In this document: positions 1 through 64,000 of the stretch, piece by piece
How the letters are laid out: each line of letters starts with the position of its first letter
How positions within the stretch are numbered: position 1 is the stretch's first letter
Origin: Synechococcales cyanobacterium CRU_2_2
GTDB lineage: Bacteria > Cyanobacteriota > Cyanobacteriia > PCC-9006 > JAAUQQ01
Direction of reading: 5' to 3'
NCBI GenBank assembly: GCA_012034805.1
Contig: JAAUOP010000004.1
Location: 7,843-71,842 of the forward strand
DNA length: 64,000 nt
Translations under genes and position numbers: made by a program
The notes under the pieces: model-generated
Databases searched by the model: none
The model's input: only the letters and a program-made list of their open reading frames with translations
What the model was told of the DNA's origin: nothing

Positions 1-405
1 TTTTCCCATCCAAAACTCAGCCAAATTATTAATCGAGCCATTTACGGCGACGTTCCCTTTCGTGAAGAAGTGCTGAGGAAGACCCACGAAGTCTCAACGA
101 GCTACTTGCATGGGCTGGTTGTGCAGGGTATTGAGCGGGGCGATCTGGATCGTCGCACTGACCCGGACCTGGCCGTATTTGCGATTCAGGCACTCAGCGA
201 TGGGATGCGAACGTTTGTTCCTCGGCAGCTTGCGCTGAAGCCCGAAACGCTCGCAGAGGGAGCCCCTCAGTCACTGGACATGGTGGCGCTGAACCAAATT
301 TACGATGATGTGATCCAGCTTTTGGAGCGGGGGCTGGGAGGGGCTACGGGGGTTGAGCGATCGCAACTTAATGACTCACTGCAAGACAACGCTACGCCCC
401 ACTAA
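1..405 (+). CDS. TetR/AcrR-family transcriptional regulator, C-terminal part (5' end lies outside window)
   Basis: Frame 1 is open from base 1 to the TAA at 403-405. The sequence is helical and looks like a C-terminal ligand domain. It sits directly upstream of an RND adaptor/permease pair, the usual TetR-efflux arrangement. Confidence 0.6.
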   Translation, partial: FSHPKLSQIINRAIYGDVPFREEVLRKTHEVSTSYLHGLVVQGIERGDLDRRTDPDLAVFAIQALSDGMRTFVPRQLALKPETLAEGAPQSLDMVALNQIYDDVIQLLERGLGGATGVERSQLNDSLQDNATPH

Positions 406-524
406 AGCTTGCTGCCCAGCCCAAGCCAGATGAAGCCTGGGCTGAGCGATGCCAAATTAATCAACAACTTGATGCACGGGTCTTTTACGAAAGAGGCCCA
501 CAGATTTCTGCGCTCTTTCTCCAG

Positions 525-2204
525 ATGCTTAGTCCCATGACTTCTCAAACCAACTCAGCCTTCTATGATTTCGGGTTAATTTCAAAGCCCCCCGACTCTG
601 GCCTTTCAAAAGCTTCCAATCGCTCTAAAACTGATGTGGAAGCAACCGTTACTGATGAGTATTCAGCAGGGGCTCCGCTGGTTGTACAAGAGTCGGAGGG
701 TGAAGGGGAATGGCGCGTGGAGGATGGCGATCGCGCAGTCCCCAGGAGTCTTTCAAGCTGGAAACAGTTCTGGTGGATCTTGCCCATTCTAGGAACGCTG
801 CTAGCCGTCGGCAGTTTGTCCTACGTTCGCATCCGCGATAAGAATGCTGAGGCTCCCGCTGTGGTGGAGGCTGCGCCCCTGACTGTGCGCACGGTGGCCG
901 CAGAACAGGGCGCGATTCAAGCCTGGGTTTCCAGTGAGGGCACGGTCCAGGCTGTGCGGTTTAAGCATTTGGCCTTTGATGTCGATGGCGATATTACCTA
1001 TGTGGCAGATAAGGAGGGGCGGACCCTGCGGGAGGGCGATCGCGTCACCCAGGGTGAACTCCTGGCCCAGGTCGATGACCGTAACCTCCAGGCCGAAGTC
1101 AACCAAGCCGAAGCCGCCGTCAATGAAGCCCGCCAACAGCGCGGCGTGGCTGCTGCCAGTGTTGCCCAAGCCCAGTCCGGGGTTGCCTCAGCAAGAGCCC
1201 AAGTGGCCCAGGCCGAAGCCCAGGTGAGCCAGGCCAATGCAGGTCGTTCCTTTGCCCTGGGTGAGCTAGACCGCTACGAGCAGCTCTACAGCCAGGGGGC
1301 GATCTCCGCCAGCGATGTGGAGAGCCGTCGCCGCAGCTCCCGCGAGACAACGGCTCAGGTGGAATCGGCCCGCAGCCAAGTCACGGCGGGCCGCGCCCAG
1401 GTGGCCAATGCCGAGGCCCAGGTGCGCTCCGCCGAAGAGCAATTGCGGGCGGTGGAATCTCAAATCTCCACGGCTCAATCGCGCTTGGAACAGGCCAAAG
1501 TTGCCTTGGAAGGGACTCGGCTCTACGCCCCGTTCGACGGCATCATCGCCTATCTCAACATTCGGGAGAACGAATACTACAGCCTGCAATCCGTCTCCTC
1601 TCAGCTCGGCAACTATCAAGAATTACTCAGCCGGGTGCCCATTGTGGTGATTGACCCCAGCGAATTTGAGGTCACTTCAGAGCTATCGGTGTCCAGTGGA
1701 GAACGGGTCAGTCCGGGCCAAACGACGCTGCTCACCGCCACTGAAGTCGGGAGCACCCAGGGGGCAAATGGCCTGGCAAATGGTCTAGCGAGTCGAGCTC
1801 AAGCTAGGGGGTCTATCTATGCCGTGAACCCAGCGGTGACGCCGGGCAACCGCTCCATTGAACTCACTTCGCGCATCACCAGCGGTGCAGAAAACCTCCA
1901 GCATGGCCAGAGTGCCACGCTGTGGATCGCCGCTGCGGAGAAGAATGATGCCGTGGTGGTGCCGCTCAATGCGGTGGTCTTTCGCGCCCAGGTGCCCTAT
2001 GCCTTTGTGGTCAATGAGGAGACCAATACCATCGAACAGCGGCGGGTCGAGCTGGGCATTGAAGGGCTTGATCAGCGAGAAATTCTCAGCGGGGTGAGGC
2101 CAGGGGAACAGCTTGTCACGGAAGGCCAGAACGGTTTGGTGGATGGAGCCGCAGTGCGGATTGCCCAGTCTGATTTTGTTTCATCGACCGCAGGAGGTCA
2201 GTAA
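525..2204 (+). CDS. efflux RND transporter periplasmic adaptor subunit (HlyD/AcrA-type membrane fusion protein)
   Basis: 559-aa ORF with an N-terminal TM anchor (FWWILPILGTLLAVGSL) and a long Q/A-rich coiled-coil hairpin. It has an LYAPFDGII motif. Only 3 nt separate it from the RND permease. Confidence 0.85.
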   Translation: MLSPMTSQTNSAFYDFGLISKPPDSGLSKASNRSKTDVEATVTDEYSAGAPLVVQESEGEGEWRVEDGDRAVPRSLSSWKQFWWILPILGTLLAVGSLSYVRIRDKNAEAPAVVEAAPLTVRTVAAEQGAIQAWVSSEGTVQAVRFKHLAFDVDGDITYVADKEGRTLREGDRVTQGELLAQVDDRNLQAEVNQAEAAVNEARQQRGVAAASVAQAQSGVASARAQVAQAEAQVSQANAGRSFALGELDRYEQLYSQGAISASDVESRRRSSRETTAQVESARSQVTAGRAQVANAEAQVRSAEEQLRAVESQISTAQSRLEQAKVALEGTRLYAPFDGIIAYLNIRENEYYSLQSVSSQLGNYQELLSRVPIVVIDPSEFEVTSELSVSSGERVSPGQTTLLTATEVGSTQGANGLANGLASRAQARGSIYAVNPAVTPGNRSIELTSRITSGAENLQHGQSATLWIAAAEKNDAVVVPLNAVVFRAQVPYAFVVNEETNTIEQRRVELGIEGLDQREILSGVRPGEQLVTEGQNGLVDGAAVRIAQSDFVSSTAGGQ

Positions 2205-2207
2205 TCC

Positions 2208-5200
2208 ATGGCGTCACCATTGCCTTCTGCCCACGAGAATGACCCCGCTCATCGTTCTGATCATGGCCCCGACCATGCTCTCGACCCCAGTCAGGCTTCT
2301 GGGCTGACTCGCTTCTTCTTCCTGCGCTCCGTCTTCGGTATTTTGCTAGCCATTCTGCTGATTGTGGGGGGGCTGCTGGGCTATGGCTCCATGATCAAAG
2401 AGTCCAACCCTGAGATTGATGTGGCGATCGCCTCGATCACCACCACCTGGGCCGGAGCCGACCCCGAAACCATCGAACAGCAGGTCACGAACGAACTCGA
2501 AAAAGAAATCAAGTCCGTGGAAGGGCTCAAAAACCTAGACAGCGCCTCCTTCAGCGGCTTCTCCTTAATTAGCGCTGAGTTTCGCACCGATGCCGACGTA
2601 GACCAGTCGATTCAAAAGCTGCGCGATGCGGTGGCGCGGGCGGAGTCCAAACTGCCCCGCGATGCCGATGATCCTTCAGTGCAACAGGTCTCGGTTAGCG
2701 ATGCGCCGATTTTGACCGTGGCGCTGTTTGGCGACCTCGATCCGGTGGTGCTGAGCCAGGCAGCGCAGAAAATCCAGGACCGCTTGGAAAACGTGACGGG
2801 CGTGACTGAGGTGACTTTGGGGGGCGATCGCGAGGAGGTCGTCCAAATCCAGCTCGACCCCAATCAGCTCACCGCCCTGGGCATCTCCCCCGCCACTGTG
2901 GCCAACCGCATTAGCGCCGCCAATAAAGATGCTCCCCTCGATGAAATCAAAAGCGACACCATCGGCACCCAAGTGCGCTTCTTTGGTCGATTTCGGGAGC
3001 TAGAAGCGCTGCGCCGCTTGCCGATTACGCGCCTCGACGGGCGAGTCATTCGCCTCGAAGAAATTGCCCAGGTTCGCCAAGAGCTAGAGCCCGAAAACAG
3101 CCGCGCTGCCATTAGCGTCGAGGGTGCTCCCTATGAATCCGTCGTCAGCATCTCGGTCAAGAAGGTGCCCGGTCAAGACACGATCCAAGTGATTGAGAGC
3201 GTCTTAGCCGAGGTGGAGTTGGTCCAGCAAGATCCCAATCTCTGGCCCCCTGGCCTCAACTATCGCGTCACTGCTGACGACTCCGAGTTGATTTGGGAGC
3301 AGCTCGGCAACCTGTTTACCAATGCCCTCCAGGCCATGGTGGCGGTGTTCATCATTTTGTTCATGGCGCTGTCCTGGCGAGAAGCGCTGATTGCCGGTCT
3401 GTCGATTCCCCTGACTTTTCTGGGGGCCGTGGCGGTGCTCTGGCTCACGGGCCAAACCCTGAACAACATGGTGCTGATTGGCATGGTGCTGGCCCTGGGC
3501 ATCTTGGTGGATGTGTTCATTTTGATGATGGAGGGGATGCACGAAGCGATTTTCGTCGAGGAATTGAGCTTTGACCAAGCGGCCCTGAAAACTGTCAAGA
3601 CCTATGCCGGTCCTGCTTTTGCTGGGCAGCTCACCACGATTTTGGCCATGACGCCCTTGATGGCGATCGGCGGCACCATGGGCAAGTTCATTCGGCTGTT
3701 GCCCATCACCGCCATTATTTGTTTGCTGCTCAGCTTTGCCATTGCCCTATTGATCGATATCCCCCTGTCTCGCTTTTTGCTCGCCAATGTCAAACAGCAG
3801 CAAAAATCCCGCATTGACCGCCTCAGCGAAACCGCCTCCAAACGCTTCGCTCGCTGGAGCCTGAGCTACACCGTGCGCAGTAAAGCCACGGCCAGGGCTT
3901 GGAGTCTGGGAGCGCTAATGCTGTTCCTCGTTTCCATCGTTGCCTTTAGCCAAACGCCGGTGACGTTCTTTCCCGAAGAGGACAGCCGCAAAGTGGGCAT
4001 CAACGTGGAGCTGGCCCCCACCACCACCCTGGCCGTGACCCAGGCCGTGGCCGATGACCTGGGCGAAGTGCTGCGGGGCAAAGACTACATCGAGAGCGTG
4101 ATCAAATACGCGGGCCAGAGCAGCGATTTGGTCAGTTCTGGCAGCCTCCAGCCCAGCTCCGGCAGCTATTTGATGGGCTTTTCCGCCATTCTGCTGCCGG
4201 AGGAGGAGCGCGACCAAATCTCCTTTGAATATCTCGAAGAACTCCGCACTGATCTGGGCGCAGCCCTAGCGAGCTATCCCGGTGCCTCCCTGGTGGTGAG
4301 TGCGCCCAGCTCCACCGGAGCCGGTGATCCCATCCAAATTGAAGTGACCGGCGGCGACATCACCGAGCTGCGCCAAGTCTCGGCCCAGGTGCAGGATCTC
4401 CTGCGCCAGGTCTCGGGCACCAGCGATGTGCGGGATAACCTGGGCAATCTCCAGGCCGATTTGAAGTTGCTGCCCCAACGGGAAGCCTTGGATTTTTATG
4501 GCCTCACCGAAGATGATGTGACCACCCAAGCCCGCTACTACATGAGTGCCACCCAGGTGGGAGACTTTATCCGGGGTGGCAATCAAGACGATATCGAGAT
4601 TCGCCTCAGCACCGCTTGGCCCTCGCGCAATGGCGAGGTGGGTGGACCGACTCGGCGGGATGAACTGTCGCTGATTCGCTTCTTCGGCTCCAATACCGCA
4701 GACCCGGTGATTCCAGCGGGGGCCGTGGTCAACACCGTCCAGGGGCAAACGCCGCTGTCCATTACCCATCGCGATGGCCAGCGCACCGTCGCCGTGCTGT
4801 CTAAAACCGCAGGCCGCACCGTGGGGGAAATCCTGGCCGAAGTGGAGCCCAAGCTGGCCGAGCTGAGCCAGACCTGGCCTGCGGGCTACAACTACAGCTT
4901 TGCAGGTGAAGCCGAAGAACAGGCGGAAACCTTTGGCTCTGCGGGGCAGGCCCTGGGCCTGGCGGTGTTTATGGTTTTTGCCGTCTTGGTGCTACAACTC
5001 AATTCCTTCCGCCAGCCGTTCATCATTTTGTTGACGATTCCCCTGGCCCTGATTGGCACCTTTGGCGGATTTTTCTTGGCCTGGATTCCCTTTTCCTTCT
5101 CGGCCTTCATCGGCGTGATTGCCCTGGTGGGAATTGTGGTCAATGACGCGATCGTCATGGTGGACACGATGAACAGCTATCAACAAGCGGGGATGACCGT

Positions 5201-5429
5201 GCGCCGCGCCGCCGCCAATGGGGTCGCAGACCGCTTGAGGCCGATTTTGACCACCAGTATCACGACGATCATTGGCTTGATTCCGCTGGCCTTGAGTGCG
5301 CCGACTTGGATGCCCCTCTGTAGTGCGATTATCTTTGGCTTGATCGCCGCCACGGGCACTGCCCTGATTGTGATTCCCTGTTTGTATCTACAGTTCACGC
5401 CGAAGACTGACCCGGCGAAATTGGCCTAG
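2208..5429 (+). CDS. efflux RND transporter permease subunit (AcrB/AcrD/AcrF family)
   Basis: 1073-aa ORF with two large periplasmic loops and two blocks of TM helices. Conserved segments include VLALGILVDVFILMMEG and GIVVNDAIVMVD. Confidence 0.9.
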   Translation: MASPLPSAHENDPAHRSDHGPDHALDPSQASGLTRFFFLRSVFGILLAILLIVGGLLGYGSMIKESNPEIDVAIASITTTWAGADPETIEQQVTNELEKEIKSVEGLKNLDSASFSGFSLISAEFRTDADVDQSIQKLRDAVARAESKLPRDADDPSVQQVSVSDAPILTVALFGDLDPVVLSQAAQKIQDRLENVTGVTEVTLGGDREEVVQIQLDPNQLTALGISPATVANRISAANKDAPLDEIKSDTIGTQVRFFGRFRELEALRRLPITRLDGRVIRLEEIAQVRQELEPENSRAAISVEGAPYESVVSISVKKVPGQDTIQVIESVLAEVELVQQDPNLWPPGLNYRVTADDSELIWEQLGNLFTNALQAMVAVFIILFMALSWREALIAGLSIPLTFLGAVAVLWLTGQTLNNMVLIGMVLALGILVDVFILMMEGMHEAIFVEELSFDQAALKTVKTYAGPAFAGQLTTILAMTPLMAIGGTMGKFIRLLPITAIICLLLSFAIALLIDIPLSRFLLANVKQQQKSRIDRLSETASKRFARWSLSYTVRSKATARAWSLGALMLFLVSIVAFSQTPVTFFPEEDSRKVGINVELAPTTTLAVTQAVADDLGEVLRGKDYIESVIKYAGQSSDLVSSGSLQPSSGSYLMGFSAILLPEEERDQISFEYLEELRTDLGAALASYPGASLVVSAPSSTGAGDPIQIEVTGGDITELRQVSAQVQDLLRQVSGTSDVRDNLGNLQADLKLLPQREALDFYGLTEDDVTTQARYYMSATQVGDFIRGGNQDDIEIRLSTAWPSRNGEVGGPTRRDELSLIRFFGSNTADPVIPAGAVVNTVQGQTPLSITHRDGQRTVAVLSKTAGRTVGEILAEVEPKLAELSQTWPAGYNYSFAGEAEEQAETFGSAGQALGLAVFMVFAVLVLQLNSFRQPFIILLTIPLALIGTFGGFFLAWIPFSFSAFIGVIALVGIVVNDAIVMVDTMNSYQQAGMTVRRAAANGVADRLRPILTTSITTIIGLIPLALSAPTWMPLCSAIIFGLIAATGTALIVIPCLYLQFTPKTDPAKLA

Positions 5430-5546
5430 TCTTGTTGGGGTGTAGCTGTGCTATTTCCCTGGGTATGTCCTGCAATGTTGGGTGCGATCGCCCGCCGTTG
5501 TGCCTCACGGTCAGAGAATTGAGTCCCAGTATCAGAGAATCAACTT

Positions 5547-5951
5547 ATGAAATCCATTGCGACGTTCTTCATGTTTGTGGGGGAGCAGGCCGGAAAAGCT
5601 GAGGAAGCGATGACGTTCTATACATCGCTGTTTAGCAACTCAAAAATCGTCAGCATTGAGCGATATGGCGCGGGTGAGCATGAACCAGAGGGGACGGTCA
5701 AAGTTGCAAAATTTACGCTCAATGGTGTGGAGCATCGGGCGATCGATAGCCATTTAGAACATCAATTCACGTTCACGCCTGCAATATCACTGTTTGTAGA
5801 ATGCGAATCAATGGAAGAACTTAAAGCAGTACACCAAGCTCTGACCGATCAAGGCTCAGAACTGATGCCCCTAGATGATTACGGCTTTAGCAAACAGTTC
5901 AGTTGGGTCAGCGATCGCTATGGGGTTTCTTGGCAACTCAATCTTGGCTGA
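5547..5951 (+). CDS. VOC (glyoxalase-fold) family protein, PhnB/YjdN-like
   Basis: 134 aa. N-terminal ATFFMFVG..AEEAMTFYTSLF and C-terminal DRYGVSWQLN are typical of the 3-demethylubiquinone-9 3-methyltransferase-domain VOC proteins. Confidence 0.75.
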   Translation: MKSIATFFMFVGEQAGKAEEAMTFYTSLFSNSKIVSIERYGAGEHEPEGTVKVAKFTLNGVEHRAIDSHLEHQFTFTPAISLFVECESMEELKAVHQALTDQGSELMPLDDYGFSKQFSWVSDRYGVSWQLNLG

Positions 5952-6075
5952 TAGCTCCAGCGCCGAAGGCGATCCTCGAAAAGAAGCAAGCTAATCTGAC
6001 AGCTAGAATTTTATCTGCCAGCTTTACTCGTTCGCTCGTACTTTGTCTGAAGAGTTTCTATTTCGTGGGCTGTAA

Positions 6076-6369
6076 TTACAGGCACACCTAATAATTACGG
6101 CCCAGTTTCTCCAGAATCGATGCCATGGACCAGAACGCCCCCAAGTCCTTCGCGTGAACAGTGTCGGCGACAACAGCATCACCCTTCATCTTTGGATTCA
6201 AACCGAACCCCTTCAGCAAATGAACGTGGCCCGCGAATTTTGTCGTCGCATCAAGATGGCTTTTGACAAAGCCCAGATCTCCATGCCCTTTCCCCAGCGA
6301 TCCATCTGGTTTGAGAATGCGATGACAATGCAGTCTGCTCAAGCGTCTGCGAAAGGAAGTCAGATGTAG
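6076..6369 (+). pseudogene. remnant of a mechanosensitive (MscS-family) channel gene, C-terminal cytoplasmic domain only
   Basis: The frame is open only over 6076-6369. ITLHLWIQTEP..VAREFCRRIKMAFDKAQISMPFPQRSIWFEN matches the MscS C-terminal beta domain. No TM/pore region lies upstream. Confidence 0.55.
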
Positions 6370-6445
6370 AAACGACGGCATCTCCCCCTAAAAGATACAT
6401 AAAGCAACCTTCACTTGTGCAAACCAAACTTCTATTGCTATGATG

Positions 6446-6475
6446 TGACCAATCAGTCATATGACCAGTCGGTCA
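6446..6475. promoter_or_regulatory. two adjacent 14-bp palindromes, operator-like
   Basis: TGACCAATCAGTCA (6446-6459) and TGACCAGTCGGTCA (6462-6475) lie 16 bp centre to centre, upstream of the Coq4-like ORFs. Confidence 0.4.
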
Positions 6476-6516
6476 CAAATAAAAGACTAATTTCCATCAT
6501 CTCTAAGAAACGGGTC

Positions 6517-6678
6517 ATGATCACCTTCAATCGCAGTATTAAAGCCTTCCGCGACTACCTCGTTCAGGGCGAAGTCGGTGACCTCGCCCTGATCAAAATC
6601 CAGCTCCTCGGCCTGCGCCCCACGCCAGCAACCGCTGCCCAGCTAGTGCCCTTCATCGACCAGTTCCCCCGAGATTGA
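6517..6678 (+). pseudogene. duplicated 5' fragment of the downstream Coq4-like gene
   Basis: From ATG 6517, IKAFRDYLVQGEVGDLALIKIQLLGLRPTPATAAQL parallels LKSFTDYLYKGEVGDVGYFETTLYGLGLRPEVATQL of the next gene. After the stop, the next frame still reads DLDQLSQLP, matching DLDQLKQLP. Confidence 0.55.
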
Positions 6679-6735
6679 CCTGGACCAGCTCAGTCAGCTC
6701 CCCCCTTCAGCCCAAATCCAACTCAGGACACAACC

Positions 6736-7410
6736 ATGACAACACTTAAGCGCTACCTCAAATCCTTCACGGACTACCTCTACAAGGGTGAAGTCGGCGA
6801 CGTTGGCTACTTCGAGACGACGCTTTACGGCCTGGGCCTCCGCCCCGAAGTCGCGACCCAGCTCAAAACCGTCAGTCCCTACGTGATGCCGGATCTCGAC
6901 CAGCTCAAGCAGCTACCCCAGGGCACGTTGGGCTATGAATATGCCCAGTACATGGATCGGTATGGCCTTCAAGTCGCCAAGATTAGCGATGACCTGCTCG
7001 AAGAGGCGAAGCAACAGCCCTTTGCCCTGCGCTATATCCTCATCCATGATCTGTTTCATACGCTGCTGGGCTTTGATACGAGCTATGCCGGAGAGCTGGG
7101 CGTTCAGGGCTTTATCACGGGCCAAAACTACAGCCGTGCTTTGCATCTCACCGGCCCCTTGGTGCAGTTGATCACAATGCTAATCAGACCGCTACAAGCC
7201 CGAGCCATCAGCCGTAACTTCCGCCAAGGTAAAGCCCTGGGTCAACAAGCCCACTGTGTCTTGACCTTCCCCTTTGAGCAAAATTGGGCCAGGCCGATTC
7301 AAGCCATTCGCAAGGAGCTGAACCTACCGCAGGTGAGCCATTCTCTCTCGTCGCAGCCTGCCGTGCCTTCGCTGAAGACGGTGGGTTGGAAAGGAGAAGC
7401 CAGTGCCTAG
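6736..7410 (+). CDS. Coq4-family protein
   Basis: 224 aa. IHDLFHTLLGFDTSYAGE fits the Coq4 HDxxH-x11-E metal motif. Confidence 0.7.
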   Translation: MTTLKRYLKSFTDYLYKGEVGDVGYFETTLYGLGLRPEVATQLKTVSPYVMPDLDQLKQLPQGTLGYEYAQYMDRYGLQVAKISDDLLEEAKQQPFALRYILIHDLFHTLLGFDTSYAGELGVQGFITGQNYSRALHLTGPLVQLITMLIRPLQARAISRNFRQGKALGQQAHCVLTFPFEQNWARPIQAIRKELNLPQVSHSLSSQPAVPSLKTVGWKGEASA

Positions 7411-7518
7411 GACCAGCGGCAGCATCTGAACAAAAAAACAACCGCTTTTAGTTTTTTCGCCGTAGGAACGATCGCGATCGCTTGCACAGCTTCACTTGCA
7501 CCATTTCCCCCTCTTCTT

Positions 7519-8978
7519 ATGAGTTCGCAATTTCCGCCGCTGCCCGATCAGACGCCATCGTCTATGGAGCCCCCTGGCCAGTCCATAGCGGCGCAGGATT
7601 CCATCGACCATCCCGATTCGCCGCAGCGCAGACGATGGCTGCCCAATGGGATCTCCAGTAAGCTCCTGCCGCTATTTTTGCTCAGTCTGCTCTTAGGCGG
7701 TGGCTATCTGCTCTATCAGCGGTTTGTCATTGCCCCACAGCAAGCGGCCACGGCCCAGACCAAAACCGCCAGTCCAGAAACTGTGACGATTCCCATTACG
7801 GTCACCGCAAACGGGACAGTGCAACCGGAAGCCCAAACGAATGTGAGCCCTAAAAATTCTGGGCGCTTACAGGAGGTGACCGTCGAAGAAGGGGACACTG
7901 TTCAAGCAGGCCAGGTCTTGGCCTACATGGATGACTCGGACTTAAAAGGGCAGCTCATTCAGGCCCAGGGTCAGGTGGAAGCGGCCCAGGCCAATGTCGA
8001 TCAGCTCGTGGCAGGCAACCTACCTCAGCAAATTGGTGAAGCTGAGGCGACATTAGCGAGCGCCAGGGCCCAGCTCACCCAGGCCACTGGAGACCTTGCT
8101 CGCTATCAAAATCTGTATAACGAAGGGGCGATCGCGGCGATTGATCTCAGCACCTTTCAAACGGCTCAAGACACAGCCCAGGCGGCTGTTGACAATGCTC
8201 AGAAAGGGCTAGAGCTGGTGCAAATTGGCAGCCGACCGGAGGCGATCGCCCAGGCCAGAGGCCAACTCTTACAGTCCCAGGGAATCTTGACCGCTGCACA
8301 AACGCAGATTGAGAATACGATCATCCGCGCTCCATTTACGGTACGGTCACAGCTCGATATGCCGAACCGGGTGATTTTGTTGCGCCTACAACTGCTGCTA
8401 GCGCCACCTCTTCATCCTCTTCTTCTTCCATTTTGTCTCTGGCCTCCAATTACCAGGTGGTGGCCAATGTCGCCGAAACAGATATTGCCAAAATCAAAGT
8501 TGGACAGCTGGTGAGCGTCAGGGCAGATGCCTATCCCACTGAACGGTTTGACGGCAGTGTTGCCCAAATTGCTGAGCAGGCGACGGTGACTTCCAATGTG
8601 ACCAGCTTTGAGGTCCGGGTTAATTTACCCGCTGCGGCTCAAGAACAGCTCAAGCCGGGCATGAACACCAACGCCATCTTTCAAGCTGGCGAGCTAACCA
8701 ACGTCATGGTGGTGCCCACCGTTGCCATTGTGCGGCAAACCCAAGGTGAGGGGGTTCTGGTTTTGGATGCAGATAATCAGCCTCAGTTTCAGCCGGTGGA
8801 AACCGGGCTCAGCGTGGATGACAAAACCCAGATTGTCTCCGGGTTGAGAGATGGAGACCAGGTTGTTCTTAGTGCTGCCCAGGGCCTGCCTGAAAACGTT
8901 CGAAGTATCGGACCGGGGCGTGGCGGTCGCGAGTCTGACCGGGGAGGCGATCGCAGCCGGGGAGGTAACGGTGGTTAA
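7519..8978 (+). pseudogene. efflux adaptor subunit (MacA/DevB/HlyD type), interrupted by a 1-nt frameshift near 8338
   Basis: ORF 7519-8514 reads ..NTIIRAPF, then goes out of frame. The next frame continues GTVTARYAEPGDFVAPTTAAS..SILSLASNYQVVANVAETDIAKIKVGQ (ORF 8433-8978). Reading ccatttacgg as ccatttGacgg would restore PFDGTV. Confidence 0.8.
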
Positions 8979-9001
8979 CAACAGCTTACCGGCGCTGTCC
9001 A

Positions 9002-10084
9002 TTGCAGAAGTGGTGTCAATATTACTACCGCGCTCGCTATTACGATGCAGCAGTTGGTGAATTCATCAATGAAGACACCATTGGATTTGCGGGTGGGGAT
9101 GCCAATCTCAACCGGTATGTTGGGAATTCGCCAACTAATTATGTTGATCCATCCGGCAATATCTCCATACCTTTCACAGGAGGAGGAGCTGCCGCAGGAG
9201 GGGCTTCTGGCGGCGGCGCCGCAGGAGGAGGTTTTTGGGCGGGAGCTGCGAAAGCAGCAGGGGCAGTAGCATCGCTCCCTTGGAAAGCTGCTACTGCTAT
9301 AGGGGGTGCAGCAGTGGTTGCCTTCGACTCGATCATGCCAGATAGGCAGATAACTAGTGGCTATGCTGAAGCTCAGGCCATAGCAAAAGCAGAAGCAGCA
9401 AAAAGGGCTGCCGCTGCTGCCGCCGCTGCCGCTGCTGCTTCTTCATCAGCTACTCCTAGCTCCAGTAGTCGCCCTGTACAAGCACCTCCCATCAATCCCA
9501 CGACAGTGGCATCCCCTCCACTCCCCCCCCTAGGAGGATTTGACCTCTTACCTCCCCCTACAGTCGGAGACCTAACTGAAACCTTCCCCAATAGCAGTGA
9601 TTGGATCAGTGACTGGCTTGATAGGCTGAATGAGGGGGATAGTATTTTTGGAAAAGACTGGGATTTCCTTGAAACCATTTTGGATGGGCCAGGGATCAAC
9701 GATAGTCCTGGGGAAGTTCCTTTCTTTACTAGCGATAATGAGCCATTCTCTCATCTTTCTAGAGGGCCAATTGAAAGATCTGATCTTAATATTGGTGACC
9801 TGATGAGAGCCGGAAATCAGCCTTACGGAAAGGACGGTCTTACAGAAGCAGGCCGCGCTTGGGACAAGCATGCAAATGGGCAAAGAGGAGACTCTCCCTT
9901 CCCTCCTCTATCAGGCAATAATCAGCATAAAAATAGAGTAGCGAATCAGCAACTATCTGAGATTCTCAATAGCCCAGACGCATCATTTTCAAAACTTGGC
10001 AGAGGTGGCATAGAAGCCAAATTGCCTGATGGTCGTGCTGTACGCTTTAATAGTGATGGTTCATTTAGTGGATTTATTGACTAG
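9002..10084 (+). CDS. orphan RHS repeat-associated core end plus C-terminal polymorphic-toxin domain
   Basis: The ORF begins inside the conserved RHS core end: YYYRARYYDAAVGEFINEDTIGFAGGDANLNRYVGNSPTNYVDPSGN. Gly/Ala-rich, poly-Ala and Pro-rich linkers follow, then an AT-richer C-terminal domain of about 130 aa. There are no YD repeats upstream; the frame is closed at 8966. Confidence 0.75.
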   Translation: MQKWCQYYYRARYYDAAVGEFINEDTIGFAGGDANLNRYVGNSPTNYVDPSGNISIPFTGGGAAAGGASGGGAAGGGFWAGAAKAAGAVASLPWKAATAIGGAAVVAFDSIMPDRQITSGYAEAQAIAKAEAAKRAAAAAAAAAAASSSATPSSSSRPVQAPPINPTTVASPPLPPLGGFDLLPPPTVGDLTETFPNSSDWISDWLDRLNEGDSIFGKDWDFLETILDGPGINDSPGEVPFFTSDNEPFSHLSRGPIERSDLNIGDLMRAGNQPYGKDGLTEAGRAWDKHANGQRGDSPFPPLSGNNQHKNRVANQQLSEILNSPDASFSKLGRGGIEAKLPDGRAVRFNSDGSFSGFID

Positions 10085-10095
10085 GAGTCCAATCA

Positions 10096-10341
10096 ATGGT
10101 TCTGGAGATGGCATCAGGTTTCAAGATAATAAGATTTAGCGATTCACGTTTCAATGAAATAACTGTTGAAGTTCAATTTCGAGAAGAACAAATTGCACAA
10201 CTTAATAAAGACAAAGGCATAGATAAAATTGAAATAGAGTTATTTACGGAATTTGTTGAAGAAAATTTCTCTCCTTGCTTCGCGCTCGATGAATTTATGG
10301 CTGCACTGCGCGAGGCAAAAGATATTCTTAAGAATTCGTAA
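10096..10341 (+). CDS. putative cognate immunity protein
   Basis: 81-aa acidic ORF starting 11 nt after the toxin stop. It is on the same strand and has the same AT-rich composition. Confidence 0.55.
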   Translation: MVLEMASGFKIIRFSDSRFNEITVEVQFREEQIAQLNKDKGIDKIEIELFTEFVEENFSPCFALDEFMAALREAKDILKNS

Positions 10342-10378
10342 AGTTTAGATCTGTCGATTCCCGATCTACTTGTATTTG

Positions 10379-11158
10379 ATGACTGTTCAACCTCGCATCT
10401 CACTCATCATCACCATCTACAACCGAGAGTGCTACCTAGCGGAAACGCTAGGCAGTATCCTACGGCAAAGCGAAACAAACCTTGAACTACTAATCTGGGA
10501 CGACGGCTCAACCGACAACTCCCCCGCGATCGCCCAACAATACGCCGCCCAAGACCCCCGCATCCGCTACATCCGCAGCCCCACCAACCAAGGCTGTGCT
10601 CAAGCCCTCAAATCAGCCATTGCCCAAACCACCGCCCCCTATATTGCCTGGGTCGATAGCGACGACCTCCTCCATCCCACCGCCCTCGCTAAAACCGCCG
10701 CCATCCTCGACAAATACCAATCCGTCGGCCTCGTCTACACCCGCTACAACGTCATCGACGCGGCCGGAAAATTCCTCGGCCTAGGCAAACGCTCCCAAAC
10801 CCTCTACAGCAAAAATCAACTCCTCACCCTCCTCGTCACCTTCCACTTCCGCCTCATTCGTCGCTCCGTCTACGACCAAATCGGCGGCATCGACACCGAC
10901 TTTCCCTGCGCCATTGACTATGACCTCTGCCTACGCCTCTCTGAAGTCACCGACGTCTACCACATCCCTGAGCCCCTCTATGACTACCGCGTTCATCCGG
11001 ATAGCATTTCCATTAAGCGCCAAGCAGAACAGCAGTATTGGTCGAAAGTGGCGGTAGAGCGGGCGCTGAAGCGGAGAGGACTGGATTCAAAATATCGGCT
11101 GTATGTTTCGGATGAGGGTAAATTCTCTTTGCTCAAGAAAGATGCGGGGCTATTGTGA
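10379..11158 (+). CDS. glycosyltransferase family 2 protein
   Basis: ISLIITIYNRECYLAETLGSILRQ, LLIWDDGSTDNS and WVDSDDLL indicate a GT-A fold with a DxD motif. ATG 10379 is preferred over TTG 10370. Confidence 0.85.
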   Translation: MTVQPRISLIITIYNRECYLAETLGSILRQSETNLELLIWDDGSTDNSPAIAQQYAAQDPRIRYIRSPTNQGCAQALKSAIAQTTAPYIAWVDSDDLLHPTALAKTAAILDKYQSVGLVYTRYNVIDAAGKFLGLGKRSQTLYSKNQLLTLLVTFHFRLIRRSVYDQIGGIDTDFPCAIDYDLCLRLSEVTDVYHIPEPLYDYRVHPDSISIKRQAEQQYWSKVAVERALKRRGLDSKYRLYVSDEGKFSLLKKDAGLL

Positions 11159-11383
11159 CCTTCTGCCGCTTCCGCAGAAGGTCAAGGCGAAGGGGGGGAC
11201 GATCGCATGGGCTGTGAGATAGCAGGCAACCTCGGTTCGCAAGATGAGCCCCCTGACAAGGCCCGCAAATCGTTGTTTCCTCTAAAAATCACCGACTAGG
11301 AGAAGCGATCTCGCCAACTACCGACCCTTCTAGCCGGTTTGACAGGTGATGTAATTTGTTCGCCGATTGGACCATGCTGCGGT

Positions 11384-11629
11384 TTAGGCCGCTTGGCTTG
11401 AGGCATCGGGAACAGGAACTAAGTGCTCCAGGGCTGTGGAGACCACCATGCGGCCCAAGCGTTCCTCGTCTTCGTCATTAAGTTCGATAATGCCGTAACC
11501 CTTTTCAGGAAAGAGATCGACCAATACACCAATAATCCCTTCCACAGCAGGGTCATCACCGCCTGTGATTTTAGCGAGAGCATACAGCTTGAGTTCTGTC
11601 TGTGTATTAGTTTGGCTCATCATTTCCAA
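11384..11629 (-). CDS. small protein, DUF4926-like (second gene of a TA-like pair)
   Basis: 81 aa, overlapping the upstream ORF by 10 nt. The size and G..G.IVxL pattern resemble DUF4926 proteins. This is from recollection only, not a search. Confidence 0.45.
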   Translation of the reverse strand: MEMMSQTNTQTELKLYALAKITGGDDPAVEGIIGVLVDLFPEKGYGIIELNDEDEERLGRMVVSTALEHLVPVPDASSQAA

Positions 11630-11961
11630 CGCTGCCTAGGCTTCAAAGTGACAAATCGAAAGTCATACAAGCGTGGCTCATCATTGTTCATCTCCCAGAT
11701 GGTCTTGGCACCTACGACATTTAGAGGGCCGTAGATTGGACCGGTCACCGAGTAGAAGAAACGTCCACTGTCCTCTCCATCATAGACAGCCTCAACGCTA
11801 GCGACCAGACGCAAGATGGCTTGCTCCAAAACCTCGGGCTCTTCTGGGCGAAAACCTGCTCGCATCAAATAAATGCATTTCCCCATTCCTTGAGGATGGT
11901 CAAGGTCTAGGAGATAGCCCCCCAGTTTCCTGGGTTCAATGATGGCGTTTTGTAGGTACAT
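11620..11961 (-). CDS. DUF6883-like protein (first gene of a TA-like pair)
   Basis: 113 aa. KLGGYLLDLDHPQGMGKCIYLMRAGF resembles the DUF6883 N-terminal motif. This is from recollection only, not a search. Confidence 0.45.
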   Translation of the reverse strand: MYLQNAIIEPRKLGGYLLDLDHPQGMGKCIYLMRAGFRPEEPEVLEQAILRLVASVEAVYDGEDSGRFFYSVTGPIYGPLNVVGAKTIWEMNNDEPRLYDFRFVTLKPRQRWK

Positions 11962-12136
11962 GGGTATTGGTGTTGAGCCGACCTATCGTAGTCCTTCGTC
12001 ATTGAGGCCAGACTCAAAGTAAAGCATTGGGTCTGTTACTTCGTTGTTATGGCTTGCAGAAACCTCTGGAGCAGAACCGGCTGTCGCCGAAAGAACCGAG
12101 AGCTTTCTAGCTCTAGCAACCCATTGAGCGACAGCC

Positions 12137-12668
12137 ATGCAAACCTTATCAGCGCAACGAATCCAAGCGGTGATCAGCCGCTTCGGCAAGACCAAGGAAA
12201 GCCAGTATCCGCCCTACGCCCGTGTCCAGTCGGTCCTGTTCACCTGGGAGAGCCAGGGCCAAACCCAAGAAGTTTGGAAGACCTATCCAGCCGAGGAAGC
12301 CCGCTTGCTTAAAGTGGGTCAACCCGTTTTTTTGAGCAGCCGAACCGGAGTCAACAACCAGCTCATTTGGGAGGTTGAAGTGCTCGGTGCCACTGCAGCG
12401 GCGTCACCTCCACCGGCAGCGACCCATGCTGCTCCAGCGCCCGCTCAATCCGCGAGCCAGCCGGTCACCCAGACTCCAACATCTACGGTTTCGCCATCGA
12501 AATCAGGAACTTTCCCACTGGGTTCAAACCCAAGCTCAGCTCTACGCCCATTGCTTCGGCAGTGCGGCCCAGGCGCTGACGGCCTACGAAGTCAGCGAGG
12601 AAACGATTCGTGCAGCGGCCTCAACGCTGTTCATCAGCGCGAGCCGAAAGTTCAACCTCGAACGCTAG
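12137..12668 (+). pseudogene. hypothetical protein, paralog of 14769-15284, with an apparent 1-nt frameshift near 12505
   Basis: The N-terminal part (frame of 12137) shares VQSVLF, WKT and EARL with the paralog. The C-terminal part lies in the frame of ORF 12375-12668: ELSHWVQTQAQLYAHCF..LFISASRKFNLE, against EISRWLAHQADLYACCF..LFISATRKFRLE in the paralog. Confidence 0.6.
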
Positions 12669-12742
12669 ACAGCCGGGCTATCCGCCCAAAGACGTAGGGA
12701 GATGCGAAAGCGTTTCTCTACGTTGTTTCATTCAACTCCCCA

Positions 12743-13002
12743 TGTCATTACCTGGAGTTGCTGACCTCCAACGCCTGGATGCCCAGATTCGTAATCGCGA
12801 ACAGGCCGAAATCAAAGCGCAGATTGCTAAAGATTTTGCGGCTTTCCTCGCCCAAGCTCAGGATTACGGTGTCATCTCCTTATGGGACATCACCGAGATC
12901 ATCGCCGAACGATTCAAGCAGGAGACGAGCCCCTGCACGGGACGCTCGCTGACCTGCCAGGTCATCCTGCGTGATCGCCAAGAAGCCAACGGCTGGTATT
13001 GA
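12743..13002 (+). CDS. hypothetical protein
   Basis: An ATG at 12743 lies within ORF 12610-13002. The N-terminal part is helical (LQRLDAQIRNREQAEIKAQIAKDF). Confidence 0.35.
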
Positions 13003-13137
13003 ACCGCTCGCGACCTTCTGACTTCGGTTTCCCTGTGAGCCGGAGCCAGGAGACAACCTGCCCACTGCTAGATCGCTGTCCTGCCCTCCCTTCACCGCAG
13101 GCCCGAACTCACCCAATACTTTGGAGAACTCAAACCA

Positions 13138-13898
13138 TGAACCGCACCGAAGCCAAAGCCTATGCCCTGACTGAACTGGGCCTAGACCGCGAAACCGTCC
13201 GTCAATTTGGTAATTTGAGCTGCACTCAGACTTGGTTGGATGCGATTGCTGCGCAAGCTTCCGGAGGAATCGCCGCGCAAGCTTCCGGAGGAATTGCTGC
13301 CCAGGACGCGATCGCGCTCCACAAAACGCTCATGGTCAAGGTGAGCCACGTTCAGGATGCCATCAACCCTGAAGCAACATCTGCGCTCGCCGCTGAGGAA
13401 GCGATCGCCCCCCACGACGAAATGATCGTTGAAACGACATCTGGGATCGCCATCCCCGAACCCGCCGCCCAGGACAACAGCTTCGAAACCTTCTGGGACA
13501 GCGCCCCCGAGTTGGTCCAGCCCCAACCGCTGCTCAATGTCTCCGTCCTTGATGGAGACTGGGATGCTCCAGAGCCTCCAGCTTCCACAGTCATCGAAGT
13601 CATCGTCTACCCGCTCGTCATCGGTTTGCTGATGCTCTGGGCGACAATCCAACTGTTGCTGCTCGCCAGTCACGGGATTGTTATGGGTCTCACCGCCTTA
13701 GCCAATGCCTTGGATGCCGCTGCCAGCCGCCGACTGAGCCTCAACACAGCGAAGTCGTCTGAACCGATGGACTGGATTAGAATTCCCACCTTCTCGGTGG
13801 CTGCGCTGCGCCACCACCGAGTAAGTAGGCTGTGGTCAGCCTATTGGCCACGCCCTGGCTTGCAATCTGCAAACCCTAGTGCTTCGCTGTCGAGATAA
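13138..13898 (+). CDS. hypothetical membrane protein
   Basis: An ATG at 13138 lies within ORF 12999-13898. There is a 24-bp tandem duplication (IAAQASGG x2) and a hydrophobic segment, VIVYPLVIGLLMLWATIQLLLLASHGIVMGLTAL. Confidence 0.4.
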
Positions 13899-14047
13899 CT
13901 GGCGAGCGCCATTTCCACCACCCGCTCGATGGGGTACTGAATCTCTTCAGCCCGAGTGCGTAGCGCTTCAGCAATGCGCTCAGGCAGCTTGCTGAGAATA
14001 TCTTCGGCCTCTACAGACGAGAGTTGTTCTATGGCTGCACTTTGCAT
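13841..14047 (-). CDS. small conserved hypothetical protein (antitoxin-like)
   Basis: 68 aa. LPERIAEALRTRAEEIQYPIERVVEMALASYLD follows a pattern I recall from small cyanobacterial proteins. It lies downstream of the GIY-YIG fragment. Confidence 0.4.
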   Translation of the reverse strand: MQSAAIEQLSSVEAEDILSKLPERIAEALRTRAEEIQYPIERVVEMALASYLDSEALGFADCKPGRGQ

Positions 14048-14088
14048 GGCTCTAGCCCTCTGGCGGGATTCTGACGTTATAGGGAGGC

Positions 14089-14250
14089 TCAGTTGGTTTT
14101 GCCGATGTAGAGGATGCCTGCGGAGCGATGCTTGATGGCATAGAGCCCTGGGACTGGTGGCAAAGCTTCGAAGGTGCGATTCAGGGGCTGGCAGTCTTCA
14201 AAAGGTATGAATGCCAAGGTGTCTAGAATGTGTCGCGCTTCGTCTGACAT
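14089..14250 (-). pseudogene. GIY-YIG nuclease N-terminal fragment
   Basis: From ATG 14250, the sequence ..PGLYAIKHRSAGILYIGKTN runs to a stop. Only the first GIY-YIG motif is present, followed by truncation. Confidence 0.5.
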
Positions 14251-14443
14251 TTGACATTGCGGGCTCCGGCTCGGCAGGTCAACGCTACCACAGTCAAAAG
14301 AGAAGGCAACTGGCCTAGTCAGACCGCCGTGGCCCCACCCTGCCAGCTCGGCGACGTCACCCAGGGGGCCAGACGGCCCCAAAGGGATGAGGGAGAGGTA
14401 AGCCTACCCAGCGCCCCTCCCCTGTCCCTTACCACTACTAGCT

Positions 14444-14725
14444 ATGTCCCCCTTTCCCCACGGCCCCGGCATCGCGGATGTGCGCCACCTAGAAGAGCGC
14501 CTGTCCAACCCGCCCAGCCCAGAACAGCCCTTGAATCCAATCCAACAAGCTCAACTACAAGGGCAGATCAACAGCCTGCTAGAGCAATTTTCCATCGACG
14601 AGATCAGCCTCTGCCTGCAACGCAGCTACAACCACCAGCCCGGTTGGCAACGACAGGGCACTGAAATCCAGATTCGCCTGTTGAGCGAAAGCTACCAGCG
14701 GGGTGGTTACGACGACCTGTTCTAA
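14444..14725 (+). CDS. hypothetical protein
   Basis: 93-aa ORF ending 8 nt before the next ORF on the same strand. Confidence 0.4.
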   Translation: MSPFPHGPGIADVRHLEERLSNPPSPEQPLNPIQQAQLQGQINSLLEQFSIDEISLCLQRSYNHQPGWQRQGTEIQIRLLSESYQRGGYDDLF

Positions 14726-14768
14726 CTGACCCTTGACTATTTATCCGTCTCCCTCCGGAGTAATCCCC

Positions 14769-15284
14769 ATGAGCCCAACAACGAACCTGAGACCGATTGA
14801 AGCCACCGTCACCGCCTTCGGGCGCATCCAGGTGAGCCGCTATGGCGACGAGCAAGTGCAGTCAGTGCTGTTTGAGCGCTGGGACCGCCACGACGAGAGC
14901 CGCAAGATATGGAAGACCTTCAGCGTTGCCGAGGCACGGCTATTTCGCAAGAACCAGCAGGTGCGACTGACCCCGAGCTGGCGCAACGAGCGCCAGAGCT
15001 GGAGCGTAGAACGCCTGGGAGAACCCCCCGTAGGGTCACCGCCGCCCTATCCGACCAAGTCCCAGTATCAAGAACCGGAGCCAGAAATGACCGTGTCTGG
15101 GACGGGTGATGCGACGGTTGGTGAGATCAGCCGCTGGCTGGCCCACCAAGCGGACCTCTACGCCTGCTGCTTCAGCGAAGCCCAGCGCGCCCTGAGCCCC
15201 CAAGCGCCCCAGGAAGAGACCGTGCGAGCCTGCGCTTCAAGCCTATTCATCAGTGCCACGCGGAAGTTTCGCCTAGAAACCTAG
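14769..15284 (+). CDS. hypothetical protein (intact paralog of 12137-12668)
   Basis: ATG 14769 is preceded by GGAG. It is homologous to the 12137 gene at both the N and C termini, with a P-rich linker between them. Confidence 0.6.
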   Translation: MSPTTNLRPIEATVTAFGRIQVSRYGDEQVQSVLFERWDRHDESRKIWKTFSVAEARLFRKNQQVRLTPSWRNERQSWSVERLGEPPVGSPPPYPTKSQYQEPEPEMTVSGTGDATVGEISRWLAHQADLYACCFSEAQRALSPQAPQEETVRACASSLFISATRKFRLET

Positions 15285-15364
15285 CGGTTGACCAATACTG
15301 GGCTGGCGGGGCGCATCACCGGCGGCTAGACGCCGCAAAGGGATGAGTAATTTGGAATCAACCC

Positions 15365-16042
15365 ATGACCTACATCCTGAAGGATGCGCCCGCCGCCCAG
15401 CTGAACAATCACCGGCTCCGCCTGGCTCCCCAGAGCAGCAGCCCCGCCGAACTGCTCAGCGCTGCCCTCGGCATCAGCCGCCGCAAAGCCCGCCGCCTGC
15501 TCGACGACATCGCTGAGGGGCTGCACCACCCCCTGAGCGCCCTACGGCACAGCGAAGCCGTGGAACTGCACCAGGCAGGACTGAGTGAGAAAGAAGTCGC
15601 CCGCACCCATGCCATCATCGAGCTAGGCCGCCGCCTCTACACCAGCTCCCAGAGCGAAGGCCTGCCCCTGGAAAGCCCTGATGCCGTGGCAGCTTACCTG
15701 AACTACGACCTGGCCTTCCAAGCCCAGGAGCAATTTGTTGTCCTGGTGATGAACATCAAAAACGTCGTCATCGGCAAGAAGATCATCACCCGTGGTTCAT
15801 CGACCGAGACAATCGCCAACCCAAAACAAATCTTCCAGACCGTATTGCGCATGGGCGGCGAGCGCGCAGCGGTGGGCCACAACCACCCCTCCGGCTCGAC
15901 CACCCCGAGCCCGGAGGACCTGAGCTTGACCGAGCAACTGCTCAAGGCAGCTCAGACCCTCGACATCGAGCTGCTCGACCACCTAATCATCGGCGGTGAG
16001 CAGTGGACCTCGCTGCGGCAGAGTACCGCCCTGTGGACTTAA
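15365..16042 (+). CDS. radC: RadC-like JAB/MPN domain protein
   Basis: The JAMM motif AAVGHNHPSGSTTPSPEDLSLT is present, with ELLDHLIIG at the C-terminus. Confidence 0.85.
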   Translation: MTYILKDAPAAQLNNHRLRLAPQSSSPAELLSAALGISRRKARRLLDDIAEGLHHPLSALRHSEAVELHQAGLSEKEVARTHAIIELGRRLYTSSQSEGLPLESPDAVAAYLNYDLAFQAQEQFVVLVMNIKNVVIGKKIITRGSSTETIANPKQIFQTVLRMGGERAAVGHNHPSGSTTPSPEDLSLTEQLLKAAQTLDIELLDHLIIGGEQWTSLRQSTALWT

Positions 16043-17014
16043 GCGAACGAACCCGCCATCAGCACCCACGCCATGGCCACGAACTCAGTCATCGTCAATG
16101 GGAAGCTGCAAACGGGCAATGTGATTGAACTCCGGCTCATTGAGCAATGGTTCAGGTGCAGGTTTTAGTTTTTCCTTCTCCCGCTGCGCCTCGGACTTCT
16201 TACTGGTCGATGAACTGCCCTGAGGGCGCTCAAACCGCTTCCAATAGGGCAATAGCTCCTGGTCTACTTTTGTCTGGGCCGTCTTTTGGGATTGATTTGG
16301 CTTTCGACTGGGTAATTGATTGAGTGGTGGACTGGGTGATTGGGGTAGTCATGGAAGTGGTGATGTAAGCGTTGCTAAATCACGGGTTTGAGAGGAGCTG
16401 GGAAGCCTGACTTGAGCTGCCGTGAGAAGGTGTAGCTGAAATGGTTATTGCCGGAGCTCTTGAAACAGCTGTTGAATCGTTAGTTGAAATGGCATTGAAT
16501 CTCCCCTAGGAATCCTCGCCGTTTGAGTGCCCTCGCTCTTCTCCGCAAGGTATGTCAAAAAGTGGTCCACTTTTGCCACTTTTTGCGTTTTTAGGCCTGG
16601 GATGCGCCCCTGCTCTCAGGTCCGTCCGATAGGTTCCTGGGTCGGTAGCGGCAGCTCAGCTCTATGCGCTAGAGGGGGAGTTGGGCGGTGCTGGAGCCAG
16701 CTGGAGCTGGAGCGACCCGAAGATCTGCAAGTGAAGGCGGGCGATCTCGCATCCTCTCCGGCCAGGTCATCGCCGACCAATTCTCAACCCGTCGCGGCCT
16801 GGCGCTGGGGAGCTGCCGCCGCCAGACTTTGGGGTGGAGGAGTCGGCGATCGTTGCTGCGAAAAGCGCGATCGCCCAGATGCAAGCTGCCCCGGTGAAGC
16901 AAACCCGCTTTGTTGATCCCAGGCTGACCGAGGCCTGGGACGGCGATGTGGCCGAGTGGAATTGGCAGGTCAAGGCCAAGCAGGTGGAGAGCCAGGTGGA
17001 AATGAATAAGGCGA

Positions 17015-17374
17015 TTGGCTGCGCCAAGCTTCCGGCGGAGAGATCGTTTGGGGGTGGGTGCGGTCTTGGTGGGCTTGGCGGCGCTGGTCTGGTTCAAGAC
17101 CCAGGCCAATGGACCTGCGCCCCTGCCCGTGGATCCCACGGCAGGGCTGAAAAGCTGGCAGGTGGTGAAGGTAGCGGAGCTGTGGAGCGATGAGGTGGGA
17201 CTGATCAATGGGGCAATGGTGATGACGGGGATGGCGTGTGTCTATGAGCGCTATGTGGGGGGCTGTCCGAGTCGGGAAGCGATCGAGGGCAGCCAGGACA
17301 CTGCCCAGGAGTATGGTTGTGGCATTTGGGGCCAGGCCGATCTGCAAAAGCTTTGGGACTATCGCAGACTATAG
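17015..17374 (+). pseudogene. thermonuclease (SNase-like) remnant with an internal deletion
   Basis: An N-terminal anchor plus WQVVKV runs straight into AELWSDEVGLINGAMVMTGMACVYERYV..AQEYGCGIWG..LWDYRR, which is the C-terminal SNase pattern. The catalytic middle (DGDT..RL.GIDAPE) is missing. Confidence 0.4.
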
Positions 17375-17397
17375 TTGAGCCACTTGCCTGAGTCCCC

Positions 17398-17649
17398 ATG
17401 AGCACCATCCAAATCACGATCCCCGAAGAAATCCTCATCAGCCTCAAAGAAACCCCGGACAATCTGTCCCGTGAGCTATGCCTTTTGGCTGCGGTCAAAC
17501 TGTTTGAACTCGGTCGCCTTTCGTCTGGTCGTGCTGCCCAGCTGGCGGGTATCAGTCGGGTTGAATTCTTGAGCCGCCTCGGTCGCTACCAGGTTTCTCC
17601 GTTCCAGCTCAGCGCTGAGGATCTGGCCCAGGATGTGGCCAATGCCTAG
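17398..17649 (+). CDS. UPF0175-family antitoxin-like protein
   Basis: 83 aa. LLAAVKLFELGRLSSGRAAQLAGISRVEFLSRLGRYQV is the typical UPF0175 core. Confidence 0.75.
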   Translation: MSTIQITIPEEILISLKETPDNLSRELCLLAAVKLFELGRLSSGRAAQLAGISRVEFLSRLGRYQVSPFQLSAEDLAQDVANA

Positions 17650-17719
17650 CCGAAACGTCATCAGCAATACCTCACCGCTGTTTTATCTACATCAGATTGA
17701 CCGCCTCGATTGTGGCTAG
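17642..17719 (+). pseudogene. truncated DUF3368 (PIN-like) toxin gene, first 25 codons only
   Basis: ATG 17642 overlaps the antitoxin stop. The ORF reads MPSRNVISNTSPLFYLHQIDRLD, then CG and a stop. Confidence 0.6.
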
Positions 17720-18006
17720 TGGCGATCGGGCAAAAAACTCAACCAAAGGTATATGGCCAATGGCTGAGTTGGAGAGACCTTGAGATTCGCGCAAAGAGCA
17801 CTGGTTTATGCGAGTAAATTGCCAAATGCGGTATGGCGTTTCAAGGCCTGATGAGGTACACCTTGACCATTTAAATCTCTTCCTGGTAAGGCTTGGTTTA
17901 GGGCGACTGCATCTCACTGGCTCGGGAAGTGCTGTAATGCTACACTCACTTTGATCTTTCCCCAGCTTGTAATCCAAAGACCTGAAGACCTGATTCGGAG
18001 TTAACC

Positions 18007-18225
18007 GTGGCCACCCTCACCATCCGCATCCCCGACGATAAGCATAATCGCCTCAAGCAGTTCGCAGCGGCGCGGAACATCAGCATGAATAAGCTGATGG
18101 AAGAGCTGTCAACCGTTGCGCTGACTGAGTTTGATGCTCACAACCGTTTTCGTTTGCTGGCTGAGCGGGGTGATAAAGCCGTGGGGCTAAAGCTGCTGGA
18201 TAAGTTAGATCAGCTCAGCGATTAG
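18007..18225 (+). CDS. ribbon-helix-helix (CopG/Arc-type) antitoxin-like protein
   Basis: 72 aa. TLTIRIPDDKHNRLKQFAAARNISMNKLMEEL fits an RHH fold. No toxin gene follows it. Confidence 0.65.
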   Translation: MATLTIRIPDDKHNRLKQFAAARNISMNKLMEELSTVALTEFDAHNRFRLLAERGDKAVGLKLLDKLDQLSD

Positions 18226-18234
18226 CAACCCGTT

Positions 18235-18372
18235 TTATCCCAGCGCCAGCTTTTGCAGTGTCCGCACCTGCGACTCCAGACGCTTCATCCGCTGATCCAG
18301 CCGGTTGGGCTCGGGCTGCTGGCCTGTGACCAGGAGGGCGATCGCGTTGGTGCTTAGTGAAGCCAATCGCAT
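18235..18372 (-). pseudogene. truncated paralog of the RHH gene at 19519-19734
   Basis: This 45-codon ORF ends NAIALLVTGQQPEPNRLDQRMKRLESQVRTLQKLALG. The paralog ends DAISLLITGKEPEPARLEQRMKRLESQVRKLQKVALS. The N-terminal RHH part is absent. Confidence 0.5.
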
Positions 18373-18412
18373 TGAGCGATAGTCTGGATGCGGTGACGCC
18401 TGGGGTGAACTG

Positions 18413-19009
18413 TTGAGCAGGATTCAGACTGTCGCGCTGAAAGAAGGTCAGGCCGGCAATATCGTGGTTGCCGATTTGGTACTCCTCACGACCAAACACG
18501 TCGAAGACTATGACCAGTTCTGGCAGCCGCTGCTGCGCGAATTCGGTGAAGACGACAAAGCCCTGAGCTGGCGGTTCAAACAGCAGCTTGCAGAGCGACA
18601 GCCCAATTGGGAATGTTACGCGATCGAATCTGAAAACCTAACCCAGGGCCTCATCTTGCTTGAAACCCAGTTCCACGGCTCCCACTTTGATTGGGGGCAA
18701 AAGCTGGTCTACGTCGAAACCATCATGACAGCGCCTTGGAACCGACTTCAGATTCAGCGTCCACCGGAATTCAAGGGTGTCGGGAGACAGATGATGCAAT
18801 TTGCCCAACAGCGCAGCTTAGCCTTGGGCTATCGGGGACGGGTGGGACTGTTGTCGTTGCCTGACGCGGTGGGGTTTTATGAACGGATCGGCATGACTCG
18901 CTTGGAGCTAGATCCTGAAGATATAGTAGATGCAGAGGAAAACTTACCCTATTTTGAATACAGAGCGCTGCGCCAATCTGAGGATCGCGACTATGACCCC
19001 GAGCCTTAA
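18413..19009 (+). CDS. GNAT-family N-acetyltransferase
   Basis: The acetyl-CoA motif region FKGVGRQMMQFAQQRSLALGYRGRVGL..AVGFYERIGM is present. The TTG start is uncertain. Confidence 0.7.
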   Translation: MSRIQTVALKEGQAGNIVVADLVLLTTKHVEDYDQFWQPLLREFGEDDKALSWRFKQQLAERQPNWECYAIESENLTQGLILLETQFHGSHFDWGQKLVYVETIMTAPWNRLQIQRPPEFKGVGRQMMQFAQQRSLALGYRGRVGLLSLPDAVGFYERIGMTRLELDPEDIVDAEENLPYFEYRALRQSEDRDYDPEP

Positions 19010-19514
19010 TCAAACTTATCCAATACCTGGGGAGATGTCCGCTGAGGAATGGCAGCGACTGACCCAAGATCCGGCATGGCAAGCTGCCGTGGATGAGGCA
19101 GAGCAGGCAGCCGGTGGCGTTTTGGCGAATGGCTTTCAGAAGCGGGGTTGGATGAAGACCTGGCCGGAGTTGCCGACCTATTCGCATTACATGCAGATGC
19201 GATCGCTTGTCCTACGAGGCTTCGATGCCATCCTGCGCGAAGGCAACCTCGGCGTCGGCTACCAGGCCGCCTCGGACTGCGGCAAAACCTTGGTGTATGA
19301 GCGTTTTTTTGAACCCGGCGAAGCGGCCAAAGTGCGTCTTTTGGCCCTCGTTGAGGGTGAGTTGCTGGGTCCACCGCCGGAGATGACACCGGAACGGTTG
19401 GCGGTGTTACGGTCCGTGCTTCAGGGCGTTTTGACGGCTGAGGATTGGGGAGCGATCGCCCAGGCGGCAGCCCAACAGGTGCAGCAGCAAGTGTTGGAGC
19501 TGCGAGTGGCTTGA
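18993..19514 (+). CDS. hypothetical protein
   Basis: ATG 18993 overlaps the GNAT 3' end by 17 nt. The ORF is 173 aa. Confidence 0.45.
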   Translation: MTPSLNQTYPIPGEMSAEEWQRLTQDPAWQAAVDEAEQAAGGVLANGFQKRGWMKTWPELPTYSHYMQMRSLVLRGFDAILREGNLGVGYQAASDCGKTLVYERFFEPGEAAKVRLLALVEGELLGPPPEMTPERLAVLRSVLQGVLTAEDWGAIAQAAAQQVQQQVLELRVA

Positions 19515-19518
19515 GGAT

Positions 19519-19734
19519 TTAGCTCAGCGCCACCTTCTGCAACTTCCGCACCTGCGACTCCAACCGCTTCATGCGCTGCTCCAGCCGAGCGGGCTCTGGC
19601 TCCTTGCCGGTGATCAAGAGTGAGATCGCATCCCTCACCAGCTCACTATCACTCTGTCCCGTCTCCTGCCCATAGGCCTGCATCGCTTCGTACAGGCTTT
19701 GGGGAATCCTGCCGCCCACTGCCACCATCGCCAT
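19519..19734 (-). CDS. ribbon-helix-helix-like small protein
   Basis: 71 aa. GGRIPQSLYEAMQAYGQETGQSDSELVRDAISLLI is followed by a C-terminal coiled coil. Confidence 0.55.
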   Translation of the reverse strand: MAMVAVGGRIPQSLYEAMQAYGQETGQSDSELVRDAISLLITGKEPEPARLEQRMKRLESQVRKLQKVALS

Positions 19735-19741
19735 AGAACTT

Positions 19742-19834
19742 GTTGACCTCGCTAACGGCGTTGACTGTCTCAGTGCTTATTGTGCAATGGAATACAGGCA
19801 TACGCGCAACGTAAACAGCGTTGACGGCGTTGAC
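19742..19834 (+). promoter_or_regulatory. GTTGAC repeats: three GCGTTGAC octamers and one TTGTTGAC variant, in the divergent RHH/integrase intergenic region
   Basis: GTTGAC occurs at 19742. GCGTTGAC occurs at 19758, 19818 and 19827, the last two 9 bp apart. Oppositely oriented GTCAA cores lie at 19849 and 19902. Confidence 0.35.
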
Positions 19835-20018
19835 CTTTTCTACGGGTGGTCAAAGCCATTTTTGATACCCAAGTCTAATTGGGAATGATTCCTAATCAGG
19901 CGTCAAAATCGCTGTGCAAATACGGAGGAGGGGCTGAAACCCTTGAAAAGTCGCGATTTTTACTTGCTCTTTTGTTAAAAGAGCAGATAGAATTCAAGGG
20001 ATCCCCGATTAGCTGCCC

Positions 20019-20567
20019 ATGGCCTTGGATTTCACCCTCGAAGCGCTCCCGGTGAAGAGCGATCAGAAAAACGATCGCTTTGGCCGTGCGGCCATCCTCA
20101 AGCCGGAGCAATTGGGGGAGTTGTTTGGGGAGTTGCGGACGGAACGCGATCGCTTCCTCTTTGGCATCTGCTATTTCACTGCTAGCCGCATCACCGAGAC
20201 GCTGCGCTTGGAGCGCTCCGATATCGTGGGAGCGACGATCACCTTTCGCAAGCAGAACACGAAGACCAAGACCACGCGCCAGGCGGCGATGCATCCGACG
20301 CTGGTGACGTTGATGGAGGAGTATGAGCTGCCGGAGTCGGGCTATCTGTTTCCGGGGCGGCATGGCCGGGGGCGGCTGACGCGGCAGGGCGCGGACTTGG
20401 TGCTGCGGGAGGCTTGTGAGCGGGTAGGGTTAGTGGGGGTGAGTACCCATAGCTTTCGGCGATCGTTTGTGACCCAGATGAAGGAGGAGGGGAAGACGCC
20501 GGTGCAGATTAAAGAGTATACGGGGCATCGGAATTTGGCGTCGCTGCTGCATTACTTCGGTGCTTGA
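20019..20567 (+). CDS. tyrosine-type recombinase/integrase (short, catalytic domain only)
   Basis: Catalytic residues are in context: ASRITE (R), STHSFRRSF (HxxR) and GHRNLASLLHY (H..Y). Confidence 0.8.
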   Translation: MALDFTLEALPVKSDQKNDRFGRAAILKPEQLGELFGELRTERDRFLFGICYFTASRITETLRLERSDIVGATITFRKQNTKTKTTRQAAMHPTLVTLMEEYELPESGYLFPGRHGRGRLTRQGADLVLREACERVGLVGVSTHSFRRSFVTQMKEEGKTPVQIKEYTGHRNLASLLHYFGA

Positions 20568-20568
20568 A

Positions 20569-20610
20569 CGATTGAAACGAGCTACAAGTCATTGCAGCTC
20601 GTTTCAATCG
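20569..20610. terminator. perfect 15-bp stem hairpin between convergent genes
   Basis: cgattgaaacgagct (20569-20583) pairs with agctcgtttcaatcg (20596-20610) across a 12-nt loop. The U-tracts are weak on both strands. Confidence 0.5.
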
Positions 20611-20627
20611 CTTTGAGTTCTACAGTT

Positions 20628-21677
20628 TTACGATGCTTTCTTCTTAAGGCGACTGGCTAACCAACCCACTCCCATGAGTCCCAAGAGGCCCGAGGGCTCA
20701 GGAACAGACTGAGGTGTGCTTGTATCGTTATCAAAGGGTGGGACATCGAACGTGTTGTCGTCTCCGTCATCATCGACAGGCGGTGGGTCACCAGAGTTGT
20801 CATCATCGACAGGCGGTGGATCAGTAGGAGGATCGAATGGGTTTAGGTTGCCAAGTAATGCCATGCCATCATTTAGACATTCTTGGAAGAAGCTTGCGAC
20901 AAAATCACCGCTAGGTAATAGGTCTCTCGAAATCTGAAAGCCAAAGAGATAAGAGTTTTCTGTTGAAGAGAAAGAATCTAAGCTGAATCCTTGCTCGTAT
21001 AGAGCTGAGTAATTTAGAAAAGAGACATCTCCTACTCGGTTTCCACCTGTAAGAATATTGGGTGTAAACTCACGACCATAACCATAGGTGGAGTCTCGAT
21101 AATCTCCCCAATAATTATCATTCCAAGCTAAATCTCCGAAGGAGACATTGTCTCCACGTCCATAGTAATTAACTGAATTATAGTAACGGCCAATATTTCC
21201 ATAACCTGCATTCTTGTCTTGGACACCGATGGCTTGAATGTTGTCGTAGACGCCGGTGCCAATATAAGGGTCGGAATCATTGCCCCATAAGAATTTGACA
21301 CCTAAAACGTTGCCATGTTTGACATTGTCTCTAAAGTTACCACCACCAGTGAAGTCAAAGAAGAAATCGCCGTATCCAATATTATTGTTCTCAACGTCCC
21401 AAGTCCCAACCCTGTCTATGTTTAGGCCGGTATGATTGAGCTTAGAGAGGATACCAACGTAGACATTCTTGCCATCGTCCTTGATGCCCATGCCGAGCAT
21501 GTCAAAGGAGTTTCGGTGATTGCCCTGCCATACGCCTAAGTCGTCTCCGACTCCATCCGCAGAATAATCCCAAGTTTGTGCTTGAGAATTGATGGCTGTA
21601 GCAGCGATTAGGGTGGGGATAGAAGCAAAGATAAAGAGACTAGATAAAAGCTTATGATTCAATTTTTTGGAGATCAT
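20628..21677 (-). CDS. PEP-CTERM sorting-domain secreted protein
   Basis: There is an N-terminal signal peptide (LLSSLFIFASIPTLIAATAINSQAQ). The C-terminus, VPEPSGLLGLMGVGWLASRLKKK, is a PEP motif plus TM helix plus basic tail. The gene is clearly AT-richer than its neighbours. Confidence 0.85.
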   Translation of the reverse strand: MISKKLNHKLLSSLFIFASIPTLIAATAINSQAQTWDYSADGVGDDLGVWQGNHRNSFDMLGMGIKDDGKNVYVGILSKLNHTGLNIDRVGTWDVENNNIGYGDFFFDFTGGGNFRDNVKHGNVLGVKFLWGNDSDPYIGTGVYDNIQAIGVQDKNAGYGNIGRYYNSVNYYGRGDNVSFGDLAWNDNYWGDYRDSTYGYGREFTPNILTGGNRVGDVSFLNYSALYEQGFSLDSFSSTENSYLFGFQISRDLLPSGDFVASFFQECLNDGMALLGNLNPFDPPTDPPPVDDDNSGDPPPVDDDGDDNTFDVPPFDNDTSTPQSVPEPSGLLGLMGVGWLASRLKKKAS

Positions 21678-22232
21678 TGATTGGCAAAGTAAAACTGAAT
21701 TGCTTCTATCTTCGTAAGAAGCGCTTGCATAGAATCATAGGATTATCTATTTTTGATGGTGACCGTAATGTCACAGATTTTTCTAAACTGAAAGCATTCT
21801 TTCTAATGATTAATACGCTGAAAACTTGTAAATAAATGGAAATGCTAAAACAAAAAATATTTTATCTATTTCGAAACTCAATAGAGTCTTTATAAAACTC
21901 TTTTGTTTGCTTTATATTGAGCCAATTATTCAGGAGAGTTACAGGTACATGGGGGCTGCTGCCGGGATCATGTCACCTTATGAGGAGAATAATAATTCAT
22001 TGAGATAAGCGGCTCGATGAGTGAGAACTTGAGGAACATTTTTGGCTTCCCACTGAGCCCCGGAGATTTTGACGCTGTTAGAAGGGGAAAAGTTGGGGCC
22101 AAAGGTTGAGCTAACGGCGGAGTGGGCTGGGGTGTTGCGGACGGTATTGCAGACGGTGTTGACGGCGAAGGATTGGGAGACGATCCTTCGGAGCTTGGCG
22201 TAGCCAATCGGCCAAGCTGTGAATTCCGAAAA

Positions 22233-22733
22233 TTATGGGGTCTTGCACGCTTTTGGTGATGCTGATGCGGTGCAAACCTCGGTGATCTTGACCTCCGGCT
22301 GGGATCTGAAATACATCCCGCCCCAGGCGATCGCCGGTGCCCCCTGACCGACATGGGCAGCATCATTGCGCCGCTGGCCGGTTGCAGAGGAATGAGAGCG
22401 CCCATTGATCGCCGCCTCAATCACAGGCCGCAGCTCATCGGTGTAGAACAATCGCCAGTAATGCTGTGAGCCTCGCCCGTCCGGCTGGCCAGCATAGGCC
22501 AGGTGCAGATTCGCGCTCATCTCCAAGTACATGCCGATGCGGGTTCGGCTCGCCAGCGAGGCTCTGAGCCTGGTGCGATTGGCCTTGCCAGTCGCCTTAG
22601 GCGTCAGTGCTTGGAGGCAGTCCAGTACGGCGGCGGTGCGCAGCTCCAAAAAGTGGGGCAGCTTGCCACCCAAGGAGACTAACCCTGGTTTGCTGAAATC
22701 CTCTGCTGGACCTGTTGCTTCTGGTGTTGCCAT
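22233..22733 (-). CDS. hypothetical protein
   Basis: 166-aa ORF divergent from parA. The frame stays open for about 80 more codons after the TAA at 22233-22235. Confidence 0.4.
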   Translation of the reverse strand: MATPEATGPAEDFSKPGLVSLGGKLPHFLELRTAAVLDCLQALTPKATGKANRTRLRASLASRTRIGMYLEMSANLHLAYAGQPDGRGSQHYWRLFYTDELRPVIEAAINGRSHSSATGQRRNDAAHVGQGAPAIAWGGMYFRSQPEVKITEVCTASASPKACKTP

Positions 22734-22821
22734 GAATCAGCGATCGCCCTAAAACCTAACTCACTCCAGCATCGTTCCCGGTTGATTTCCTGACCTATGC
22801 AGGGGGCAAGAATCGGGAGTC

Positions 22822-23069
22822 AAGGTATCTGTACTCTACACTTGCAGGTATCTGCACTCTGTACTTGTAGATATCTCGACTCCTAGATTCAAGAGGTCCA
22901 GGTACCTGTACCTTAGCGCCCTGGGAGAAGAAGCGGAGATAGAAATTCATGGAAGTCCTTGCTCAGACTGCCTGTAGCCGCTGCTTAGGGACAGCTTAGA
23001 AGTCTAGGCATCTGAAGTTGTAGATATCTGGACTCCTTGATATCTGGAAAACAATACATCTATACTCCC
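22822..23069 (+). repeat. cluster of about eight 15-17-bp boxes (A/G)(G/A)TA(T/C)CTnnACTC(C/T) upstream of parA; centromere/operator-like
   Basis: Boxes: aaggtatctgtactct (22822), caggtatctgcactct (22845), gtagatatctcgactcc (22867), ccaggtacctgtacctt (22898), ctaggcatctgaagttg (23004), gtagatatctggactcc (23020), ttgatatctggaaaac (23037), atacatctatactcc (23055). Confidence 0.6.
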
Positions 23070-23092
23070 CGATATTGAATAGGACCTAAACC

Positions 23093-23860
23093 TTGAAAAG
23101 CTGCTCAGCTATCTCCCTCTCCGGGGGCCAGGGTAAAACCACAACGATTTTTTTCACGGCGCTGCTCCTCGCCAAGAGTGGCAAAAAAGTGCTGGCGATT
23201 GACGCCGACCCCCAGGCGAACCTCACCTTCTACCTCGACCATGAGGTTCAACCCAACGAGCCCAGCTTGATGGAAGTGCTCAACAAACAGGTGAGCGTCG
23301 AAGACGGAATCTACGAGACCAAATATCCCAACCTCTATTTGATCCCAGCGGACCGGGGATTATTTAAGGTGTCGGAGTTCTTGAGCAGCAGCGGCGCTGG
23401 GGCATTCATCCTCAAGCAGCGGCTGCGCCAGGTCAAAGATATCTTCGACTTCGCCCTGATCGACGTGCAGCCTTCGCGATCGCAGATCTGTTCCACCGCT
23501 GCTGGAGCCTCGCAGTATGTGATCATCCCAACCGAAGCGAATGTGAAAGGCGTCAACTCTCTGGTGGAGACGATGAGTTTTTTGTCGGAGCAGGCGGAGC
23601 TGGAAGCTTTCGGTGGAAAGGTCTTGGGGGTGGTGCCCTTTCGCGATCGCTGGGTCGGCAACAACCAAACCACCGAAGGACGACAAAACATCGAAGCGAT
23701 GCAGGAGCTTGCCCAAGGGGCTCCGATTCTGCCTTCCATCCGTGAGTCGGAGCAATTCAAGAAGGCCATTCGTAGCGGGCAGCTCCTATCTGAGATAGGC
23801 TATCCCGACCTGCAATATCCGTTTGAGAAAATCGTTGAGGCCCTAACCCATGGCAGATAA
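23093..23860 (+). CDS. parA: ParA/Soj-family partition ATPase
   Basis: It has a deviant Walker A (SLSGGQGKTTT) and VLAIDADPQANLT. The start is a TTG. Confidence 0.85.
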   Translation: MKSCSAISLSGGQGKTTTIFFTALLLAKSGKKVLAIDADPQANLTFYLDHEVQPNEPSLMEVLNKQVSVEDGIYETKYPNLYLIPADRGLFKVSEFLSSSGAGAFILKQRLRQVKDIFDFALIDVQPSRSQICSTAAGASQYVIIPTEANVKGVNSLVETMSFLSEQAELEAFGGKVLGVVPFRDRWVGNNQTTEGRQNIEAMQELAQGAPILPSIRESEQFKKAIRSGQLLSEIGYPDLQYPFEKIVEALTHGR

Positions 23861-24452
23861 CAACGATGCCCTAGAACGCATTCGCAATCGAGCGCGTCCA
23901 GTCGTGCCTGCTCGGGATGCCTCGCTGACCTCTAGACCTGTAGATATCTCGACTCCTGTGAGTCAAGGTACCGCTAGTCATGCAGGTACCTCGACACCTG
24001 GAAACCTCAACTTAGATTTTCCGGCGGATGTCGTATTCAATGCGGAGCGGGCAAAAGGCTTGCAGAACAAGGATTCTAGGAGCCCAGGAGTCTCGATATC
24101 TGCAACTCCAGGTACCTCTAAGCAAGCCAGTCAAGGTGTCTCTAAGCAGGGGAGTCAAGGTACCTCTGCTCCTAGAATGCTAGATACCTCCACTCCAGCT
24201 ACCCCCATGGGCGAGGCACCGGAAGCTGAGGTCTTAAACACCAAGCAGAGCACGATGCGCTTGGAGAAGGACTTGAGCGAACGCCTGCAAAAGCTGTCGC
24301 GGGACAATGGTGTTTGTCGCGAGGCCTTGATCGAAGCAATGTTTGAATTTATCGAAGCCAACCCAGAAGCTGAGGCTGAGGTGCTGGAGGTCGCCCAAGG
24401 GAAAAACGAACAGCGCCAGCGATCGCCAACTACAAGCGCGCCCAGTCGATGA
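23850..24452 (+). CDS. partition partner protein with C-terminal ribbon-helix-helix-like domain (ParG-like)
   Basis: ATG 23850 overlaps the parA stop by 11 nt. The N-terminal half is rich in S/T/P/G/Q. The C-terminal MRLEKDLSERLQKLSRDNGVCREALIEAMFEFI is RHH-like. Confidence 0.6.
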   Translation: MADNNDALERIRNRARPVVPARDASLTSRPVDISTPVSQGTASHAGTSTPGNLNLDFPADVVFNAERAKGLQNKDSRSPGVSISATPGTSKQASQGVSKQGSQGTSAPRMLDTSTPATPMGEAPEAEVLNTKQSTMRLEKDLSERLQKLSRDNGVCREALIEAMFEFIEANPEAEAEVLEVAQGKNEQRQRSPTTSAPSR

Positions 24453-24599
24453 TGGAGCGCTTTTTGCAAAAGTGACGTTTTGGTATCGCGACTTAAAGGT
24501 TTCCAGTTGTGCAGGTATCTGGACTTCTAGGTACCTAGACTGGCCAGCCAGGCTAACCAACCACATTGATTTATCACATCGATTTAGAGGTGCAGCACC

Positions 24600-25016
24600 A
24601 TGGGGTTTCTTGACTACTGGCGTAAGCGCGAGCCAGAAGAGGTGCAGGGGAATTTGCTCAATCCCGAAGAGCAGGCGGATGCGATCGTGGACCGAGCGGA
24701 GCCGACTCGGCTGGCCTCGTACCATCGGCTCCATGGGGAGCTAAAAGCCCGAGGTGCGATGGACCAGACTCACCAAGCCATAAACCATCTACAGAATATT
24801 GAGATGCTTGATGATGACTATCGCAAGCTGTATGAGGAACTGGGCATCACGCTAGGACAGCGGGCCAAACTCCCCAAGGAAGCCAAGGAGGCGTTGATGG
24901 TGGGTGACATCGCCGCGTTCCACCAGATCATGAAGGACGACGCCCAGGGACACCAGGCCCTCATCGAAAGCAGCTACAAAGGTTTCAAGCAGGCGCGGAA
25001 GTTGTTTCCTTGGTAG
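24600..25016 (+). CDS. hypothetical protein
   Basis: 138-aa helical ORF in the same direction as the par genes. Confidence 0.45.
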   Translation: MGFLDYWRKREPEEVQGNLLNPEEQADAIVDRAEPTRLASYHRLHGELKARGAMDQTHQAINHLQNIEMLDDDYRKLYEELGITLGQRAKLPKEAKEALMVGDIAAFHQIMKDDAQGHQALIESSYKGFKQARKLFPW

Positions 25017-25032
25017 CAGCAGAGCTAAAATT

Positions 25033-25518
25033 GTGGCTATGAAGATCCAAGCGCTGCGGCAGCAAACCTACATGAGCTACGAAGGCCTGTGCATGAGCAC
25101 GGGGGCTTATTGTGGTGCGCCCTACGCCTGGGAAGTGAGCAGCGAAGACTACGATCGCCATCCCGTCACCAACAAAACCTTCAAAGACGCCATCCGCCAT
25201 GAGTTTGGCGATCTGCGCCTGAAGGAGACCTGGCGGCAAGCAGCAATTCACTACGCGGCTCGCTCCGTTGCCAAGGGAGCATTGGAGCCTTACCAGCTCG
25301 TCTGCTACATGGCGCTGCCCCAGCACATCTCTTCGCCGGTGCGCGATACCTATGGTCCAGAGGTGATCGAGGCGTTGCTGAGCTATCCAGAAGCAGCAGC
25401 GAGGATTCGGGCTGGACTGGAGCAGCTGGTCCAGGAGCTGCCCGAGGTGGCTGAAGAATTTGTGCGGACCTATGAAGGGGCGATCGCGCCATCGCCCTTC
25501 CAGCCGGTGGCAGCTTAG
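25033..25518 (+). CDS. hypothetical protein (possible N-terminal HTH)
   Basis: 161-aa ORF. IQALRQQTYMSYEGLCMSTG is weakly XRE-HTH-like. Confidence 0.4.
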   Translation: MAMKIQALRQQTYMSYEGLCMSTGAYCGAPYAWEVSSEDYDRHPVTNKTFKDAIRHEFGDLRLKETWRQAAIHYAARSVAKGALEPYQLVCYMALPQHISSPVRDTYGPEVIEALLSYPEAAARIRAGLEQLVQELPEVAEEFVRTYEGAIAPSPFQPVAA

Positions 25519-25553
25519 CGCTGACAGTTGCTGCGGCGATCGCCGCAGCGTTG

Positions 25554-25916
25554 CTAATCTTGGGCTTCGAGTTGATAGAAGCGCAGGGTGGGATGTTCGG
25601 CGATGACGCGCCAGGAGTAGTGCTGGGGGGCTGGGAACATGCGATCGCCACTGCGATAGCTAAATACGGGTTGTTGATGCTTAAGGCCTTCTAGGGCTTC
25701 GGCCTCGATGCCGGGGTAGGGATTGCGATTGTCATATAGGCAGAGGTGGGCCGTACTTCGATAGTCCGCTGCCAGCAGACTGGCCATGAGCCATTCCATC
25801 AGGGGCTGCATTTCTGTAACGCTGAGCCCGCTGTGGGAGTCGCCGTAGGTGTAGATGTTGGGCGACTGGGGTTGGGGGCGGAGCGCATTGAGCAGGCGTT
25901 GGAGCAGCTTAAACAA
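25554..25916 (-). CDS. hypothetical protein
   Basis: 120-aa ORF, convergent with the previous gene. Confidence 0.4.
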   Translation of the reverse strand: MFKLLQRLLNALRPQPQSPNIYTYGDSHSGLSVTEMQPLMEWLMASLLAADYRSTAHLCLYDNRNPYPGIEAEALEGLKHQQPVFSYRSGDRMFPAPQHYSWRVIAEHPTLRFYQLEAQD

Positions 25917-26116
25917 GGGCTTTGGGGGGGCGGGTTGAGGTGAGCTGCTACTGCATTCAGCGCTTTTGCTTGGAGCACAGGAAAATCTCAGCGAATGACT
26001 ATCAACCCTTCAGATAGGGCTCAGAGGGGCCTCAGGGAGGCGGTGCATTCTGTAGACATCGAAGAAAACACGGCGGACCAAACAACCGCCATTCACCATC
26101 TACGGAGTTCAAGATC

Positions 26117-26383
26117 ATGAAATTCATCACCCGCACCGTTTCCGCTGTTGCTTTCACCGCTACCCTGTTCGCTTCCGCTAGCGCTTTCGCCCTGACCCCT
26201 TTCGATGCGGCTACCCTGGCCCAGCGCGGTCAGCTCGAAGGCATCTCTGGCTATCAGGCGCTCCGGTCTGACCTTCTGAACCGCAGTGTCACCGGCGAGG
26301 ACATCCTCGAAGCCGCTGGCCTGGAAGTGAATGCTGCCGATGCCCACTTTGTTGAGAGCATCCTGCGCGATCGCAGCAACTAG
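26117..26383 (+). CDS. small secreted hypothetical protein
   Basis: 88 aa with a clear signal peptide (AVAFTATLFASASAFA). A terminator lies downstream. Confidence 0.55.
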   Translation: MKFITRTVSAVAFTATLFASASAFALTPFDAATLAQRGQLEGISGYQALRSDLLNRSVTGEDILEAAGLEVNAADAHFVESILRDRSN

Positions 26384-26482
26384 ATAACCCAGCTTCCCAA
26401 GTTTGACTCCGATTGGGAGTGGCCTGATAACCCGCTCCCTTTCTTGAGACCCAGAGACATTGAATGAATCTTTCCTACCCCG

Positions 26483-26512
26483 AGCAGGTGGCCAGCTGGT
26501 CACCTGCTTTTT
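26483..26512 (+). terminator. rho-independent terminator
   Basis: agcaggtg (26483-26490) pairs with cacctgct (26501-26508) and is followed by TTTT. Confidence 0.7.
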
Positions 26513-26758
26513 GCTGAGAGATGGTGAGGCGAGTTGCGATCGCCAGGGGCCATTGCTAAGGCTGAGCTGCCCTGATCGGGCAAATAAGGTGCGCTATCGC
26601 GCCGCTATTACCGTCGTTCCCCCCTCGCATTATTCGCCCCCTCGGGGGGCGGCTCCAGCGGTCGCCCGCTGGCCGGTGCGGCTCTGGCAGCTCGTCTGGG
26701 TCGGGTTCGTCGCCTGCCTTCTTCGGCTTCTGCAGTTTAGTGGGTCTGGTTCGGTTCT

Positions 26759-26781
26759 GGGGGCTTCGGCCCCCTTTTTTT
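26759..26781 (+). terminator. rho-independent terminator with a UUCG tetraloop, no recognisable gene upstream
   Basis: gggggc-ttcg-gccccc (26759-26774) is followed by T7 (26775-26781). Confidence 0.7.
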
Positions 26782-26984
26782 GTGGCGATTGTAGTATTTC
26801 CAAGCAATGCTGTCTGCCTCGCTTTGGGGGCCAACCCGTTGCGAATGCGAAAACTTGAGCCGCTGGCGCGAAAACTGCCCCTGTCCGCTGCGCTCCCATC
26901 GGCAGCAAATCTCATCCGTCGGAGTGTGCTCCGCTGCGCTCCGCCCACCCCGCAATCTCCCCCCTCCCGTCCCCCCCAGGGGGG

Positions 26985-27167
26985 AATGTCACTCCCCTGT
27001 TTTATCTGCGTTAAATTAACCGTCTCGATTTGCTTCAAACCCTCTACGGTCAAATCACGGTTCCTGCTGCCGTCCAACGGGAGTTGTAAGCAGGCCAAGC
27101 TCAGGGACTCAGCGTCCCGCCTGTTGAGACATTGGGCTGGGTAACGCTGGAGGCGGCGAAATTCTGA
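26985..27167 (+). pseudogene. second, decayed DUF3368 (PIN-like) gene remnant
   Basis: It reads NVTPLFYLR-stop-INRLDLLQTLYGQITVPAAVQREL-stop-AGQAQGLSVPPVETLGWVTLEAAKF. In-frame TAA codons lie at 27012 and 27087. The remnant ends 22 nt before the GTCAA array. Confidence 0.5.
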
Positions 27168-27188
27168 GCGCTCCCGTTCAAGATGCCA

Positions 27189-27715
27189 TCAACAGCGTCA
27201 ACCCGGCGTCAAGCTCAAATCAAGCTGGTGTCGAAACTCCGTCAAGCTGCCGTCAAACGAGCGTCAAAAACTGTCAAATCTGAATCAAGCTGCCGTCAAA
27301 TGGGCGTCAGGCGCAAATCAAGCCGGTGTCAAAACGGCGTCAAAAAGCGTCAATCCGCCGTCAAGCTCAAGTCAAGCCGGTGTCGAAACTCCATCAAGCT
27401 GCCGTCAAACGAGTGTCAAAAACTGTCAAATCTGAATCAAGCTGCCGTCAAACGGGCGTCAAGCGCAAATCAAGCCGGTGTCAAAACGGTGTCAAAAAGC
27501 GTCAATCCGCCGTCAAGCTCAAGTCAAGCTGGTGTCAAAGCTCGGTCAAGCCGCCATCAAAACGGCGTCAATCAAGAATCAAGCCAGCATCAAAAAGCAT
27601 CAACCTCACCTCAAAGGTGAATCAAGGGGTTCTCAAACGGGCGTCAACGCTCTGTCACCCTGGCGTCAAAATTTGTCCCGTCTGCGTCAAACTGGCATCC
27701 ACCTACCGTCAAAAG
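27189..27715 (+). repeat. array of about 47 direct 11-bp units (7-nt core (G/C)(C/T)GTCAA plus 4-nt spacer) with a 152-bp higher-order repeat
   Basis: Hand-traced TCAA cores lie at 27198, 27209, 27220, 27231, 27242, 27253, 27264, 27274, 27285 and on to 27709. Spacing is 11 bp, occasionally 10. 27209-27360 and 27361-27512 differ at 7 positions by my count. Confidence 0.9.
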
Positions 27716-27721
27716 CGGAGT

Positions 27722-27976
27722 ATGAATTTGCGCAATGACCGCTTGGAGGGTAACCCAGCCACGCAAACTCCAACCGACCTGCTGCGCGAAGCCCTGGAGC
27801 TAAGCAAAGCAAAAGCCATCGCCCAGTTCAACCACCTGCCTGTCTTCAGTTGCTCTCTCCGGTCACGCTGGATTCAGCTATCAGGGACTAGAACTGTCGT
27901 CAGCAACTGTGTCTTGCATCAAGTCAAGTCCCGTATCCAGCAATATGTCCATTACTCGGTCAAGAGCCGTGTCTAG
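27722..27976 (+). CDS. possible short ORF between the two arrays
   Basis: ATG 27722 opens MNLRNDRLEGNPATQTPTDLLREALELSKAKAIAQFNHLP, which looks protein-like. The 3' half runs into the 12-bp repeats and may not be genuine. Confidence 0.25.
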   Translation: MNLRNDRLEGNPATQTPTDLLREALELSKAKAIAQFNHLPVFSCSLRSRWIQLSGTRTVVSNCVLHQVKSRIQQYVHYSVKSRV

Positions 27977-28175
27977 AACTATTTCCAGAACTGCATCCGG
28001 TAACCTATCCATTGCTGTGTCCAGCAACTAGGTCAAGTGCTGTGTCCAGGACTATGTCCAGTGGCGTTTCAAGTACCAGCTCCAGAACTGCGTCCAGTGG
28101 CGTGTTCCGCAACTGGTTCCAGCACCGGGTCCGGTAACCCTCTCGGGACCCACCTCCACCAGCCTCCCAGCCCGC
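27886..28175 (+). repeat. array of about 24 direct 12-bp units with a (G)TCCAG / TCAAG core
   Basis: Example units: gtgtccagcaac, gtgtccaggact, atgtccagtggc, agctccagaact, gcgtccagtggc, ggttccagcacc, gggtccggtaac. Occasional units are 13 nt. Confidence 0.75.
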
Positions 28176-28275
28176 CACGAGAAATTGGGGAGTCCAGGGG
28201 GCTAGTAGCGGCGGGCAAGCAATGCCCAAAATGGAACATTTTTCTAACCCAGAGCTTCAAACCCATGTAATGCTC

Positions 28276-29597
28276 CTGATTGACTGACAAAAGTCTAGTC
28301 AGGAGTGAATTGAACGGTAACGGACTGAAACTGCAATCGAAAGGACTTGTTGTGATGCTGCCCCCGAGAAGCCATAGCAGGCTCAGGGTCGTGGTTGGAG
28401 TGAAATTGGACATTACGAATCAGAAGCCAGCCATCAAGGAGGGCGGAGCGAATCCAATCAACGCCAAGGCGGAAATAGCTGTTGCCACGAAACCAATGGA
28501 CATCGACCCATCGACGTTTCCCCGATTCGACCACCTCAACGCCCTGGGCAGTGACGTAGAGCGTAGCGACAGCCAGAATGAAGCACAACCTTGAAAGGTC
28601 ACAGACCGAGCGAATCTCAGACTTTTGCAGATTCCAGCCGCTGGACTGGTCATCGAGGAAGGTCTCTTCAATATCAAACCTGAGGGCGTATTCCCTGAAG
28701 GTCTGTAGGGTGGTGGGTTCATCACTCACCACCGCCCAGAGTTCGCCGTTGATGCTGTTGCATCCGAAGATGACATGAACCGGGCCATACCACTGACCTT
28801 TATGGAGCTTGATGTTGTGGAAGCAGCGGACTTCACCGCGCCCAAGGTGGAAGGCTTTCGGCTGACACCAACCGCCTTGAGAACGCCAGAGCCAGGTGCA
28901 GGCTTTGATGCGAATGCGATAGTGCCAACCCAGTTTACGGATTGCACTCATGGCATCAGTGTGAATGAACCCGCGATCCGCCAGCAGAATTACCTTGGCT
29001 TGGGGGAGATAGCTCGCGGTGTGTTCGAGCATCTCGTGGTACTCGCTGAACGAAACCGAAGCGCTGCCATGTTTGAGCACGCGCCAGGCCACGGGCAAAG
29101 CTCGACCTCGGTGGACCACCGCCAAGCGAATCAGGCAGTACTCGTCCCAAAACAGCGTGGTATCCAGACTCAGATATAGGCAACGGTCTGTCCAATCGGC
29201 CAGGGCAGCTTGGATGATGGGTTTGTACAACCGATGAACGTTGATACGGCTATTGCCCAGCCAGCGGCGAATGCGTCGTTGGCGGCTTTCGGCATATTGT
29301 CCTCGGCAGGGCATGTACTTGGCCCATTTGGTGAGGCTAACTTCGCCGGTTTGAATCAGGGCCGCAACCATCCATAAGCAGGTACAAAGATGCGTCAGAT
29401 GCGCCCAGGGTAGATCTTGACCCAGCCAGGCTTTCAGGGCATCGTAGAGGCGGGAGTTTTTTTCACAGCGTTTTTTTGAGTTTGAGTGGTATCTGATTCT
29501 AGAACGCTGGCTCCCACTTCTTCATTCTATGAACGCCAGACTTATCTCGCTGCAAAGGTTTCACCGTGTTAACTCACATCTTTTGGCAGTCAATCAG
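28276..29597 (-). mobile_element. IS4/IS701-like insertion sequence (about 1.3 kb)
   Basis: Terminal inverted repeats are ctgattgactgacaaaag (28276-28293) and, as reverse complement of 29580-29597, ctgattgactgccaaaag (17/18 match). They enclose a DDE transposase. No target-site duplication was seen. Confidence 0.75.
28295..29371 (-). CDS. IS4-family DDE transposase
   Basis: 358 aa with LSLDTTLFWDEY, ILLADRGF and FDIEETFLDDQSSGWNLQKS. The N-terminus probably extends upstream (..RLYDALKAWLGQDLPWAHLTHLCTCLW) and may join a short GTG ORF across the T6 run at 29458-29463. Confidence 0.8.
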   Translation of the reverse strand: MVAALIQTGEVSLTKWAKYMPCRGQYAESRQRRIRRWLGNSRINVHRLYKPIIQAALADWTDRCLYLSLDTTLFWDEYCLIRLAVVHRGRALPVAWRVLKHGSASVSFSEYHEMLEHTASYLPQAKVILLADRGFIHTDAMSAIRKLGWHYRIRIKACTWLWRSQGGWCQPKAFHLGRGEVRCFHNIKLHKGQWYGPVHVIFGCNSINGELWAVVSDEPTTLQTFREYALRFDIEETFLDDQSSGWNLQKSEIRSVCDLSRLCFILAVATLYVTAQGVEVVESGKRRWVDVHWFRGNSYFRLGVDWIRSALLDGWLLIRNVQFHSNHDPEPAMASRGQHHNKSFRLQFQSVTVQFTPD

Positions 29598-29608
29598 CCA
29601 ACTATCTT

Positions 29609-29820
29609 ATTAGACTGAATCAGTTCCGTCTAATCCCTACAAATGGGGGTGTTATGCGGAACTGGTTCGGCCTGATTCTTCCAAAACGAGTATTAGACGG
29701 AATCGAATTCTGTACAACACCCCAAAACCGAAAATTAGGCCGAATCCAAGTTCCGTCTAATCCCGAATTCAGGGGATAAGGCCGAATTCTCTTCCGCATA
29801 AGATCTGCAATCTTCCGAAT
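29609..29820. repeat. patch of short direct and inverted repeats (TTCCGTCTAAT / ATTAGACGGAA, CCGAATTC), MITE-like
   Basis: agttccgtctaatccc occurs identically at 29622-29637 and 29749-29764. Inverted copies are attagactgaa (29609) and attagacggaa (29692). Confidence 0.5.
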
Positions 29821-30094
29821 ATGACGACCCAAAGACCCTGACATTCAAGAATCTTTGCACCAGCTTCCGCCGAATCCCCTCACCCAGAGATTCGGGCGCA
29901 TGGGCGATCGCCCACCCACCCAAACCTCCACCCCAGCCCCAACCTCCCTCAAGAACCACCAGAACATCAACAAAACCCGCAAATTAATAAAAAAGGTGTC
30001 AAATTTCCTCATCCTCCTGAGGAATTGGTATGGATCTAGAGAACGCCCTGCTGAAGACCCACGCCCGCATCGACATCTCCCCACCGGATCTCCT

Positions 30095-31024
30095 ATGACC
30101 TCTCCCGTCCTTTCGCCGAGGCCCCCAGCACCCAACATTGCCGCGAGTCGTCGCCAAAAGCTCTGGATGGCCGCGCTCAAACCGCCCATGTATAGTGTTG
30201 CGATTATGCCGATTTGGTGGGGGACGGCGATCGCAACCTACGAGACCAGAGCCCTCAACGGACAGATTTTCCTGATATTCCTCATTTCAGCCACCTTCAT
30301 CCTGGCCTGGGAAAACCTCGCCAACGATGTCTTTGACGCCGACACCGGCATCGATGTCAACAAGCACCATTCTCTGGTGAACTTGACCCAGAACAAAGGA
30401 CTGGTGTTTGCGCTGGCCAATGCCTTTTTAGGGTTGGGCGTAGCGGGCATTGGGGCGATCGCCTGGATTCAGCAAGATCCAACCGTCTTGGCGCTGGTGT
30501 TGGCCTGCTGCGCCCTGGGCTACGTCTACCAAGGGCCGCCGTTCCGGCTGGGCTATCGTGGCCTGGGGGAAGTGCTGTGCTTTTTTGCCTTTGGGCCGCT
30601 GGCCGTGGGAGCCGCCTACTATAGTCAGGCCCAGGCTTTTTCGCTGAGCAGTCTGGTCGCGTCGGCGGTGCTGGGCATCACCACGAGCTTGATTTTGTAT
30701 TGCTCCCATTTTCACCAAGTGGAAGACGACTTGCTCGCGGGGAAGCGATCGCCCATTGTCCGCCTCGGCACCGAGCGCGGTGCCGCGCTGTTGCCTTGGC
30801 TTTGTGGCCTCAGTTACGGTTTGATCGGGGTGTTGGTCGCCCTCGGGTTGGCTCCGGTTTGGGCCTCGCTGAGCTGGCTGAGTCTGCCTTTTGCCATCCA
30901 GCTCTGTCGCCATGTTGGCGAGTTTCACGACCAGCCTCACCAGGTAATGAATTGCAAGTTCATCGCCGTGGCGCTGCACTTTTGGAGCGGACTATTATTT
31001 GGAGCGGGATATTTTTGGGGCTGA
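30095..31024 (+). CDS. menA: 1,4-dihydroxy-2-naphthoate phytyltransferase (UbiA family)
   Basis: NLANDVFDADTGID is the prenyltransferase motif. The protein has multiple TM helices and lies next to menC and menE. ATG 30095 is preferred over the long ORF start at 29855. Confidence 0.85.
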   Translation: MTSPVLSPRPPAPNIAASRRQKLWMAALKPPMYSVAIMPIWWGTAIATYETRALNGQIFLIFLISATFILAWENLANDVFDADTGIDVNKHHSLVNLTQNKGLVFALANAFLGLGVAGIGAIAWIQQDPTVLALVLACCALGYVYQGPPFRLGYRGLGEVLCFFAFGPLAVGAAYYSQAQAFSLSSLVASAVLGITTSLILYCSHFHQVEDDLLAGKRSPIVRLGTERGAALLPWLCGLSYGLIGVLVALGLAPVWASLSWLSLPFAIQLCRHVGEFHDQPHQVMNCKFIAVALHFWSGLLFGAGYFWG

Positions 31025-31033
31025 TGGAGCTAG

Positions 31034-32221
31034 GTGCGGATGGAGCCAGGTGTGGATGGAGCCAGATATCGGTTTGATTTTCGGTCCTATCGCCGTTGGT
31101 TTCGACAGCCCCTGCGCACGAGCAATGGGGTTTGGTCCGAGCGCCAGGGGATTGTGATCCGTTTGCAGGATGGTTCGGGAAACGTCGGTTATGGCGAGAT
31201 TGCACCGCTGCCCGAGTTTGGCACGGAGACTCAGGCGGGGGCGATCGCCTTTTGCCAAGCGCTGCCCCAATTTCTGGATTGGCCCCAGATCGAGCGCCTG
31301 AATCTGCCTGGAACCGCGACGCAATTTGCCTGGGCCTCGGCCTTGATGCAGCTTGGCCCAGGGTTGGAGCATCAGCCCAACGGAGGGAGATGTTTGCCAA
31401 TTTTGCCGATCTGTACGCTGCTGCCCACCGGTGCTCCGATGCTGAGGGCGGGGCGATCGCCAGGGAAGAACAAACCCGGTCGCACCGACACCTACAAATG
31501 GAAAATCGGCGTCACCGACCCCCACCAGGAGCAGGAGATCCTGCGGCGTTTCTGCGCTCAGCTAGATGAGCAGTCTTGTGATCAGCCTGATGACCATTCG
31601 GGTGGGTGTCGTAATGCTCAGGCACTGCTTCCGGCCACCGTCCGACTGCGTCTAGATGCCAATGGGGGACTAACGCTGGCCCAGGCGGAGCAATGGCTGG
31701 CGCTCTGCGACGACCTGGGGATCGAATTTTTGGAGCAGCCCCTACCGCCAAAAGAGTTTGGGGCGATGTTGGCGTTGTCCAATCGCTACACTACGCCGAT
31801 CGCCCTGGATGAATCTGTGGCCAATCTGAACCAGCTGCGGGCTTGCTACGAGCAGGGCTGGCGGGGGATTTTTGTGATCAAGGGGGCGATCGCCGGATCT
31901 CCCTCAGATTTACTCGACTTTTGTCTGAACCAGAACCTCGACGTCGTGTTCTCGTCGGTGTTTGAAACGGGCATTGGACGTCGGGCGGTGCTGGATTTGG
32001 CCCGAGCCTACGACCAAGCTCGGCCTGACCACGCGACTCGAGCCTTGGGCTTTGGCGTCGAGCATTGGCTAGAGGCCGATGGTCTCGACGCAGATGACCC
32101 CGCTCAAATCTGGGCACAGCTCGCGCCAAACCACCCGAAGGCTCAAACGAATGCTCAAAGTGATGCTCAAAGTGATGCTCAAAAGCCGCGTTTGTCTGAC
32201 TCGGGGGAGGTGACGGGTTGA
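31034..32221 (+). CDS. menC: o-succinylbenzoate synthase (enolase superfamily)
   Basis: Motifs RLRLDANGGL, FLEQPLP and IALDES are present in a men context. The start is uncertain (GTG 31034 or ATG 31040). The 3' end carries a 12-bp repeat (NAQSDAQSDAQ). Confidence 0.8.
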   Translation: MRMEPGVDGARYRFDFRSYRRWFRQPLRTSNGVWSERQGIVIRLQDGSGNVGYGEIAPLPEFGTETQAGAIAFCQALPQFLDWPQIERLNLPGTATQFAWASALMQLGPGLEHQPNGGRCLPILPICTLLPTGAPMLRAGRSPGKNKPGRTDTYKWKIGVTDPHQEQEILRRFCAQLDEQSCDQPDDHSGGCRNAQALLPATVRLRLDANGGLTLAQAEQWLALCDDLGIEFLEQPLPPKEFGAMLALSNRYTTPIALDESVANLNQLRACYEQGWRGIFVIKGAIAGSPSDLLDFCLNQNLDVVFSSVFETGIGRRAVLDLARAYDQARPDHATRALGFGVEHWLEADGLDADDPAQIWAQLAPNHPKAQTNAQSDAQSDAQKPRLSDSGEVTG

Positions 32222-33904
32222 TGGCGACTCCAGAGCTTGATCCCGTAGCGCTGTTGGTGGCGCGATCGCAAACCCACTGGTTTTTCGACGGGTCTGATGC
32301 CAATTCGGACACTTGCGCAGCGATCGCCCACCAAGCCGTTGCCATCCGCGATACCTTGCGCGCCTGTCCGTCCCGAGCACCGATCTTGTTGCTCGCAGCC
32401 CAACCGCAGATCGTCGTTGCTTGGTTGAGTGCGGCGGTGAGTGCAGGGGTGCCGATCTTTTTGGGTAATCCTCATTGGACAGTTGCGGAGCGCGATCGCG
32501 TTGTCCAGGCGATCGATCCTGAGCTCATGGTGGGGCCAGAACCGCGCCTAAATTTCTCTGATCCTCCCGGTTTCAGCAGATATGAAAAGAAAAATTACAA
32601 GTTAATTCCACCAAACTTTGTGTATCATTCACCCTACTTAAAACGTTTTCCACAGGTCTGGGGAAAGTCAACCCAGCTGCCTCAAGTTCATTCCCACCAA
32701 GGGCTCCCCACCTCTGATCTCCCGCCCTGTCAAGCCCTGCCTGTGGAAAACTCAGAGATTTTTATGCTCACCGGGGGATCATCTGGGGCACTGCGTTTCG
32801 CGTGCCATCGTTGGCGAACCCTGCTCGAGTCTGTCGCGGGTTTGAGGGCTTCAGGCCGGGTCTCAGTCGCCGATGCTCCGATCGATTCTTTTTGTTTGCT
32901 GCCGCTCTATCACGTTAGTGGCTTGATGCAGTGGGTGCGATCGCTGCTCTCAAGGGGCAATTTCGCGGTTGCCCTGGGCTACCCAACCCCCGAGTTACCG
33001 CTGCGGTTTGCTCAGTTGCCGGTGGAGCGCTATGTCATTTCCCTAGTGCCCACTCAGCTCCAGCGCATGCTGCAAGATCACTCGACGGCCAGGTGGCTAG
33101 CCCGGTTTCACTGTGTGTTTTGGGGGGAGCCCCCGCTTGGCCCAGTTTGCTGCAAGCGGCCCGAGCCCAAGGCATTGCCCTGGCTCCCACCTACGGCATG
33201 ACCGAAACCGCGTCCCAGGTGGTGACCCTAAGCCCACCGGAGTTTGAGGCTGGGCAGACGGGCTGTGGTCGAGTTTTGCCCCATGCCCAGATTGAAATTG
33301 GCGAAGGCGGTGCAGTGCGGGTGCGATCGCGCTCCCTGGCCCAGGGCTACCTAACGATCTCAGCTTCTGGCTCAGAATCCTCTAGTCCGCTGTGCGCCTC
33401 CTTCGAACCCTTCCCCCAGGATACGGCTGGCCCCTATTTGCCCACCGATGACCTCGGTTTTTTGACTCAGCAGGCTATCTCCACATCGTGGGTCGCAGCA
33501 GCGACAAAATTATTAGCGGCGGCGAAAACATCTTTCCCGCTGAGGTAGAAGCCGCGATCCAGGCGACGGGGCTAGTGACAGATGTGGTGGTGCTTGGGGT
33601 GCCGGATGCGGATTGGGGGGAGCGCGTTGTTGCCGTTTATACGGTCGATGGGGTCGATGCGGTTGATGGGGTCGATGCGGTTGGTGCGATCCATGCGGTC
33701 GGGTCTGAGCTGGAGGCAAGGTTACGGCAGGCGATAGCCCAAAGCCTCTGCCCCGCCAAACGCCCCAAAAGCTGGGTAGTGGTGGCTCACTTGCCCCGCA
33801 ATGCCCAGGGCAAGCTCAATCGTCAAGCCGTCAGGGATTTACTGAGCCGGGGTCAAGCTTCGACCACAGCTTTACCTCTGCCACAATTGCAACCACCGAT
33901 CTAA
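32221..33904 (+). pseudogene. menE: o-succinylbenzoate-CoA ligase with two apparent 1-nt frameshifts (about 33112-33122 and 33470-33474)
   Basis: Three consecutive frames carry LTGGSSG..LLPLYHVSGL, then LGGAPAWPSLL..APTYGMTETAS, then GYLHIVGRSSDKIISGGENIFPAEVE..PRNAQGKLNR. Confidence 0.8.
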
Positions 33905-34375
33905 GTCTGGGCTGAGGGGAGTGCGGCTGCGATCGCGGCGCGAGCCTTCGGAGGAATTGCCCACTGCAATGCAAACATGGCGCGTTGTCGCTTGGGCGAG
34001 GGGGCGAGGCGCATATGTTTCGGCTTGTTTTAGGGCTTGCTCTGGGACGGACGACGGCCGGGTAGACGGCGGTTCAGGCCAAATTTGGTAGCGAATTTCA
34101 AATTCACTAGGCTTGAGGCGCTGGGGGGTGAGCTGGATGAGGATACGATCGCCACACCGCATCGGTCTAAAAAAATCCACGTCAGCATGGACGATGGGGA
34201 CAGCCATTCCAGACCTAGAGCCATGGGGATCAAAAAACTGACCGAGATCGATCGCCACCGCCGCCAAGGATGCTTCATAGGCCTCATGGCACAAGGTCAA
34301 AACGTTGGCAAAATAAATGACCCCCGCCCCATCCGTCTCGTGAAAGCGGATCTGGTGAGGGTAAACAAAAGCCAT
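33872..34375 (-). CDS. hotdog-fold thioesterase, likely 1,4-dihydroxy-2-naphthoyl-CoA hydrolase
   Basis: IRFHETDGAGVIYFANVL fits the 4HBT family. Its position next to the men genes matches that of the cyanobacterial DHNA-CoA thioesterase. Confidence 0.65.
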   Translation of the reverse strand: MAFVYPHQIRFHETDGAGVIYFANVLTLCHEAYEASLAAVAIDLGQFFDPHGSRSGMAVPIVHADVDFFRPMRCGDRILIQLTPQRLKPSEFEIRYQIWPEPPSTRPSSVPEQALKQAETYAPRPLAQATTRHVCIAVGNSSEGSRRDRSRTPLSPDLDRWLQLWQR

Positions 34376-34410
34376 AAAGCACTAGCAATAGAACACTGAA
34401 GCCCGAATGA

Positions 34411-34965
34411 CTAGGTGGATTTCTTGGGGGAGAGCAGCATCATCATGTTTCGGCCCTCGCGCTTGGGGTACTGCTGGACTTCACCCACCGTTTCGAGATC
34501 CTTCGCCAGCTTGTCGAGCAAGTTACGCGCCAGATCCGTGTGCTGAATTTCCCGTCCCCGGAAGGTAATCGTAGCCTTGACCTTGTCACCAGAGCGCAGA
34601 AAACGCTGGGCTGCACTGACGCGCACTTGGTAGTCGTGATCGTCAATCTTGTAGCGCATCTTCACTTCTTTGACTTCAGCGTTGTGCTGCTTCTTCCGCG
34701 CTTCTCGGGCTCGTTTTTCCTGTTCAAACTTGTACTTGCCATAGTCCATGATGCGACAGACTGGCGGGTTGGCCTTGTCGCTCACCAGAACAAGATCAAG
34801 CTCACGTTGCTCAGCAATGTCCATGGCCTCGCGGGGCGTAATCACGCCGAGCTGGGTTCCGTCGCTATCCACGACTCGAATCTCGGGGAAGCGGATACGC
34901 TCATTAATCTGAGGAAGATTTCGGGTTGGGCGTCTAGAGCGGATGCTGTTGTTGTTTGGAGCCAT
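34411..34965 (-). CDS. infC: translation initiation factor IF-3
   Basis: [43 protein letters not shown] is unmistakably IF-3. Confidence 0.95.
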
Positions 34966-35250
34966 TCAGTAAGTTCAGGTCGGTTAATAACGCTAAGTTC
35001 AGAATAAATCGTCCTAAATCCCGGAGTGACCGTAAAATCAACGGATTTCTTGGGCAATGGATTTCTCGGACAACTTTCCCGGACGATTCTCTCGGGCGAT
35101 TCTCTCGGACAATCTAGTCCGGAATACCCTGGCCCGGAGCCGTCGAGTCAGTACTGCCGCAGATATACTACGACATCTTGACACCTCAACCAGGATTCCT
35201 ACCTGCATTCTACTGACTTCGCTCTGATTGTGCGGACTTGTTAAGCAGGC

Positions 35251-35967
35251 TTAAGATTCGGGCTGGAATTCAGGCGATTTGGATTCAGGCGATTTGGATT
35301 CAGGCGATTTGGATTCAGGCGATTTGGATTCGGGGGTGGGGGATTCGGGAGTAGGCAATTCGGGATTTGGAGGGTCGGGAGTTGGGGGGTCGGGGAGTTT
35401 TAGTTCTGCGGTGTATTTCCACTCCTCCAAAGGCCGGTTAATCGCGGGTTCAAAGTCTATGGAAACGAGGCGTACTGATAGCGTTGGGGCGTTGGGGGGG
35501 GTGTCGGTGAGCGCATAGAAGGCAGAGCGATCGAAATTGGCCTGACCCAAAACCAGCACGTGCTCCTTGCCGTTGGCCAGGGTGACATTGACGATCGCCG
35601 GTTGATCAAAGCCAAATTCGGCCTTGCGATCGCCCGCCACCTCCAGGGTCTGCTGCACATTGCCCGTGGCCAGTAAGTTGAGCAAAAACGCCACTGCCCC
35701 ATCACTGGCCTGAATGGTCTCGGGCTTCGTCATCCGCCAGTCGGACTCTCCTTCCGGCGGCGAGTCGCGCTTTTCGAAGGCCAGGGTCAGGTCGGGTCGC
35801 TGGATCTGAATGGCCTGAATCTCCGCTTCCTCAAATGCAAATAAATTCCCATCCGCGACATCGGCCTGCTCTGGCTTCGGAGCCAAAATCACCTCCGAGA
35901 CAAAGAATGCACCCATGCCCAGGGTTGCGACCAAAACCAGCAGAAATGTATTGCGTTGAACTTTCAT
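35251..35967 (-). CDS. DUF4340-like protein
   Basis: ATG 35967 is preceded by AAGGGA, and the N-terminus is a signal anchor (MKVQRNTFLLVLVATLGMGAFF). It lies downstream of the GldG-like gene, as in the common operon. The C-terminus has SPESK repeats. Confidence 0.6.
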   Translation of the reverse strand: MKVQRNTFLLVLVATLGMGAFFVSEVILAPKPEQADVADGNLFAFEEAEIQAIQIQRPDLTLAFEKRDSPPEGESDWRMTKPETIQASDGAVAFLLNLLATGNVQQTLEVAGDRKAEFGFDQPAIVNVTLANGKEHVLVLGQANFDRSAFYALTDTPPNAPTLSVRLVSIDFEPAINRPLEEWKYTAELKLPDPPTPDPPNPELPTPESPTPESKSPESKSPESKSPESKSPEFQPES

Positions 35968-36069
35968 AGATCCCTTGAGCGTGAACCCCTTGAGCGCTTG
36001 CCGTTCCAGTGCTGTGCCTTTGCCACTATCGTCGCTGCCACCAGAGAAAACCAGCGCTACCGAAGCCAA

Positions 36070-37600
36070 TCAAGGGCAGGAGCAAAACCGCAAAAAAGCG
36101 ACGCCATTGCCCTTGATCGGGCTGAGCACCAAGCGGCGATTGGTCATTTCCCGTGGGCCGATGCTGAGGACTTCTCCCTCGCGCTGGCTCAGCCAGGTGA
36201 TGGCATTGGCAAAGACATCGGGGTTGAGTTGCTGGGTCACGGGGCCATTGGTCACGAAGCTGGCATTGCCAATCACCACGAGGCGGCTTTCCTGGCTCGG
36301 CTTAGATCCGGGTTTGCTCAGGGCAGCACCTAGGGTCAGGGGGCCTTTGAGGTCGCGGTTGGCGTCGAACTGCACCTGGGCCTGGAGATCCTTCTCGGCC
36401 CAACTGGCATCGTTGCTCATCAGGATCGGCACAGCGGTGATGCCGTCCTGTGGTTGGAGGCCGATCGCCCGCGCCAGGGGATAGAACGAAATGCCTTGGC
36501 CAAAGCTGGCGGTGATCGGGTGGTCGCCGTAGCTCGTGACCAGGGGTGAGGTCGGCCCCATCCCAGCCAGTCCCCCGGTGCCCTGGAGGCCCAGCGCCTC
36601 CGAGCCGTCGATCACCAGGCGATCGTCGAGGGTGACACCCCAGGGGCTCAGCAGCTCCCCGAGCTTGGGGTCGGTGTTGGGGTCGATCAGCAGCAGCAAG
36701 CCGCCGTCGTCGTTGAGGTATTGCTCTAGGGCTTTGACTTCCTCGGCAAACAGCGATCGCTGGGGCCCAGACACCAGGATCACACTGGCATCCTTGGGCA
36801 GTCCTTTGCCACTGTTGAGCTGCTCGGCTAAATTCAGCGGTTCTACGGTGTAGTTGCGATCGCTCAAAAGCTTAATCGCTTGGCTGAGCTGTTCTGGGCT
36901 ATGTTCGCCGTGGCCTTGAAGCAGGAAGACTTTGTCGGTGCGATCGCGCTTCAACCGAGCCAAGGCGTTGGTCAGCTTGCTCTCCGAAAAGGGCTCCTGG
37001 GACAAGTTCTGCACGAAAATTCTGCGGGTCGCCCCATTGGGCTCCGCCGGGTTGCCCACATCCAGAAAAATATCCCCGCTGTCCTTGAGTTCAAACGCCT
37101 GCACCAGGCCAGGCTCTGTCACCGGATCCACGAAGGTATAGGAAAACTTCTCGGGGTTCAGGCGAGCATAGTTTTTCAGCAGGTTTTCCACCTGGGGCGG
37201 CTTTTCTGGAGCAAAGACATAGGCCTTAACGGGAGTTTCTAGACCCTTGAGCACCTCCGCAGATTGGGGTGCCAAGCTAAAAATTTGGTTTTCGGTGAGG
37301 TCGAATCGCTGGGGATAGCGGGCCGCCAAAACATTCAGCAATCCTAGAATAATCAGCATGGCCACCGTCGCCATCAGCGCATTGGTTCCCGCTTGAGTGG
37401 AACGCTGCAAGCCAAAAATTTTTGGCCGTCACCTGGAGCAGCACCCAAAAGGCAATTACGGCCAATCCCAAAATCATCAGCACCATCGGCGCTGCACCCC
37501 AAGAACCCGAAACCAGTCCGGCGGAAAAACCCACAAAAAACAGGGAGATTCCCAGCCAGACTGAATATTGAAGGGAGTGGGAAAGGAAAGAAAGTTTCAT
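36070..37600 (-). pseudogene. GldG-family ABC-transporter auxiliary protein with an apparent frameshift at the A5T5 run (37414-37423)
   Basis: The N-terminal TM part is in ORF 37277-37600 (..LQVTAKNFW). The remainder is in ORF 36070-37410 (QRSTQAGTNALMATVAMLIILGLLNVLAARYPQRFDLTENQ). Confidence 0.7.
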
Positions 37601-37607
37601 TTGGCAA

Positions 37608-38528
37608 CTAGGTGCGTTGGAAACGGAAGGTTTCGACGGATTGAGCGGTGAGAAAAATACCCAGGAAACTATAGCTGGCCAACATCAGTAGGCTGCCCGT
37701 ATCGACGATGCCTTGGGTGAGCTGGGTGTAGTGGCGAATCATCGAGAGGTGGTTGGCGATCGCGGCGATCGCCCCCGAAGCCCCACTGCCCAAAGCGTCC
37801 ACGATCCAGAGCAACAGCACCAGACCAAAGGTCATGATCGCCGCCACAATGGTGCTGCTTGTCAGGGACGAGATGAACATGCCCAAGGACAAAATCGCGC
37901 TGGCCAACAACACCAAGCCCAGATGACTGAGCAAGAAAACCGTTGGTGCGACGCCAGGGGAAGCGGAGCTGAGGATCACCGCCTCGTAGGCCATCATCGG
38001 CAACATCATGCCCACAAAAAAAGTCACCGCCGCCGCCAGCTTGCCCACCGCTACCGACCAGTTGGTAATCGGTGAAGTGGCCAGCAGTTCTAGGGTGCCG
38101 CGCTTGCGCTCCTCGGCATAGAGCCCCATGGACAGCATCGGCATCAACACGAGCACCAACGAGGCCAAGGTGCCCAGAAACTGCTGGAGCAGGACATAGG
38201 GCGCATCGAAGTTGATCGGCTCGCCGCCGCCGCCCTGTTGTTGCTGAAAATCGAGCCCGGCGGACTGGCCCAGCACGGAGCTCATGATCATAACGAAGAA
38301 GATACCGGCTATCAGCCAAAAGACCCCGGCGATGATGTAGGCCAAGGGCGCTTTGAAATAGCTTTGGAGTTCTCGCTTATAGATGGCAAACCAATTGCCG
38401 AGTGCGAGGGAGCGATCGCCATCAGTGTGTCTCCGCTTCGGTCGTTGGGGTGGGTGAGTCTGGGGGGGCCTGTTCACTCGCGGCTTGGGCAGTGGCCCAG
38501 GGATCCGAGGCAATCTCGGGAAGGCCAA
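37608..38528 (-). CDS. ABC-2 type transporter permease
   Basis: It has six hydrophobic segments and YKRELQSYFKAPLAYI near the N-terminus. The start is uncertain: the ORF overlaps the ATPase 3' end, and an ATG at the TGATG junction near 38420 is in another frame. Confidence 0.7.
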   Translation of the reverse strand: MAFPRLPRIPGPLPKPRVNRPPQTHPPQRPKRRHTDGDRSLALGNWFAIYKRELQSYFKAPLAYIIAGVFWLIAGIFFVMIMSSVLGQSAGLDFQQQQGGGGEPINFDAPYVLLQQFLGTLASLVLVLMPMLSMGLYAEERKRGTLELLATSPITNWSVAVGKLAAAVTFFVGMMLPMMAYEAVILSSASPGVAPTVFLLSHLGLVLLASAILSLGMFISSLTSSTIVAAIMTFGLVLLLWIVDALGSGASGAIAAIANHLSMIRHYTQLTQGIVDTGSLLMLASYSFLGIFLTAQSVETFRFQRT

Positions 38529-39578
38529 GGTCTGCTGCGGCAGAGACGTCGGGTGCAGCCTCTAGGGCCAGTGTCGCCAAAGCCTTTTCGGTGGCCTGTT
38601 CGCTGGCGACGGAATCGGCATTCAGTACCAGTTCCGCGTGGTCTTTGTCTTGGGTCGTCAGCTTGAGAAAGACGTCCTCGAGGCTGGCGCGCGATCGCCG
38701 CATTTCGTACAACCCTAGCCCCGCCATCACTACCGCTGCCGACAGCTCCCGGCCAATGTCCGTTTTGCCCTCGGTCATCACCGTGACACTGCGACGGCCT
38801 TCGGCGGGGGCCGGAGCGGTCACAACTTTCTGGACGCCGGGGAGTTTCTCCAGGATTTCCCGCGCCTGATCCACGTCCCCCTCTAGCTCCAAAATATAGT
38901 TCGATCCACCCGCCAAATCCTCCATCAGCGACTCTGGCGAACTCGTCGTCACCAGTTTTCCCTGATTGATAATCGCCACCCGATTACAGGTCATGCTGAC
39001 CTCGGGAAGAATGTGGGTCGAAAGAATAATCGTGTGCTGACCGGCTAGGCTCTTGATCAGTTCGCGCACTTCAATAATTTGGCGCGGATCGAGACCCACC
39101 GTGGGTTCGTCCAAAACAATCACCGGTGGATCGTGGACGATGGCCTGGGCAATGCCGACACGCTGGCGGTAGCCCTTGGACAGTTTGCCGATGATCGTGC
39201 TGCGACGATCGCTCAATCCGCAACGCGCCAGGGAAGAATCGACTCGGCTGGGGCGATCGCCTGCATTCACGCCCTTGAGCTGGGCCACAAAGTGCAGAAA
39301 CCCTTCCACGGTCATGTCGGGGTAGAGCGGCGGTGTTTCGGGCAAATAGCCAATGCGCCGTCGCACCGACATAGAGCTGTCGTGGACATCGTATCCAGCG
39401 ATGCGCGCGGTACCGCTGCTGGCGGGTAGATACCCCGTCAGAATGCGCATGGTGGTGGTTTTACCGGCTCCGTTTGGCCCCAAAAAGCCAAGAATCTCCC
39501 CGCTTTCTACGGAGAAACTGAGGTCGCGATCGCCCGGTAAGACCCGTAGTATTTGCTGAGCTGATCGACTTCAATCAT
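38422..39578 (-). pseudogene. ABC transporter ATP-binding protein with an apparent 1-nt frameshift at a HIP1 site (39526-39533)
   Basis: ATG 39578 gives MIEVDQLSKYYGSYRAI and then goes out of frame. The next frame reads LSFSVESGEILGFLGPNGAGKTT (Walker A), followed by LSKGYRQRV and IVLDEPT. Confidence 0.75.
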
Positions 39579-39728
39579 AAAACCTGTCAACCACAGACCG
39601 TCACAGACAAACACGCCACTCGCCGAGGCGAGGCGCGATTGCCGCAGCGCTTTGCTGTGTCACTTTGGAGATCGCTGTTCAATCTAGCAGCAAAGTCAAC
39701 AACTCGCCAGAGCACCTAGCCAGAGCAC

Positions 39729-40460
39729 CTAGCCAGAGCACTCGGGCTGACACCAAGACGAATGAGGCCTAGGCGGCTGGGGCCGAGTTGGGGCGATCGC
39801 CGCCCGATCATAGTTTTCGAGTGCCTCGGCCTCGCGACCCAAGGCCTGCGAAGCCACTCCGCGCTTCACCCAGGCTTTGCTGGCCATCGGGTCGAGGCGC
39901 AAGGCGCGATCGTAGCTGGCGATCGCCGCCTCAAATTGACCCAACTGATGCAACACCAAACCGCGACCGTACCAGTCTTCACTGTAGTCTGCTCGAATGC
40001 CCAGGGCCGCATCATAATTTTCCAAGGCTTGGGCGTAGCGACCGAGGTGATAGAGCGCCATGGCCCGACCGACAAAGGCTTCAGGGTAGCCAGAGCGCAA
40101 TTGGAGGGCCGTCGTGTAGCTGGCGATCGCGGCCCTCAGGTGATCGGAAACCGCCTCAGCGAAATTGCGTTGGCCCGCAACCGCCGGATGCGCCCCAATC
40201 CGCTCCGCCGAATTCCACAAGATGCGAGTCTCAAGCGTGCGAGTCTCAAGCGTGCGAATCTCAAGCGTGCGAGTCTCAAGTGCCAAGCCTTGAAGCGCGT
40301 TTCCCCGGCGCACCCAGAGGTCGGCATCATCTAGCTTGAGGGCAAGGGCGCAGTCGTATTGAGCGATCGCCTCGGCAAAGCAACCCTGTCGAAACCAGGT
40401 GTTACCCAATTGCTGTGCGCCTGATGGCGTTTGCTCAAGCGGAGAGATGCATTTGGACAT
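39729..40460 (-). CDS. tetratricopeptide-repeat protein
   Basis: There are several TPR units (AIASYDRALRLDP, ALENYDAALGIRADY). A 15-bp tandem repeat at 40224-40283 encodes ETRTLEIRTLETRTLETR. Confidence 0.8.
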   Translation of the reverse strand: MSKCISPLEQTPSGAQQLGNTWFRQGCFAEAIAQYDCALALKLDDADLWVRRGNALQGLALETRTLEIRTLETRTLETRILWNSAERIGAHPAVAGQRNFAEAVSDHLRAAIASYTTALQLRSGYPEAFVGRAMALYHLGRYAQALENYDAALGIRADYSEDWYGRGLVLHQLGQFEAAIASYDRALRLDPMASKAWVKRGVASQALGREAEALENYDRAAIAPTRPQPPRPHSSWCQPECSG

Positions 40461-40626
40461 ACCCGCGAACCTCGTGATTTCCCCGATAGTTTCTGCTTCC
40501 TTATTCCTGTCTTAACAAACAAAATCGGGAAAATACGGATCCTTTACGATCTATTGCCGCTGATCGCCACTGAGTCTAATCGTCATCTGATCGCCGCCCG
40601 GTTTTCCCGCTCCTGCGATCGCCCCT

Positions 40627-41976
40627 CTAGAGATATCCCATGGGATCAACGGGCTCACCGTTCTGCCGCACCTCGAAATGTAAATGAGGCCCCGTGGACA
40701 ACCCTGTCGAGCCCGAGCGTGAGACAACCTGCCCCGGCTGGACGGCTTGGCCAGGGCTGACGGTCAGCTCATTGTTGTGGGCATAGAGCGTGGTGATGCC
40801 GTCGCCGTGGTCAAGAATCACGGCATTGCCGTAGCCGCCATACCAGTCCGCATAAATGACAACACCGCCCGCCGCCGCACCAATCGAAGTTTCGTAGTCC
40901 ACCGCAAAGTCAATGCCACTGTGGAAGCGCTCGGTACCCAAAACCGGATGCACGCGCCAGCCAAAAGGACTACTGATGGGTGCAGCCACCGGCATCCGCA
41001 AGGGACCGCCGCCCAAGAAGCCCGCATTCACACTCCGCTTGGCAATAAGTTCCTGAATCAACTGGGTCAAGTTTTCAGAGTCTCGCTGGAGTTGAATCTG
41101 GGAGGCTTCGAGGGCAGCGCGGTTATCCTTAAGCCGTTGTATGAGCACTGCTTGTTGTTTGCTTTTTTGCTCAAGGCCAGATTTTTGCATCAGCTGTCGC
41201 TGCCGCAGCAGGGCGATACCATTTTTTTGTTCTTCGATCTGCTCTTGTTGTTGTTGTAACTGGATGGCTTGCTGGGTAAGGTTGCTGAGACGGGTGCGAT
41301 CGCGCTCGTACAGCTTCTTCAGATAATACCGTCGTTGCAAGAACGCCCCGATCGAGTCACTTTCGAGTAACACCGCCCAGCCCTGGAGGCGCTGCTGACG
41401 CTGAAGAACTTGCAACCGGGCAACGGTGGAGTTGCGTTGCTTTTGGTAGGTCTGCTGGGACTGAGCAAGTCTGCCTTCTAGGCCTTTGAGATATTGCGCT
41501 GCCACATCAAGGCGCGCTTGGCTGTCAGCGAGGGCACCTTCGGTTTGGAGCAGGGTGTCCCGGAGATCCGTCAGGTCGCCGAGGGCCGATTGCTCAGCCT
41601 GTTTGATCCGTTTGGTGGCTTGCTCAACAGCTTGCTGACGCTGTTCAACTTGTTGCTGGCGCTGTTCAACCTGTTGTTGCTGCTGCTCGAGCTGTTGTTG
41701 TTCCTGTTCGCGCTGTTGTTGCTGTTGCTCAAAGTCCTGAAGGACAGTTTGGGCAATACTGCTTTGGGCAATGCTGCTTTGGGCAATGCTGCTTTGGGCG
41801 AAGGTTGGGGAGGGTGCTGCGATCGCCGGACATGGATCGCCCAGCAGGCACAAGAGGCCGAGAAGGTGGATGAGGGCGATCGCCACCTTGACTCTGGAAA
41901 ACAGTCGAAGCGCATCACGAGGGCACGGCTGGATTAGGATGAGGGAAGAGCGAAGGAAACTGCCGACGAAGGCCAT
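40627..41976 (-). CDS. M23-family metallopeptidase with Q-rich coiled coil (EnvC-like)
   Basis: The C-terminal LytM domain carries HSGIDFA..GNAVILDHG..TLYAHN..GPHLHFEV. Confidence 0.85.
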   Translation of the reverse strand: MAFVGSFLRSSLILIQPCPRDALRLFSRVKVAIALIHLLGLLCLLGDPCPAIAAPSPTFAQSSIAQSSIAQSSIAQTVLQDFEQQQQQREQEQQQLEQQQQQVEQRQQQVEQRQQAVEQATKRIKQAEQSALGDLTDLRDTLLQTEGALADSQARLDVAAQYLKGLEGRLAQSQQTYQKQRNSTVARLQVLQRQQRLQGWAVLLESDSIGAFLQRRYYLKKLYERDRTRLSNLTQQAIQLQQQQEQIEEQKNGIALLRQRQLMQKSGLEQKSKQQAVLIQRLKDNRAALEASQIQLQRDSENLTQLIQELIAKRSVNAGFLGGGPLRMPVAAPISSPFGWRVHPVLGTERFHSGIDFAVDYETSIGAAAGGVVIYADWYGGYGNAVILDHGDGITTLYAHNNELTVSPGQAVQPGQVVSRSGSTGLSTGPHLHFEVRQNGEPVDPMGYL

Positions 41977-42304
41977 GGTCTGCTATCAGTGGGGTGGTTT
42001 TGGGCTGGCCAATCTGGATTGGAGGTTGCACTGGAGTTGCTCCCAATCCTGGCTCAGCTTAGCAGAGGACTTTTCTCCCCAGAGTTGTGTCAGGGTCTCG
42101 GGGAGTGTTCACAAAAGTGGGTTAGACCAGCCTGTAACCCTAGTTTTTCCGTTGATTTTTGCGGCTTCACACAAAATTCAGAACTCTCTCTACTCAACGG
42201 CTTCTCTCCTACCCAAACTGAATGCCTGCGCAGTTCGCTTATGTTTCGGATGTCTTTAGAAATTAGCGCGAAGAAAGACTCTGTCCTTTTGAGATTTTAC
42301 TGCG

Positions 42305-42964
42305 CTATGCATGGATCTGGCTCAGAATAATACGGAGGCGATCGTAGTCGTCCTTGAGCAAAACCGTGAGCGATCGCCCGGCCTGCACCAGCCAGCTTCG
42401 ATCCGCCTGACGCAATCGATAGACCTCCCGGATTGCCGCTGCCAGTAAGCTGTCATTCGGCGCACCTTGCACTTGCAACAGTGTGCGCAAAAAGTCTAGT
42501 TTTTCTGTAAACGCCAAAACCTCCTCCGTCGTACAGCGGTAAACCGACTGATGAACCTGAGGGGGGCGGGGCGGCAAATACTGGTAAATCTGCCTGGGCA
42601 GATCGAGAAGACTCGATTGCGGCGTCTGAAACCCCACAATCACCGCACAAAAATCTGTCTTCAGCATCGCAAAAATTTGGGGCTGCTCCTCACGCAACTC
42701 CGCCATACTCATGCCCAGCGCCCGCGCTCGATGAACCGAATCAACTGGAGAAGTTGTTGCATGATAAACCACAGCATAGACCTTATTCCCGGAGGTCTCA
42801 TCCAGGGAATGCACCCAGCTGCCAAAGGGCGGCATCGCTGGAAAGCTGAGGCCTTCCGGCTCCAGGCATTGAGCCAAAAACTCCGTGGTTGCAGTTTCGA
42901 CCACTTCGGCAAAGTGATCACTGGCACGATCGCGTCCCCCAAACTGGGGCAGGGGCAGGCGCAT
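42305..42964 (-). CDS. conserved hypothetical protein
   Basis: 219-aa ORF with ordinary composition, 28 nt downstream of ndhS on the same strand. Confidence 0.55.
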   Translation of the reverse strand: MRLPLPQFGGRDRASDHFAEVVETATTEFLAQCLEPEGLSFPAMPPFGSWVHSLDETSGNKVYAVVYHATTSPVDSVHRARALGMSMAELREEQPQIFAMLKTDFCAVIVGFQTPQSSLLDLPRQIYQYLPPRPPQVHQSVYRCTTEEVLAFTEKLDFLRTLLQVQGAPNDSLLAAAIREVYRLRQADRSWLVQAGRSLTVLLKDDYDRLRIILSQIHA

Positions 42965-42992
42965 AACAAACCCTCGTCGCTTAGATGGCTCG

Positions 42993-43163
42993 CTACTTCA
43001 CAACCTCTAGCTCAGACGGACGAAACGTCACGAGCTTGTCCCAGTTCCCCCCTTCAAAAAGCACCGCAACCTTGCCCTTGCTAATGCGCTGGACGTAGCC
43101 TTTAAACTGGTAATACGTATCATCGGCATTGATAACACGGACTTCTTGACCGGGGAGAATCAT
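42993..43163 (-). CDS. ndhS: NAD(P)H-quinone oxidoreductase subunit S
   Basis: From ATG 43163 it reads [47 protein letters not shown], the NdhS signature. Confidence 0.8.
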
Positions 43164-43227
43164 GGCGATCGCGTGGAAAGAGTACAGAACCAGGGTCAAC
43201 CGACTCGCATCGGTTTGCTTAATCCTA

Positions 43228-46200
43228 TCAGTCCGGCCTCGTATCCGACGGTTTCACCTGATGAATCAACACCTCACCCTTGAGCAAACGCCCCGCTGCC
43301 TCCAGCAAACTCTCTTCTAGATAAGGCTTGGTAAAGTATCCCTTAGCCCCAAACTTCGCCGCCAACATGCGATGACGCTCGGCCCCTCGAGACGTCAGCA
43401 TCGCCATCGGCAACGTCTTGAGATACTCGTCCTGCTGGAGCCGTTCTAGCAACTCCAGACCCGTCATGCGTGGCATCTCGATGTCGCAGAAAATCAGGTT
43501 ACAGGGCAAGCCAGAGCGCAGCTTTTCCCAAGCTTCCTGACCATCACGGGCCTGCTCGACGCGGTAGCCTGCCTTGGCAAAACTCATCGATAACAGCTCT
43601 CGCACCGTAATCGAGTCATCCACAATCAGTACCAGGGGCTCTGTGGCAGGGGTTTCAGTCGGTTCCTCAAGCTGATCGTTTGCATTCCACAGCGCATGCG
43701 CACCCTGGCGCGTGCGGCCCTTCGCGAGGTCAATCAGTTCCAGCACGTCAGCAATCGGCATGACTTGACCATCGGCGAGAACTGTCGCACCTGCAATGCC
43801 GGTTGGCTTCGGAACTGGCCCTTCCAGCTGCTTAATGACAATGTCTAGCTCACCCTCGACCCGATCCACGATGATGGCCAAGTACTCACCCGCACTGCGC
43901 AAAATGACGAGGGGCAGCATATCCTCATCGGTGACACCGGCGTAAACACTGCTGCGGCTAATCGAGCGGTTGTAGCGCAGCAGATCCGAGAGCTCTCGCA
44001 CAGGCAACTTCATCTCACGCCATTCGACACAGAGTTGGTCTTCTTCATTCTTAACCAGGTCATCGCGGGCAATGTCAACCATATCTTCGACGCCATCGAA
44101 GGGGAAGGCAATACGGGCACGGTTGCTGATGCAATGTAGTGCTTTGGTGATACTGAGGGTGAGCGGCAAACGGATGGTGAATGTGGTTCCCTTACCGATT
44201 TCCGAGTCAATGATGATAGTGCCGCGCAGCTCCTGGAGCCGAGTTCGAACCACGTCCATGCCAACACCACGGCCTGCAAAAGCATCCGCGCTATCGCGGG
44301 TCGAGAAACCGGCATGGAACAAGAAGTCATAGAGCTGCGATATGCCGAGATTCTCAGCCTCTTCCGGGCGCAGGAGGCCTTTCTCGATCGCCTTACGCTT
44401 AATCAGCGCCGGGTTAATGCCCGCGCCATCATCAGACACCGAGATCACCGTCTGGTTGCCCTGATAAAAGGCTTGCAAGCGAATGTTGCCCGTGGGTGCT
44501 TTCCCGGCAAGGATGCGCTCGTCTTGGGTTTCGATGCCGTGGGTGACGGCGTTGTTAATCAAGTGGGTGAGGGGATCATGGAGTTGCTCAACCAACATTT
44601 TGTCGATTAGAGTGTCGCCTCCCTCCACAGTCAGAATCGCTTCCTTGCCACATTTGCGCGCAATATCGCGCACGGCTCGAGGGAGACGATCCGACGTCTG
44701 AGAGAAGGGAATCATCCGGGATTTATTGACATCTTCCTGGAGTTGGGTGGTGGTTTGGCGGAAGTTGCGCGCCACTTGATCGAGTGACTCGTTAATTAGG
44801 AAATCTATGTCGTCGGTGGATTCCTTGATTCGGACAATCAGTTCAATGATGTCCTGGGAGAGGGTATGGAAGCTGCTAAAGCGATCGAGCTCGAGGTCAT
44901 CTAGATCGTCGCTGGTTTCGCTGCTGAGCCCTAGGTTTGAGGGAAGATTCGAGGAAGATACGCCGATGGAGGCCAGGGCACTGGCTCCTGTAACTTTGCG
45001 ACGGCTGTTGAGCAGGGCATTTTCGAGCAGCGATCGCTCATACTGATCCTGGAGCCTTTGTCCCACATCGCTCAGTTGATGAGTATGACCACTGAGCTTT
45101 TCGAGAGCTTGGCGTAGACGCCCCTGGTCTCCCTCTAAGGAGTTTCGAGTGACAACCATCTCACCCACGAGGTTGCTGAGATTATCCAGGGTTTTGACCG
45201 GCACCCGCATACTTTGCTCGATGAGCCGCTGGGTTCGGGTACGTCCTTTGTGGGTAACTGATACCCCTGCGGCTGCAGTTTGTCCGCCGATGGATTGCGC
45301 CTGCTGCAGCAGTTCTTCCATGTCCGCAAACTCAGCATCGCTCGTGGCTGGGGAGCTCGCTTCGCTTGCAGGGCGAGTGGCAGAGCTTTCGCCCAGAGCC
45401 ATGCCACCCAAAAGAGCATCTAAATCATCAAAGTCAGCATTGCCTGAGTTTTCGACAGCAATGTCGTCGAGCAGAGAATCCAGATCGTCGAAGGAAGAGT
45501 CGCCTGTCGCAAGGTTGAAATCGCTCAACAGGGCATCTTCGGGGGCGCTCTGGGGAATAGATTCGAAGTCGATGGATTCTAGGCTGTCGTCTAGGGCGTC
45601 CAGTTCAGCTTGCTCTAGGTCAGCTTGCTCCTGTCCAGCTTGAGCCGGTTCCCACTCATCCAGCATAGACGCATCCAGACCGAGCTCCTCTGGGGGAGAA
45701 GCATCCAGGGCCAGCTCATCCAGGGAAGGCTCATTGGCCTCAAGCATGAGGGCCGAGTCCGCTTGATCGAACAAATCTGTCAAATCTTCAGTGGCGGACT
45801 GAGCGGCAATCTCCGGAGCCAACCCACCAGTCGAAGTCGCCGGTGCGTATCCCAGTTCCAGATCCAAAGCATTGAGCGCAGCTTCCGCAGAGACTGTGCT
45901 AAACGCATCCATTTCCGAGGAGATCGAGCGGTTGGCCAGTTCCTGGGAGGTTTGACTACCATCGCCATCCGGCCCAAACAAGTCCAAATCGAAGGCGTCT
46001 AACTCGCTCTCGGGAGGGGTGTCCAGATTATCGGCATTGCCCAGACTATCGACATTACCCAGACTATCGACATTACCCAGAGTATCGGCATTGCCCAAAC
46101 TATCTTCGTCACTGAGATCCTGTTCGTTGTCCCATCCCAGTTCATCCAGTGAGTTGTCTAGCACATCCAGGCTAGGATCATCCCAATTGAGGCCGTCCAA
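43228..46200 (-). CDS. pilL: CheA-like hybrid histidine kinase (HATPase, CheW-like and receiver domains), PilL C-terminal part / HmpE-like
   Basis: Domain evidence is [18 protein letters not shown] and GRGVGMDVV (HATPase), a CheW-like segment, and a C-terminal REC ([23 protein letters not shown]). The N-terminus is an acidic repeat region whose frame is open upstream of the annotated TTG start. Confidence 0.8.
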
Positions 46201-46304
46201 GCCAAGGCTGTCGGAGTCGAGGCCGTCGGAGTCGAGGCTGTCGGAGTCGAGGTCGCCTAAGCCGAGGCTGTCTGAAGTCAGGCCAGTCTGAATCCGAGGT
46301 CCGA

Positions 46305-47447
46305 CTAACCGAGGCTGTCTGAATCAAGACTGTCGGAGCCGGGGCCGTCTGAACTCAGGTTATCCAGGCCCAGGTCATCTGAGCCCAGGTCATCTGAGCC
46401 CAAGTCGTCTAAGCCTAGATCATGGGCGATCGCTGACTCATCCTCATTCCAATCCTCTGAGGACAAATCATTAAGGTCGAAGAGGCGAGCCATCGGAGCA
46501 TGGCCAAGCCAATCCCCCTCTGCCACTCCCTCCGAATTGTCTACCGGGCGATCGCCATCACCCGGAGTACCCAACAACTCGTCATCAAACAGATCTTCGA
46601 GGCCATAGTCTTCCTCCTCACCCATCGCAACAGCCGGAGACACGGAAACCGGAGGGCGCTGATTATTGCTGCCTTGGCTCCAGCTTTCGTCACTGTCCAA
46701 AGGATTTTCTTCAAACAGATTGGCCAGTTCATCCAATCCTTCAATGAAAACTTCTGGGCCATCGCCGGAGGCTTCGGTGGTCCAGGGTTTTGCGGCGATC
46801 GCTGAATTCAAGTCAGACAGATCCGCGAGATCCTCCATATCTTCCCAGGAAAAATCGCCTAGGTTATCCGCAGATTCGCGGTTGGCGGCCAACTCACCGA
46901 ATATATCCGCGTCCAGCAATTCCGCCTCCGCAGCGGCAGCCAGGAGCAAATCGGCAGCGGGATCGGCACTCGCTGCGGTGGCGGGGAGGGGAGCACTGGG
47001 CTCCGCCAAGCTCGCCTCTGCTTGTTCGACTCGCTGCGCCAAAATCTGGTCTAGCTGATCAAAAACAGGCTCGGTCGTCTGCCAAACTACAGCACTCGAT
47101 TCTTCACTCAACCTCGACGTTGCCCGCAGTTCTTGGATGAGCTGTTTTAAGCCTTCAACCCCTTGCAGCAAACTGGCTTCAATCTCGGCATTGGGCTGGA
47201 TGCTGGGATGGCCTTTAATATACTTAAGGCTGCTTTCTAGGCGATAGGACACTTTCTGAATGCCGTGTAATTCCAGCATGGCGGCCCCACCCTTGATCGA
47301 ATGGGCCGCACGATACAGCTCATTGATGCGCTCCGGATCGGCTAGGGCACTCGCCAAGTCCTGAACCCCCGGCTCAAGCTGCTCAAGATATTCTTGGCTT
47401 TCCTCAAGGAAATACCCGATAATTCGCTGTCGCTGTTCTGGATCCAT
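46305..47447 (-). CDS. pilL: Hpt-domain protein (PilL N-terminal part)
   Basis: LYRAAHSIKGGAAMLEL is the Hpt phosphotransfer motif. The rest is an acidic D/L/S/G repeat tail. Confidence 0.75.
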   Translation of the reverse strand: MDPEQRQRIIGYFLEESQEYLEQLEPGVQDLASALADPERINELYRAAHSIKGGAAMLELHGIQKVSYRLESSLKYIKGHPSIQPNAEIEASLLQGVEGLKQLIQELRATSRLSEESSAVVWQTTEPVFDQLDQILAQRVEQAEASLAEPSAPLPATAASADPAADLLLAAAAEAELLDADIFGELAANRESADNLGDFSWEDMEDLADLSDLNSAIAAKPWTTEASGDGPEVFIEGLDELANLFEENPLDSDESWSQGSNNQRPPVSVSPAVAMGEEEDYGLEDLFDDELLGTPGDGDRPVDNSEGVAEGDWLGHAPMARLFDLNDLSSEDWNEDESAIAHDLGLDDLGSDDLGSDDLGLDNLSSDGPGSDSLDSDSLG

Positions 47448-47568
47448 TGCAGTATGCCAACCTTTCTGGACTGCGCTTTAAGGTCTTTCACGGAAAGACT
47501 TTAATAGCATTCTGACGATTATCTCGAGCAATCTAACATCCCTGAGTTTTCGGTCTGGCGATTCTGGC

Positions 47569-50500
47569 TTACATCTCCTCAGAGCTCTCAACTCGGAATC
47601 GTTCCACCGAGGTTTGCAGATCGCTTGCAACGCCTACCAGGTTCTGGAGCGATCGCGATACCCGCTGAGCTTCTTGGGAAGTCTCTTGGGCGGTGAGTTC
47701 AACCGATTGCATCACCTGGGCGACCTGGCGCGAAGTCTCCGTTTGCTCCACGGTATCTGCCGTAATCGATCGCACCAGTTGGTCGATGCGGTTGGACACC
47801 TGAATGATGTCATCGAGCGATCGCTTCGCCTGCTCCGCCAGCCTTGTCCCGGTGATCACCTGTTGAGTTCCCTCTTCCATGGCCACCATCACAGAGCTGG
47901 TCTCACTCTGAATTTGAAGCACAATCTGCTCAATCTCCTTCGAGGATTTTGCCGCCCGATCCGCCAACTGTCGCACCTCATCGGCAACAACGGCGAAACC
48001 TCGACCTGCCTCACCGGCTCGAGCCGCCTCAATACTGGCGTTTAGCGCCAGCAGGTTGGTTCGAGACGCAATCTGAGAAATCAGGGCAACAATCTTCGAA
48101 ATCTCTTGGGAGGATTCCGCCAGACGCTTCACCTTGCGCGTGGTCTCCGCCACTGTTTCGCGAATTTGTAGGATACCGGCCACGGTTTTTTCGACCGCTT
48201 CCCCACCCTTCAAAGCGGTCACAGAGGCCGTACGCGCCACCTCCTCGGCCTCGCGGGCGCTGTCGGCTACCCGCTGAATCGAGTCGGTCATCACCTGCAC
48301 CGAATTCAGTGTCACCGCCAGTTCTTCTGCCTGACGCAACGCATCCGAAGACAAGCTGCGGGCAAAGGTTTCATTCTCGGATGACGCCTTGTTCACCTGG
48401 GTTGCAGCCGTCTTCACCTGCAAGACAATCTCCCGCAAGTTTTGAATGGTCAGGTTGAAGGAATCTGCCACTGCACCCAACACGTCAGCGGTGACCTCTG
48501 CTTGTACCGTCAGGTCACCGCGCGCTGCGCCTTCCACGTCATCCAGCAACCGAATTACTTGGCGTTGCAGGTCTTCCTTTTGCTGCTCCTGCTCCTCGGC
48601 CTTGCGCTGGGAATCCTTGGTCGTCGCCAAGATCACGCGGGACATCTGGTTAAATCCTGCGGCCAGTTGCCCCAGCTCATCCTCAGAATAAATCGTGGCT
48701 TGGGCGTTAAAGTTGCCCTGAACGATTTTGGAAAACTGTGCCTGGAGGTCTTCTGTGGCCCGACGGATTTGGCGTCGGGTAATTTCACCCGCTGCGGCTG
48801 TTCCGACTAAACCCGCGATGCCGCCACCCAGGGCGAGGACGACGGGGGCATAGCGAATCTGATGTTCGGGGGTGGGTGAGGCAACCTTGGAGTAGAGAAA
48901 GCTGGAGCCGACCACACCCAAGGCCGCCGCAATACCAGCGGTCGCAGCGATGACGGTTCGTTTGGTGCCCAAAGAGGCATTTTCCAGGGGGGCAAAGATC
49001 CCCTGCTCCACAGCCACTGTGGGCTCAATGTCGCCCATCTCGGCTTGGGTAAAGCTGGGCACGCTGTCTGTGCCCCAGACCGACTCGGCGGTGCCGCTAT
49101 CCTCTCCGGTGATGCCAAAGCTGCTCATTTCACCGGCTTCGCCCGCCTCACCCGTGGGAAGACTAAACCCAGAGCTCGGAATTGGGCTAGTAAAGCCGAT
49201 CGAATCCTCCGCCAAATCGAAGTCAGACAGTCCACCGAAATCATCGAAGGCATCGAACTCCTCTAGGAAGTCGGCGTTGCTGCGTCCACCCGTATCGCCG
49301 CCCGTGGAATCTAGGTCGCCAGACGGGATCGGCTCGCCGGGGGCCTTCGCGATCGACGGAAAGTCGCCTGCAAAGGTATCGAATTCGTCTTCGTCGCCAG
49401 GGCCGAAATTTGCGGCTGCGTCGCCATCAGAAACCTGGAAGTCACCAAAGGCAGCATTGGATTGCTCACCAGTGTTACCTGGAGCCGGCTGGAGCGAAGG
49501 GAAATCAAACTCACTCGAGCCGCCAGCATCCATGAACAGCGTTACTTCTGGAGCGTCATCTACGGGGTCGGCTATGGCCTCGAGTCGGTGTTCTGCGGGT
49601 AAGGAGCCGGTGGCAAGGTTATTGAAATCGTTGAGACCTGCATCCTCGAGCGTGGCGGCTCCACCGAGGCCGTCTGTCTCAAAATCTCCAGCCTCGAAAT
49701 CTCCATCGTTAAACGCAAGTTCCCTCGGTGCCGGTTCTGCCACGGACGATCGGTTTGGGGTTTCAATGCCGTCTAGTTCTAGGTCAAAGGCATCAAATTC
49801 ATCGCCGTCATCAGCATCTGCTTTCAAGCTGAAGCCCTGCCTCACGCCCGAAGGTATTCCATTCAACGCCTCGCTGGCAAAAGATTGATTGGCAAACGAA
49901 TCTTCAAAGGCCCTGTCTTCGTCTGCATAATCCAGGACATCATGACCGAGCGGCGCGCTACTGGGGGCACCAAAGGCGGCTTCCGACGAGGAAAAGGGGT
50001 TGTCCTCAACGAAATCTATTGCGTCATCATCCGAGAAAGGATTGAGAAGATCGTCTTCAGCAGAATCTCCGGCGGAATCTCCGAAGGGATTGTCAAAGGC
50101 AGCAGCGTGATTGAGCGCTGAACCTCCTAGATCGTCCAGCTCGTCGAATTCAAACAGCCCATCCTCAGCGGCTGCATTGCTTCCGAGACCATTCTCCAAT
50201 CCATCTAGGGCGAGGTGTGCGGCTTCGCCAGAACCCATGGAGATCGGCCCAGACTCACCGGATCCAAGGGCGATCGCCTCTGAAGAATCCAAATCATCGC
50301 CTAAGTCAACGCCTAAGTCATCGCCAAATCCGCCGCTAAACCCATCGTCCAAGCCGCCATCCGTCCCCTGACTCAGGCTACCTCCTCCGTTGCGACTCCC
50401 TAGGGCGTCATCCTGCGGCCCAAAGCTCAGGGAATCAAAACTCAAGACACTCACATCAGAGTCTGCGCCAAACCCAGTGCCGCTATCCTCCAAGTCCATC

Positions 50501-50850
50501 TCCGGAGACCAACTATCAGGGCCGTTGTCATCTTCCAGAATGAGCGGCGAATCTTCTAGCGCGATCCCCGTGGCAACTCTACCCGTTTGGGCAGCCCCCC
50601 CAAACTCCCGACAGGTTTCAATTCCCTGGGTGGCATAATCCAAAAAGGCGTGCTCTTGGGTCAGCTGGGTGACCGATTCGTAATCCTCCAGCGCCGTGCC
50701 GTATTGCTGAAGCCCATAGCAATAAATATGCCCTCGCAGCAGGCGAACCCTAGGGTCGTCTGGGGATTGCTGAATGAGAGTGTCAATCAGCCCCGCTGCC
50801 TTCGTATAGTCCCCTTGCATGTAGGCTCGTTCAGCCTGCTGATATGACAT
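47569..50850 (-). CDS. pilJ: methyl-accepting chemotaxis protein (PilJ/HmpD-like)
   Basis: It has an N-terminal TPR, about 500 aa of acidic low complexity, two TM segments and a HAMP domain. The C-terminal MA signalling domain carries [30 protein letters not shown]. Confidence 0.85.
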
Positions 50851-50936
50851 CTATCTTGCTCCTAAGCGACCCTCGTGCCAACAAATAGAGATTGTGATTC
50901 CAGACTGCTATCCCACTGCTATCCCATAGATAGCCA

Positions 50937-51476
50937 TTACATCGCCCACCTCGCAGAGCGGAGGATCGCAACTTGGTCTAGCAATCGCAGACGCCGCTCG
51001 CCCTCCTCACCGGATAAGACCCACTCACCTCGGATGAAGGGAGCCATGTTATCTGGGATGTTCTTGGCAAGCTTGAGTTCTTCCGGACTCAGCCAGGCCA
51101 TGCCAATGACGCGATCGATCGCCAAGCCCAGCATAATCTCCTGCTCTTCGATCGCAATGACGTGCAGTTCAGAGCGATCGGTGTTCAAAACGGTAGGCTC
51201 CCCCAAAAACTGACCCAGATCCGCTACCCAAATGACCCGACCTCTTGCGTTCAGAGTGCCCAATAGCAGCGGCGAAACATTCGGAATCGGTGTAATTCCC
51301 TCCGGGGACTGAAACAGGGCTTCACGAATACCGATCGCAGGCAACGCAAACTCTTCACCGGAGGGTGTGTAAAAGCAAAGATGGAGCTCACCTTCCGGTG
51401 TCTCCAGCTCCTGGATCTCTGAAGACTGATTGACTCCCTCGCCCATCAGATAATCTGGATTGCGGCTACCCGTCAT
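50937..51476 (-). CDS. pilI: CheW-like coupling protein
   Basis: 179 aa. LGTLNARGRVIWVADL and MLGLAIDRV fit the CheW fold. Confidence 0.8.
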   Translation of the reverse strand: MTGSRNPDYLMGEGVNQSSEIQELETPEGELHLCFYTPSGEEFALPAIGIREALFQSPEGITPIPNVSPLLLGTLNARGRVIWVADLGQFLGEPTVLNTDRSELHVIAIEEQEIMLGLAIDRVIGMAWLSPEELKLAKNIPDNMAPFIRGEWVLSGEEGERRLRLLDQVAILRSARWAM

Positions 51477-51486
51477 ATGGCTTGGC

Positions 51487-51852
51487 TTAGCCCCTTAGTA
51501 ATTGCTTGACAGTGCCCACCAGCTCGGTGGGCTGAAACGGTTTCGCAACATACGCATCAGCGCCTTGCTTCAGGCCCCAGTAGCGATCGAATTCTTCTCC
51601 TTTAGAAGAACACATCACCACAGGGAGCGTTTGAGTTTTGGGGTCATTCTTGAGGCGGCGACAAAGCTCGTAGCCATTCATCCTCGGCATGACAATGTCT
51701 AGGATAACAATGTCGGGCTGTTGACTCTCAATACGCTCAAGAGCCTCCACACCATCGGTGGCGACTGAAACGTCCAGCCCGCTACCCCTCAAGAGATCAG
51801 TAATCATCTCCCGTTGAGCAGGGCTGTCTTCAACCACCAAGACTGTACTCAT
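51487..51852 (-). CDS. pilH: CheY-like single-domain response regulator
   Basis: ATG 51852 is preceded by GAGG. The sequence VLVVEDSP..DIVILDIVMPRMNG..SSKG..YVAKP is a receiver domain of 121 aa. Confidence 0.85.
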   Translation of the reverse strand: MSTVLVVEDSPAQREMITDLLRGSGLDVSVATDGVEALERIESQQPDIVILDIVMPRMNGYELCRRLKNDPKTQTLPVVMCSSKGEEFDRYWGLKQGADAYVAKPFQPTELVGTVKQLLRG

Positions 51853-52179
51853 TGTTGACCTCTGAGAATTTCCCGTTTGGAGAGTTACTAGCATGTGCGG
51901 GAAGCAGGTGAGAAACGACTGGTATACACCCTGATCCGGGGCTCCAGCGCCGCCGTCGTCAGCCCAAGCAGCAAGATATGCTTTCACGAATAGATGCTTC
52001 GGAGTTGCCCTTGAGAAAGACTCGCGCTCCCTACCACGAACCTAGACCTGCACTACACCAAAGCGCCAGTACAATCTACATCTGTAGCGAGAGCTTAATT
52101 CAGCTTCATGGTTATCATGCCCCAATTTGCCCTGTAAAGCATCAGCCTTACATTCTTGTGGTGCTCAATGCCATTGCCA

Positions 52180-53370
52180 TCAGGGACGACAGCCAGGATC
52201 AATATACTTCTCCAAGAGCATACGCAGCTCGTCCGTACTAAAAGGTTTTGTTAAGTAGTCACTCGCACCCGCAAGGCGAGCTTGAGCTCGATCTGCAAAT
52301 CCGTCCTTACGGGTCAGCATAATAATGGGACGGTGGTGAAAGCGATGTGTTTGGCGCAGCATGGCACAGAACTCGTAGCCGTTTAGTATCGGCATGTCAA
52401 TCTCACAAAAGATTGCATCCGGGGGATGACGCAGGACATGATCGAGGGCCGTCAACGCGTCGGTGAACGGGGTCATATCATACCCCAGGGGTTGAGTGCT
52501 CCGATGTAGCGTCTCCAGGGTAACAGTGCTGTCATCAATACAGACAATGCTGCCACGGCTGTTGGTATCTCTGCTTCCATTTTTGCTCTCCGCTCTGCCG
52601 GCATCGAGATCACACTGGGGAGGGGAGGGCTTCGGTGTTTTGGTCTCTGACCCGCCTGGGAAGGAAGCCTTGGGATGGGGGGAAGGCTTGAGCTGAATCA
52701 GGTGAGCCTCAAGAAACGGGTAGATGGCTTGGGCTACGGCGGTCATGGGACGATTGAGCCGACGGGCGAGCTGTCTCAGGGAGACCGTGCCGTCCGCCCA
52801 GCGTGCCAAGTTTTTGAAGGCACTGCCGCTGAGCTGACGACTTAGGCGTTCGGGCTTGATAATAATTGGGTATTGCTCCGGATGCTCCACCAGCGGATAG
52901 AGCTGCTTCCAGGCTTGCAGTTGCTGTTTGACCAACCTCAAATGCAGACTGATTTCCAGCGTTGCGAGCTGAGTGGGAGGCAGGACACCCATCTCAAAGC
53001 GAAAGGTGCCGGAGTACAAGCTCAGAAGATCAAATAATGTTTCGTCCACCAAGCGGGTCACGAGGGTTTGCCCTTGTTTTAGCGTTAGGCATTTTTGCGC
53101 GATCAGTGACCCAAGCATGGCGTACTCGGGCAGGTGCAGGGCCGCCGGATCATGGATCGATTCGGCGGCTAACTTGGGGTAAAGGCGGTGTAAAAAATCT
53201 TGCAAACGCTCTGCGCGAACCTGGGCTGGGGATGCGTGCACAATCCGGCCATGGGCGAAGGACAATAGCCAAGAATCATGGGCTTCGATCCAAAGGTCTC
53301 CCGTTCGCTGACCGAGTTCGATCAACTGAAGTAGGCTGTAAATATCGATTTCGTTGAGCTGGCCCTGCAT
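52180..53370 (-). CDS. pilG: PatA-type response regulator (PATAN/DUF4388 N-terminal domain plus C-terminal receiver)
   Basis: From ATG 53370, QGQLNEIDIYSLLQLIELGQRTGDLWIE is a PATAN domain. The C-terminal REC reads IVCIDDS..EIDMPILNGYE..TKPF. The longer ORF reaching 53628 adds an implausible C-rich leader. Confidence 0.8.
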   Translation of the reverse strand: MQGQLNEIDIYSLLQLIELGQRTGDLWIEAHDSWLLSFAHGRIVHASPAQVRAERLQDFLHRLYPKLAAESIHDPAALHLPEYAMLGSLIAQKCLTLKQGQTLVTRLVDETLFDLLSLYSGTFRFEMGVLPPTQLATLEISLHLRLVKQQLQAWKQLYPLVEHPEQYPIIIKPERLSRQLSGSAFKNLARWADGTVSLRQLARRLNRPMTAVAQAIYPFLEAHLIQLKPSPHPKASFPGGSETKTPKPSPPQCDLDAGRAESKNGSRDTNSRGSIVCIDDSTVTLETLHRSTQPLGYDMTPFTDALTALDHVLRHPPDAIFCEIDMPILNGYEFCAMLRQTHRFHHRPIIMLTRKDGFADRAQARLAGASDYLTKPFSTDELRMLLEKYIDPGCRP

Positions 53371-53859
53371 GGCGAATGGTGGGGTGAGTCGGGGTTCGGG
53401 AGTCTGGCGGGGTGGGCGATCGCCGGTTTTCTCCCCAGATTCAGATCGGATCACATTGCAGATCACACAGGTCATCTGAAGGTTACTAGTCCCCCCTACG
53501 CAGGGTACCCCTAAGCAGACAACAGCTATGCAGGTCACCCTCGACGCACATGGCCACCAGCCACAACTAAAACCTAATGAATCTAAATTTGAACCTAAAC
53601 CCGCCTGAGTAAGGTGCAGGGCGGACATGACGCTCGTGACTAATTTTCGGGCATTCTTGATTAGGTCTAAACTTAACTCACCCGCAGGGGAGTTGAGCTA
53701 AGATTTAGACGAGCTGAAACGGACCTAGCTTTCTTGCTGCGGTTCCGGGGAAGTAAAACAGACCCAAGAGATGGGTTGTAGGTGCTGCCACAGGCGCAAT
53801 GCACGGCCTTAAGGTCATCTGAACTTAGGTTTTGGACAAGCATTTTAGAGGGAACTGGT

Positions 53860-55539
53860 GTGCAATATCTGGCAGAAGTGCAGAAGAAAAGTGGCGGTTT
53901 GCTAGGTGCTAGCAAAGTAGAGCTACGTCTGATTGCTTGCCAGCGGTCTGAGGACAACTGGCAGGCCATGGCGGGCAACAACTCGGTGGTGACGGACAAG
54001 GCCGGTGAGTTCGGCTCGGGCTCCCTGGTGATCGCCGAGATTGCAGGCAATGATGTCAAGCGGGTGAATGCTGCCACCCAGCCGGTTCTCAAGATTTTGC
54101 AACATTATTCTCGTCTCCAGGAGAAGCTCAAGGACAAAGACGATGATATCGAGCAGTGGAAGCAATCGCTGACCTATCAAAGTCAGGAGCTGAACCGCCG
54201 GGTGATGGAGGTGGAGGTACGCGAAGAAGAATTGCAGCAGGCGAGTGAGGAGCTAGCGCGCCTAGAGCAGCAGCGCACTGAGGTCACGGTGTTGCGGGAG
54301 GAAGCTCAGCGAGCTCAGGCGGAAATCGAAGTGAAGAATCAAGAGATTGCCGCTACTTGGGCGCAGTTGGATCAAGAAAAGCAGAATTTGGAGTCTCGCC
54401 TACAAGAAGGTCACGGCGGTGGACTTTTGGATGAGGCCCAGGTGCGGGCGCTAGAGGCGCAGATTCGTCAGTTGGCGGATTCGTCCCATGGGGTGGGGGA
54501 TTTGCAATCTCAGGTGGCGGTGCTGTTTGACCGGTTGGATGCCCAACAGCCACTTTTGGATCAGCATTGGCAGCAGGCAGAATCTGGGGGCGAAGGCGGT
54601 GCCGTTGAGGCTTGGCAAGCTTGGGCTGATTGCTTGGCGGAGTTGGAGCAGTTGAAGGGTGAGATGGCTGGTCTACAGCGGGAGCTGGCGGCGAAGAAGC
54701 AAGCTACGGAGTCATTGCAGCGGCAACTCAAGGCGAATAATTTGCTCCGGCAGCAGCTGACCCATCTGGCGGGAGGGCTCGATCCGGAGCTGGCGGCTCA
54801 AATTAATTTTCAGGAATTGGAGGCAATGTCTCTGGAGGAGTTAGAGGCAAAGGTTCAAGAGCGGCAGCGAGATTACGATCGCACCTTCAATTTTGTCAAC
54901 GACCAGGAAGAAGAGCTGCGGCTGCAGCAGCAGGCTCTAGAGGAACTGAAAGTGAGGATTGCGGAGGCGAATGAATTCGATCGCCTCACCCTCGAAACTG
55001 AACTGGCTGACGAACAGGAGAGCTATGGCATCTTGGATGATTCGATGTTTGACCAACGCCGTACGTTAAGCGAGCGTCGGGCACTGTTGAACGAATATCA
55101 GAAGGTTTTGGCGCGGCGTCAGGGCCAAGTTCCGGTGGAAGGGGTGGCTCCGTCGATTGATTTGGGGCCGGTGTTGGCTCAACTGGAGATGGACACCAAG
55201 CAACAGAGCCAATGGCTGGAAGAACTCAAGACCGAAACCCAGGCTGTCGAGGTTAAAATCCGCGATCGCGAAGGGCCAGTCGCAACGAAGACCGAGGAGC
55301 TAGCGCGACTGAAGCAGCAAGCACAGAATGCAGGCAATGGCCACCCTGGCGATACCTATCGGACGGTGCTCAGTCCCATGCAGGAGATGGTGCATGGCTT
55401 GCGGGAGCAGCTGCAGGCGCTGAGTGAGACGAGCGATCGCCTCCAGGAAGCGCGTCACTACCAGGGACAGCTGGTTGAGGGCATGCGCCAAATGCTGTCG
55501 GAGATGAGCGGCAGCAACCACCTCTCTGCAGTGGCTTAG
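53860..55539 (+). CDS. hmpF: long coiled-coil protein divergent from the chemosensory operon (HmpF-like)
   Basis: About 560 aa, mostly E/Q/L/R heptad-like coiled coil. It is divergent from the PatA-type regulator gene, the arrangement described for hmpF in Nostoc punctiforme. The GTG at 53860 is preceded by GAGGGA. Confidence 0.55.
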   Translation: MQYLAEVQKKSGGLLGASKVELRLIACQRSEDNWQAMAGNNSVVTDKAGEFGSGSLVIAEIAGNDVKRVNAATQPVLKILQHYSRLQEKLKDKDDDIEQWKQSLTYQSQELNRRVMEVEVREEELQQASEELARLEQQRTEVTVLREEAQRAQAEIEVKNQEIAATWAQLDQEKQNLESRLQEGHGGGLLDEAQVRALEAQIRQLADSSHGVGDLQSQVAVLFDRLDAQQPLLDQHWQQAESGGEGGAVEAWQAWADCLAELEQLKGEMAGLQRELAAKKQATESLQRQLKANNLLRQQLTHLAGGLDPELAAQINFQELEAMSLEELEAKVQERQRDYDRTFNFVNDQEEELRLQQQALEELKVRIAEANEFDRLTLETELADEQESYGILDDSMFDQRRTLSERRALLNEYQKVLARRQGQVPVEGVAPSIDLGPVLAQLEMDTKQQSQWLEELKTETQAVEVKIRDREGPVATKTEELARLKQQAQNAGNGHPGDTYRTVLSPMQEMVHGLREQLQALSETSDRLQEARHYQGQLVEGMRQMLSEMSGSNHLSAVA

Positions 55540-55552
55540 CTTAAAACCTGAC

Positions 55553-56323
55553 TCACTCGAAATCTGACTCACTCGAAACCAAGGGACGCCGCAGCAGTAG
55601 CCGCTGGGATTGCTGGAATAACCAGGTTTCCCAGGATGGATCGGGGTGTTGGAGATGGTAGCCCGCGCTGGCGTAGAGCTGGCGGGCGGGTTCGTTGTTT
55701 TCGAGGACGTGGAGAAAAATTTCGGTTTGGCCCCACTGGGTCGCGGTCTGTCTGCAGGTTTCGAGCAGTTGGCGGGCGACGCCTTGGCGGCGGCAGCTCG
55801 AACAAACGGCGAGGTTGGAGATATAAGGGGATCTGGAGCTGTGGTGGAGCCAGAAGCCGGGTAGGCCGGAGCAGCTGGGTTGCGACTGGCTTCGCCAAGC
55901 TCCACCGGATCGCAAACTCAGCTCAATCGTTCCCAAAATCGCCTCTGGTGCCGAGGGTGTTACCGCTACCCAGCAGATGTAATCCTCGGGAGGGGCGTAC
56001 CGGTTCAAGCCGGACTGGCCCGAGGAAGACTGGCCCGAGGACTGGCGAATCCGCTGATGTAGGTCTGCTTGGATGCTGAGTTTCAGCAGGGGATAGTACC
56101 AGGGTAACGGGGGGTGCGATCGGCTGTACCCAGCTCCAGCCGATCCGGCTGGGGAACCATGAAAACTCCGAGCCAGCAAGTCGGTCAGCCCTGGCAAATC
56201 CCGTAGCTCGACGCGGCGAATGCGAGCGACAGGCGCATGAGCATCCGCTCTAGACGTAGCCATAGAGGGTTTCTCTGGGAATTTTTCAGAGGATTTCTCA
56301 GTCGGGGCGCTCGAAGACTCCAT
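55553..56323 (-). CDS. GNAT-family N-acetyltransferase
   Basis: ISNLAVCSSCRRQGVARQLLETC..FLHVLENNEPARQLYASAGY is a GNAT core. ATG 56323 lies just after the upstream gene's stop. Confidence 0.75.
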   Translation of the reverse strand: MESSSAPTEKSSEKFPEKPSMATSRADAHAPVARIRRVELRDLPGLTDLLARSFHGSPAGSAGAGYSRSHPPLPWYYPLLKLSIQADLHQRIRQSSGQSSSGQSGLNRYAPPEDYICWVAVTPSAPEAILGTIELSLRSGGAWRSQSQPSCSGLPGFWLHHSSRSPYISNLAVCSSCRRQGVARQLLETCRQTATQWGQTEIFLHVLENNEPARQLYASAGYHLQHPDPSWETWLFQQSQRLLLRRPLVSSESDFE

Positions 56324-56334
56324 GGGGTAGGGCA

Positions 56335-57228
56335 CTAATCCTGCTGATGGGAAAACTGGTGGGCTCCAGCCCAGCAAAGCCCCAAGGCCAAGGCCAACAG
56401 CACGACGACATTGATCCAGGGGAACTGACTCGGCTGGTAGGCAGCGGCCCGCAGCCCGGTGGTTGCATAGGTGAGGGGCAGGCAGTAGACCACGACTTTG
56501 AGCACACCCGGTAAGGTCGCAGGGTCAAAGAACGTGGCCCCGAGAAAGGACATAGGTACGATCAAAAAATTGTTGTATAGACCGACGCTTTCTAAGGATT
56601 TGACCCGCAGGCCAGTAATCACGCCGATACCGGCAAAGACGGCGCAGTTGAGGAGCAAAACGAGCCAAAATAGCGGATTAATAAAACTCCAGACTTTGCC
56701 CGTAAACAAAATTGCCACCAGGATCACCGCCCCCGAGGTCATGAGGCCTCGTAGAATACCTGCGAGCATTTTCCCCAGGTGTAGCGCCAAGGGATGTACG
56801 GGCAAGAGCAGCATTTCTTCAAAGGTCTTGGAAAACAGCCGTTCGCCGCAAATCGAGAACGTGGTGCCGCCAAAACTGATCGCCATGGAGGAGAGGGCAA
56901 CCATACCGGGGAGGATGAATTCGAGATAGCTGCCGTAGTCGGAACTGATGCTGGTGCCGGGGCGGATGGAGTTGCCGAGGCCCAGACCAAAGGCGACGAT
57001 GTAAATCAGCGGCGAAATCAATCCTGAAGCTGCAATTTGGGTGAGGCGAGCGCGTAGATCAAGCCAGTCTCCCCAAAAGACGGTGATGCTGTCTTGCCAA
57101 ACGGAGGCGATGGAGAGGCGGCGTTGGCCGGGAGGGGTGGAGCGCGGGAAGGCGGTGGTTTGGGGGGACGAAGCTGTCACAGGGGAAGGGGGGCGATCGC
57201 GCAAGTCACGAGTGAATAGAGGGTTCAA
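56335..57228 (-). CDS. ABC-2 type transporter permease
   Basis: 297 aa with six TM segments. EFILPGMVALSSM is a typical ABC-2 pattern. Confidence 0.7.
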   Translation of the reverse strand: MNPLFTRDLRDRPPSPVTASSPQTTAFPRSTPPGQRRLSIASVWQDSITVFWGDWLDLRARLTQIAASGLISPLIYIVAFGLGLGNSIRPGTSISSDYGSYLEFILPGMVALSSMAISFGGTTFSICGERLFSKTFEEMLLLPVHPLALHLGKMLAGILRGLMTSGAVILVAILFTGKVWSFINPLFWLVLLLNCAVFAGIGVITGLRVKSLESVGLYNNFLIVPMSFLGATFFDPATLPGVLKVVVYCLPLTYATTGLRAAAYQPSQFPWINVVVLLALALGLCWAGAHQFSHQQD

Positions 57229-57297
57229 GACCGTAAAGGGTTCAAGACCGTGAAGGGTTCAGAACCAACTAGAAAAATTGTACAGACCTTGGGGAAT

Positions 57298-58083
57298 CTA
57301 AAACGTAAGTTTTGGCATCGCGCTGACTTGCTGGTAGCTCGTCCAATCAAATTGCAGCGGCGTGATTGTGATCCAGTTTCTGTGGATGCTTTGAACATCC
57401 GTGGGCGGCAGCTCGGGCTGGGGCGGGTTAAAGGAATCCACATCTTCTAGGACTTCCCCCGCCAGCCAGAAGTAGGTTTTGCCCCTAGGGTCAACGCGGC
57501 GCTCGAAAATATCGTGGTAGCGGCGGACGCCCTGGCGGGTGAGTTGGACACCGGCGATCGCCCCCCGTTCGACATCCGGAATATTCACATTCAGCAACAC
57601 CCCCTCCGGCGCGGGCTGTTCCTTCAGCTGGGCCAGCAGCGACACCGCAAAATCCGCTGCCACCTGGAACTGTCGTGATTTGTAGCTAGCCAAACTCAAA
57701 GCCACACTGGGTATGCCTTCGATGGTGCCTTCCATCGCCGCCGACACTGTGCCGGAATAGAGCACATCGGTGCCTAAATTTGGGCCATGGTTAATCCCTG
57801 AGACCACAAAATCAGGCGGCTGGGGCAAAATTGCCCCGAGAGCCAGCTTGACGCAATCGGCGGGTGTTCCCGAACAGGCCCATGCTTCGACGCCCTCCGC
57901 AAAAATTGAGCTGACCTGCTCCGCCCGCAGCGGGTCGTGGAGCGTGAGACCGTGGCCCGTGGCCGATCGCTCGCCGTCGGGACAAACGACCGTGATCTCA
58001 TGGCCTGCTGCGGCCAGCGTGTTGGCCAGAGTTTGGATGCCGAGGGCAAAAATACCATCGTCGTTACTGATCAGGAGGCGCAT
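57298..58083 (-). CDS. surE: 5'/3'-nucleotidase SurE
   Basis: From ATG 58083 it reads [44 protein letters not shown]. Confidence 0.9.
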
Positions 58084-58289
58084 AGGATGTAGTGGGAAGG
58101 AGTCGGGAAGGCGTGAGGAAGAAGACAGGCCCAGGAGGCGAAATCTCTGCTCCCTTCGAGATATATCATCAAAACCCACCTTCCCCCTGTCATTTGCCGC
58201 CCCTTGCCATTTGCCGTCCCTTGTCGTTTGCCGTTAGGATGACCGAGTGAAATCCTGAGTCCCCGCCAGAATTAGCCCACGCCAACACC

Positions 58290-59291
58290 ATGACTTTTTC
58301 CGTAACTGACCTCGAAACACAACTCATTCAGCTCCAGACGCAGGCGTTGGGGGCGATCGCCCAAAGCGAAACCCTAAAAGACCTGGAGCAATTGCGGGTG
58401 CGATTCTTGGGCAAGAAGGGCGAACTCTCGAAGATTTTGGGCGGCATGGGCAAGCTCGACGGTGCGACCCGTCCGCTGATCGGCAAACGCGCCAATGAAG
58501 TCAAAACGGCGCTCACCGATGGCCTCGAAGACAAGCTCAAGGCGCTGCAAACCGCCCAGCTCGAAGCCCAACTCCAAGCCGATGTTCTGGATGTGACCAT
58601 GCCGGGAGCCTATGCGCCCCAGGGTCGGCAGCATCCGCTCAACAGCACGATCGATCGCCTGCTGGATATCCTCGTTGGCCTGGGTTACACCGTCGCCTCC
58701 GGCCCCGAAATGGAGTCAGACTACTACAACTTCGAATCGCTCAACACCCCCCCAGACCACCCCGCCCGCGACATGCAGGACACCTTCTACCTGCCCGACG
58801 GCAACCTACTGCGCACCCACACCTCCTCCGTTCAAATTCGCTATATGGAAGCCCACGAGCCACCCCTTCGCGTCGTCGCACCGGGCCGGGTTTATCGCCG
58901 CGATACTGTGGATGCCACCCACTCGGCAGTGTTTCATCAAATCGAATTGCTGGCGGTGGATCAAAACCTCACCTTTGGTGACCTCAAGGGCACCGTCAAA
59001 ACCTTCTTGAAAGAGATCTTTGGCGATTTGCCGATTCGCTTCCGCGCCAGCTATTTCCCCTTCACCGAGCCCTCCGCCGAAGTGGATGTGCAGTGGCAGG
59101 GCAAGTGGCTTGAGGTCATGGGCTGCGGCATGGTGGATCCCAACGTGTTTAAGGCCGTGGGCTACGATCCCGAGCGATACACCGGCTTCGCGGCGGGCCT
59201 GGGCGTGGAGCGCTTTGCGATGGTGCTGCATCAGATGGACGACATTCGCCGCTTGTATGGCAGCGATCTGCGCTTTTTGCGCCAGTTCTAG
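58290..59291 (+). CDS. pheS: phenylalanine--tRNA ligase alpha subunit
   Basis: [21 protein letters not shown] and [17 protein letters not shown] are class II aaRS PheS motifs. Confidence 0.95.
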
Positions 59292-59372
59292 TTCTGGTTC
59301 TGGCGGAGGCGAAATGTTTCACCCCAGGGGAGTGGCGAAGTGAGATTGGAGCGATGAGCAGAAGTACGAATT

Positions 59373-61030
59373 ATGGATGTGCCCGCAAAGCTAAATGACT
59401 TACTTCAGCTAGCCTCCGAAAATGAAGTAGTCGAATTTAAAACTGCAAAAAGCAGCTTTCACTTTGACGAATTAGGTAAATACTTCTCCGCTCTCAGTAA
59501 CGAAGCCAACCTCAAAATAAGCCCGAAGCGTGGCTTGTCTTTGGCGTGAACGACAATCGTCAAGTCGTCGGCACCCACTACCATCCCAATCGCCCCAGCC
59601 TTGATAAACTCAAAAAAGGTATCGCCGACAAAACCAGCAACAACATCACCTGGATCGAAATCCACGAAATCCAGCACCCCAATGGTCGTGTAATTCTCTT
59701 TGAAATCCCCCCCGCGCCCCAAGGGATACCTACCGCTTTTAATGGGCATTACTATGGGCGAAATGGTGAATCCCTTGGCCCCCTAAACCTCGAAAAAATC
59801 GAACGCATCCGCAACCAAGCGATCCAAGAAGACTGGAGCGCCGCGCTTGTTTCTGACGCCACCCTCGACGATCTAGACCCAGAAGCCCTCCGCATCGCCC
59901 GCGAAAATTACAAAAGGAAATTTCCCAGCAAAACCCTAGAACTAGATGATTGGGACGACCCCACTTTCCTTAACAAAACCAAACTTACCATCAAAGGCAA
60001 ACTCACCCGCACAACCCTCCTTCTCCTTGGCAAAGACGAAGCCGAACACTTCCTCCCCGGCGACCCCAAACTCCGCTGGATCCTCAAAGATCACCAAGGC
60101 AACGATCGTGACTACGCCATCTTCGGCCTCCCTCTTCTCCTCGCCGTTGATAAAATCTATGCAAAAATCCGTAACCTCAAATATCGCTACATGCCCGCAG
60201 GCACCCTCTTCCCCGAAGAACTCGACCAATACGAACCCTACTCCATCCGCGAAGCCATCAATAACTGCATCGCCCACCAAGACTACACTTTAGCCGGACG
60301 TATCAACATCATCGAACGAGAAGACAGCCTCCTCTTCACTAACCTCGGCAGCTTTGCCCCCGGCAACGTCCAGCGCGTTGTGCTCGAAGACGCCCCCGAA
60401 GAACATTACCGCAACCGCTTTTTATCCGTCGCCATGTTCAACCTCAACATGGTCGATACCGCAGGCGGCGGTATCCGTAAAATGTTTCTGTTCCAGAAAG
60501 ATCGATTTTTTCCACTACCGGACTACGAACTATCCGATCGCCGAGTCCAGCTCACCCTCACCGGCAAAATCCTCGACGAAGACTACGCCCAACTCCTCGC
60601 CCGCAACAGCGACCTCAGCCTCCTCGACATCATGGCCCTCGACAAAGTCCAAAAGAAAAAGCCCCTCACCCAAGCCGAAGAAAAACGCCTCAAATCCAAA
60701 TCCCTTATCGAAGGCCGCAAACCCAACTTCTACATCGCCAAACCGATCGCTCAACAAACCGGACAAAAAGCTGAATACAGCAACAACAGAGCCTTTGACA
60801 ATCAGTACTACATCGACCTGATCTGCAAAGCCATCACAGAACATGGCTCCCTCAACCGCAAAGACATCGATGCTCTCCTCTGGAACAAGCTACCGAACTG
60901 GATGGATGACAAGCAGCGAAAAAGTAAAATAGGCAACATTCTAACGACCTGTCGGCGGAGCGGCCTGATCATCAATGCAGGATCCGATGCTCAGTCCAAA
61001 TGGGTTCTCTTAAATAAGCCATCAGATTAG
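59373..61030 (+). pseudogene. AlbA_2/Schlafen-like putative DNA-binding ATP-binding protein with an apparent 1-nt frameshift at the A4 run (59514-59517)
   Basis: ATG 59373 gives MDVPAKLNDLLQLASENEVVEFKTAKSSFHFDELGKYFSALSNEANLK and then goes out of frame. The next frame reads NKPEAWLVFGVNDNRQVVGTHY and continues as ORF 59546-61030. Confidence 0.65.
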
Positions 61031-61216
61031 AACACTTAAGAGAGCAACATCCTCTGTCAGAGAGGAGATTCCCTTCCCAGCAAGGATCTTAGCTCTTTTA
61101 AGGTAGACAAATTTAAGAGAGCTTACAAGAATGGCCACCCTCGATGCTTATGCTGTCGTGTGTTTGTCCCCAGTACGGTCTGGGGCGCTGTATTTTATCT
61201 ATATGAGCTGTACGAT

Positions 61217-63454
61217 CTAGACGCGCAATAGGTACTCGGCAATGTCGGCGGCGGGCAAGAGGGGGCTGATGAAATTGCCTTGGACTTCGGGGCAATGGAG
61301 CGATCGCAACACCTCCAACTGCTCCGCTGACTCCACCCCCTGGGCCACCACCGGCAGCGACAGGCACTGACCCAGGCCCAGCAGCGCCGAAATTACAGTC
61401 CGCTGCCTGCAAGCGCCTTCGTCCAGGGCTTCAGGTGAGGGTGCTTGCATCCCTTCAATCAAGCGGCGATCGAGCTTCAACCGGCGCAGCGGTAATTGTG
61501 CCAGCGCCTCTACCCCAATTTGTCCAGCCCCAAACTGGTGCAAAACAATCTCAATCCCCAGGTGGTTCAATTTTTTCAACACGCTTTGGGTATAGCTCAA
61601 ATCCTGGCGCAGAGTTGATTCGTCGAGCTCCAGGGCCAGCTTAATTCGACAGGTCGGATTGAACGATCGCCCCAGCGTTGCCATCACCGCAGAGGACTGA
61701 AACTGTTGCTCTGAAAGGTTGAGCGAAACCGACTCGAGGGCAATATTTGCAGACTGCCAGATTTGCAGTTGCTCACACACCGATTGAATGACCCACTCGC
61801 CCAGTTCAACCATCAGCCCGGCCTGTTTGGCCTGGGGTAGAAATTCTGTAGCCGTCAACAACCCCTGTTCTGGGTGTTGCCAACGCAAAAAAGCTTCCAG
61901 GCCATAGTTGCAGCCGTCGCTAAGGCGCACCTGGGGTTGGTAATGCAGTTGTAACTCCTGGTCGAATCTGGCGCTATCAGAATCAGAGCTTTGCACCAGC
62001 GCCCTCCGCAGCGCGGTTGTCCAACTTTGGTGCTTGGATGCGAGGGAGTTCATTTCTGTGCGAAAAAATTGATAGTGGTCGCGGCCTTCTTCCTTGACCC
62101 GATATAAGGCAGTGTCAGCGTTTCGCAATAGCGCCGACACCTCACTGCCATCCTGGGGATAGATGGCGATGCCAATGCTACCCGAAATTTCCAAGCACTG
62201 ATCCTCAATCTCGAAGGGCTCCCTCAGCGTTGCGAGCAGTCGTTGACAAATTTTGACCACATCGTCGCTAGACTGCAAATTGGGCAGACAGAGCGTAAAC
62301 TCATCGCCACCCCAGCGGGCGAGGATGTCCTCTTCACGCAGGCAGGTTTGCAATCGCCGGGTTGCTTGAATGAGCAGTTGATCTCCGTATTCGTGACCGA
62401 GGGTGTCGTTGATCTGTTTGAACCGATCGAGATCTAGAAACATCACCGCCACAGGCTCCTGGGTGCGGCGGGCGTGGGCGATCGCCAGGGGCAAGCGATG
62501 ATTGAACAACATCCGATTGGGCAACCCGGTGAGCAAGTCATGGAAGGCTTGGTGCTGGATTTGCTCGTCCCTGCGCTGCCGTCGGATGGCGCTGCTGAAG
62601 TTGTCGGCCAGGGCCACGAGGGTGGAGTGCTCGTGGGTAGACCAGACCCGAGCTTGCTGGCAGGCTTCGCAGCCGATGTAGCCCCAGAGCTCGGTTTCTG
62701 ACAAGACAATGGGCACCATCAGCGCCGATTTCACCTGGTAACGCCGCAGCTGCGCTTGTTCTGTCACCGGAAATTCTTCGAGCACCCCTCCAATGGACTG
62801 CCGCGCCTCAAAGGCAGAACGCCAGCGACCGAGACCGGTTTGCTCGTAGGAGCAGTCTTGCCAGCGGTGCTCATGGGCGATCGCTCCCTTGCCCAAGGCT
62901 TCAAACTTGAGCGTAAACCGCAGTTCACCGTGCCTATATTCGTCCTGCGCGTGTTCACCATGCCCGTGTTCACCATGCCCGTGTTCACCATGCCCGTGTT
63001 CACCATGCCCGTGTTCACCATACTTGTGCGCTTCGTGCTCCCCTGCCAGGGACGCTGGGTTGGGGGATAAACCAGAGGACTGAACGTGCTCGCAGAGGTA
63101 GAGGCGATCGATGCTCAAAGCTGCGCGTAAATGTTCGAGCGATCTGGGGAAGGCTGCGGACAAGTTGGAATGGCGCAGGAGGATGCGGGTTGCATTGGCT
63201 AACCCTAACAGGCAGCGCTCACGCTGCAAAACTGCAGCGGGCGACAACGGCTCTACCAAGTTGGGTTGGGCCAAGCTGGGTTGGGCCAAGCTAGGTTGGG
63301 GCCAGCGATCGCTCATTTCTGTGGAGGAAGGCCGAATCAGTTCCACAAAGGCTAAACGGCTGTTTTGCCGCGAAGAGAGTGCAGAGGTGGGCAATCCGTT
63401 GCACCGAGACGGGTTGCACCACATCACGACGCCTACAGTAAAACATTTGGGCAT
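61217..63454 (-). CDS. GAF-GGDEF-EAL signalling protein (diguanylate cyclase/phosphodiesterase)
   Basis: GGDEF evidence is LTGLPNR..DLDRFKQINDTLGH..RWGGDEF. EAL evidence is YQPQV..LEAFLRW. The N-terminal sensor region carries an HGEHG repeat insert. The start is uncertain; the internal ATG codon for MSDRWPQ (about 63314-63316) is possible. Confidence 0.85.
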   Translation of the reverse strand: MPKCFTVGVVMWCNPSRCNGLPTSALSSRQNSRLAFVELIRPSSTEMSDRWPQPSLAQPSLAQPNLVEPLSPAAVLQRERCLLGLANATRILLRHSNLSAAFPRSLEHLRAALSIDRLYLCEHVQSSGLSPNPASLAGEHEAHKYGEHGHGEHGHGEHGHGEHGHGEHAQDEYRHGELRFTLKFEALGKGAIAHEHRWQDCSYEQTGLGRWRSAFEARQSIGGVLEEFPVTEQAQLRRYQVKSALMVPIVLSETELWGYIGCEACQQARVWSTHEHSTLVALADNFSSAIRRQRRDEQIQHQAFHDLLTGLPNRMLFNHRLPLAIAHARRTQEPVAVMFLDLDRFKQINDTLGHEYGDQLLIQATRRLQTCLREEDILARWGGDEFTLCLPNLQSSDDVVKICQRLLATLREPFEIEDQCLEISGSIGIAIYPQDGSEVSALLRNADTALYRVKEEGRDHYQFFRTEMNSLASKHQSWTTALRRALVQSSDSDSARFDQELQLHYQPQVRLSDGCNYGLEAFLRWQHPEQGLLTATEFLPQAKQAGLMVELGEWVIQSVCEQLQIWQSANIALESVSLNLSEQQFQSSAVMATLGRSFNPTCRIKLALELDESTLRQDLSYTQSVLKKLNHLGIEIVLHQFGAGQIGVEALAQLPLRRLKLDRRLIEGMQAPSPEALDEGACRQRTVISALLGLGQCLSLPVVAQGVESAEQLEVLRSLHCPEVQGNFISPLLPAADIAEYLLRV

Positions 63455-63925
63455 TCATGACATGAGGACAAGGCCGCGCGCTGTTGGTAGCGAACGGCTG
63501 AACGATCATTCCGTATTAAATTCAGTATCAATATAGGGTCTGTGTCTGAAAAATGGCTAAATACCACCAATTTTGACGTGCATTCGACGCAGGACGATCC
63601 AACCCTAGACTCGAGCAAAGCTAGGTCTATCCGCCTCTTTGCCCAAATTCTGCTCAGCCCTAGGTTGCGCGATCGCGTTTGAACTGCTGGTCATAATCTT
63701 GCTCTGAAACCAGTGGACTGGCTGTGATTCTCTTCATACGCGCCGCTATGGGAGTAGCCTTTTCAACAACAAAGCTAGCTAGCGAATTGTGCTCTAGATT
63801 TTCTTTTTTCACAAGAATATTTACAGAAAGCAATGGTCTGCAAAACGGTCTTGAAGCAAAATCCGGACGAACGGCGGTTCGTCTCTACGGCAAATATCCC
63901 TTGAATCAGTAACCCCAAAACTCCA

Positions 63926-63974
63926 AAAAACGCATCAAAAAGCCGTCGAGGCTGGATGACTCAGCCGCCGACGG
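63926..63974 (-). terminator. rho-independent terminator of a minus-strand gene lying beyond the window end
   Basis: ccgtcg (63943-63948) pairs with cgacgg (63969-63974). On the minus strand the hairpin is followed by cTTTTTgatgcgTTTTTT. Confidence 0.55.
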
Positions 63975-64000
63975 TTCTAGATCGAGCAGTGGCTCGGGGA

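What the first reader, a model, noticed from the sequence alone, without database searches (positions are those of the whole stretch)
22822..24542. ACTC-containing 15-17-bp boxes bracket parA and its RHH partner and also lie inside the partner's coding sequence
At least 18 copies of (A/G)(G/A)TA(T/C)CTnnACTC(C/T)-like boxes are present.
- About eight lie upstream of parA (22822-23069).
- About seven lie inside the N-terminal half of the ParG-like ORF (23940-24196).
- Two or three lie just downstream (24478-24542).

The 17-mer gtagatatctcgactcc is identical at 22867 and 23940.

Inside the ORF the boxes translate to the S/T/P/G-rich tail (DISTP, GTSTP, PGTSKQASQGVSKQGSQGTSAP, LDTSTP). The same DNA may therefore serve both as binding-site repeats and as coding sequence for a disordered tail.

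As I recall, ParG of TP228 (an RHH protein paired with a ParA-type ATPase) recognises arrays of degenerate ACTC tetramer boxes. An ACTC core here is suggestive of the same mode.
Basis: partly seen in the sequence, partly recalled or inferred. Interest (0 to 1): 0.65.

Follow-up and report, generated by a model that had tools for sequence, protein, structure and literature searches.

The report
Centromere boxes inside partition-protein gene
A short palindromic DNA box (AGRTAYCT) is packed around a cyanobacterial plasmid-type partition operon and also inside the gene of the DNA-binding partner protein. It is most likely that protein's own binding site, written into its coding sequence, and this layout recurs across the whole family, including a crystallised protein reported not to bind DNA.

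Summary
The core is an 8-bp palindrome, AGRTAYCT. There are 13 exact copies in the 64-kb window against 1.6 expected, and all lie in 22823-24536. Six one-mismatch copies lie in the same stretch.

The genes are not a ParF/ParG pair. ParA is a close homologue of the Cyanothece PCC 7424 plasmid 'McdA-like' ATPase (6NOO). It has no signature lysine, and K152 stands in for it. The partner is a homologue of 'McdB-like' 6NOY, with a disordered tail, a ribbon-helix-helix (RHH) and a coiled coil.

In 59 related loci, exact boxes are dense upstream of parA (6.6/kb) and inside the partner gene (4.1/kb). The rest of those loci holds 0.1/kb. Intragenic boxes occur in all three reading frames. They exceed synonymous-codon shuffles about tenfold (113 observed against 11.8 expected).

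Box sequence co-varies with the RHH beta-strand in four specificity groups, and each group keeps the dual upstream-plus-intragenic position.

The 'ACTC' is only a flank specific to this lineage, so the ParG tetramer-box analogy fails in detail.

Best reading: these are operator and centromere sites of an RHH centromere-binding protein, partly embedded in its own tail-coding DNA. Binding itself is inferred, not shown. This is a new variant of type Ib partition.

The parts
22815..22913 (.). Distal upstream box cluster U1. It holds four exact AGRTAYCT boxes (22823, 22846, 22869, 22900). The first three sit on 23-bp direct repeats.
   Evidence: (TRF period 23). Homology with the 80%-identical locus L001 begins at this cluster.
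22998..23067 (.). Promoter-proximal box cluster U2, the putative operator. Boxes sit at 16-bp spacing: 23006 (1 mismatch, perfect in sister strains), 23022 (exact), 23038 (1 mismatch) and 23054 (2 mismatches). The cluster overlaps a promoter-like TTGATA-18-TATACT at 23037-23066.
   Evidence: 23009 C>T in runs X3/X4 makes the 23006 box perfect. In the family, upstream boxes concentrate at -120 to -60 from the parA start.
23093..23860 (+). parA-type ATPase gene (255 aa, TTG start). Walker A reads SGGQGKTT with no signature lysine. K152 is the equivalent of McdA-like K151.
   Evidence: Pfam AAA_31 at 1e-35. PDB 6NOO/6NON/6NOP at E 6e-76.. PMC6582323.
23437..23444 (.). Isolated exact box inside parA. 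It is probably a chance copy and not part of the system.
   Evidence: It reads AGACATCT in L001/L002 and AGACGTCT in run X3. Family parA genes carry only 0.23 boxes/kb.
23850..24452 (+). Partner gene (200 aa). It encodes a conserved N-terminal ParA-contact peptide (aa 5-26), a disordered S/T/P/G-rich tail (about aa 27-125), an RHH (strand TKQSTMRLE, aa 131-139, plus two helices) and a C-terminal helix. The natural end is lost through a 1-nt deletion after 24418.
   Evidence: 6NOY, E 3e-6; family profile against 6NOY, 5e-23; AF2; RHH_1 in 34 of 120 homologues.
23925..24003 (.). Intragenic box cluster I-A, at codons 31-47. Boxes at 23942 (exact), 23966 (1 mismatch) and 23984 (exact). This is the family-conserved intragenic position.
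   Evidence: 56 of 104 family intragenic boxes lie in codons 20-39.
24086..24195 (.). Intragenic box cluster I-B, at codons 82-113. Boxes at 24094 (1 mismatch, different frame), 24110, 24134 (1 mismatch), 24158 and 24182. It sits on 24-bp (8-codon) tandem units. The window has one unit more than L001.
   Evidence: (TRF period 24).
24478..24542 (.). Downstream box cluster D. Boxes at 24481 (2 mismatches), 24513 and 24529 (both exact, 16 bp apart).
   Evidence: It is conserved in L001/L002. Homology with L001 ends just after it. A downstream cluster is not a general family feature (0.51/kb).

Best explanation
**What it is**

The boxes are the cognate DNA sites of the 200-aa partner protein. That protein is the centromere-binding and autoregulatory protein of a type Ib-like partition cassette. 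The cassette belongs to the cyanobacterial plasmid family known in the literature as 'McdA-like/McdB-like'.

**How it most likely works**
- Each RHH dimer reads one 8-bp palindrome, AGRTAYCT. Good boxes alternate with degenerate ones in an 8/16-bp register. The extended form is GTCRAGRTAYCTYGAC, and in this lineage the flank reads nGACTCCT. That flank is the source of the 'ACTC'.
- The promoter-proximal cluster overlaps the -35 and -10 hexamers and acts as the operator.
- The distal upstream, intragenic and downstream clusters together form the partition site.
- The C-terminal coiled coil links RHH dimers, so that separated clusters can be bridged into one complex.
- The conserved N-terminal peptide then stimulates the nucleoid-bound ParA.
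- The disordered tail tolerates almost any sequence. Its DNA has therefore been used, and expanded in 24-bp units, to carry boxes.

**Shown**
- Enrichment of the boxes in the window.
- Constraint at the DNA level, beyond what the encoded protein requires.
- Dual location conserved across the family.
- Co-variation of the box with the RHH beta-strand.
- Homology to 6NOO and 6NOY.

**Inferred**
- Centromere and operator function.
- Bridging of clusters.
For: **Enrichment**
- 13 exact boxes against 1.6 expected, all within 1.7 kb.

**Family conservation**
- In 59 loci with both genes, exact boxes per kb are: upstream 300 bp 6.6, partner CDS 4.06, parA 0.23, rest of the locus 0.10.
- Positions are conserved: -120 to -60 from the parA start, and codons 20-39 of the partner.
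- On four complete plasmids the par locus holds 2 of 5, 4 of 6, 8 of 11 and 8 of 9 of all exact boxes. No other cluster exists on them.

**DNA-level, not peptide-level, selection**
- Intragenic boxes occupy frames 2, 1 and 0 (64, 45 and 4 boxes).
- 113 are observed against 11.8 expected from an own-codon shuffle, and 5.7 from parA codon usage.
- 58 of 81 [DG][IT]S tripeptides are spelled exactly AGRTAYCT, and the preceding codon ends in A in 67 of 81.

**Co-variation of protein and site**
- TKQ[ST]TxRLE goes with AGRTAYCT. The 11 TKRSTFRL[ED] loci use AGACAT boxes instead, again both upstream and intragenic.
- TVRNTIR(I/L)x loci (Cyanothece 6NOY, Microcystis) share GTCAAGAC / TGACATCAAGACT between the upstream region and the gene.
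- VRRTIRLE loci share a 14-16-mer, AATTTAGTCATT.

**Protein evidence**
- PDB matches: 6NOO at 6e-76 and 6NOY at 3e-6, with the family profile reaching 5e-23.
- RHH_1 is hit by 34 of 120 homologues, best E 4.7e-8.
- 6NOY is described as strand-helix-helix plus a coiled coil, with helices 1-2 of neighbouring subunits interdigitating (PMC6582323).
- The AF2 model has a disordered tail over aa 20-130.

**Other support**
- Tail length correlates with box number (rho 0.56).
- A promoter-like site is overlapped by the U2 cluster.
- MacCready et al. argued that these pairs are plasmid partition systems (PMC7182216).
Against: - No binding data exist. Schumacher et al. report that the homologue 6NOY 'does not bind DNA', although it was tested only on a non-specific oligonucleotide.
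- For the window protein alone the RHH assignment is weak: RHH_1 at E 0.047, and Foldseek CopG hits at E about 5.
- The loci are related to one another, so the counts are not independent events. The Q/R co-variation may be a single event.
- In this window the partner gene carries a 1-nt deletion that removes the conserved C-terminal 18 aa.
- The locus lies among chromosomal-type genes, between an integrase fragment and an IS element. This copy may therefore be a decaying, integrated remnant.
- Which cluster, if any, provides centromere activity cannot be told from sequence.
Confidence: 0.7

Rival explanations
1. The boxes are operator sites only, used for transcriptional autoregulation or as a roadblock. 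The true centromere lies elsewhere, for example the 42-copy RTCAA array with 11-bp period at 27188-27712.
For: - U2 overlaps a promoter-like site.
- The RTCAA array has centromere- or iteron-like periodicity.
- Many boxes carry a GTCA left flank that resembles the array unit.
Against: - No RTCAA-type array occurs in the flanks of any related locus, though those flanks reach only about 2.5 kb.
- The array has no match in the plasmid collection.
- Four complete plasmids have no other cluster of the box motif, and on two of them the intragenic array is the largest cluster on the replicon.
- In TP228 the operator and the centromere are built of the same boxes.
Confidence: 0.15
2. The intragenic boxes are a by-product of selection on, or duplication of, a peptide repeat (D/G-I/T-S...) in the tail. 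They have no function as DNA.
For: - In the window all five exact intragenic boxes are in one frame, on 24-bp in-frame units.
- The peptide DxSTSR is fairly conserved in the family consensus.
Against: - The same motif, with the same flanks, lies in non-coding DNA upstream.
- Across the family the boxes occur in all three frames.
- They exceed synonymous shuffles by about tenfold.
- Codon choice at [DG][IT]S and the preceding third base are fixed to spell the box.
- When the upstream motif changes, as in the R-type, VRN-type and VRR-type groups, the intragenic motif changes with it.
Confidence: 0.04
3. The boxes are bound by a different factor, such as a host regulator, a recombinase/resolvase of the mobile element, or a restriction-modification enzyme (GGTACC and GATATC are classical palindromes).
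For: - Integrase and recombinase genes are frequent neighbours.
- The box cores are type II-like palindromes.
Against: - The motif follows the par genes, not the neighbours, which differ between loci.
- It co-varies with the partner's beta-strand.
- GRTAYC is not depleted or otherwise unusual in the rest of the window (98 strand-counts in all, 34 of them in the region).
- The hybrid form GGTATC is not a palindrome.
Confidence: 0.06
4. The boxes after codon 45 regulate an internal promoter that would produce a short, tail-less RHH isoform.
For: A promoter-like TCGACA-16-TAGATT lies at 23991-24018, right after the box at 23984.
Against: - The match is 9 of 12 positions, within the number expected by chance (2 found, 1.1 expected).
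- No transcript data were examined.
- Nothing here shows conservation of this site in relatives.
Confidence: 0.05

Closest known systems
Cyanothece (Gloeothece citriformis) PCC 7424 plasmid pP742402 'McdA-like/McdB-like' pair (PDB 6NOO/6NON/6NOP and 6NOY; Schumacher et al. 2019)
   Same: - It is homologous on both genes: ParA at E 6e-76, partner profile at 5e-23.
- Walker A has serine in place of the signature lysine, with a distal lysine (K151/K152) instead.
- The partner has the same layout: N-terminal ParA-binding peptide, disordered tail, strand-helix-helix, coiled coil.
- The genes are adjacent and plasmid-borne.
   Different: - It was published as a carboxysome-positioning homologue with a 'unique fold' that 'does not bind DNA', and no DNA site was described.
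- Here a candidate cognate site is identified. For 6NOY itself a different box is found, both upstream of its parA and at codon 30 of its own gene: TGACATCAAGACT / AGTCTTGAcaTCAAGACT.
TP228 ParF-ParG-parH/OF (type Ib partition)
   Same: - A small ParA without an HTH is paired with an RHH protein that has a flexible N-terminal tail contacting the ATPase.
- Arrays of short degenerate boxes serve as both operator and centromere.
- There is a distal array plus a promoter-proximal array (PMC3130281).
   Different: - There is no sequence homology to ParG.
- ParF has the signature lysine.
- ParG lacks the C-terminal coiled coil.
- The TP228 boxes are ACTC tetramers with 4-bp AT-rich spacers, all upstream. 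Here the box is an 8-bp palindrome, with arrays also inside the binding protein's gene and downstream of it.
MetJ repressor and met-box operators (from my own knowledge: consensus AGACGTCT, 2-5 tandem 8-bp boxes, one RHH dimer per box)
   Same: - The box is an 8-bp palindrome with the same outer bases (AGA....TCT).
- Boxes are arranged in tandem 8-bp register, with good and degenerate copies.
- Recognition is by an RHH.
   Different: - MetJ is a metabolic repressor that needs a co-repressor, not a partition protein.
- The central bases differ (CG against TA).
- The resemblance is in site architecture only, and it was not tested here.
pB171 par2 (ParA/ParB-RHH with parC1 upstream and parC2 downstream; from my own knowledge)
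   Same: It is a type Ib cassette bracketed by repeat arrays on both sides, and the upstream array doubles as operator.
   Different: - No array lies inside the coding sequence.
- Its repeats are 6 bp long.
- Its proteins are unrelated in sequence.
Chromosomal parS inside spo0J/parB (Bacillus subtilis; Lin & Grossman 1998, cited in PMC6582323)
   Same: A centromere site lies inside the gene of the protein that binds it.
   Different: - That case is a single 16-bp site in an HTH-ParB gene.
- Here an expandable array sits in the disordered-tail coding DNA of an RHH protein, and it co-evolves with an upstream operator.

Membership tests
Cyanobacterial plasmid 'McdA-like/McdB-like' partition pair (Pfam PF26392 'McdB'; PDB 6NOY/6NOO) | The partner is homologous to 6NOY / PF26392. 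| tested here: met
   phmmer gives E 3e-6 over aa 126-190. The family profile matches full-length 6NOY at 5.3e-23. The precomputed Pfam assignment is PF26392:McdB.
Cyanobacterial plasmid 'McdA-like/McdB-like' partition pair (Pfam PF26392 'McdB'; PDB 6NOY/6NOO) | The adjacent ParA lacks the Walker-A signature lysine and has the distal lysine (K151). | tested here: met
   Walker A reads SGGQGKTT with S10. K152 sits in VKGVNS, aligned to TKGVNS of 6NOO. E 6e-76.
Type Ib plasmid partition system | A small ParA without an N-terminal HTH, followed by a small RHH centromere-binding protein. | tested here: met
   ParA is 255 aa and hits only AAA_31/CbiA. For the partner, RHH_1 is at E 0.047 in the window protein but is hit by 34 of 120 homologues (best 4.7e-8). 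RHH_4, RepB-RCR_reg and CopG_antitoxin are also hit. 6NOY has strand-helix-helix topology.
Type Ib plasmid partition system | A cis-acting repeat array next to the genes that confers plasmid stability. | not testable with these tools
   The arrays are present and conserved. Stabilisation activity needs an experiment.
Type Ib plasmid partition system | A deviant Walker A with the signature lysine (KGGxxGK[ST]). | tested here: not met
   Serine stands at the signature position. In the solved homologue a distal lysine substitutes for it (PMC6582323).
ParG (TP228) family / ParG recognition mode | Sequence homology to ParG. | tested here: not met
   There is no ParG family hit in Pfam at E <= 0.1 for the window protein, or among the top families for 120 homologues. 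No ParG chain appears among the PDB hits at E <= 10.
ParG (TP228) family / ParG recognition mode | Sites are ACTC tetramers separated by 4-bp AT-rich spacers. | tested here: not met
   The conserved core is AGRTAYCT. ACTC flanks 31% of half-sites in the window clade but 2.3% elsewhere, and the spacers are not AT-rich. The TP228 layout is taken from PMC3130281.
True McdAB carboxysome-positioning system | McdB features (invariant C-terminal tryptophan) and genomic linkage to carboxysome genes, as set out by MacCready et al. | tested here: not met
   The C-terminus is ...SAPSR, or ...MMERFLQK in the undeleted frame, with no tryptophan. The neighbouring genes are an integrase fragment, a PEP-CTERM protein, unknowns and an IS element, and no carboxysome gene was found among the ORFs scanned. 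PMC7182216 states that this plasmid family is 'not true McdAB'.

The most novel reading that the evidence does not exclude
In this whole family of ParA-type partition systems, from which type 1 carboxysome McdAB is thought to derive, the centromere/operator may be physically embedded in the disordered-tail coding DNA of the centromere-binding protein's own gene. It would expand and contract with the tail in 24-bp units. It would also co-evolve with the upstream operator and with the RHH beta-strand, through at least four specificity switches. On this reading the crystallised 'McdB-like' protein 6NOY, published as a unique fold that does not bind DNA, is a coiled-coil-linked RHH centromere-binding protein with a predictable cognate site.
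Probability: 0.55. Interest if true: 0.78.

Novelty: new variant of a known kind. Interest (0 to 1): 0.7.

Why it matters
1. It supplies the missing cis element for a widespread cyanobacterial plasmid partition family. ParA homologues occur on at least 51 plasmids in PLSDB. The partner family has 313 clusters at 50% identity. Both proteins have been crystallised, but their cargo-binding mode was unknown.

2. It predicts that 6NOY is an overlooked RHH DNA-binding protein, and it names oligonucleotides with which to test this.

3. It gives a clean natural example of dual-use sequence. An array of protein-binding sites is written into an intrinsically disordered coding region, and there is clear evidence that selection acts on the DNA motif rather than the peptide. 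This bears on how disordered tails evolve.

4. It informs the proposed origin of type 1 McdAB (carboxysome positioning) from a plasmid partition system. The ancestor's adaptor would have been a sequence-specific DNA binder.

Tried and rejected
- **ParG homology.** No Pfam or PDB hit to ParG was found.
- **ACTC as the conserved core.** Rejected by the family half-site profile.
- **Peptide-repeat artefact.** Rejected by reading frames, synonymous shuffles and codon spelling.
- **Near-identical plasmids.** Megablast of 20 kb of the window against the plasmid collection found nothing. Only distant matches to the par genes were found.
- **Structure route to the RHH.**
  - The AF2 monomer gave a confident C-terminal helical domain but modelled the strand as helix.
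  - Foldseek gave only non-significant hits, the top six to CopG at E about 5 with rmsd 0.9 A over 30 columns. This is weak support at best.
  - A dimer could not be modelled with the tools available.
- **RTCAA array as a shared family feature.** It was not found in relatives' flanks and has no plasmid match. The flanks reach only about 2.5 kb, so this is not exhaustive.
- **NtcA-type (GTA-N8-TAC) and HIP1 explanations.** Considered by eye and rejected. The spacing does not fit, and HIP1 (GCGATCGC) is genome-wide whereas the boxes are local.
- **Literature.** Searches found no paper linking McdB-like proteins to an RHH fold or to a centromere.
- **More distant clades.** In loci with beta-strands such as RRHSAIVLD, RLAVHLE and PRRNIRLE (L077-L080, L082), sharing of upstream motifs with the gene was weak or absent. 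The dual location may therefore not extend to the whole superfamily.
Full report
**1. Observation**

The sequence at 22700-24600 contains a dense set of related boxes. Their common core is the 8-bp palindromic class AGRTAYCT (AGGTACCT, AGATATCT and the hybrid AGGTATCT/AGATACCT). It occurs exactly 13 times in the 64-kb window, and every copy lies between 22823 and 24536. Dinucleotide-preserving shuffles give 1.61 +/- 1.21, and none of 100 reaches 13. Six further copies with one mismatch lie in the same 1.7 kb.

The 17-mer identity at 22867 and 23940 is confirmed and extends to 19 nt. An unsupervised repeat finder and TRF recover the same families, with 23-bp units upstream and 24-bp units in the ORF.

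**2. The genes**

ORF 23093-23860 is a ParA/MinD-superfamily ATPase (AAA_31, 1e-35). Its nearest solved relatives, at E 6e-76, are 6NOO/6NON/6NOP, the plasmid-encoded 'McdA-like' protein of Cyanothece PCC 7424. It shares that protein's hallmark. The Walker A motif is SGGQGKTT, with serine in place of the signature lysine, and K152 aligns with the distal lysine K151 that completes the ATP sandwich dimer (PMC6582323).

The partner (23850-24452) gives only a marginal RHH_1 hit on its own (E 0.047, aa 137-166). Its C-terminal 65 residues match 6NOY, the Cyanothece 'McdB-like' protein (E 3e-6). A profile of 120 homologues matches 6NOY end to end (5.3e-23). All 120 listed homologues carry the precomputed Pfam family PF26392, which is named 'McdB'.

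Among the 120 homologues, 34 hit RHH_1 (best 4.7e-8), 14 hit RHH_4, 7 hit RepB-RCR_reg and 5 hit CopG_antitoxin. NCBI names some of them 'ribbon-helix-helix protein, CopG family'.

Schumacher et al. describe 6NOY as strand (77-83), helix 1, helix 2 and a long coiled-coil helix 3. Residues 1-76 are disordered, and helices 1-2 of one subunit interdigitate with those of a neighbour. That is the topology and the dimer mode of an RHH, although the paper calls it a unique fold.

An AF2 model of the window protein has a short N-terminal helix, no confident structure from about residue 20 to 130, and a confident helical C-terminal domain. Foldseek's top six hits are CopG, but they are not significant.

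MacCready et al. argued that these plasmid pairs are partition systems and 'not true McdAB', and that type 1 McdAB probably arose from them. No DNA site has been described. Schumacher's 'no DNA binding' result used a non-specific oligonucleotide. I found no paper linking the family to an RHH or to a centromere.

**3. Comparative test**

I collected loci from three sources:
- two metagenome contigs with 80%-identical partners (L001, L002);
- PLSDB plasmids;
- 62 genome contigs.

In the 59 loci where both genes could be delimited, the density of exact boxes is as follows:

| Sector | Boxes per kb |
|---|---|
| 300 bp upstream of parA | 6.6 |
| Partner CDS | 4.06 |
| parA | 0.23 |
| 200 bp downstream | 0.51 |
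| Rest of the locus | 0.10 |

The positions are conserved. Upstream boxes sit at -120 to -60 from the parA start, usually 16 bp apart. Intragenic boxes sit mainly in codons 20-39, just after the conserved N-terminal peptide.

On four complete plasmids the par locus holds 2 of 5, 4 of 6, 8 of 11 and 8 of 9 of all exact boxes, and no second cluster exists. In Calothrix NIES-22 plasmid6 and Nostoc MS1 pNSMS104 the intragenic array is the largest cluster on the replicon.

The downstream cluster is specific to the window's lineage and a few others.

**4. DNA motif or peptide?**

Several results point to the DNA motif.
- Across the family, intragenic boxes occur in all three frames (64, 45 and 4 boxes). 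Two frames often occur within one gene, for example GAT-ATC-TCG (D-I-S) at codon 29 and AAG-GTA-TCT (K-V-S) at codon 40.
- Keeping each protein sequence and reshuffling its own synonymous codons gives 11.8 boxes against 113 observed. Drawing codons from parA usage gives 5.7.
- For the window alone the figures are 5 observed against 0.33 and 0.03, with 0 of 5000 trials reaching 5.
- Of 81 [DG][IT]S tripeptides in non-identical partners, 58 are spelled exactly AGRTAYCT, and the preceding codon ends in A in 67.
- The window uses GTA, GCA, CCA, CAA and CTA before the box codons.
- Tail length correlates with box number (Spearman 0.56, p 5e-5, not corrected for phylogeny).
- The window differs from L001 by one extra 24-bp unit that carries a box.

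The DNA motif itself is therefore under selection, and the tail has grown by adding box-bearing units.

**5. Co-variation with the protein**

| Beta-strand of the RHH | Box | Where found |
|---|---|---|
| TKQ[ST]TxRLE | AGRTAYCT | upstream and intragenic |
| TKRSTFRL[ED] (11 loci, Nodosilinea-type) | AGACAT(A); 0-1 AGRTAYCT | 2-5 upstream, 3-8 in the gene |
| TVRNTIRIE (the crystallised Cyanothece pair, L007; its translation equals 6NOY) | AGTCTAGACT and AGTCTTGAcaTCAAGACT | upstream of parA; the 13-mer TGACATCAAGACT recurs at codon 30 of the partner gene |
| TVRNTIRLD (Microcystis NIES-2481) | GTCAAGAC | upstream and at codons 49, 57, 85 and 155 |
| VRRTIRLE (Nostoc ATCC 53789, Leptolyngbya boryana) | AATTTAGTCATT, shared as a 14-mer and a 16-mer | upstream and at codons 32-39 |

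Four specificity groups thus keep the same dual position while the motif changes. The Gln-to-Arg change at the outward-facing strand position goes with a T-to-C change in the box (A to G on the other strand). That fits the usual Gln-A and Arg-G preferences; this point is inference.

In still more distant clades (L077-L080, L082) the pattern is weak or absent.

**6. Site architecture**

Half-site profiles show AYCT followed by nGAyaTCT and then AGAt. The arrays are therefore tandem 8-bp units in which good palindromes alternate with degenerate ones. Many sites extend to GTCRAGRTAYCTYGAC.

ACTC is present in 31% of half-sites in this clade but in 2.3% elsewhere.

It does not describe these sites. 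The architecture is closer to MetJ met-box arrays (AGACGTCT in tandem; my own knowledge).

**7. Function**

Cluster U2 (23006, 23022, 23038 and 23054, 16 bp apart) overlaps a promoter-like TTGATA-18-TATACT at 23037-23066, 27 bp upstream of the parA start. This is typical of type Ib autoregulation.

The best-supported model has four steps:
1. RHH dimers coat the boxes.
2. U2 acts as the operator.
3. U1, the intragenic arrays and D provide additional loading sites. The coiled coil can bridge these into one partition complex.
4. The N-terminal peptide activates ParA on the nucleoid.

Binding, centromere activity and bridging are inferred.

**8. Caveats for this copy**

The window comes from a stromatolite metagenome. 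It carries chromosomal-type genes: AcrB, a glycosyltransferase, MenA/MenC/MenE-like genes and CheA/MCP.

The par locus sits between an integrase fragment (20019-20567) and a DDE transposase (28295-29371), so it may be an integrated plasmid remnant.

Relative to L001 and L002, the partner gene lacks one G after 24418, in a HIP1 site. This replaces the conserved AIANYKRAQSMMERFLQK with RSPTTSAPSR. A contig of run X3 has the G, and contigs of run X2 break exactly there, so the population is polymorphic.

Strain variants do not disrupt any exact box outside parA, and one variant turns the 23006 box into a perfect one. The box inside parA (23437) is not conserved.

**9. Verdict**

It is wrong in its specifics: the ACTC core and the ParG recognition mode are not supported. 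This is a new variant of type Ib partition, with a directly testable re-reading of a published crystal structure.

Noticed in passing
window 27188-27712: An array of 42 RTCAA units, all on one strand, with 11-bp spacing (25 gaps of 11 bp and 7 of 22 bp). It is organised in 76/152-bp super-repeats and overlaps only implausible ORFs. It resembles iterons or a centromere. It was not seen in relatives' flanks and has no match in the plasmid collection.
   Followed up: partly
window 24418-24419: A one-base deletion (a missing G) in a HIP1 site, CAG(G)CGATCGC, near the 3' end of the partner gene. It replaces the conserved last 18 residues. The G is present in L001, L002 and a contig of run X3. Contigs of run X2 break exactly here, so the site is polymorphic in the stromatolite population.
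   Followed up: yes
window 20019-29371: The par locus lies in an island among chromosomal-type genes (AcrB, MenA/C/E-like, CheA/MCP). The island is bounded by a truncated tyrosine-integrase ORF (20019-20567) and a DDE transposase (28295-29371). It includes a low-GC kilobase (21000-21999, GC 0.40) that overlaps much of a PEP-CTERM protein gene (20628-21677). It is possibly an integrated plasmid remnant.
   Followed up: partly
L010 (Nostoc sp. CENA543 pCENA543a) 1046-1408: Four repeats, 113 bp apart, each carry a pair of exact boxes 16 bp apart. They lie 600-950 bp upstream of parA and begin 35 bp after a 49-aa RHH-domain gene (862-1011). This is a dedicated extra array on that plasmid.
   Followed up: partly
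L007 (Gloeothece citriformis PCC 7424 pP742402) 1918-1974 and 2869-2881: The crystallised 6NOY/6NOO locus has palindromes AGTCTAGACT and AGTCTTGAcaTCAAGACT just upstream of parA. The 13-mer TGACATCAAGACT recurs at codon 30 of the McdB-like gene. These are candidate cognate sites for a protein that was reported not to bind DNA.
   Followed up: partly
window 24600-25016: A 138-aa ORF immediately downstream of the D cluster. It is conserved at the same position in L001 and L002, and it has no significant Pfam or NCBIfam match.
   Followed up: no
window 23427-23454: An 18-nt-arm palindrome, GCCAGGTCAAAGATATCT / AGATATCTTCGACTTCGC, centred on the lone box inside parA. The box core is not conserved in L001, L002 or run X3, so it is probably fortuitous.
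   Followed up: partly
window 35268-35331, 40223-40280, 41748-41799, 62946-63021: Several near-perfect 15-bp tandem repeats (4-5 copies, 95-100% matches) lie elsewhere in the window. They appear unrelated to the par locus.
   Followed up: no
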